Counted from the stretch's first letter, positions 1 to 32,000 are shown. The stretch: DNA of 32,000 nucleotides from Candidatus Lokiarchaeum ossiferum (GCA_025839675.1 CP104013.1:5130001-5162000); one strand, 5' to 3'. Notes: a model not told the origin generated them from the sequence alone. Numbers and translations are program-made.

Positions 1-122
1 GGATGAATTTTCTTCGCTCATTAGATTATTTAAAAATGCGACCGTATTTATATGCCAGAAAAACCCAACATGAGAAATGAGAAAAAAACATTTCAACATC
101 ATAACAAAATTTGGAGAAGACT

Positions 123-1634
123 TTATTCATTCGATAAATTGGGAACTTCAACAATTTCTTCCAAAGAATCTTCAATTTTACTTATTGTTTTCTTTAAATC
201 GTGACCAAACTCTACTTTTCCCAAGTTAATAGAGGTAAGAATTCGATCTGATCCTCCAATATCCACCAAGTTAATATAACCTTTTTCATAAATGCATAAA
301 CATTTGGTCAAGCCAAACTCCTTATTAAATTTCTTTGTAATCATTTGACATATTGAAATTAGCGATGCACTCATATAAGAAAGATTTTCAAGTTGAGATT
401 GAAGATTTTCTTTCATAGGTCGAAGTTTTAGTGTTTGTTTCTTTCTCTTCTCAGGATCTTCTTCAGACATTATTGCTTGGATTTGTAAAGCTTCTTCAAG
501 ACTTCGACTTCGTGAAATTAATTTTCCAAATTCTTTTCCTCGGGATGAAACATATTTTTCGGGATAATTTTTTAAAGAAATAAAATTGATTTCAGTTTTT
601 AACACACATTTCTCTGATTCAATCGTGAAATAGTAAAGCATCTCTAAATCAGCGCAAGAAATAACAATGCTTTCCGTGGGATTCACTGGAAATAAAATAT
701 GTCGTAATTCTCCTAATTCTTTAATTACAGTAAATTGTTCTGCAAATATCCTTGGGCCTTCAATAGCCAGATTCAAAAAAGCGTCTGTCTGACTTGCATA
801 ATTCATTTCCTGACCTGCTTTAAATCCAAAAAGTCCACTTTTACCTGTAGGTAATTTTAAGAGCTTGAAATAATCACTCAGCCATTTATTTTCCTCAGAT
901 TTAAAATTTGAGAGATATTTTTCAAGTAATTTATAAATTTTTGATAATTCTGCTAAATTAACAAAGAATTTTCGCTCTCTAATTTCAAAAATTCGTGGTT
1001 CGCATAAATTAAAATGATTAAATAAGGGTTCTGGCCTTTTTAAGTTGTTTTTTTTCAAGAATTTTTTAACTAGGGTTAAATTTAGATTGATTGGAGTGTC
1101 TTGCTGATATAGAGTCTCTTGAATAATATCCGATTTTTTTTTATGAGGACGAGCTTTTTGATTTAATACTTCAACTAGCTGATTCCTTCCTTGTTTTGAG
1201 AGATAATCTATGTTTTGAGAAGAATTATCTCCAAAAATTTCCATCCACTCTTGATTATGATCGTTATCGAAAATGGGGACATGCAAATATCGAAAATATG
1301 TTGAAAAATCGAGTTTTGCCGATAGAAAGCGAATTAAATTAATTATTGCCTTTCTTCCTGGCTCTGAACGATAGTCAAAAATTCCAAAACTTTGGGGTAC
1401 ATGAAGAGCATTGCTATCCAATAAGTCTTGAATCAATTGTTGATATTCAATACCTTTTGGAGTTAATTTAAGTGAATCCCAATGAGAGTCGAAAGTTAAA
1501 AATCTCCAGCGTTTTAGTTCAGAAAGTGCACTAACTAAATCTCCATTCTTCGTTTTGGGTTTTAAATCGGGAAAAATTAACCGGTAATACCTAGGGCTGG
1601 AGTAAACAACAAATTCATTAACAGTTAGTGGCAT
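123..1634 (-). CDS. hypothetical protein (503 aa), function unknown
   Basis: This is an uninterrupted 503-codon ORF with an ATG start (cat at 1632-1634) in very AT-rich DNA, where random ORFs are short. It runs in the same direction as the 918-aa gene 101 nt upstream. I recognise no catalytic motif. The N-terminal stretch (LSELKRWRFLTF...LTPKGIEYQQLIQDLL) looks winged-helix-like. Confidence 0.6.
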   Translation of the reverse strand: MPLTVNEFVVYSSPRYYRLIFPDLKPKTKNGDLVSALSELKRWRFLTFDSHWDSLKLTPKGIEYQQLIQDLLDSNALHVPQSFGIFDYRSEPGRKAIINLIRFLSAKLDFSTYFRYLHVPIFDNDHNQEWMEIFGDNSSQNIDYLSKQGRNQLVEVLNQKARPHKKKSDIIQETLYQQDTPINLNLTLVKKFLKKNNLKRPEPLFNHFNLCEPRIFEIRERKFFVNLAELSKIYKLLEKYLSNFKSEENKWLSDYFKLLKLPTGKSGLFGFKAGQEMNYASQTDAFLNLAIEGPRIFAEQFTVIKELGELRHILFPVNPTESIVISCADLEMLYYFTIESEKCVLKTEINFISLKNYPEKYVSSRGKEFGKLISRSRSLEEALQIQAIMSEEDPEKRKKQTLKLRPMKENLQSQLENLSYMSASLISICQMITKKFNKEFGLTKCLCIYEKGYINLVDIGGSDRILTSINLGKVEFGHDLKKTISKIEDSLEEIVEVPNLSNE

Positions 1635-1719
1635 AAATCGTCACTTAAGAGCAATTAAGGATTAAAATTAAGGCTTCTTTTTTTGAAATGGATTTGGTAT
1701 AATCGGGAAAAATAATGTG

Positions 1720-1728
1720 AAAAAAAAA
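1720..1728 (-). terminator. oligo-T tract (T9) after the stop of the 918-aa gene
   Basis: A9 on the plus strand at 1720-1728 equals T9 on the minus strand, 8 nt downstream of the TGA at 1736-1738. Confidence 0.3.
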
Positions 1729-1735
1729 TATTAGA

Positions 1736-4492
1736 TCAATCGATAAATCCGATATATTCTAAGATTCCATTCAATGCTGTTTTAGAATCTGGATCTTCAG
1801 GATTATTTTTCAATTTTTTCTTCAAGAAGACGATTTGTCCTGCTTTTTGTTCAATTTCAATAATTAACGTTTTCCAATTTTCAAAATCATTAATTATGTT
1901 AGCAACAACTTCATCTTCCTCAAAACTAATTCTTTTAGATTTATTTTCCTCGTGTCGTCTCTGTTTTGAACCCTTCTGGTTTCTTCTTGGCCTTTGACTG
2001 GAAATGTGGCGGTTGAGTCGATGATTTGCATTGTTTATCAACCGTTTTATGAAAGTTTGATTGTTCAAGATTTTGCGTATATTTTCTTCCAAAATTTGTT
2101 CATATTCATCAATCGCTGCCGGATTCAGATCTTTTCCCATGAAAATTTCCCGTAAGATGTTGTAAGTACGATCTAGGTCGTTATTTAACGGAGTAACTTC
2201 CTTTTTAAACCGATCTCGTTCAGCAATTAAATTTGCTTCTCCTGCTACTTCAGTAGATTGAAAAATTTGCATTTCTGAATCATATACTCCTTTTAATGCT
2301 CCTTTCTCAAGCAAAGTTGATAAAATTTTCTCAAAGAGAAGGATATCATCCTCTGATGGAGTAATTTCTTCGATGAAAGACTGCATATCTATATAAGTTT
2401 TAGATTCTAGCATTCGATTTTGGATCCCTTTCTCTGTTAAAAAGATTTTATCTTCCTTAATCCAGACACCATCGATATTTTTGTCTTCAATTAACTTTTT
2501 AATACTACTTAAAATTATTTTATCTGCACATCTTAGGCGAGATGCGATTTTTTCAATGGATAATTGAGATTTTATCTTTGAATCTCTAAGGATAATGTTT
2601 AATATGTTATTTTCTTCTTCTTGAATTTTTTTTGGTGAGAAAATGATTTTATTATTCACAATTAAATACGGTTTTTCAAAATCATTCACAAAAGCAATAA
2701 ATTCCTTATAATCCATCTGAAGATCTCGAATTACTGGTTTAATCTCAAATTCTTCTTTATTTTGTAATACTTCTTTTAATTTATGTAGTTTTTCATCTAC
2801 TTTGCGAGCAATCTCTTCTTTTTCAATTTGCAATTCTTCTGCTAAACTTTCAATCAATATATTTCGTTTTTCAGCAATGGGTTCCATCTGAATTTTATTG
2901 ATTCTCTTCTTAATTGCTTTAGCATAGAAGAATTGGGATTGATCTTTATTCCAGAATCCATTTTTATGTTCGAATTGTTCTTTCGTAAATCTTAGAAGAA
3001 TTACTTCTGGAATTTTCATTTCTTTCGATCGTTCAATAAGATTAAACTCTCCAATTTGTTCGCAAGTGTGGAGAACTTGTTGGATTCGAGTTTTCCCCAA
3101 ATTTGTTAGCCAAATATGATCACTTTGATAAGGTGTGAAGAAATTTTTTCGACAGTAATCTTCTAAAAGGTAAAAACTCTCTTGACCATACTTTTTCCGA
3201 TAGATTTTTAGATCTACTACATTATCTTTGGAAGCAATGCTCTCAATTTCTTTAGTTATTGCATTAAATGTGAAGTATTGGTCTTTATTTGAATTAAAAA
3301 CCCCTTTAAAGGATGTTTGAGTTGCCAAACTTTCAATTATTTTATGAAAAACATTTTTATCTAAATAAGATTCAAATTGAGAATAATTTAATACTCCCCG
3401 TCTTCGTAAATGCTGTGAAAGATCATTTTTCAAGTAATTCCAGCTATAAAAATATTTTTTGCTTAGCACTCCTTCGATAATATGTTTTGCCAATAGATCT
3501 CTTAAGAGAACTGCTACAATACTGCTATGGGAGATTCCGACATGCTTAAATGTTGCAATTATTTCTTCGATTTTTAATTTTTCTTGAGCTAAAAAGGATT
3601 GAAGTTCTTGTTTTTCAAATTCTAGCATTTTTTTATGATTTTTTTCAGTGTACAGAAAATAGTAAATTTTATTTTCATCAATATTCCCCGTTAAATAATC
3701 TTCAACCTTTTCCACATTCAACCTTTCTGCATCCGCGAGTTCATTTAAATCTGTCAATCGAATGAGAGGAATACGTTCTTTTATTATTTTCTCGATCTCT
3801 TTTTTATTAAATTTCTTTTTCGAACGGTTTTTCAGTTTTGGAATTTCTAATTCGAGTAATTTTAGGATGGTATCACTTCGTTCAGGGGATTTAGAATCGT
3901 GATAAGCTTGAATCAACGTAGATACGTAAGAACATAAGATTGATAAAGACATTTTTGGCTGTAAACGCAAGAGAATTTTCTCAATTGCATTGATCACTTC
4001 TATGTGGGTTTCCGTGGAAAGCACTTTTAAGAATAAATCCAATTCCAATAACAATTGGTTATCCATGGTTTCTGGAAATTGTTCTAAGAAAAAACTAATA
4101 TTTTGCCTGATTTCTCCTTCTGGATCTTCCAATAAGTGCAGAAATGATGCAATTTCCCCAAGATCAATATCCAAATTGTCAGTAATTCTATGTAAAAAAT
4201 ATGATCCCACAATGATTATTGAGTTTAAACGTTCTTTTATAGAAGTATGCTGTAGAAAAGGGAAGATTGCCTTAATGGAAGATGGGTTGAAATCCTCTGG
4301 CCTTTCTTCTGCAAGTATGCTCAAAATAAAAAGAAGTATATTTGCTTCTGAAGTATTAATTTCTAATAGAGCGATGATATCTAAAAGATATTTTGGAAAT
4401 TTCTTAAAATTGCCTCGTTCATAATCTTTATTTATATTTTTCACTAATTTTGTGAGTTTTTTGTCCGTTGTGCTAGGAATCTCGATTAACAT
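1736..4492 (-). CDS. large hypothetical protein (918 aa): N-terminal HEAT/ARM-like helical region, tandem winged-helix-like repeat array, basic C-terminal region
   Basis: The ORF has 918 codons and an ATG start at 4490-4492. Residues ~40-210 are amphipathic helical repeats (e.g. LLEDPEGEIRQNISFFLEQFPE). Residues ~240-748 hold about nine repeats ending in the pattern hydrophobic-x-G-V/I-x(4-8)-[YFI]-F, for example EGVLSKKYFYS, KGVFNSNKDQYFTF, NGFWNKDQSQFFYA, DGVWIKEDKIFLT and KGVYDSEMQIFQS. The C-terminus contains an Arg/Lys-rich patch (SSQRPRRNQKGSKQRRHEENKSKR). Confidence 0.7.
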   Translation of the reverse strand: MLIEIPSTTDKKLTKLVKNINKDYERGNFKKFPKYLLDIIALLEINTSEANILLFILSILAEERPEDFNPSSIKAIFPFLQHTSIKERLNSIIIVGSYFLHRITDNLDIDLGEIASFLHLLEDPEGEIRQNISFFLEQFPETMDNQLLLELDLFLKVLSTETHIEVINAIEKILLRLQPKMSLSILCSYVSTLIQAYHDSKSPERSDTILKLLELEIPKLKNRSKKKFNKKEIEKIIKERIPLIRLTDLNELADAERLNVEKVEDYLTGNIDENKIYYFLYTEKNHKKMLEFEKQELQSFLAQEKLKIEEIIATFKHVGISHSSIVAVLLRDLLAKHIIEGVLSKKYFYSWNYLKNDLSQHLRRRGVLNYSQFESYLDKNVFHKIIESLATQTSFKGVFNSNKDQYFTFNAITKEIESIASKDNVVDLKIYRKKYGQESFYLLEDYCRKNFFTPYQSDHIWLTNLGKTRIQQVLHTCEQIGEFNLIERSKEMKIPEVILLRFTKEQFEHKNGFWNKDQSQFFYAKAIKKRINKIQMEPIAEKRNILIESLAEELQIEKEEIARKVDEKLHKLKEVLQNKEEFEIKPVIRDLQMDYKEFIAFVNDFEKPYLIVNNKIIFSPKKIQEEENNILNIILRDSKIKSQLSIEKIASRLRCADKIILSSIKKLIEDKNIDGVWIKEDKIFLTEKGIQNRMLESKTYIDMQSFIEEITPSEDDILLFEKILSTLLEKGALKGVYDSEMQIFQSTEVAGEANLIAERDRFKKEVTPLNNDLDRTYNILREIFMGKDLNPAAIDEYEQILEENIRKILNNQTFIKRLINNANHRLNRHISSQRPRRNQKGSKQRRHEENKSKRISFEEDEVVANIINDFENWKTLIIEIEQKAGQIVFLKKKLKNNPEDPDSKTALNGILEYIGFID

Positions 4493-4579
4493 TGCATTTC
4501 ACTGATAGAACGTTTCTTCTTTCTATCAACTAAAGTGTCAAACCAAAAAAAACTGTTGGTATCATTCCCTTGGCGACCT

Positions 4580-5338
4580 TCAAGAAAATAAATTCGGAAA
4601 AATTTTTGCTAAGTGAGTTGGAATTTCAGTAATATCTGAAAAAATAAAGCTAGGTCTCAATTTTTGGATCTCTTCTGGGTCACCATGGCCTTTTGAACAA
4701 GCAATTGAAGTGACTTTAGCTTTTTGAGCCGCGATAATGTCAGAGATATTATCTCCCACAAAAGCGACTTTTTTTAAATCAAGTGAATCCCATTTGAATT
4801 GATTTTTTAATCGATCCAGTAATCCTAGTATTGGTTTGGGGCTGGGTTTAGTGCCTAACTCTTTTCGATCCTTACGTGTGACCATATTTGTAAAATAGCG
4901 CTCCGCATTTTTTTTGTGTAACCATTTCATTATCCGTTTTTTCCCTGAATTGGTCACAATTCCCAAGATGATCCCTTTTTCAATTAATTGGTTGAATGTA
5001 CTGGCGTAGTTGGGATAGAAATCGCTGTGAATCCATTCGAGCTTTCTGGATAATCTTCCAGTTTGAATGAAAAATAACAAGCGTTTTAACCGTTTAGGAA
5101 GAAGCTCTGTGAAATATGAATGTAACGCTTTTATTAAATCTCGATTTTTAGGTTGTGTGGCCTTTTCGAATAGTCGGATTATGTCCATTGGAGTATAGTG
5201 TTTCAATATTTCTTTATTCCATTGATATTTATCATCTTTCATAGAAATTTCCATTGCCATTAAAGAACCAGTTGAATTTAGAATTACACCATCGAAATCA
5301 AAAAGTATTATTGGTGGATGAGCAGTTTTAGATGACAC
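4580..5338 (-). CDS. HAD-superfamily hydrolase (phosphatase-like), paralog 1
   Basis: HAD motif I is present as ILFDFDGVILNS. Motif II-like is GIVTNS, and the motif III Lys lies in GTKPSPKP. Motif IV is AFVGDNISDIIAAQKA. The start is GTG (cac at 5336-5338), with no in-frame ATG upstream of motif I. Confidence 0.85.
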   Translation of the reverse strand: MSSKTAHPPIILFDFDGVILNSTGSLMAMEISMKDDKYQWNKEILKHYTPMDIIRLFEKATQPKNRDLIKALHSYFTELLPKRLKRLLFFIQTGRLSRKLEWIHSDFYPNYASTFNQLIEKGIILGIVTNSGKKRIMKWLHKKNAERYFTNMVTRKDRKELGTKPSPKPILGLLDRLKNQFKWDSLDLKKVAFVGDNISDIIAAQKAKVTSIACSKGHGDPEEIQKLRPSFIFSDITEIPTHLAKIFPNLFS

Positions 5339-5424
5339 AATATCACTATATCATATAAGGAAGCACCACTAAAAAGGGAATGGATAGAAAAGAAAAAAAA
5401 TACAATTATGGGTGTATTGTTTGA

Positions 5425-6045
5425 TTATTGCTTCTTTTTAGGAGGAGCAATACAACAGCCACAGCAAATGACAATTAATCCGGGAATTAGTAAAATCAGC
5501 GAAATTTTGTTTATCAAGCTTACTAACGGTCGATTAGGGTTTTCATAGATTTTTATTCGGATGGATGCTGAAGATACATTATTGAACGATAAAACCGTGA
5601 AATTATAGACCGGGTCAACATCTGCTGTTCGATCTTGTTCCATTTCGTTCAAATGCATTGTTGAAGAAGTACCGTTGAAATTACTTATAGCTAAATTTCG
5701 TGAAAAAGAAAGTTGTGTACACTCACTATATACAGTAATTCTACCATCCCTAACATCTGAATTTGGGCCTACTGCCTCTAAATAAATTCTAATGTCATAA
5801 TTATTTCCTGCCGTCATATATCCATCCATATCATCAAAGACAAGTGTTGAATTTACTTGAAATGGATAAAATGATTGTTCGGATTCGTATACATTTGATT
5901 TCTCATAGATACTATTAGAGAGAACTAATCCTGCGATAGAAGGGATGCACATGATCAATCCAATTATCAATACACATGTACCTATAGTTCTCCGTAACCC
6001 CGTTATAGGGTTCCCAAATCCACTAAATTTCTTTATGAAACTCAT
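5425..6045 (-). CDS. small membrane protein with N- and C-terminal TM helices and a sequon-rich ectodomain
   Basis: The ORF starts with ATG. There is an N-terminal hydrophobic helix (CVLIIGLIMCIPSIAGLVL) and a C-terminal hydrophobic helix with a Cys cluster and basic tail (LILLIPGLIVICCGCCIAPPKKKQ). The central region carries several N-x-S/T sequons (NST, NGT, NFT, NVS). Confidence 0.6.
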   Translation of the reverse strand: MSFIKKFSGFGNPITGLRRTIGTCVLIIGLIMCIPSIAGLVLSNSIYEKSNVYESEQSFYPFQVNSTLVFDDMDGYMTAGNNYDIRIYLEAVGPNSDVRDGRITVYSECTQLSFSRNLAISNFNGTSSTMHLNEMEQDRTADVDPVYNFTVLSFNNVSSASIRIKIYENPNRPLVSLINKISLILLIPGLIVICCGCCIAPPKKKQ

Positions 6046-6140
6046 AGTAATTATTTTTTCTCTAAAACTTATTAATTTATCGTTAATCGTCTTTTTTCTA
6101 TTAAAAAATCAAATGAAATGTGGTTTTGACTAAAATAGTG

Positions 6141-6893
6141 TTAATCATCCATATTTGGGAAAAGTTGGTTCAAAATGGATGGAATTTCATTTACATCCTT
6201 CAAAAGAAAATCTGGTTTCATGATTGATAATTCTTCAGGATACGCATGGCCGCTTTTCACAGCAATAGATTTTACTCGTGCTCTTTTGGCCGCTAAAATA
6301 TCCGTAATATTATCACCTACAAAAGCTACGCGATTTAAATCTATTCTTCCCCACTTATAATGGCGTTTCATTTTAACTAATAATCCAAATAGTGGTTTCG
6401 GACTTGGTTTTGATCCTAATACTTTTCGATCATCCCGTGATGTATAAAATTGAATTAAATGCGATAGATTGGCAAGTTCTAACCACTTTTTTATCCGATA
6501 TCCGTAAGAATTTGTAGCTGCTCCTAAAATGATTCCTTTTTTGGCCAATTTGTTCAGGGTTTCTCCAATTCCTGGAAAAAAATGACTATATTCCCATTCA
6601 ATTTTATTCACAGTTCGATTATATTTAGCTAGAAAAAGAATGCGACTTATTCGACTTGGAATTAACTCAACTAAATTCTGCATCATTGCTTTTATTGTTG
6701 CATAATTTCGGGCTCGTGCTCCCGATTCTACTAAGCGTAAAACTTCCAATCCCGTGGTGGTACTCGCCACAAGATGATTCCAACGATTTGTACTATCTGT
6801 CAAAGCTTGCATTGCGACCAATAAATGTGCCCGGGAATTTAACAAGACTCCATCTAGATCAAACATAATAATTGGGGGATGTTTCTTCGCCAT
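6141..6893 (-). CDS. HAD-superfamily hydrolase (phosphatase-like), paralog 2
   Basis: The ORF starts with ATG. Motif I is IMFDLDGVLLNS, followed by GAATNS, GSKPSPKP and AFVGDNITDILAAKRA. It is collinear with and clearly similar to the 4580-5338 product along its whole length. Confidence 0.85.
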   Translation of the reverse strand: MAKKHPPIIMFDLDGVLLNSRAHLLVAMQALTDSTNRWNHLVASTTTGLEVLRLVESGARARNYATIKAMMQNLVELIPSRISRILFLAKYNRTVNKIEWEYSHFFPGIGETLNKLAKKGIILGAATNSYGYRIKKWLELANLSHLIQFYTSRDDRKVLGSKPSPKPLFGLLVKMKRHYKWGRIDLNRVAFVGDNITDILAAKRARVKSIAVKSGHAYPEELSIMKPDFLLKDVNEIPSILNQLFPNMDD

Positions 6894-7023
6894 AGCAAAA
6901 TTTTCTCCATGTTATCAAGGAGTCGAATCTTAAAAAATTCAACCAAAAAGTAATAGATATCTAAACAGAAAAAACGTTTATGTGGAGTAGATGCCAGTGA
7001 AAAATATTTTTGATTCCTTAATA

Positions 7024-8220
7024 TTAATTAATGGGTTTTTTGATCTTGGGAATCAGTTCGTTTTCAAATTTATCCACAATTTTATCGGTATGAAATTCAA
7101 GGTCATCTTGCCAATAAGGATCCTTCAATTGTTTTTCTTCAATCCAGACGTTTCGATCACGTAATAATGAAGGCGGTTCTTCTGTGGAATCATCCCACTT
7201 CTCTAATAAATCCTTAACCCATGATTTTGGTAAAGGTTCTGAAATTGTTTGTCCAAGCATTTGAGCTAAAAACATTGTCCACGTGCGTGCAACAACGCCG
7301 ATGTTGTAGCCTCCTCCTCCGACTGCAAATAATTTATCATTGCAATATTTGGGGGTGTTTTCTTGGACAATTTTGAAAATTTTTTCCTGTCCTTCAGTTG
7401 ATAATCCCATATTTGTGATTGGATCAGCAAAGTGAGTGTCTACTCCCGATTGAAGTAAAAGTAAGTCTGGTCTATATGCATCCATAACTTGAGGCACAAT
7501 TTTCTCAAATGCTTGTAAGTATACAGAATCAATAGTTCCAGGAAGCATTGGAAAGTTTAAAGAATATCCCTTTCCCGATTCCTTTCCAGTTTCTTCGACA
7601 TGTCCTGTTCCAGGAAATATTGTTCTACCATCTTGATGGAAAGATAAAGTTAGCACGTTTGGATCATCATAAAAAATCCATTGAACGCCGTCACCATGAT
7701 GTGCATCAATATCTAGATACATTATACGAATGTTGGGGTATTTATTTTGCAAATATTTAATTGATATTGCAATATCATTGAATATACAAAATCCTGAAGC
7801 CATTCCAGGCATGGAATGATGCAAACCTCCAACAATATTAAAGGCTCTTGTTTTTTCATTTTGCATAATATAATCTACCGCTGTTATGGATGCTCCGCTT
7901 ACAGCTAATGCTGCATCATACATACCAGGAAAAATTGGATTATCCCCAGGCCCCAAACCATATTCAGGTAATGCCATATAGGAAGGTTTTTTTAACATAT
8001 TCAATTCCTTCAATTTTTCTACATAATCTTTTTGATGAACTCGCAAAATATCTTCTTCTTTTGCAGGTTTGGGAGTTAAAATCTGAATTTGCGGATGTGA
8101 AAGTAGATTGTAGGCTTTCATTAAAGAATAAGTTAACTCTATTCTAAGAGGGGTGAGTGGATGTCCTTCACCAAAATTGTATTGGTTGAAATTTTCACTA
8201 TAAACAAAACCCGTTTCCAT
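7024..8220 (-). CDS. histone deacetylase-family protein, class I / AcuC-like
   Basis: The hallmark HDAC motifs are present: GEGHPLTPLR, GGLHHSMPGMASGFCIFNDIA, YLDIDAHHGDGVQ, LSFH and GGGGYN. A C-terminal extension of about 70 aa follows the catalytic core. Confidence 0.9.
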   Translation of the reverse strand: METGFVYSENFNQYNFGEGHPLTPLRIELTYSLMKAYNLLSHPQIQILTPKPAKEEDILRVHQKDYVEKLKELNMLKKPSYMALPEYGLGPGDNPIFPGMYDAALAVSGASITAVDYIMQNEKTRAFNIVGGLHHSMPGMASGFCIFNDIAISIKYLQNKYPNIRIMYLDIDAHHGDGVQWIFYDDPNVLTLSFHQDGRTIFPGTGHVEETGKESGKGYSLNFPMLPGTIDSVYLQAFEKIVPQVMDAYRPDLLLLQSGVDTHFADPITNMGLSTEGQEKIFKIVQENTPKYCNDKLFAVGGGGYNIGVVARTWTMFLAQMLGQTISEPLPKSWVKDLLEKWDDSTEEPPSLLRDRNVWIEEKQLKDPYWQDDLEFHTDKIVDKFENELIPKIKKPIN

Positions 8221-8364
8221 AGGTGTAGGTTATTCTTACAAGATAAAATAGTTTCGTTTTGTAAAGAAAAGTCAATAAAATCGTGCAAAAAATTAGCTCC
8301 GTATCGATGGTTTCTCGATAATAATTTATATTAAAATCCAAATATCTTTTATTGAAAGAATTTT

Positions 8365-8790
8365 TTAATCATCATCTTTAAGATACCCACCTAACGACTT
8401 CGCATCTTGTCCTTGCTTTTTGATAGTGATTGAAGATCCAATTCCTAAAACTTGTCGCTCAATTTGTTGGATTTCAGTAACAGAAATCACTCCACGTCGG
8501 ATCATTCCTTGTCGTAAATAACTAATCAAAAGATCGATTTCACTAACTATTTGAGGTGGAAATAGATTTTGGCGGATTAAGTTATAGGTTTGGACACTGT
8601 GAGCTTTTATATTGAGAAGATATTGGAGGGCATTTGGGGCGAGTAAAACTTGCATAACTTGATCAATTTTATCCGCTAATGTGGGGATTTTATGTTCGGA
8701 TTGTTGCTCTGCTTGTTGCTTTTGCTTCAAAATGGCTTGCATTCTTTGCATTCGCAAACGTTTTAATTCATGATCTTCGTCGTTACTCAT
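8365..8790 (-). CDS. PDCD5/TFAR19-like double-stranded-DNA-binding protein
   Basis: At 141 aa the size fits the family. The N-terminal basic helix ELKRLRMQRMQAILKQKQQAEQQ is followed by VMQVLLAPNALQYLLNIKAHSVQTYNLIRQNL...VSEIDLLISYL. This matches the pattern I remember for the archaeal/eukaryotic PDCD5 family. The call is by pattern only. Confidence 0.6.
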   Translation of the reverse strand: MSNDEDHELKRLRMQRMQAILKQKQQAEQQSEHKIPTLADKIDQVMQVLLAPNALQYLLNIKAHSVQTYNLIRQNLFPPQIVSEIDLLISYLRQGMIRRGVISVTEIQQIERQVLGIGSSITIKKQGQDAKSLGGYLKDDD

Positions 8791-8901
8791 AAAAACCTAA
8801 TTAAGTAACTCTAGCAAAATTCATAAATTTTGCCTCATTTACAAAACTCAAAGTATTAATTAGAACAGTGTTTCTTTTTTTTGTATTTTTGAGGTTATAA
8901 C

Positions 8902-10023
8902 ATGAAATTATCTCCCAATCTCACACCCCTTAACATAGTGTATCCGACAACAAAACAGATACCCAAAAATTTATTAAATACACCAATTGCAGAGCAATTT
9001 GTGCCCGAATCAAAATTAATCCCATTTCGAGAACAATTCACAAACGAATCCCACCCCCATACTATCAAGCATATGCACTACCAGTTTGGAAGCATCAATA
9101 AACGTAGAGCAGTTAAATTTTATTATAAAAAAAAACCGTATAGGCTTGTATACTCCAGTGCTAAAGATGCTTTTGCAGAAAAGTTAATGAATGCTACCCC
9201 TCCTCGTACTAAATTCCCCCCTACGACTGTATCATCCCCTATTGCAAGATCTTTAAGAGAATTTGCACTAAAATGGATTGTGGAAGAATTTTTTTCAAAA
9301 ATTGGATATATGTCTTTCGATGAACCGATCCTTGATGGAGTTAATCCTGATTGTTTTATCATTCCTTCCAATCAAGCTAATAAAGTATTAGATTTAAATC
9401 ACAATCCAGTTGTTGATGAGAGAGGACTTACTGATGTAGAATTAAAAGATGCGATCTTTGTAGAGATTAAAGCTTATCATCAATCAAGTTTAATTGGAGA
9501 AAAAGAAGTTCTCCAATCTTTCAATTATGCCGTGAAAGGTAGAAAAGCAATGCTAATTACTACTGGGACGTATGGTAAATATGATTCCTTTAACATTCTT
9601 AATAATTCTAAGAACATACAGAATCATCAACTTGGTGAAGATTACGATCCTGAAGTGTATGAAGATTTTGTTCAAGCAGTGAAAAATAAGTCCCGAAAGT
9701 TAATTAAAAAGATTGATATGGGCCAAGGTCAAGATTCATTTGATACTCGTGGGATATATATCTCTGCAGGGAGTAAATTAAAGAAAACTTACAAATACAC
9801 CAGCTGTTGGCCTAACAAGATTACGTATGTGAAACTTGAAACACCAGAAGCTATCAAAGCTTTTCTCTCTTCTGATGATAAATTGGGGCTCGTAGAACCA
9901 GATGCATTCTGGGAATTATTGAACTCTCAGAAGCAGACCAAATTGGCCGACTTATTTAAACGCATTCAACAATCATATTTGGAAGAAATCATAATTAATC
10001 CCACTTTACTTTATCCTAAATAG
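8902..10023 (+). CDS. restriction-endonuclease-fold (Mrr-like PD-(D/E)xK) domain protein with unknown N- and C-terminal regions
   Basis: The ORF starts with ATG, and GAGGT lies 7 nt upstream. Residues ~115-228 read REFALKWIVEEFFSKIGY...NPDCFIIP...DAIFVEIKAYHQSSLIGEKEVLQSFNYAVKGRKAMLITTGTYG. This fits the Mrr_cat arrangement of helix, D, ExK, then a selector region and a hydrophobic strand ending in T-T-G. Confidence 0.6.
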   Translation: MKLSPNLTPLNIVYPTTKQIPKNLLNTPIAEQFVPESKLIPFREQFTNESHPHTIKHMHYQFGSINKRRAVKFYYKKKPYRLVYSSAKDAFAEKLMNATPPRTKFPPTTVSSPIARSLREFALKWIVEEFFSKIGYMSFDEPILDGVNPDCFIIPSNQANKVLDLNHNPVVDERGLTDVELKDAIFVEIKAYHQSSLIGEKEVLQSFNYAVKGRKAMLITTGTYGKYDSFNILNNSKNIQNHQLGEDYDPEVYEDFVQAVKNKSRKLIKKIDMGQGQDSFDTRGIYISAGSKLKKTYKYTSCWPNKITYVKLETPEAIKAFLSSDDKLGLVEPDAFWELLNSQKQTKLADLFKRIQQSYLEEIIINPTLLYPK

Positions 10024-10064
10024 TCTCTTTTTTTTATACATTCGCGAAGATAGGAAGTAATAAT

Positions 10065-10652
10065 ATGGATCTTTCAGAATTTCCAGAATCGAATTTGCCC
10101 GGAGATGATTTTTCCGATGTGGATTATCAATACATGCGAGCTGCTGCAGAGCAAAGCGTTTTATTTTCTAAAACAGAGTGGAATGTTATTTTATCGCAAC
10201 ATGCTGAATTTCTAAAGACTGGAGGTGGTGGGGGTAAATGGGAAACAATGAATCTTAATGGAGTAATTTTAGGTTTATATGCGGGCCCATCAGTATCTAC
10301 CGGTGCTCAAGCTCTATTAAATAATCGGAACTTAACTGGCGTCAATTTATCCAATATTGTTCTTGCTTACGCCAATATGGTCGGGGTGCTTGCCCAAAAC
10401 CAGAATTTTTCTCATTCCAATTTGAATCATATTTTATTCACCGATAGTTTTCTTGAAGGATCGGATTTTTCAAGAACCAATTTAATGGGGACTGATTTTT
10501 CACGCTCTCAATTGAAGGGATGTTCTTTCCGAAATGCCAATCTTAAATATTGTGACTTTGAAAATTGCGATTTAACGGATGTGGATTTTACTGGAGCTAA
10601 GTTGGCTCATTCACGATTTCCAGGTGCAATCTTAAAAAATATTCTTAGATAG
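10065..10652 (+). CDS. pentapeptide-repeat protein
   Basis: The C-terminal ~110 aa are tandem A(D/N)LxX-type pentapeptides (NLTGVNLSNIVLAYANMVGVLAQNQNFSHSNLNHILFTDSFLEGSDFSRTNLMGTDFSRSQLKGCSFRNANLKYCDFENCDLTDVDFTGAKLAHSRF). Confidence 0.85.
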   Translation: MDLSEFPESNLPGDDFSDVDYQYMRAAAEQSVLFSKTEWNVILSQHAEFLKTGGGGGKWETMNLNGVILGLYAGPSVSTGAQALLNNRNLTGVNLSNIVLAYANMVGVLAQNQNFSHSNLNHILFTDSFLEGSDFSRTNLMGTDFSRSQLKGCSFRNANLKYCDFENCDLTDVDFTGAKLAHSRFPGAILKNILR

Positions 10653-10816
10653 AAACAAAATAACCAATTTTTCTTAGATTTATTATGATTTTTAGGATAC
10701 AATCGAATAAAATGAATTGAGATAACAGTATTTTGTCTTTTTGATCCCATATTTGACTAAAAACCTTTATACCAATTTTTCTTATCTGTAATTATAAATA
10801 GGAATTAGGGATATTA

Positions 10817-13800
10817 TTGACAACTGATAATCAAGATATAACCAAAATTGTAATTGGAATCGATTTAGGCTCCATAACGGCTAAAATTATTTTTATGGAT
10901 CAGAATAAGAAGTTAATAGAACATCATTATTTGCGGCATAAAGGTCGCCCTGGAGAAACTTTAGTAAGTGTTTTAGAAGATATGTTTTCACGATATCCGA
11001 AAGAAAAAGTATATTCTGTAGGAATAACGGGATCTGGAGGAAAACGGATTGCTCCCTTTATAAATGCAACTTTCATTAATGAAGTTATTTCTGAAACCTT
11101 TGCAGTTAGTCAGCTTGTCAAAGATGCACATTCGATTATCAATATTGGGGGACAAGATTCGAAATTAATTGATTTACATACTCGAAATAACGGCAAGGAT
11201 TTTATTATCGAAAATTTTGCTATGAATACTCTATGCGCAGCTGGAACAGGTGCATTTTTAGATCAACAAGCAACTCGATTAGGGGTCAATATTGAAGGTG
11301 AATTTGGGGAATTGGCATTAAAATCGAAAAATCCTCCTCGAATCGCAGGAAGATGCTCCGTTTTTGCAAAAAGTGATATGATTCATTTGCAACAAAAAGG
11401 TACTCCTCTCCATGATATCGTATCTGGCTTGTGTTACGCGATGGCGCGCAATTTTAAAGCTACAATCGGTAAAAATTCAGAAATTCAAAAAAATGTTGCT
11501 TTTATCGGAGGAGTCGCAAATAATAAAGGTATGGTAAAAGCCTTCCAAGATGTTTTAGAACTGAAGGAAGGAGAATTAATTATTCCGGAGCATAATTCTT
11601 TAATTGGAGCCATTGGAGCCGCTTACAATGTGTTTAATTCTCCATCTCAATTACCAGACCTTGAAACAATAAAACATGATCTTCAGAAAATCGTAGATGT
11701 GGAAGAAGGCTTAGCTCCATTGCATATTCAAGAACATCATCTTCACCCTGTTAAAAAAACAACCTATTTTTCCCCAGGAGATCAGAAAACAGATGTCTAT
11801 CTTGGTGTTGATGTTGGATCTATAAGCACCAAAGTTATTTTGATTGACACAGAAAATAATCTACTCGCTGAACGATATTTACGAACTGGTAGCCAACCAA
11901 TTGATGCCGTAAAAAGAGGTCTTAAAGAAATTGGTGAAGAAATGGCTGAACACGTAAATGTTCTTGGGGCTTGTACGACTGGATCTGCCCGGTACCTGAT
12001 TGGTGATTTTATTGGAGCTGATCTAGTGAAGGATGAAATAACGGCTCATGCTCGAGGTGCCAAACAAATTAATCCAAATGTGGATACAATATTCGAAATT
12101 GGTGGGCAAGATTCAAAATATATCAGCATTGAAAATGGGGCCATTGTGGATTTTGAAATGAATAAAGTGTGTGCCGCTGGGACAGGATCCTTTTTGGAAG
12201 AACAATCTGAACGATTAGCTATTGATATAAAAAATGATTTCAGTAAATATGCTCTTAAAGCCCAAGAGCCAAGTCTTTGTGGGGAACGGTGTACCGTTTT
12301 TATGGAATCTGATATTATTCATCATCAACAAAAAGGAGTTCCGAAAGAAGATATTGTCGCTGGGCTGGCTTATTCAATTGTTTATAATTATATTAATAAA
12401 GTTGTGGAAGGTAGAAAGATCGGGGAGACCATTTTTTTACAAGGTGGCGTAGCATTCAATAAAGGAGTGATTGCTGGATTTGAAACCGTACTGGGAAAAC
12501 CTGTCATCGTACCTCCTAATCATGAACATATGGGTTCCATTGGTGCAGCATTATTGGTAAAAGATATTCAGAATGGGCAGCCATCTAAATTCAAAGGATG
12601 GAATAGTGCTGAGCAAGAGTATAAAATTATGACGTTTGATTGTAAGCATTGTGCCAATAATTGTACAATAAATAAAGTGACAATTGGAAAAGATTCCGTA
12701 TTTTATTATGGAAGTCGGTGTGATCGATATGACAAGAAAAGTACCGATGAAATTGTGATTGAGGTTCCCGACTACTATGAAATTCGTGATATCCTTCTAA
12801 GAACATCTTACTCAAAACATATCTCCGCTGGAAAAGGGCGAGGAAGGATCGGTATTCCATTATCAATGACTATATACGAAGATTATCCTGTATGGAATGC
12901 CCTTTTTACTGAATTGGGATATGAAGTTATATTATCCGAACCTACTAATAAAAGTCATATTGAAAGGGGGTTGGAGTCGGTGGTAGAAGAAACTTGCTTC
13001 CCAATTAAAGTTCTTCATGGACATGTCCTCGAATTGGTGGATAAGAAAGTTGATTACATATTTCTTCCTTTTATGATGGATATGTGGAGTGATAATCCCC
13101 GTTTATCGGAAAGTCTCTTATGTTCATATGTTCAATCTTCACCAGATTTACTAAAATGTGCTTTTAATTGGGGTGATCTTGGCATTCGAGTTCTCTCTCC
13201 TGCAATTAAACCTTCAGTTGGTGATAAATTTGTCGTGAATGAACTATATAAAGTACTTGGTCCAGAATTACTCGTATCCAAATCTGATATTGCGCATGCC
13301 TTGCAAGTTGGAAAGCAAGCATTGAATCAATTTAGAGAAAATATGGTAAAAGAAGGGGAAAAAGCACTTTCTGAGTTAGGTGAAGATGAATTTGCTATTG
13401 CGATAATTAGTCGTCCCTATAATGGACCTGATAGAGGTATTAACTTAGATATTCCGAGAAAATTTAACAACTTAGGTGTTAAAGTTATTCCCATGGATTT
13501 CTTACCTCTTGCGACTGTCGATGTTCAAGAAGAATTACCCACAATGTTTTGGTGGTTTGGTCATCGAGTTTTAGGAGCTGCCAAAATCATAAGGGATCAT
13601 CCGAAACTATATCCCGTTTATATCAATAACTTTGCTTGTGGACCAGATTCTTTTGCCTTACAATATTTCTTATATATGATTGGAAACAAACCAAATCTTA
13701 TCTTAGAAATTGATGAACATAGTGCTGATGCAGGTGTTATGACTCGAGCCGAAGCCTTCTTAGATAGTATCAAGTACTTAAGAACTCAATCAACCGATTA

Positions 13801-15109
13801 TAAAACAAGAGATCTTATTATGGGCAAATCTGCCGATGTTGTTGGTAAAAACATATTAAAATCAGGGAAAAAGTTATATTTTCCACCAGTAAATCGTGAT
13901 CATGTTTTTACTTTGGCAGCAGCGTTTAATGCTCATGGATTAAATACTGAAGTACTTCCCGATACGGATGATGAAAGCTTAATTTGGGCACGAAAATACA
14001 CCAATAATAAGGAATGTTATCCCTACATAATTATTACCGGTGACATCGTGAAAATGACTCAACAACCAGGTTTTGATCCCGATAATTCTGCTTTCTTAAT
14101 GCCTGCAGGAAATGGAGTTTGTCGTCTCAATCATTATGATTCCATGCAGAGAATTGTGTTCAAAAAACTCGGTATCGAGCAAGTTGAATTATACGCGCCA
14201 ATTGCAGAAAAAGCAATCACTGACATGGGCAAAGTAAATTTACGATTACCAATCGACTGTTGGAATGCAGTCACTGCTGCTGATTGTTTATTCAAAGCTT
14301 ATCATCAAACTCGCCCTTATGAAGTTAAGGTTGGACAAACTGATGAAGTTTATGCTAAATTGAAAGAACTTCTTAATTCTACCGTTCTCAATAAAGGCAA
14401 TGTCATTAATACCATGAAAATTGCGCGGAAAGCCTTTGATGAAATTAAAGTGGACAAATCTATTGCAAAACCCAAAATTGGAATTATCGGAGAATTTTAT
14501 GTCCGGTGGCACCCCTATAGTAATAGTAATATTCTACAATTGATTGAAAAATTAGGGGGTGAAGTAGTATGCCCTTCGGTAGCAGAAAATATGCTTCACT
14601 TTAATCATACGATTCGGGATGATACAAAGCGTAAGAAGAAATATGTTGAATATCTCACTCAGAATCTTTCGGGACGTTGGCAGGTTTTTCAAGAACATCG
14701 AATTTATAAACCATTTGCCGATTTTCTAGAAATATATCCTGAACCATCAGTTCAAGAACTAGAAGATTTAGCACAACCCTATGCAAGTGAAATCAATGAG
14801 AATGAAATTGTTATTTCACTCGGAAAAGCCCGTTGGTTATTAGAAACTGGGAAAGTTCATGGTATTGTAAATCTCATTCCATTTACTTGTCTATTAGGTA
14901 CTCCAATTGCTGCGATGTTAAAACGTTTAAAAGAAGATTTTCCTAATGCTGCCATTACTACCTTCAAATTTGATGGAGCTGCAGATGTTAATATCCTCAC
15001 TCGTTTAGAAGCTTATATGCACCAAGCGCACCAATACGTGCGCACTGAAGATCAACCTCCTCAGAAATTTGATCCGAAAGGTAATCAAATGGATGTTGAA
15101 TGCAATTAA
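10817..15109 (+). CDS. fused double BcrAD/BadFG-type ATPase (acyl-CoA dehydratase activase-like) plus HgdB/YjiM-like (DUF2229-type) C-terminal region
   Basis: Two acetate/sugar-kinase-fold ATPase halves are present. Each has IGIDLGS / LGVDVGS, GGQDSK, MN-x2-CAAGTG-x-FL, and G-x-RC-x-VF-x-SD-x-IH-x-QQKG. The cluster-ligand cysteines are C140/C180 and C452/C492. A CxxCxxxC...C motif follows (FDCKHCANNCTINK...GSRCDRY). The remaining ~750 aa carry IGIPLSMTIYEDYPVWNALFTELGYEVILS, ETCFPIKVLHGH and IISRPYNGPDRGINLDIP, typical of the uncharacterised domain fused to CoA-enzyme activases. The start is TTG at 10817, because no in-frame ATG precedes the first phosphate-binding motif. Confidence 0.85.
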   Translation: MTTDNQDITKIVIGIDLGSITAKIIFMDQNKKLIEHHYLRHKGRPGETLVSVLEDMFSRYPKEKVYSVGITGSGGKRIAPFINATFINEVISETFAVSQLVKDAHSIINIGGQDSKLIDLHTRNNGKDFIIENFAMNTLCAAGTGAFLDQQATRLGVNIEGEFGELALKSKNPPRIAGRCSVFAKSDMIHLQQKGTPLHDIVSGLCYAMARNFKATIGKNSEIQKNVAFIGGVANNKGMVKAFQDVLELKEGELIIPEHNSLIGAIGAAYNVFNSPSQLPDLETIKHDLQKIVDVEEGLAPLHIQEHHLHPVKKTTYFSPGDQKTDVYLGVDVGSISTKVILIDTENNLLAERYLRTGSQPIDAVKRGLKEIGEEMAEHVNVLGACTTGSARYLIGDFIGADLVKDEITAHARGAKQINPNVDTIFEIGGQDSKYISIENGAIVDFEMNKVCAAGTGSFLEEQSERLAIDIKNDFSKYALKAQEPSLCGERCTVFMESDIIHHQQKGVPKEDIVAGLAYSIVYNYINKVVEGRKIGETIFLQGGVAFNKGVIAGFETVLGKPVIVPPNHEHMGSIGAALLVKDIQNGQPSKFKGWNSAEQEYKIMTFDCKHCANNCTINKVTIGKDSVFYYGSRCDRYDKKSTDEIVIEVPDYYEIRDILLRTSYSKHISAGKGRGRIGIPLSMTIYEDYPVWNALFTELGYEVILSEPTNKSHIERGLESVVEETCFPIKVLHGHVLELVDKKVDYIFLPFMMDMWSDNPRLSESLLCSYVQSSPDLLKCAFNWGDLGIRVLSPAIKPSVGDKFVVNELYKVLGPELLVSKSDIAHALQVGKQALNQFRENMVKEGEKALSELGEDEFAIAIISRPYNGPDRGINLDIPRKFNNLGVKVIPMDFLPLATVDVQEELPTMFWWFGHRVLGAAKIIRDHPKLYPVYINNFACGPDSFALQYFLYMIGNKPNLILEIDEHSADAGVMTRAEAFLDSIKYLRTQSTDYKTRDLIMGKSADVVGKNILKSGKKLYFPPVNRDHVFTLAAAFNAHGLNTEVLPDTDDESLIWARKYTNNKECYPYIIITGDIVKMTQQPGFDPDNSAFLMPAGNGVCRLNHYDSMQRIVFKKLGIEQVELYAPIAEKAITDMGKVNLRLPIDCWNAVTAADCLFKAYHQTRPYEVKVGQTDEVYAKLKELLNSTVLNKGNVINTMKIARKAFDEIKVDKSIAKPKIGIIGEFYVRWHPYSNSNILQLIEKLGGEVVCPSVAENMLHFNHTIRDDTKRKKKYVEYLTQNLSGRWQVFQEHRIYKPFADFLEIYPEPSVQELEDLAQPYASEINENEIVISLGKARWLLETGKVHGIVNLIPFTCLLGTPIAAMLKRLKEDFPNAAITTFKFDGAADVNILTRLEAYMHQAHQYVRTEDQPPQKFDPKGNQMDVECN

Positions 15110-15302
15110 TAATTTAATCTGTCCTTCTTTTTTACTTTATCTTTTATTATTTCATAGATCAAAGAAGCTTTATAAAACCTATTAATTTTTTTACCTTGTA
15201 ATCTGTTATAATCATTTGTCAAAGAAATCCGATTGGATAGATGACTATGAAAAAAAAAACGAACTATTGATGTGAAGTTGAAAATAAAAATTAAAAAGGA
15301 AA

Positions 15303-15830
15303 TTACTTGCCTTCACTACGTGCCACAATTAATTTGGTCAATTCTGTGAATGATTCATCTACATTGGTTCCGTCTTTTGCACTAGTTTCAATGTAAATAG
15401 AATCTTCATCTTCTGCATATTCCCGGCATTCATCACGATCAATAACTTCACCAACTTCGGCAATTAGATCCACTTTGTTACCAATTAATACAAACGGAAT
15501 ATCTCCTGCAAATTGTCGTACTTCAGCACGCCAATTCTTAACGCTATCCCATGTTGCGGAACGTGATAAATCGAATACTAATAATACTCCCGAAGCACCT
15601 TTATAGAAGGTTGTTCGAATGAATGAGAACCTTTCTTGCCCTCCAATATCCCAAATGCTTAAAGTGGCTATTTGACCAGGAGCATATTCTACTTCTTTGG
15701 TCAAAATATCTACACCTACCGTTAGTTTGTAGTCTCTATCGAACTTAGATTTGATAAATCGATGGATCAATGATGTTTTTCCTACTGCTGCAGGTCCACA
15801 GAGCAATATCTTTAACTTATAGCTTGACAT
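15303..15830 (-). CDS. Rab/Ras-like small GTPase
   Basis: All five G motifs are present: G1 GPAAVGKTS, G2/switch I YKLTVGVD, G3 WDIGGQERF, G4 GNKVDL and G5 ETSAK. The protein is 175 aa and has no C-terminal Cys prenylation motif (it ends ARSEGK). Confidence 0.92.
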   Translation of the reverse strand: MSSYKLKILLCGPAAVGKTSLIHRFIKSKFDRDYKLTVGVDILTKEVEYAPGQIATLSIWDIGGQERFSFIRTTFYKGASGVLLVFDLSRSATWDSVKNWRAEVRQFAGDIPFVLIGNKVDLIAEVGEVIDRDECREYAEDEDSIYIETSAKDGTNVDESFTELTKLIVARSEGK

Positions 15831-16037
15831 TTCAATTTTCCCTTATGTTTAGTATGTATATTTTTTTTTTACTATATTAATTATATTGTATGTTTTTCTT
15901 AAATAGATTTTTCCTTATGGTATTAGAATGTGCTTTTCTACCTAAAAAGTTAAGGGGTTGTATATAAATAAACTCATAATTTTGTGATAGGAATTTGCTG
16001 TTGAACATTATCAAAATTATTCAAATCAAAAAAGAGG

Positions 16038-16862
16038 CTATATCTTAATTTCCGTAGGATCAATTTTAAATTGTTTCAACTGATTTTGAACCCCTTTCAG
16101 AATTAATGCAAATTTCTTGCGACTCTCCGGGCGAATAGGTGCTTGGATATTCTCCGCATAATCTGCTATAAAGGTGGCTGCCAGCTTATCTGCTGTTTCA
16201 TTTAATATCTGTTCAAATTGATCGTTATATTTGTAGAGTATATTTCGAATTGAATAATCGAACATAATAAGAATACTTGCATCAAAAGCTTCTCCCCGTG
16301 CTTCAGGAGCTTGAACTTGAAAGAGAAAAATAACACTCATATATTTATCCGAAATAAAAGGATGAAAGTTCAACGTTCTTGCACTTGCTCCATCTATCTC
16401 ATTGAGTAATAAGAGTAATGAAGATGTGGAATATTTGAAAACTATATCTTCATCAATATTTTCCCACCAACCTATTGGTTCTGGTCCTGCTTGACGGGAA
16501 AGAGAAAAGATTGTGAATTTGGATAATGTTTGTAAATCTAATTCCAATGCAGGAAATTCTTGATCAAGTCTGAGTGCATAGCGTTCACAAAAGACATCAA
16601 ACATCGTTTGAACAACATTTTGGTGTGCTCGAGATAATAGAATCACTAATACATTTTCTGTAACTCGAAAGAAAATAACTGGTGATTTTAATAAGAGATC
16701 TCCGACTTTCAAATCCTTCATTAGCAATTTTTCTAAAACAGGGAAGATTTTGTCAACAGAATCTTTATCAATTGAAGTCTTTAGGATCGAACCATCTTTG
16801 AGAATAATCGCATATTTTGAAAAAGCATCTTCAATAAATTCGGAACATTCTTGAATTAACAA
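16038..16862 (-). CDS. hypothetical protein (274 aa), possible Roadblock/LC7-like N-terminal domain
   Basis: The ORF begins at TTG, and the first internal ATG is at codon 48, so the true start is uncertain. Residues ~5-95 (FSKYAIILKDGSILKTSIDKDSVDKIFPVLEKLL...VIFFRVTENVLVILLSRAH) resemble the Roadblock/LC7/MglB alpha-beta pattern by eye. The second half (SVIFLFQVQAPEARGEAFDASILIMFDY) is a further beta-rich unit of unknown type. Confidence 0.6.
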   Translation of the reverse strand: MLIQECSEFIEDAFSKYAIILKDGSILKTSIDKDSVDKIFPVLEKLLMKDLKVGDLLLKSPVIFFRVTENVLVILLSRAHQNVVQTMFDVFCERYALRLDQEFPALELDLQTLSKFTIFSLSRQAGPEPIGWWENIDEDIVFKYSTSSLLLLLNEIDGASARTLNFHPFISDKYMSVIFLFQVQAPEARGEAFDASILIMFDYSIRNILYKYNDQFEQILNETADKLAATFIADYAENIQAPIRPESRKKFALILKGVQNQLKQFKIDPTEIKI

Positions 16863-16971
16863 AATTTTTTCCTCTACTTACCTAATTACCAAATCCTACT
16901 TTTAATATTTTTTTGTTCCATGGGCAAAGCAGAAACGATTTTAACTACAAAAATGCTATTATATAGTAACT

Positions 16972-19900
16972 ATGCCCGTTGATGAAGTATTATTAAATTT
17001 GGCTTTCGAACTGACTGAGGAAGGAGAAGGTTATGCACACCAAGGTAACTATTCCGAAGCTATTTTAAAATTGCAACAAGCTTTAGATTTATTTCAAAAA
17101 GCCAATCTTCCGGATACAGAGAAGAGCAAAGTTATGAATATGATGGATATACGCCAGAAGGAATACGAGCGGTTAGAACGCGAAACTCGAGAATCTGGGA
17201 TAGAATCGCCTCCACAAACAACATCTATTGATAATTTAGTTGAAGAAGGGTTACAATTACTTAATGAAGCAGAATTTTTGTTAAATCAGGAAAATTATTC
17301 GGCAGCGATTGAAATATTTCATAAATCTGTTGAAAAACTAACTCGGGCGGGCTGGAGTTCTGAACAATTAAAAAGTATCCATGTTATCATAAACAATATC
17401 TCCAAGTTATTGGATCAAGAGAGTTCATCTCCTTCGTTATCAATGAATCAAGAATCTCCTGCTGAATCTTCGAATTTTTCTCCCACCTTCTTAAAAACTC
17501 AACAGTCCGATTTTATTGACAAAAAAATTAAAGTGACTCCCCAAAATAGTGGAGAAGAACAATATGTGCCCAGTTTTCTTAAACTTCAAAATGTTCAGAA
17601 AGATATCAGAACTCATCAATCCTCAGAAAGAGAGATCAATAAAAAGATAGAAGATGAATATTCTCCAAGTTTTCTTAAAACAAACCAACCCAATTATTCC
17701 TTACCATCAAAACCTATTGTAGATGCAGATGAAGATCAAAATTATATTCCGTCTTATTCTTTATCAAATCAAACGGATGTAATAGATGAACCCGGAAAAA
17801 AGACTGCTTTAGGGGCTTCGGTAATTGATGCTTCTCAACATAATGATGAAGATTATATCCCCAGTTTTGCGAAAAATATTGAAAAGGGGCAAGATTTTGA
17901 TTCTACTGAAATAGCTCACCTTCTTAAACAAGCCTCTGGAGAAGTTTTAAATTCCATTCCACCTTCTGAACATAAATCTTCTGTTTCGGTATCTGTCGAA
18001 GATCAAGATAATATGGCTTCTGAACTTCCTGAAAATGAAATTTTATCTGGAGGGGAAATTCCTTCTTTCAAAATTATTGATCTTAGAAATCAAGTAGAAA
18101 TGCGTTCTCAATCTCTTTTGGACCAATTTGAAGAAATTCTTGCAGATCATGAAAAAAAATTAGATGAAATTTTCATTTCAATAAATCAAATTCGCAAGTT
18201 GGAAGAACAAAATAAATTCAATCTGGCTATTGCCCAGTTAAATATCTGCATTGATAAGTTAAAGAAAATTCCTGGTTGGACAGATCAGGCTACCACATTA
18301 ATTGCATGGCTTCTAATTCTTCGTGAAAAAAATCGCTTAATTACTCAATCTAACAAAGTTCAAGATCTGGATTTAACTCGAATTAATGCTGAATTCACAA
18401 GAATTATGCAGGGAAGTTTGAAAAGTTCTTCTCAAGTGACTATTTCATTTGATTCGCTTTTAAATCAAGAACTATCTGGAGAACAGTTGTTTCAAACGAA
18501 GCTAAATCAACAAAAATTATTCCAAGATGCAATTTTTGAGTTATTTGACCAAGGGCATTTGCATATTCTTGGGGAGAAATACAAAAAAGCCATCCAAATT
18601 TGGAATGATGCTTTAATAAAAATTAACTCTTTACAATGGAAAGAGTTCGCTAATCAAAATCGAAAATTTCTTTCACATTTGGCTCGTTTAAGTGATCTTT
18701 ACGATCTCTCCTTATTAAGTGATTCACAGAAGGAAAAAACATCATCCTTCTCACGTGAAAACTATGAGGCAGAAAATAAAAAAAAAACACAAGCGCGACT
18801 CTTGCGACTTAATTTGCTCGAAAAACAATCTAATGAATATGATAAAGTTCAATCCGAGGCTTTTTCGCAAATTGATCAAGCTGAAATATGCTTGCAACGA
18901 AATGAATTTGAAGATGCAATACACTTGTATGAAGATGCAATTCATAAACTTGTTGAAATTGGATGGGAATCTCAAATTTCTGCTCTTAATACTCGTCTTA
19001 GCGTTATCCGGTCAAAAAAAGAACAATTCTTGACAAATTTGCAATCAAAATATTACGAAGAACTTAAACGAAAAGAATCAGAACGGCAAGTTCAAGATGA
19101 AATTCAACAAGCAATCACAAGAAAACAGGAAAAAATGCATACCGAAAAGATTCAAAGAGAAAATTTCAAAACAGAAAATCAAATTCTTTTGGAAATTCAA
19201 ACATCAATCAGATCCAAAATCGAAGAAGTTGGAAATTATTTAGATGTGCATCAATTTCAAGAAGCCTCTGAAACTTTGGATTCTGTATTAACCCTCATCA
19301 ATACTCACGGTCTTAATGATCAACGCGCCACTATTGAACAGTTGAAAAAAACAATTGTTCAAAAAGAACAAAATTATCGCTTAGAAATACAAAGTCAAAA
19401 ATTACATGAAAAACAAATGCTTCAAGAAAAACTCGAATTTGAGCGTTATTTAGAAGCCCAATCTAAAGAAATTGCGCTGCAACGAGATCAAAAACAAAAA
19501 AAACTCGCCGATTTTCATCAAAAAAAAATGGATCAAAGAAAATTAGAACAACAAGCATTTCAATTGATGGACGATGCTGAAAAGTTTCTGAACATTAATG
19601 AATTTACCCAAGCAATTGATTACTATAAGCAAGCAAATTTGATTTTTAAAAGTATTGGATGGAATATCGATGAAAAATCCCATCTTGAGCGAGTGTATCG
19701 AATTCAAGCAGAATATGTAAAAACTGTTGATCAAGCGGAAAAGGAACGTCTCCGGCAAGTGGAACAGAAACACCAAGTTGAATTGCAAGAAAAACAACGG
19801 AAACAAACAAAACAATCTGCCCTAAATGATATTCATGCTCTTTTAGGTAGTATTGGACAAAAATCTTCAACTCCAATCCCCGCTGATGAAAAAAAATTGA

Positions 19901-20205
19901 AGGGTGAAGATAAAATGGGTGAAGAAATGAAGCTTATTCTTTCAGCGACTTCAAAACAGATGAAAGAAACTCTAAAAGAACGAAATGCTGTCATTGATAG
20001 AACGGTACGGACTATTGGATCCGAAATCAATACTGCTGCAACTACCAGAGAAGAACTTCAGAGGATTGAAGAACAAAAGAAAGCCGCTCTTCTTGCCGCT
20101 GCTCAAAAAAAGAAAGAAGATGAAGAAAAACTTAAAGCAAAGCAAGAAATTGATGCTTTTAAGCGTATGATTCAAGCTGCAGTAAAAAAGAAAAACCAAA
20201 CATAA
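16972..20205 (+). CDS. large repeat protein (1077 aa): seven MIT-like helical modules, a disordered motif-repeat linker and Lys/Glu/Gln-rich coiled coils
   Basis: The ORF starts with ATG. A recurring module carries signatures such as NYSEAILKLQQALDLFQKA, NYSAAIEIFHKSVEKLTRAGW, FNLAIAQLNICIDKLKKIPGW, KYKKAIQIWNDALIKINSLQW, FEDAIHLYEDAIHKLVEIGW, FQEASETLDSVLTLINTHG and FTQAIDYYKQANLIFKSIGW. Residues 168-368 hold six [FY]-x-P-[ST]-[FY] motifs. The C-terminal third is charged heptad-like sequence. Confidence 0.8.
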   Translation: MPVDEVLLNLAFELTEEGEGYAHQGNYSEAILKLQQALDLFQKANLPDTEKSKVMNMMDIRQKEYERLERETRESGIESPPQTTSIDNLVEEGLQLLNEAEFLLNQENYSAAIEIFHKSVEKLTRAGWSSEQLKSIHVIINNISKLLDQESSSPSLSMNQESPAESSNFSPTFLKTQQSDFIDKKIKVTPQNSGEEQYVPSFLKLQNVQKDIRTHQSSEREINKKIEDEYSPSFLKTNQPNYSLPSKPIVDADEDQNYIPSYSLSNQTDVIDEPGKKTALGASVIDASQHNDEDYIPSFAKNIEKGQDFDSTEIAHLLKQASGEVLNSIPPSEHKSSVSVSVEDQDNMASELPENEILSGGEIPSFKIIDLRNQVEMRSQSLLDQFEEILADHEKKLDEIFISINQIRKLEEQNKFNLAIAQLNICIDKLKKIPGWTDQATTLIAWLLILREKNRLITQSNKVQDLDLTRINAEFTRIMQGSLKSSSQVTISFDSLLNQELSGEQLFQTKLNQQKLFQDAIFELFDQGHLHILGEKYKKAIQIWNDALIKINSLQWKEFANQNRKFLSHLARLSDLYDLSLLSDSQKEKTSSFSRENYEAENKKKTQARLLRLNLLEKQSNEYDKVQSEAFSQIDQAEICLQRNEFEDAIHLYEDAIHKLVEIGWESQISALNTRLSVIRSKKEQFLTNLQSKYYEELKRKESERQVQDEIQQAITRKQEKMHTEKIQRENFKTENQILLEIQTSIRSKIEEVGNYLDVHQFQEASETLDSVLTLINTHGLNDQRATIEQLKKTIVQKEQNYRLEIQSQKLHEKQMLQEKLEFERYLEAQSKEIALQRDQKQKKLADFHQKKMDQRKLEQQAFQLMDDAEKFLNINEFTQAIDYYKQANLIFKSIGWNIDEKSHLERVYRIQAEYVKTVDQAEKERLRQVEQKHQVELQEKQRKQTKQSALNDIHALLGSIGQKSSTPIPADEKKLKGEDKMGEEMKLILSATSKQMKETLKERNAVIDRTVRTIGSEINTAATTREELQRIEEQKKAALLAAAQKKKEDEEKLKAKQEIDAFKRMIQAAVKKKNQT

Positions 20206-20211
20206 CAACCC

Positions 20212-20218
20212 TTTTTTT
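20212..20218 (+). terminator. oligo-T tract (T7) after the stop of the 1077-aa gene
   Basis: T7 starts 7 nt after the TAA at 20203-20205. Confidence 0.3.
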
Positions 20219-20260
20219 ATATCCCTAGTTGTTTAATGAAATGTAAGATTATAAGCTACG

Positions 20261-21229
20261 ATGATTTCTGACATGATTCCTTCCTCGCTTCACCGATCTA
20301 CCCTCCAAATCACCATTGTTACTGCACAAGATGATATCGCATCTAAGACAATATTTAACGCCTTATTGGCCTCTTATCCTTTTGAAATTGTGTCGAACCA
20401 TCCTTTAAGGCATCATAATTCTATCCAATCTCTACATTGTTGCAAATTATCTGAAGGTTCAAGTTCAGTTCATTTTCTTCTTATAAATGTTCTCGAAAAA
20501 ATGACTAATTTAGACGAAATTATTTCCCCTACCGAAATGCCCGGGGATCTTCTTATTTTTGCCAGTCGCCATCAATCCAAAAGTGGTCGACCTTCACTTA
20601 TGTGTCATACTACTGGGAATTTGAATGAAGATATTGCTGGTGGGGGACAACCATTTCGAATATCTATAGGGACTGGGATTGTTCTCCATTATTTCTTTAC
20701 TCTTTTATCTCAGTATTCTACGGAAAGATCTTTCGGTGTACCAGTCCATCATGAAGTAGATCACCATGGTCCTACAGAATATTTACAGCCTCTCGTTTAT
20801 ATCGAACAAGGAAGTTCGGAAGATGCTTGGAAAGATCCAATTGGTGCGAAAATAATTGCAGATGTCATTATGAAAACAGGGATTATTCTAACAACTTCCC
20901 ACTATCATGGAAATCAATGGGATAAAAAAGATTTGAAGATTTGTGTGGGTTTTGGAGGGGGCCATTATATGCCTAGCTTTACTCCTTTAATATCTCTTGG
21001 ATATTCTTTTGTACACACTGTACCTAAATATAAAATATTGGATTTAACTTCTACCATGATTGAACAAATCCAACAAAGAACTTTGGAACCAATAGATTTT
21101 TGGGTTCTTGATTGGAAGGGGTTAAAATCTGCAGATAAACAGCATTTAATTCCTTTACTAGAACAGACAGGAATTCCAATTAAAAAAACTAAGGAACTTC
21201 GCAAATTATTTCCAACATTACCTAAGTAG
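20261..21229 (+). CDS. dtdA: D-aminoacyl-tRNA deacylase, archaeal type (DtdA family)
   Basis: The motifs match my recollection of the archaeal tRNA_deacylase family: LLIFASRHQSKSGRPSLMCHTTGN, EVDHHGPTE, YIEQGSSEDAW, GFGGGHYMPSF and VHTVPKY. The conserved core starts near residue 15 (LQITIV), so Met5 is an alternative start. Confidence 0.8.
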   Translation: MISDMIPSSLHRSTLQITIVTAQDDIASKTIFNALLASYPFEIVSNHPLRHHNSIQSLHCCKLSEGSSSVHFLLINVLEKMTNLDEIISPTEMPGDLLIFASRHQSKSGRPSLMCHTTGNLNEDIAGGGQPFRISIGTGIVLHYFFTLLSQYSTERSFGVPVHHEVDHHGPTEYLQPLVYIEQGSSEDAWKDPIGAKIIADVIMKTGIILTTSHYHGNQWDKKDLKICVGFGGGHYMPSFTPLISLGYSFVHTVPKYKILDLTSTMIEQIQQRTLEPIDFWVLDWKGLKSADKQHLIPLLEQTGIPIKKTKELRKLFPTLPK

Positions 21230-21424
21230 GCAGTATAAGTCAAATTTTTTCCTAAATTTCAGACTTAGTTCGAAAATTCATCTTTTTTCTATATTCTGTC
21301 AAAAATGATGGTGGACGGGTATAGCAAAGAATCCTCTCAGAAATTCAGTAATGGAAAATTGAGCAAGGATTTTTTAGTAAAAACACTTTAATAGGCAAAA
21401 AGCTCTACTTGTTACAATACAAAA

Positions 21425-22078
21425 ATGTCGAAAAAGTATTCATGTTATGTAATTTTGTTCGTTGCAGTGTGTATTCTAGTGATTCCTTGCCAAGTTTCCT
21501 GCCTAGACGATGATTCTTTGGATAGCTATAATTTGAATTCTGGGGATACTTTCGTGTGGCATGTCTATGATGGGTCGGAAATCAACTTTTTATATAAATT
21601 TAAGATCAATGGGTTCAATCAGAATGATGGATTACAAGGTGAAATCGAGCAATATTTCATTGATCCAAATCAAACCCAAAGTTATGAACTGTGTTTTCAA
21701 GAATTAATTAAAAATCAAACGAGTTTAGAGAAATGTTCTGAACAGACGACATCTAAAACGCGAATTATTGCTCAAAAGAAAGTTGAATGTATGCAAATAA
21801 ATCAAGAAGAGTCTAAAATTTGGATCGATTTACAAACAGGAGTATTACTTGAGCAATCTGGCTCTCAAATAAATATTAAATTAGTATCCTGGAAAGATAG
21901 CGATCTACAGCAAATAGCGCAGAATTTAGAAATTCAATATTATTTGAAGTGTGGAATTACTCTTATGATTGGGATCACAATTACTTCTCTTTTCTATTTA
22001 AAATCAGTTTATTTAGACAAAAAAAAGCAAAAGAAATGGATATATCCCCCTAATCCATTGAATTTATATCAACGATAA
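21425..22078 (+). CDS. type-I-like membrane protein (signal/anchor N-terminus, C-terminal TM helix plus basic tail)
   Basis: The ORF starts with ATG. The N-terminus is hydrophobic (YVILFVAVCILVIPCQVSC). A C-terminal TM helix (CGITLMIGITITSLFYL) is followed by KKKQKKW. I recognise no domain in the ~170-aa ectodomain. Confidence 0.6.
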   Translation: MSKKYSCYVILFVAVCILVIPCQVSCLDDDSLDSYNLNSGDTFVWHVYDGSEINFLYKFKINGFNQNDGLQGEIEQYFIDPNQTQSYELCFQELIKNQTSLEKCSEQTTSKTRIIAQKKVECMQINQEESKIWIDLQTGVLLEQSGSQINIKLVSWKDSDLQQIAQNLEIQYYLKCGITLMIGITITSLFYLKSVYLDKKKQKKWIYPPNPLNLYQR

Positions 22079-22210
22079 TATTTTTTCCACAAAAAATATA
22101 TATGTAAAATTATTTCTTCGATCTTGTAATTCGGAAAAAATTATTTCTTTATTAATGGAGTAACTAAATTTTGAGTATTTCCCTTTTTTCCTAGGAATTA
22201 AGGAAAAAAT

Positions 22211-22218
22211 TTTTAAAG
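22211..22218 (+). promoter_or_regulatory. TATA-like box upstream of the candidate ncRNA (plus-strand reading)
   Basis: TTTTAAAG lies 22-29 nt upstream of G22240, which fits archaeal TATA-to-TSS spacing. In AT-rich DNA such matches are common, so support is weak. Confidence 0.25.
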
Positions 22219-22239
22219 CTGAAAGACTATGATATAATA

Positions 22240-22391
22240 GACGGAAGGAGGTACCTTATCTCCTTTTTATTTGCCCGATTTCGGGCCTCCCTCTTGCATC
22301 GTGTTGATGCTAATATCTTTGTTTTGTTTGTTGTAAAAATCGGTGTTTCGGTAATTCGGAACATACGGTTTATGGTGGCCGCACTTCCGTC
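22240..22391. ncRNA. candidate structured non-coding RNA (family unknown, strand unresolved)
   Basis: The element lies in a 406-nt ORF-free gap between convergent genes. By my count this 152-nt stretch is about 45% G+C, against much more AT-rich flanks. Its ends pair: GACGGAAG (22240-22247) with CTTCCGTC (22384-22391). Three internal hairpins are visible: AAGGAG/CTCCTT (22245-22265), GCCCG-ATTT-CGGGC (22273-22286) and GCATC-GTGTT-GATGC (22296-22310). TATA-like boxes sit 22-29 nt outside both ends (TTTTAAAG at 22211-22218; ATTTAAGA on the minus strand at 22413-22420). T-runs follow on the plus strand at 22395-22404. Confidence 0.4.
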
Positions 22392-22484
22392 AACTTTTCT
22401 TTTTCTAACTCGTCTTAAATCATTAGAATTCTTTGAAAATTAAAAATCGCAAGGTTCTTTTTAAAAATAATTCTAAAAATATAT

Positions 22485-23594
22485 TTAAAATGTTGACCAA
22501 AAGGGTTTCAAATGATCTTGTAATTCAGGAATAAGTTGATTCATTGTAAATTCTATTCCTTTTTGCGATTCATCGTAATTATCATCTTCTACAAATATTA
22601 CGTTATCCTCCGCCAAGGCATTAATGGTATTTGCAATAGAATTTCCAATGGCGACTAAATTATACCCTCCTTCCAGAGTGCATTGGATACGATTTTTTGC
22701 AAATTTAGAAGACATTTTTGCGAGTTCCTGAATAATAAAAGAATAAGTTTGATCCATTAATCCCATTGCAGTCAGAGTATCTGCGTGATGAGAATCATAA
22801 CCGGCGGAAACTAAGATAAATTCGGGTTTGAATTCCTCCATCATCGGATTAATAATCTGATTGAAAAGATTTTGGATGCATTTCTGTCCTGAATAGGGTA
22901 ATACTGTTAGATTTACTGTTTTACCTCTTTGCTTGCCTTCACCAATTTCATCAACAAAACATGTACCAGGATATAAGGTTGCTGGGTGTTGATGGATCGA
23001 AAAGAAAAGTATTTCACCCTCAGCATTCCGATTATTGAGTATTTCTTCGGATCCATTTCCTGCATGGGCATCAAAATCTATAATTGCAACCTTTTTTAGC
23101 CCCCATTTGTGAATAAGGTATTCAGCAGCCAAAATGATATTATTGAAAAAACAAAATCCTCGTGCTTCTGTATTGTTGGCATGATGTCCAGGAGGACGGC
23201 ATAAAACAAAGGATCGATCAATTTTCTGACTCATAATATCGTCTATCGCTTGAAAATTGCCTCCGATTGCATAACGTGCAGCTGTAAAAGAAGATCCCGA
23301 AATAATTGTATCTCCATATGTCCCATCGGTAAATAGCAATTCATCCCATTTCTGCGCTCGTGTTGATAATTGTTGAATTTTTTCAATTAATTGGGGGGAA
23401 TGGCACCATTGAATTTCAGTTAGTTCTGCTAATCTCGGTATTATTGTGTGAAAATGTGATTTGTGTCCATCCCCAAAAAGATCCAGTTCTTCTAACTGGT
23501 TTTTCGTATGAATAACGCGCTCTGCTCGTTCGGGGTGATAACCCGTGTCATGTTTTTCATAAAATTCATGATAAGCCACACCAACATTTTTCAT
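22485..23594 (-). CDS. histone deacetylase-family protein, class II / acetylpolyamine amidohydrolase-like
   Basis: The motifs are GYHPERAERV, CRPPGHHANNTEARGFCFFNN, IIDFDAHAGNGSEEI, SIHQ and LEGGYN. It is distinct in class from the 7024-8220 paralog. Confidence 0.88.
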   Translation of the reverse strand: MKNVGVAYHEFYEKHDTGYHPERAERVIHTKNQLEELDLFGDGHKSHFHTIIPRLAELTEIQWCHSPQLIEKIQQLSTRAQKWDELLFTDGTYGDTIISGSSFTAARYAIGGNFQAIDDIMSQKIDRSFVLCRPPGHHANNTEARGFCFFNNIILAAEYLIHKWGLKKVAIIDFDAHAGNGSEEILNNRNAEGEILFFSIHQHPATLYPGTCFVDEIGEGKQRGKTVNLTVLPYSGQKCIQNLFNQIINPMMEEFKPEFILVSAGYDSHHADTLTAMGLMDQTYSFIIQELAKMSSKFAKNRIQCTLEGGYNLVAIGNSIANTINALAEDNVIFVEDDNYDESQKGIEFTMNQLIPELQDHLKPFWSTF

Positions 23595-23760
23595 ATAAAT
23601 CTAGTTTATTTATACATCTTTAAAAAGGTAAGGCAATCCCCATTATATAGGAAAAATATTTACAATAAATTTTACAAAAAGTTGGTTAAAACCGAAAGTT
23701 AATACTACTTTGCGTTTATTTTATTCAATTATTAAAAATGAAGTGTGAGGTCGAAAAGCG

Positions 23761-24312
23761 ATGACACAAATTTTCAAGTTAAAATTATGCATTATTGGGG
23801 AGCATGCATGCGGAAAAACATCATTAATTAAAAATTTTGTAGAAGGAGCGTATTCCAAAGATTATCGTCCAACAATAGGCTCCAATCTCTTTATTAAAAA
23901 GTTAGCTTTTCGGGCTAATGATGGGGAAGATTATCAATTTACTATTACTGCATGGGATATTGCTGGCCAGGAGCGTTGGCAAAGTATGCGACATACATAT
24001 TATCGTGGGGCCCAAGGTGTGTTTATTGTGGGTGATCTAACCCGAAAAAATACTTTCCATCAAATCGATAAATTTTGGATAGATGATTTTCGCAAGAATA
24101 TGGATACTCCAATACCAATCATCTTACTCGCTAACAAAAAAGATCTAGACGGAGAAATTTCTGAAGAACATGTTCGGGAAATGGCAGAACGACAAAAGAT
24201 CGATAAAGTTTTGTTTACTTCGGCTAAAACAGGCTATCATGTTAATGAGGCCTTTATAGCGATGATAAAAAGCTGTATTGGAATCGACTCCATTATTCCT
24301 ATTCCGTTGTAA
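23761..24312 (+). CDS. Rab/Ras-like small GTPase (second copy, divergent)
   Basis: The G motifs are G1 GEHACGKTS, switch I YRPTIGSN, G3 WDIAGQERW, G4 ANKKDL and G5 TSAK. The protein is 183 aa and has no CAAX or CC tail (it ends SIIPIPL). Confidence 0.9.
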   Translation: MTQIFKLKLCIIGEHACGKTSLIKNFVEGAYSKDYRPTIGSNLFIKKLAFRANDGEDYQFTITAWDIAGQERWQSMRHTYYRGAQGVFIVGDLTRKNTFHQIDKFWIDDFRKNMDTPIPIILLANKKDLDGEISEEHVREMAERQKIDKVLFTSAKTGYHVNEAFIAMIKSCIGIDSIIPIPL

Positions 24313-24345
24313 TTTCTTTTTCATCTTTAAGGACTATTTATGGGG

Positions 24346-27015
24346 TCAGAAAAAACGATCCAAGGAATTTTTTTTTAGTTTTCTCTCTTTAGTATCTTGG
24401 TTTATATCTTTTGGAGGTATGTGTTTTTCTTCTTTATCATTAGCATCTTGAGATTGGAATTCAAGGGTTGTTTTATCCAATAAGAGTTTTTCAGATTTAT
24501 CTGGATGCTTACGATCAATTTTTTTTTTAACGGGTCTATTTAATAATTGATTTTGGATATTGCGAGCGATTGTCATGCCAATTAAAGGAACTTTTGCGAT
24601 ATCTTCAATATTAGAATTTAAAATATCGTTAGTTGTCTTAAAACCCGCTTGAAACAATTTTCGTGCTCTTACTCGTCCTATTCCCTTCAATTTAACAAGG
24701 GGGATCAAGGATTCTTTAATACCGTGGGTTATTCGATAGTTCAATTTTTGGAGATCGGAAGAAAAGTGAAGTTCTTTATCTAATCGTGCAATTTGTTGCA
24801 TTGTGCGAAGCAACCACTGAGCATTATCTATGGTGTTATGGATGTCACCAACACCTATATTATATCTTTCGGTAATGTTTTTCTCATGGACTTCGGAGAT
24901 CCAATCTTGCATAATCATTGTGAGTTTTAATTCTTGGGCAAATTCTAAAAACTGAGGATCTGTTTTTTCCCACACTTCTTCCATAATGAAATTATCGGAA
25001 TGGTGTTCAATAAAAGTGAAAATGGGATTATAATCTTGTTTCCGAAGATAGAATTTCCGAAAAGCAGAAAGTTTCGAAAGCAGGTAGAGCCAACTGGTAT
25101 TTGTTAGTTCTATTTCGCCATAATCTTCCAAAACTTTGGCATAGAGCAAATCTTCTTTGATGATGATCCCATCTTGAGGTGGAATATAACTTTGCGAACA
25201 TATTTTACCAAAAGGGGTTGCTTCAAAAACTTCAACTGCAATGGGATGGGGTGCTTCGATTTGGGTTATAAGTTCATTTTCTTGAAAATAATTAATGATT
25301 TGTTGAATTTTTGTTTGTAGGGACCTTTCAATTTTAATTTCAATATTATCAGATAACTCAGTTTTTTTAGGTTTTGTGGATTGAAGTAAGTTTTCTTTTT
25401 CCCAATAATCGCTTGCTGTAGTAAAAAATGATCCTGGGTCTGCTGCTAATCCTAATGGATCATTGCCTCGGCCGGAAGTGGGGCGTAATTGAGTCCGTGT
25501 TTTTTGGAGAGAAGACTTTCTTTTTGTATATCTTTTGTTTTTATTGTTTAGAGCTTCTTCTACATCTGAAAGAGTTCCAGTTTGAAGTTGATGATAATAA
25601 AACGTATTTTTTAAAAATTTGAGAATTTGCTCCATGGAGTCGGCAAATTTGGAGACGATTAAACTCAGAATATGAGATTGCAATTTATTTTCATCACCTA
25701 CTTTGCTAAAAATTTTTTCTGGATCGCCATTAATATATCCAACTGCATCATTTACGAGTTTTTCTGGATTACTCCCTAAAATAATCACTTCTCCATATGG
25801 ATCAAAGCGAGGGCGTCCGGCTCTTCCAGCCATTTGCTTATATTCTATAACTGGGATCAATACATTCCCTTTTTCTGCATTATAGCGGTACAGTGTTTTA
25901 ATTATCACTCTTCGTGCAGGGGTATTTACTCCTGCAGCAAGGGTTGGGGTACAGCAGATCACTTTGATCTTCCGTTGATTGAATTGCTTCACAATGAAAC
26001 TCAATATTTTTCTTGGAAGACCTGCATGATGGAATGCTACCCCGCCTTTAAGATATTTATGTAATTTTTTTGCCGTTTCCGTTTCAAGAGAATCAATCTT
26101 AGCAATCTCTTCTTGAATTTGATCGAATTCTTCTTTCTCTTTATTATCTGTAATCATTCTTATTGGAATGTGGAGTTCATCTGCCAGTTTGATAGTATTC
26201 TTACGAGAATTTGTAAATACTAATACTTGCCCTCCTTCCTTAATCATATCGATAGCGAGTGTGGTTACTTCTGAGTGTCCTGGAATTTTTGGGATAGTTC
26301 TCACTGCCCCGTCTTGAAAATGAATTTCATCCCGTAAATAAAAACCTTCTTTCAGTGCCACAGGTCTCCATTCGCTCGTTATTAATTGAGCTTGTAACCA
26401 AGAAGCTAGTTCCTCTGCATTTTGAATTGTTGCAGATAATCCTACGATTTGAGCTGACGGATTTGCGGTTTTAATGCGGGTGAGTAAAAATTCTAATGTT
26501 ATTCCTCGGTGGTCATCATTAATCAAATGTATCTCATCACAGATAACCATACTTATTGCCGCAATTCGTTTTGGGTCTAAGCGCAATAAAGCATCCGCTT
26601 TTTCATTTGTTAATATGATTAAATCATTGTTAAAAACTTTATAGTCTATTTGGTCAATATCACTTGTTGAAATTCCAACTCGAAAGCCTAAGCTATCCCA
26701 GTCTGCCTTAAATTCTTCATATTTTTCAGTTGCCAAGGCTTTTAGTGGACATAAATACAAAACTTTACCGCGTTTTTTACTCGCTTTACCTTTATCGCCG
26801 TTAGAATCTAACAAAAGCTTTTGAAGTGCTAAGATTTCTGCTATTAAGGTTTTTCCAGAAGCCGTGGGGATGGACACAACTAAATTTCTTCCTGTGATGC
26901 CCGCGTCAATCGCTTCGAGTTGAGGTGGATATAATTCAATAATTTTTTTGCGAAATAAATAGGAAAGTATATTGGGATGTACTAAATCTTCAAGGTGAGG
27001 TGAATTACTGGACAT
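24346..27015 (-). CDS. hel308: Ski2-like DNA helicase, Hel308/Hjm family, with insertions and a basic C-terminal tail
   Basis: The SF2 motifs are present in order: I PTASGKT, II DEIH, III SAT, IVa HHAGL, V TPTLAAGVNTPA and VI QMAGRAGR. These are followed by winged-helix/ratchet regions and a helix-hairpin-helix end (LKGIGRVRARKLFQAGF...IGMTIARNI). At 889 aa it is long for the family. Confidence 0.9.
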   Translation of the reverse strand: MSSNSPHLEDLVHPNILSYLFRKKIIELYPPQLEAIDAGITGRNLVVSIPTASGKTLIAEILALQKLLLDSNGDKGKASKKRGKVLYLCPLKALATEKYEEFKADWDSLGFRVGISTSDIDQIDYKVFNNDLIILTNEKADALLRLDPKRIAAISMVICDEIHLINDDHRGITLEFLLTRIKTANPSAQIVGLSATIQNAEELASWLQAQLITSEWRPVALKEGFYLRDEIHFQDGAVRTIPKIPGHSEVTTLAIDMIKEGGQVLVFTNSRKNTIKLADELHIPIRMITDNKEKEEFDQIQEEIAKIDSLETETAKKLHKYLKGGVAFHHAGLPRKILSFIVKQFNQRKIKVICCTPTLAAGVNTPARRVIIKTLYRYNAEKGNVLIPVIEYKQMAGRAGRPRFDPYGEVIILGSNPEKLVNDAVGYINGDPEKIFSKVGDENKLQSHILSLIVSKFADSMEQILKFLKNTFYYHQLQTGTLSDVEEALNNKNKRYTKRKSSLQKTRTQLRPTSGRGNDPLGLAADPGSFFTTASDYWEKENLLQSTKPKKTELSDNIEIKIERSLQTKIQQIINYFQENELITQIEAPHPIAVEVFEATPFGKICSQSYIPPQDGIIIKEDLLYAKVLEDYGEIELTNTSWLYLLSKLSAFRKFYLRKQDYNPIFTFIEHHSDNFIMEEVWEKTDPQFLEFAQELKLTMIMQDWISEVHEKNITERYNIGVGDIHNTIDNAQWLLRTMQQIARLDKELHFSSDLQKLNYRITHGIKESLIPLVKLKGIGRVRARKLFQAGFKTTNDILNSNIEDIAKVPLIGMTIARNIQNQLLNRPVKKKIDRKHPDKSEKLLLDKTTLEFQSQDANDKEEKHIPPKDINQDTKERKLKKNSLDRFF

Positions 27016-27036
27016 ATGACTCAGTTCGTTTCATTC

Positions 27037-27047
27037 AAAAAAAAAAA
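27037..27047 (-). terminator. oligo-T tract (T11 on the coding strand) immediately after the MCM stop codon
   Basis: A run of 11 A on the plus strand at 27037-27047 equals T11 on the minus strand, directly abutting the TAA stop at 27048-27050. Archaeal RNA polymerase terminates at oligo-T. The tract also sits 22-32 nt upstream of the Hel308 ATG, so it could instead or additionally be promoter-like. Confidence 0.35.
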
Positions 27048-30000
27048 TTAGAATTTTCCTTGCTTTGGCTTAGTGGATAATCTATAATGATCATTCTTCG
27101 GACAATAAAGTGTTCCATCTTTATGCCATTCTTCTAATGCACTTTTTATAAACTGTTCTGTGACACCTTCCACCGTTGCTAAGGGTTCATAGATATCCTC
27201 CCAAGTGAGATCCTCAGAGGGATCTTCCAACTGTAATTCCCGAATTTTTTCCAAAATTAAGTTTAATTTGTTCCGTTTATTACTGGATGTTCCTGTGAGC
27301 ATTACATCCATATCTACTTTTCCTGTTTCTTTATCATATCCAATCTCATGCAGCGATCGATCCAATAACGATATCATTGCTTCTGTATCTTCTAATAACA
27401 CCACGTCACGTAATGCCATTTTTGCATATGCTTCGCTCATTCTTACCATTCCATCTAGCGTTCGCGCTACGATGGAAACAGCGGTGGGATTATCGGGATT
27501 TGAGGTTCGCATTTTAACATAATAATCTTGAATTTTCCGTGCCGATTCCCGTGTTAATTTTGGATGACAATTATTTTTACAATACTGAATATATTTTTTT
27601 AAAAGATCCATCGGAATGAAATCATCTTCGGTTGGAATATTTTTCTTCTTCTCTTCCTCATCGACAAATGTTTCATCATGCCCCTCCATGTGATTTCGAA
27701 GGATATATTGAGCGATGCGGTCATCACTATTTTTTTCCGGTACATCTCTCACAATGAATATAAGATCGAACCGAGATAATATCGGAGGACTCAAATTGAT
27801 ATTGGCTGCGGGTGTTTCAAAATCATTCCAACGGCCTTGTTTAGGATTTGCAGCTGCAATGATAGCCGTTTGTGCTTGAAGTGTTGCCACAATACCTGCC
27901 TTGGCTATGCTAATCGTCTGTTGTTCCATCGCCTCATGGATTGCCGAGCGATCTTGTTTACGCATTTTATCAAATTCGTCGATGCAGTTATGCATAATGA
28001 TATTGTTTCCAACAAAATTATTTGTTCCTTCCATGGTAAAATCGTACACATATTCGCTTCTGATTTCTTCAATATCGATAATTTTATCCCATAGAATATC
28101 ACTTTCAATAAAATTGTGTAAAAATTTTTCCTTAACAACTTGATTAATTCTTTTCAGATGATATTTTGAAGGAGCTACTTGAGGTTTGCAATAATTCCAC
28201 ACATATCTATAGATATCTGACCCCAATTTTCCCTTGTTTTTTAATTTTAAACGTTCAAAATATTCTTGAAAATTAGGTAGGATATCAATTCGATCCTTGA
28301 TTTGATTAATTTTCAATTTTTTAAATTTTGCTTTTTTTACAGGATGCAACGTTCCTATCTGATTATAAAAGGCAATACAATCGAGTGTCCCCGTAATTTC
28401 ACAGTGCCAATCTGTAGATTTTTTAACTACTGTGGAAATGATTCCAAATCTCAATAGTAAATTTTGAAAAAGAACTGCATTTTCATGCATACCAGTAGAA
28501 AAAATAACGCTATTTGGATTTGATCTTAAACAACCATCCCCGTCAAAAACACCTCTCAAAAATAAGGAAATGGTTTGTTTTGAATAGGTGAATATTTTTT
28601 TTGATAAGGCAAATTTAGTTGATTTATTTCCTTTAGGTACTCCAAATTCGATTAAATCTTGAGCAAATTTTTTAGTTGAATTGTAAATTTGGTAATTGTT
28701 TTTGGTGGATTTATATTGCTTATTACTTTCTCTCTGTTGAGGTTTCCTTACGTATGTATTATGAGATATATTCAAACGATCTAGGGTTGATTTAAATATT
28801 TCCACCATATCTGTATTAGAATTATAAAATTCTCCTCTTCCTTTTGTATCAGATAATGCGATGTGCCCATCGGAAGCAATTAATCCGCAGATATAGGCGA
28901 AATCGGGTTGGAAATGATCTGAGTGATTAAATGAGATCAATTTTGGAACTGCTATATAATCTCCTGTCTTTATATTGTGTGTTTCTGTCCAAAGAAACTT
29001 TGAGTTATTGCTTGTGAAAATTTCATTATCTTCTGTTAGGTTTAAAGATCTTCCGGTCGCGGTCGTTAATTTATATATTTTTTTCTGATTGCGAATTTTA
29101 AAAGCTCTTTTGATTTTGAAAGGCTCAATTTTCAGATTTTCTTGATTTAATCCAAAAACTTTGAAATCAGGAAAAATTTCCCCTTCCTCATCACCAAATG
29201 AGTGAAATAATTCTTTGAAAGATATTCTCTTTCCATCTTCCCTTATAAACTTGGTATCTTCTGTAGTACAGGCAATGCCCCCGGATGCTAAAACCAGTGC
29301 ACCTGCTTCTAATTGCATGCCCGTATTGTCGCTTTCTTTGACTACAGCTGCTGTCAAACCTGCAGCGGAAGAGCCTTTTCCTGATGTATAAACCGATCTT
29401 TGTGCGATTTTGGCACAATTTTGTAATATCTGCGATTTTCCGGTTCCTGGGTCTCCCATAAAGAGAACGTGGATATCGCCCCGTAATTTACTCCCATCTT
29501 TTTTAAGTTTTTGATTTCCTGAAAATAGTGACAGAGCTGCCGCCATTTTAAGTTGATCATGACCTAAAATTCCCCGGGCGATGGATCGGGCAATTTTATT
29601 TTGAATCATGGGTTCTAATGACAAAGCATGGATTTCATCAATATCCTCTTGCGTGAGATCCTGTTCCTCATCTGTTTCTTTAATTCCTTCAATGTGATTG
29701 ACCATAAGCTGGGTCATAAAGACTGTGGTGAGACGTCCTCGACGATCTTCTTTAGGGATTGATTGTAATACGCCCATAATTTTAACACGTTCTCCTGGAC
29801 GGGCAGAATCGACTAAATGGTTATGGAGAACGGCTTGTAACGTTTGGGGAATATCCCCCGATCGGAGATCTTCTGGGGCTTCTTGGATCGTGATGCTTTG
29901 GTGATTAATGAATTCTGATTGGCGTGTATCGACCTTAAATTCCTTAGTATTCTTGCAAGCCGGATTAGTACATTCTCTTGGTGGGGTTAATTTTGATGTC

Positions 30001-30557
30001 GGTTGTTCTTCTTGCATGATATTGCCACAAATCGGACATTCAAAAGTGGCATTTGTTATTTTTGGTCGAACGACCGAAGATCGAATTATAATCCCCTTTA
30101 GAAAAATTAACCGATCAATATGTTTGGCCCGAATCATTCGTAAAGGGACTTCATTGGAATTATTATGAGTTGCAATCTGGACAAAGAAATCTTCATCGGG
30201 ATTAAAATAGCCCCCTGCATCGATACGGATGATATTTTTAAAAGATTCCACCGCTTCTTGTAAAGCTTGTTCGGGATTCGTTTTCAGATAATTCGCTAAG
30301 GGAGGATCGTAATTGAGGATATCTTCAAATAAAACGGTAATATGGTGTTCCGATCGGGCGTATGCCTCACTGATTTTTTGTCGATATTTAAATTCATTTG
30401 GGGTTTCTTCAAAATTCTTAAGAAAATCCTCAAAATCTCCCACAGGATTGGATGGGGGGGCATCAGTTTCTATTACCATTAATGTATCTCCGATTTTTGT
30501 AATAATTATTTTCCGATCGTCAAAGTTATTGTTTTGTCGGAAACTATAATAAATCAC
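27048..30557 (-). CDS. mcm: MCM replicative helicase, intein-containing precursor
   Basis: The N-terminal OB/zinc region has CPICG...CTNPAC. The AAA+ core has Walker A GDPGTGKSQ and a Walker B split as GGIA|intein|CIDEFDKM. Sensor and arginine-finger region motifs follow (AAANP, SRFDL). Removing 428 aa leaves a typical 741-aa MCM. The ORF-track start is GTG at 30557. ATG at 30477-30479 (Met27, MVIETDAPP..., GGAG 9-12 nt upstream) is a more plausible start. Confidence 0.95.
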   Translation of the reverse strand: MIYYSFRQNNNFDDRKIIITKIGDTLMVIETDAPPSNPVGDFEDFLKNFEETPNEFKYRQKISEAYARSEHHITVLFEDILNYDPPLANYLKTNPEQALQEAVESFKNIIRIDAGGYFNPDEDFFVQIATHNNSNEVPLRMIRAKHIDRLIFLKGIIIRSSVVRPKITNATFECPICGNIMQEEQPTSKLTPPRECTNPACKNTKEFKVDTRQSEFINHQSITIQEAPEDLRSGDIPQTLQAVLHNHLVDSARPGERVKIMGVLQSIPKEDRRGRLTTVFMTQLMVNHIEGIKETDEEQDLTQEDIDEIHALSLEPMIQNKIARSIARGILGHDQLKMAAALSLFSGNQKLKKDGSKLRGDIHVLFMGDPGTGKSQILQNCAKIAQRSVYTSGKGSSAAGLTAAVVKESDNTGMQLEAGALVLASGGIACTTEDTKFIREDGKRISFKELFHSFGDEEGEIFPDFKVFGLNQENLKIEPFKIKRAFKIRNQKKIYKLTTATGRSLNLTEDNEIFTSNNSKFLWTETHNIKTGDYIAVPKLISFNHSDHFQPDFAYICGLIASDGHIALSDTKGRGEFYNSNTDMVEIFKSTLDRLNISHNTYVRKPQQRESNKQYKSTKNNYQIYNSTKKFAQDLIEFGVPKGNKSTKFALSKKIFTYSKQTISLFLRGVFDGDGCLRSNPNSVIFSTGMHENAVLFQNLLLRFGIISTVVKKSTDWHCEITGTLDCIAFYNQIGTLHPVKKAKFKKLKINQIKDRIDILPNFQEYFERLKLKNKGKLGSDIYRYVWNYCKPQVAPSKYHLKRINQVVKEKFLHNFIESDILWDKIIDIEEIRSEYVYDFTMEGTNNFVGNNIIMHNCIDEFDKMRKQDRSAIHEAMEQQTISIAKAGIVATLQAQTAIIAAANPKQGRWNDFETPAANINLSPPILSRFDLIFIVRDVPEKNSDDRIAQYILRNHMEGHDETFVDEEEKKKNIPTEDDFIPMDLLKKYIQYCKNNCHPKLTRESARKIQDYYVKMRTSNPDNPTAVSIVARTLDGMVRMSEAYAKMALRDVVLLEDTEAMISLLDRSLHEIGYDKETGKVDMDVMLTGTSSNKRNKLNLILEKIRELQLEDPSEDLTWEDIYEPLATVEGVTEQFIKSALEEWHKDGTLYCPKNDHYRLSTKPKQGKF
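27987..29270 (-). mobile_element. intein (428 aa) with LAGLIDADG homing-endonuclease domain, inserted in the MCM Walker B motif
   Basis: The N-terminal splice junction is GGIA|C (Cys1 codon at 29268-29270). Block B has a TxxH motif (WTETH). The two LAGLIDADG motifs are FAYICGLIASDGHI and LFLRGVFDGDGC. Block F/G is VYDFTMEGTNNFVGNNIIMHN|C, with the terminal Asn codon at 27987-27989 and the +1 Cys starting CIDEFDKM. Confidence 0.9.
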
Positions 30558-30819
30558 TTATTGTTGCATTATTAGGAGTGTATTTTTTCCTTAAATGCAA
30601 GCTATGATTAAGTTTAAAAAGAATTGTTAGAGCGGTTGTTTAGTAAAATAGTCAAAGTGAAAATAAATTAAGAATCTTATGATTTTTGAGAGATGATCTT
30701 CAAATGATCATATCTACATCGATGACCTAGGTAAGAATTGTTTGGCAAATGTAACTAATTCTTTTTTTAGAATTTTGCATTTTAAAAGTATATTGTATCA
30801 AGAGCCTTAATGAAGTTGC

Positions 30820-31842
30820 GTGGTAGAGATGTCATCGGAAAATAAATCAAATATAAAATCAGAAAAAGAATCCTCACAAGAATCCCCTAAAGCTAGCCCC
30901 CTAGATCAAGAAATAGCGAAACTGAAATCCCACGATTTTCGTGTAAAAAACAATGCGATTAAAACTTTGGGAAAGATGAAAGATGCTAAAGCGCGGGAAA
31001 AATTGTTTGAAATTGCCAAATCCGAACATTTTGATGGAAGATTGCGAGTGTCGGCTATAGATTCATTAGGAAGAGGATCAAAAGGAAATGAGTTGTTCCG
31101 TTTACTCCAAGCGCTTGCGGGAGATCCAAAACAAAGTCGAGAAGTTCGTCGAACTTGTATTACTCAACTTACTCGATTCAAAGATCCAAAATCTATACGT
31201 ATCTTTGTCTCTGCCCTTGATGATGAATATAGATTCATCCGGTTCTGGGCAGTTCGAGGTTTAATAAAAATTCAAGATATTAAAGCTACAGTTGGTTTGG
31301 TGAAAGCTTTAGGTGATGAAGATGAAGAAATTCGGAAAGAAGTAAGTGCTCATTTAGAACGTATTGGAGAAGAAGCGGTTCCTGCTCTTATCAAAGCCTT
31401 TAACAACCCTGAAGCGAACAAATTCCTAAAGTATGGAGTGATGGGATTGCTGAAACGGATTCCGTCACAAAAATCTTTTGAAGCCCTTGTAAAAGCCCTT
31501 GAAGATGAAAATGATCGTGTTGTGACTATTGCCATCCGTGGATTGGGAAAATCGAATAATCCCGATGCAATTCGTCCTTTAATTCATTTATATAAAACAA
31601 ATGAGCGCAAAAGAAGATTGATTGAAGATGCTTTATTTAGGATCGGTCAAGAAAATCCCAAGATATTGGTGATTATGTTGGCTGCCCTTTTATTGGAAGA
31701 AGATCAAAGCCTTCCTGCTATGGCGATGTCATTATTTGCTAAAATTCCTCAAAGTTATATTCAGTTGGGAGATATTGCGAGTGATAAAGAATTAAATGAA
31801 GACTTTCGTGCAAAGATCAAGAAAGTTATGGAACAATTATAA
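30820..31842 (+). CDS. HEAT-repeat (PBS-lyase-type) protein
   Basis: The sequence has tandem ~30-aa repeats of the type D-x-x-x-x-V-R-x-x-A-x-x-A-L-G. Examples are RVKNNAIKTLGKMKD, RLRVSAIDSLGR, EVRRTCITQLTRFKD, FIRFWAVRGLIKIQD, EEIRKEVSAHLERIGEEAVPALIKA and DRVVTIAIRGLGKSNNPDAIRPLI. The track start is GTG at 30820, and ATG at 30829 (MSSENK) is equally or more likely. Confidence 0.75.
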   Translation: MVEMSSENKSNIKSEKESSQESPKASPLDQEIAKLKSHDFRVKNNAIKTLGKMKDAKAREKLFEIAKSEHFDGRLRVSAIDSLGRGSKGNELFRLLQALAGDPKQSREVRRTCITQLTRFKDPKSIRIFVSALDDEYRFIRFWAVRGLIKIQDIKATVGLVKALGDEDEEIRKEVSAHLERIGEEAVPALIKAFNNPEANKFLKYGVMGLLKRIPSQKSFEALVKALEDENDRVVTIAIRGLGKSNNPDAIRPLIHLYKTNERKRRLIEDALFRIGQENPKILVIMLAALLLEEDQSLPAMAMSLFAKIPQSYIQLGDIASDKELNEDFRAKIKKVMEQL

Positions 31843-31852
31843 TCATTGCCCA

Positions 31853-31861
31853 TTTTTTTTT
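31853..31861 (+). terminator. oligo-T tract (T9) after the HEAT-repeat gene
   Basis: T9 starts 11 nt after the TAA stop at 31840-31842. Confidence 0.3.
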
Positions 31862-32000
31862 GAAAGTCTTCTATCTTTTTCCTCATTTATTCCTGTCTAA
31901 AATTTGGTATTAATTTTCATATTTCATACATTTCCTTAGCCTTTACAAATATTAATTTAACAATCTAAAATTTTTATTTATATGAAATCCTAGTAAGTGT

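What the first reader, a model, noticed from the sequence alone, without database searches (positions are those of the whole stretch)
16981..19737. Seven MIT-like three-helix modules in one 1077-aa protein: a possible multivalent ESCRT-III-binding scaffold
The protein contains seven copies of a helical module of about 60-65 aa. The approximate nucleotide spans are 16981-17181, 17227-17415, 18148-18336, 18514-18696, 18844-19041, 19189-19380 and 19543-19737.

All copies share the core [N/K/E]-[YF]-x-x-A-I-x-x-[YLF]-x-x-A-x(6-7)-G-W. Module 1 (LLNLAFELTEEGEGYAHQGNYSEAILKLQQALDLFQKANLPDTEKSKVMNMMDIRQKEYERLERE) aligns by eye with the Vps4/spastin MIT hallmark. That hallmark is helix 1, then ...NYEEAL-x-LY-x-x-A-x-x-x-F..., then a third helix ending ...EY-x-x-RAE-x-L.

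Modules 3-7 recur every ~110-120 aa and are separated by K/E/Q-rich coiled-coil spacers. Characterised MIT proteins carry one or two MIT domains. An array of seven would be an unusual architecture and would predict avid binding of polymerised ESCRT-III-type filaments.

The gene lies divergently next to a putative Roadblock-like gene and a Rab-like GTPase.
Basis: partly seen in the sequence, partly recalled or inferred. Interest (0 to 1): 0.75.

Follow-up and report, generated by a model that had tools for sequence, protein, structure and literature searches.

The report
Periodic MIT-like module array protein
This Lokiarchaeum gene encodes a long helical rod carrying seven small MIT-like three-helix knobs, one member of an undescribed Lokiarchaeota family with up to 25 such knobs, but nothing yet shows that the knobs bind ESCRT-III.

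Summary
ORF 16972-20205 (+) is the 1077-aa hypothetical protein NEF87_004398 of Ca. Lokiarchaeum ossiferum. It has seven ~65-aa helix-turn-helix-loop-helix modules at the stated coordinates, and modules 3-7 recur every ~116 aa on helical spacers.

An AlphaFold model of module 5 (pLDDT 96.6) is a three-helix bundle. Its best PDB matches are nearly all MIT domains (VPS4A/B, MITD1, yeast Vps4). NRBF2 MIT fits best (TM 0.85). Pfam MIT passes its whole-protein cut-off (43.4 bits against 30), but no single module does. Every match covers only helices 1-2, the part MIT shares with TPR.

An exhaustive search shows that seven is not special. At least 201 clusters share the ~115-aa unit, with up to 25 modules in 2927 aa. 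Every member that carries a name is from Lokiarchaeota. No paper in the searchable library describes the family.

The divergent neighbour is a Roadblock+longin protein, whose MK-D1 orthologue has solved structures. A Rab-like GTPase follows it.

No ESCRT gene lies near any of the ten loci inspected (nine distinct gene places), and NRBF2 MIT does not bind ESCRT-III. So "MIT-like array" is supported and "ESCRT-III scaffold" remains untested. The protein is most likely a multivalent docking rod whose ligand is unknown.

The parts
16972..20205 (+). ORF of 1077 aa (NEF87_004398), the array protein
   Evidence: Eight orthologues at about 35% identity align over nearly the full length.
16981..17193 (+). 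Module 1 (aa 4-74), first of an N-terminal tandem pair
   Evidence: Helices 5-23, 27-43 and 48-74. Alone it scores Pfam TPR_2 23.3 bits and MIT 21.1 bits. It is nearly invariant among orthologues. A profile alignment to VPS4B MIT spans all three helices but is weak, E 0.17.
17227..17424 (+). Module 2 (aa 86-151)
   Evidence: Helices 86-105, 109-125 and 130-151. MIT 19.2 bits. The best PDB sequence hit of the family profile, calpain-7 tandem MIT (E 0.0035), aligns here and at module 5.
17425..18063 (+). Disordered linker (aa 152-364) with six copies of a short motif, [YF/E]-x-P-[ST]-[FY]-[LAKS]-K-like, at aa 168-176, 198-206, 230-238, 258-266, 295-303 and 362-370
   Evidence: pLDDT about 30. 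Motif copies are listed. Y, P, F, L and K of the motif are invariant in orthologues. The motif is confined to the orthologue group plus a few close relatives and is absent from the giant paralogues.
18157..18345 (+). Module 3 (aa 396-458), divergent in sequence; its helix 1 is the end of a long helix, 365-412
   Evidence: Helices 365-412, 416-431 and 437-458. Found by the pooled HMM. It gives no Pfam hit alone. The stretch W436-L447 is invariant in orthologues.
18370..18474 (+). Highly conserved segment between modules 3 and 4 (aa 467-501, ...SSSQVTISFDSLLNQEL...)
   Evidence: S485-S487, V489-F493, L496 and N498-L501 are invariant. It holds short helices and low-confidence stretches. Function unknown.
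18511..18711 (+). Module 4 (aa 514-580)
   Evidence: Helices 503-533, 537-554 and 557-589. The orthologue profile of m4 finds m2 (15.9 bits) and m7 (12.6 bits).
18841..19047 (+). Module 5 (aa 624-692), the best MIT match
   Evidence: MIT 23.8 bits over profile positions 2-40. AF2 model: pLDDT 96.6, pTM 0.84, three helices. Foldseek top hits are MIT domains.
19195..19395 (+). Module 6 (aa 742-808), divergent (has HGL in place of GW)
   Evidence: Helices 729-758, 762-778 and 782-874. Found by the pooled HMM. No Pfam hit alone.
19537..19743 (+). Module 7 (aa 856-924)
   Evidence: Its helix 1 is the end of the continuous helix 782-874, followed by helices 878-895 and 901-961. MIT 16.0 bits. m7<->m5 score 36.9 and 18.1 bits.
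19909..20202 (+). C-terminal ~97-aa helix ending in a basic amphipathic tail (aa 1055-1077, ...EIDAFKRMIQAAVKKKNQT)
   Evidence: Helix 980-1076. The tail motif Phi-x-x-M-[IL]-[KR]-[ED]-A..KKK lies in the last 30 aa of 39 of 139 family proteins, against 0.0067 expected per 30-aa window.
16038..16862 (-). Divergent neighbour of 274 aa: Roadblock (aa 1-108) + longin (aa 108-268) protein. Context only; a functional link is inferred.
   Evidence: PDB chains 8yqk/8yql 'Roadblock domain' (E 4e-58) and 8yqg 'Longin domain' (E 2.5e-97) match the orthologue profile; their printed sequences agree with the MK-D1 orthologue aligned, to which the window protein is 49% identical. The gene is adjacent and divergent in the window, L001/L010, L003, L009 and L011.
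15303..15830 (-). Rab-like small GTPase of 175 aa, downstream of the Roadblock-longin gene on the same strand. Context only.
   Evidence: Pfam Ras 158 bits. Best PDB matches are Thorarchaeota Rab, Ypt7, Rab22 and Rab11. The orthologue is 87-88% identical and lies near the array gene at L001/L010, L003, L009 and L011. L013 also has a 175-aa Ras-family GTPase gene 2.8 kb upstream, judged from its Pfam listing only.

Best explanation
**What it is.** The gene encodes a cytoplasmic, mostly alpha-helical rod that acts as a multivalent docking scaffold. It belongs to a family seen so far only in Lokiarchaeota. The family's building block is a ~115-aa unit: one small three-helix bundle of the MIT/TPR-clan type, followed by a helical spacer of about 50 residues. 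Helix 3 of one bundle runs on through the spacer into helix 1 of the next bundle.

**Layout of this member.**
- A tandem pair of bundles at the N-terminus.
- A ~210-aa disordered linker that carries six copies of a conserved Y-x-P-S-F-L-K-type peptide motif.
- Five periodic units.
- A ~100-aa terminal helix ending in a conserved basic amphipathic tail.

**Shown here:** the modules, their period, their fold class, the family and its taxonomic range, and the gene neighbourhood.

**Inferred:** each bundle is a docking site for a short helical or proline-containing peptide, as in MIT and TPR domains. The basic tail would anchor or couple the rod, and the array would give avidity for a repetitive or clustered partner. 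The partner is not identified. ESCRT-III tails, the neighbouring Rab-like GTPase system and the family's own tail are the candidates.
For: - **Seven in-register modules, better than shuffles**, with a spacing of 116 aa.
- **Fold.** Module 5 is a confident three-helix bundle (pLDDT 96.6, pTM 0.84). In the full-length model all seven modules show helix, 3-aa turn, helix, 4-6-aa loop, helix. Long continuous helices link modules, for example 782-874.
- **MIT signal.** The Foldseek top 15 are all MIT domains, with NRBF2 MIT at TM 0.85 and rmsd 1.9 A. Pfam MIT scores 43.4 bits against a cut-off of 30. MIT is the commonest hit of single modules, 29 of 57. hhalign against VPS4B MIT gives 82.7% probability over 43 columns.
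- **Family.** 201 clusters at E<=1e-3, and proteins with up to 25 modules at the same ~115-aa spacing. Every member with a name is from Lokiarchaeota/Promethearchaeota.
- **No enzymatic or other Pfam domain is fused** in the ten large members scanned, which fits a scaffold.
- **Conserved peptide motifs.** Linker motifs are conserved in orthologues. A C-terminal tail motif is strongly enriched at the very C-terminus across the family.
Against: - No binding partner is identified by any test here, and there is no experimental evidence.
- The full-length model has pTM 0.28, so only local structure can be used and the extended-rod picture is an inference.
- Coiled-coil dimer versus single helix in the spacers is unresolved.
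- Each module alone is below the Pfam MIT cut-off, and matches cover only profile positions 2-46.
- The same motif matches consensus TPR equally well.
- Foldseek E-values are all >=0.04, which is expected for a 69-aa domain but is not proof.
- Modules 3 and 6 are recognised mainly by layout.
Confidence: 0.6

Rival explanations
1. The modules are true MIT domains that bind the MIM tails of polymerised ESCRT-IIIA/B. The protein would be an avid, filament-specific ESCRT-III adaptor, or a ruler along the filament.
For: MIT is the best fold and profile match. Calpain-7 tandem MIT and VPS4B MIT are the best PDB sequence hits of the full-length profile. Lokiarchaeota and MK-D1 encode ESCRT-III with MIM1- and MIM2-like tails plus Vps4 (PMC7240154, PMC8970359, PMC7619361). 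Two giant paralogues sit beside E1-like (ThiF) and E2 (UQ_con) genes, and ubiquitin machinery is coupled to ESCRT in Asgard archaea (PMC10936438).
Against: No ESCRT-III, Vps4 or ESCRT-I/II gene lies within about 10 kb at the window or at L001-L004, L006, L009, L011, L012, L013. The sequence match is limited to helices 1-2, whereas MIM grooves involve helix 3. The closest structure is NRBF2 MIT, which together with the VPS9D1 and ULK1 MITs binds no ESCRT-III (PMC9477494). All named family members are Lokiarchaeota, whereas ESCRT-III is found in most Asgard lineages (though absent from some, PMC10936438). The conserved GW loop is not a feature of Vps4-type MITs.
Confidence: 0.2
2. A golgin-like long tether or effector of the neighbouring Rab-like GTPase. 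The rod would be anchored through its basic C-terminal helix, and the GTP-bound GTPase, regulated by the adjacent Roadblock-longin protein, would dock on the helical modules.
For: The Roadblock-longin gene lies divergently next to the array gene and is followed by the Rab-like GTPase at the window and four other loci in Lokiarchaeum and Promethearchaeum: L001/L010, L003, L009 and L011. L013 has a 175-aa Ras-family GTPase gene 2.8 kb away. A 69%-identical GTPase lies 4.4 kb from the giant paralogue P0011. Roadblock and longin platforms regulate small GTPases (PMC10933270). From general knowledge, eukaryotic long coiled-coil tethers carry several Rab sites. Basic C-terminal tails are family-wide.
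Against: The synteny is seen only among fairly close relatives and is interrupted by unrelated insertions, such as an LRR protein and a 645-aa ORF in MK-D1. L002 has neither gene within 10 kb upstream. The D-aminoacyl-tRNA deacylase and cupin genes are at least as well conserved as neighbours and are surely unrelated. Small GTPases are very abundant in these genomes, so proximity to paralogues is weak evidence. MK-D1 GTPases are reported as generally not in operons with their regulators (PMC10933270).
Confidence: 0.2
3. A self-assembling structural protein, either a cytoskeletal or cortical mesh or a condensate. The family's own C-terminal MIM-like tail, or in this orthologue group the linker motifs, would dock into the MIT-like modules of other copies. 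Vps4 might remodel the assembly.
For: The tail motif is conserved at the extreme C-terminus of many family members, and its position and amphipathic character recall MIM1 (by-eye comparison with the IST1 and CHMP1B MIM1 sequences, from my own knowledge). There are six linker motifs against seven modules. Module number is greatly expanded (up to 25) with strict periodicity, as in structural repeat proteins.
Against: The tail does not fit the MIM1 consensus: Arg is at +2 rather than +3 from the first hydrophobic residue, and Ala replaces the last Leu. Other subfamilies have different, simply arginine/lysine-rich tails, which points to electrostatic anchoring rather than a specific groove ligand. 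The giant paralogues lack the linker motifs altogether. No structural test of self-binding was possible.
Confidence: 0.1
4. An ordinary TPR-repeat protein, as UniRef and NCBI name some members. On this view the MIT resemblance is only the generic similarity between MIT and 1.5 TPR units, and nothing is special.
For: TPR_2 scores 34.8 bits on module 1. The module profile scores highest on consensus-TPR designs and on Tom70/71. hhalign against CTPR3 gives 86% probability. Foldseek also lists kinesin light chain TPRs with TM 0.72-0.78. From my own knowledge, MIT belongs to the Pfam TPR clan.
Against: There is no run of adjacent 34-aa repeats. Each module holds one TPR-like hairpin plus a third helix, and modules are separated by ~50-aa helices or a 210-aa disordered linker. 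The TPR matches cover only 20-23 residues. The full-length model superposes on TPR solenoids with TM 0.06-0.09 relative to the query. The 115-aa super-repeat with up to 25 copies is not a known TPR architecture.
Confidence: 0.08

Closest known systems
MIT domains of Vps4/VPS4A/B, MITD1 and NRBF2 (Pfam PF04212, PF17169)
   Same: A stand-alone antiparallel three-helix bundle of about 70 aa. Shares the 'N-Y-x-E-A-I-x-x-Y-x-x-A' helix 1-2 signature. These are the best PDB fold matches and the commonest Pfam hit of single modules.
   Different: Each module is below the Pfam cut-off on its own. Helix 3 shows no significant sequence match. A G-W loop after helix 2 is typical here but not in Vps4 MIT. 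Helices 1 and 3 continue into long connecting helices. There are seven to 25 copies per protein instead of one or two. Ligand binding is untested.
Tandem-MIT proteins (calpain-7, LIP5/Vta1, ULK3, ULK1/2)
   Same: More than one MIT-type bundle in one chain. The N-terminal pair here (modules 1-2, 11-aa linker) resembles that layout, and calpain-7 is the top PDB sequence hit.
   Different: The known proteins stop at two MIT domains and attach them to an enzyme or adaptor domain (PMC9477494). This protein has no other recognisable domain and five further periodic modules.
NRBF2/Atg38 (MIT domain followed by a coiled coil)
   Same: The best structural superposition, TM 0.85 and rmsd 1.9 A. Also an MIT bundle whose chain continues into a long helix.
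   Different: NRBF2 has a single MIT, a dimerising coiled coil and a role in the PI3K complex. It does not bind ESCRT-III (PMC9477494). No homology beyond the fold was detected.
Tetratricopeptide repeat (TPR) proteins
   Same: Same clan-level helix-hairpin motif. TPR_2, TPR_1 and TPR_11 profiles hit several modules.
   Different: No contiguous 34-aa repeats and no solenoid. One hairpin plus a capping helix per module, spaced 115 aa apart.
Spectrin-type repeat rods and golgin-type coiled-coil tethers (analogy only)
   Same: A roughly 100-aa three-helix super-repeat in which the last helix of one unit continues into the first helix of the next (spectrin). A long helical rod with several docking sites, a terminal anchor and a Rab nearby (golgins).
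   Different: No sequence or profile similarity was found. Helix 2 is only about 17 residues, so the unit is a small knob on a long helix and not a spectrin bundle of three ~30-residue helices. Rab binding and membrane anchoring are untested.

Membership tests
MIT domain (PF04212) | Isolated antiparallel three-helix bundle of about 70-80 aa | tested here: met
   Module 5 AF2 model: pLDDT 96.6, helices 2-19, 23-39 and 46-68. All seven modules show the same helix pattern in the full-length model.
MIT domain (PF04212) | Closest solved structures are MIT domains | tested here: met
MIT domain (PF04212) | Profile match above the curated Pfam threshold | tested here: inconclusive
   The whole protein scores 43.4 bits against a cut-off of 30, but this is a sum of weak stretches. 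Single modules score 16-24 bits or nothing. 29 of 57 modules reach E<=0.01.
MIT domain (PF04212) | Sequence similarity across all three helices, including helix 3, which forms both MIM grooves | tested here: not met
Pfam matches cover profile positions 2-46 of 66. hhalign against VPS4B covers 43 columns, helices 1-2 only. Only module 1 aligns through helix 3, at E 0.17.
MIT domain (PF04212) | Binds MIM peptides of ESCRT-III in the H2/H3 or H1/H3 groove | not testable with these tools
   No complex prediction or binding assay was available. Some true MIT domains (NRBF2, VPS9D1, ULK1) do not bind ESCRT-III (PMC9477494).
ESCRT-associated gene (genomic context) | Conserved neighbourhood with ESCRT-III, Vps4, ESCRT-I/II or ubiquitin genes | tested here: not met
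   None at the window or at the seven orthologue loci L001/L010, L002, L003, L008, L009, L011 and L013. The giant paralogues P0011 and P0015 lie next to ThiF (E1-like) and UQ_con (E2) genes but not ESCRT genes.
Canonical TPR repeat protein | Three or more adjacent 34-aa helix-turn-helix repeats forming a superhelix | tested here: not met
   One hairpin per module. Modules are 116 aa apart or separated by a disordered linker. The full-length model against TPR solenoids gives TM 0.06-0.09 relative to the query.
Canonical TPR repeat protein | TPR consensus residues in the A/B hairpin | tested here: met
   TPR_2 scores 34.8 bits on aa 13-41. The module profile matches CTPR '[20 protein letters not shown]' at 13-19 bits per repeat. 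hhalign gives 86% over 20 columns.
Spectrin repeat | A ~106-aa unit of three long (~30-aa) helices, with matching profiles | tested here: not met
   Helix 2 is about 17 aa. No spectrin family appears in the Pfam scans.
Roadblock-longin GTPase regulator (the neighbour gene, 16038-16862) | Roadblock fold plus longin fold | tested here: met
   The profile of five orthologues matches PDB 8yqk/8yql 'Roadblock domain' (aa 2-108, E 4e-58) and 8yqg 'Longin domain' (aa 108-268, E 2.5e-97). Their printed sequences agree with the MK-D1 orthologue aligned, to which the window protein is 49% identical. Pfam alone found nothing.

The most novel reading that the evidence does not exclude
Lokiarchaeota may have built their own rod or mesh system from the MIT-MIM principle. 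Arrays of 7-25 MIT-like knobs on rigid helical spacers would dock C-terminal MIM-like tails. Those tails could belong to ESCRT-IIIA/B filaments, to other copies of the family, or to both. The result would be a multivalent assembly, possibly remodelled by Vps4, that reads or organises ESCRT-III polymers. In this orthologue group it would be wired to a Rab-like GTPase through the Roadblock-longin neighbour. That would place the expansion of the MIT-MIM binding code, and a link between small-GTPase signalling and ESCRT, before eukaryogenesis.
Probability: 0.12. Interest if true: 0.85.

Novelty: new variant of a known kind. Interest (0 to 1): 0.58.

Why it matters
MIT domains are the readers of the ESCRT-III 'tail code' in eukaryotes. 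In characterised proteins they occur singly or in pairs, and in archaea they are known chiefly as the N-terminal domain of Vps4/CdvC.

This work points to a family, seen so far only in Lokiarchaeota, in which an MIT-like bundle is the repeat unit of very long periodic rods of 7 to 25 copies. I found no description of the family in the searchable literature. It is present in both cultured Lokiarchaeia, L. ossiferum and P. syntrophicum MK-D1, so it can be studied by biochemistry and cryo-ET.

[quoted passage not shown] If they do not, it is still a new repeat architecture and a possible cytoskeletal or scaffold component in cells known for elaborate protrusions.

Tried and rejected
- **Foldseek with the full-length model** returned only TPR proteins, with query-normalised TM 0.06-0.09 and rmsd 22-48 A. 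This is uninformative.
- **NCBIfam** has no model for the protein or for the 274-aa neighbour.
- **Pfam on ten large paralogues** found no fused functional domain. Weak HEPN, SNAP and DUF4904 hits were judged to be noise.
- **The genome-contig scan** with the full-length alignment used two N-terminal peptide patterns and returned only four Promethearchaeum loci. It says nothing about paralogues or other Asgard phyla.
- **Heptad and salt-bridge counting** on the spacers could not separate a coiled coil from a single alpha-helix.
- **Literature searches** found nothing for MIT arrays in Asgard archaea, for the locus tags, or for the PDB ids 8YQG/8YQK/8YQL.
- **The C-terminal tail as a canonical MIM1** was considered and rejected: the Arg register is off by one and Ala replaces the last Leu.
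- **The linker motif as a PTAP, YPxL or MIM2 late-domain-type motif** was considered and rejected: there is only one proline and the spacing is wrong.
- **Nested ORFs** 18719-19033 (+) and 19543-19815 (-) inside the gene are treated as spurious.
Full report
**Identity and observation.** The window is from Candidatus Lokiarchaeum ossiferum. The ORF at 16972-20205 (+) is 1077 aa and 100% identical to hypothetical protein NEF87_004398. Eight orthologues at about 35% identity, including Promethearchaeum syntrophicum MK-D1 DSAG12_01966, align over almost the full length.

- A module HMM built from all orthologue modules finds exactly seven in every full-length orthologue.
- Profiles built from the orthologues of one module, with the window protein left out, find other modules in register well above 1000 shuffles. 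Examples are m7->m5 at 36.9 bits, m5->m2 at 23.5 and m2->m7 at 19.9, against shuffle maxima of 5-12.
- Modules 3 and 6 are only marginal by this test.
- The stated consensus is overstated. The first half is present in 5 of 7 modules and 'GW' in 4 of 7.
- The median spacing is 116 aa.

**Structure.** I predicted module 5 with an alignment of 57 module sequences. The model is very confident (pLDDT 96.6, pTM 0.84) and is a three-helix bundle with helices 2-19, 23-39 and 46-68.

The full-length model is reliable only locally (pLDDT 63.6, pTM 0.28). It shows the same pattern at all seven positions: helix, 3-residue turn, helix, 4-6-residue loop, helix. Residues 150-364 are disordered. Long connecting helices link the modules; for example, helix 782-874 runs from helix 3 of module 6 into helix 1 of module 7. 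A terminal helix spans 980-1076.

The spacers are about 40% charged and 23-26% hydrophobic. Simple heptad and salt-bridge counts cannot separate a coiled coil from a single helix.

**MIT or TPR?**
- Pfam MIT passes its whole-protein cut-off (43.4 bits against 30, E 3.7e-11). This is a sum of weak stretches that all map to profile positions 2-46, which are helices 1-2. Single modules score 16-24 bits or nothing.
- Scanned singly, 29 of 57 modules hit MIT at E<=0.01, 14 hit TPR_2 and one hits NRBF2_MIT.
- Against PDB sequences, the full-length profile ranks calpain-7 (tandem MIT) and VPS4B MIT first. The pooled module profile scores highest on consensus-TPR designs, but only over the ~20-residue 'YxxAIxxYxxA' stretch, whereas MIT hits span up to 50 positions.
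- hhalign gives 82.7% over 43 columns against VPS4B MIT and 86% over 20 columns against CTPR3.
- Foldseek of the module-5 model against the PDB puts MIT domains in all of the first 15 places. NRBF2 MIT superposes best (TM 0.85, rmsd 1.9 A). Kinesin light chain TPRs follow at TM 0.72-0.78. No E-value is below 0.04, as expected for 69 residues.

My reading is that these are MIT-like three-helix units of the TPR clan. They stand alone and do not form a solenoid, so the fold and layout criteria for MIT are met. The helix-3 sequence criterion is not met. Ligand binding could not be tested.

**The family.** An exhaustive HMMER search with the full-length alignment finds 201 clusters at E<=1e-3 and 45 at E<=1e-30.
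- Many members are giants built from the same unit: P0011 has 2927 aa and 25 modules, and P0014, P0015, P0018 and P0024 have 20-22 modules. In most members the spacing is about 110-120 aa.
- Their whole-protein Pfam MIT scores rise with copy number, to 119.5 bits for P0011. The best-scoring stretches printed still cover helices 1-2 only.
- No other domain is fused in the ten large members scanned.
- Every member that carries a name is from Lokiarchaeota/Promethearchaeota, including a 2547-aa MK-D1 paralogue.

So seven is not exceptional within the family. What is unusual is the family itself.

Two further conserved features emerged.
- In the orthologue group, and in lower copy number in a few close relatives, the disordered linker carries four to six copies of a [YF]-x-P-[ST]-[FY]-[LMA]-K motif.
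- Across much of the family, the extreme C-terminus carries a basic amphipathic motif, Phi-x-x-M-[IL]-[KR]-[ED]-A..KKK. It is found in the last 30 aa of 39 of 139 proteins, against 0.0067 expected per window. Other subfamilies have different Arg/Lys-rich tails.

**Context.**
- The divergent neighbour at 16038-16862 (-) has no Pfam hit. Its orthologue profile matches PDB chains 8yqk/8yql ('Roadblock domain') and 8yqg ('Longin domain') at E 4e-58 and 2.5e-97. The printed chain sequences agree with the MK-D1 orthologue aligned, to which the window protein is 49% identical.
- Downstream of it on the same strand is a Rab-like GTPase. Its orthologues are 87-88% identical.
- The arrangement Roadblock-longin gene divergent from the array gene, with the GTPase nearby, recurs at L001/L010, L003, L009 and L011.
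- L013 has a 175-aa Ras-family GTPase gene 2.8 kb away but lacks the Roadblock-longin gene. L002 has neither within 10 kb. Unrelated insertions occur in MK-D1.
- A D-aminoacyl-tRNA deacylase follows the array gene at every orthologue locus whose downstream side could be read, usually with a cupin after it. So part of this synteny is simply inherited gene order.
- The giant paralogues P0011 and P0015 share a downstream block of S8 peptidase, ThiF (E1-like), HAD and UQ_con (E2).
- No ESCRT-III, Vps4 or ESCRT-I/II gene appears in the window or at any of the loci read (and the locus tables).

**Mechanism.**
- Shown: a periodic array of small three-helix bundles on helical spacers, a disordered motif-bearing linker, and a basic C-terminal helix. 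There is no signal peptide, transmembrane segment or enzymatic domain.
- Inferred: the bundles are peptide or helix docking sites, as in MIT and TPR domains. The array gives avidity for a clustered or polymeric partner, and the tail anchors or couples the rod.

I commit to 'multivalent docking rod of a Lokiarchaeota-specific family' at 0.6. I rank the possible partners as follows.
- ESCRT-III tails: 0.2. Fold class and the presence of MIM-bearing ESCRT-III in these organisms (PMC7240154, PMC8970359, PMC7619361) speak for this. Context, the helix-3 result and the NRBF2 precedent (PMC9477494) speak against it.
- The Rab-like GTPase system next door, as a golgin-like tether: 0.2.
- Self-assembly through the family's own tail or linker motifs: 0.1.
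- 'Just a TPR protein': unlikely, 0.08. There is no contiguous 34-aa repeat run, and the full-length model does not superpose on solenoids.

**Novelty and verdict.** Characterised MIT proteins have one or two MIT domains (PMC9477494). Searches of the held literature found no description of MIT-like arrays in Asgard archaea and nothing on these locus tags.

- I rate the finding a new variant of a known kind.
- Interest is moderate to high, because both cultured Lokiarchaeia encode it and the decisive binding and imaging experiments are straightforward.

Noticed in passing
window 17464-18081 (aa 165-370 of the array protein): Six copies of a short linear motif in a disordered linker: NFSPTFLKT, YVPSFLKLQ, YSPSFLKTN, YIPSYSLSN, YIPSFAKNI and EIPSFKIID. 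Y, P, F, L and K are invariant in the orthologues. The motif does not match PTAP, YPxL, MIM2 or other motifs I know. Its partner is unknown.
   Followed up: partly
window 18370-18474 (aa 467-501): This is among the most conserved stretches of the whole protein. It lies between modules 3 and 4 (...SSSQVTISFDSLLNQEL...; S485-S487, V489-F493, L496 and N498-L501 are invariant) and is partly low-confidence in the model. It looks like a serine/acidic-flanked F-x-x-L peptide (LIR-like by eye). Not tested.
   Followed up: no
window 20134-20202 (aa 1055-1077) and the C-termini of P0010-P0139: A family-wide conserved extreme C-terminal motif, for example EIDAFKRMIQAAVKKK and EVDEIARMIKEAAKKKK. It is a basic amphipathic helix that resembles, but does not fit, the MIM1 consensus of ESCRT-III tails. 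Other subfamilies end in RRAERRKK- or EELIKKLKxGxL-type tails.
   Followed up: partly
window 16038-16862 (-): Pfam and NCBIfam find nothing in this 274-aa protein. PDB chains 8yqk/8yql (Roadblock) and 8yqg (Longin) match its orthologue profile very strongly, and their printed sequences agree with the MK-D1 orthologue. I found no publication for these entries in the held library.
   Followed up: yes
window 15303-15830 (-) against L001, L003, L009 and L011: The Rab-like GTPase is 87-88% identical between Lokiarchaeum and Promethearchaeum. Its neighbours are only 35-50% identical, so this one small GTPase is under unusually strong constraint.
   Followed up: partly
L004 18809-23187 and L012 12195-16647: The two giant paralogues (25 and 20 modules), which belong to different 50%-identity clusters, share the same downstream block: S8 peptidase, ThiF (E1-like), HAD hydrolase and UQ_con (E2). 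This may link the giant arrays to the ubiquitin-like system.
   Followed up: partly
window 20261-21229 (+) and the loci L001, L002, L003, L008, L009, L013: A D-aminoacyl-tRNA deacylase gene (Pfam tRNA_deacylase) follows the array gene at every orthologue locus whose downstream side was readable. A small cupin gene is listed after it at four of them (L001, L002, L003, L013); the window has an unrelated 217-aa ORF there instead. This is probably inherited gene order and not a functional link.
   Followed up: partly
window 27048-30557 (-): An MCM helicase gene interrupted by an intein with a LAGLIDADG homing-endonuclease domain (Pfam MCM, Intein_splicing, LAGLIDADG_3). A Hel308-type helicase is next to it at 24346-27015 (-).
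   Followed up: no
window 23761-24312 (+); 7024-8220 (-) and 22485-23594 (-): A second Ras/Rab-like GTPase (183 aa) and two histone-deacetylase-family genes lie in the same 32 kb.
   Followed up: no
window 10817-15109 (+); 1736-4492 (-); 123-1634 (-): A 1430-aa protein has two BcrAD/BadFG activase ATPase domains plus DUF2229. Two large ORFs (918 and 503 aa) have no Pfam or NCBIfam hit at all.
   Followed up: no
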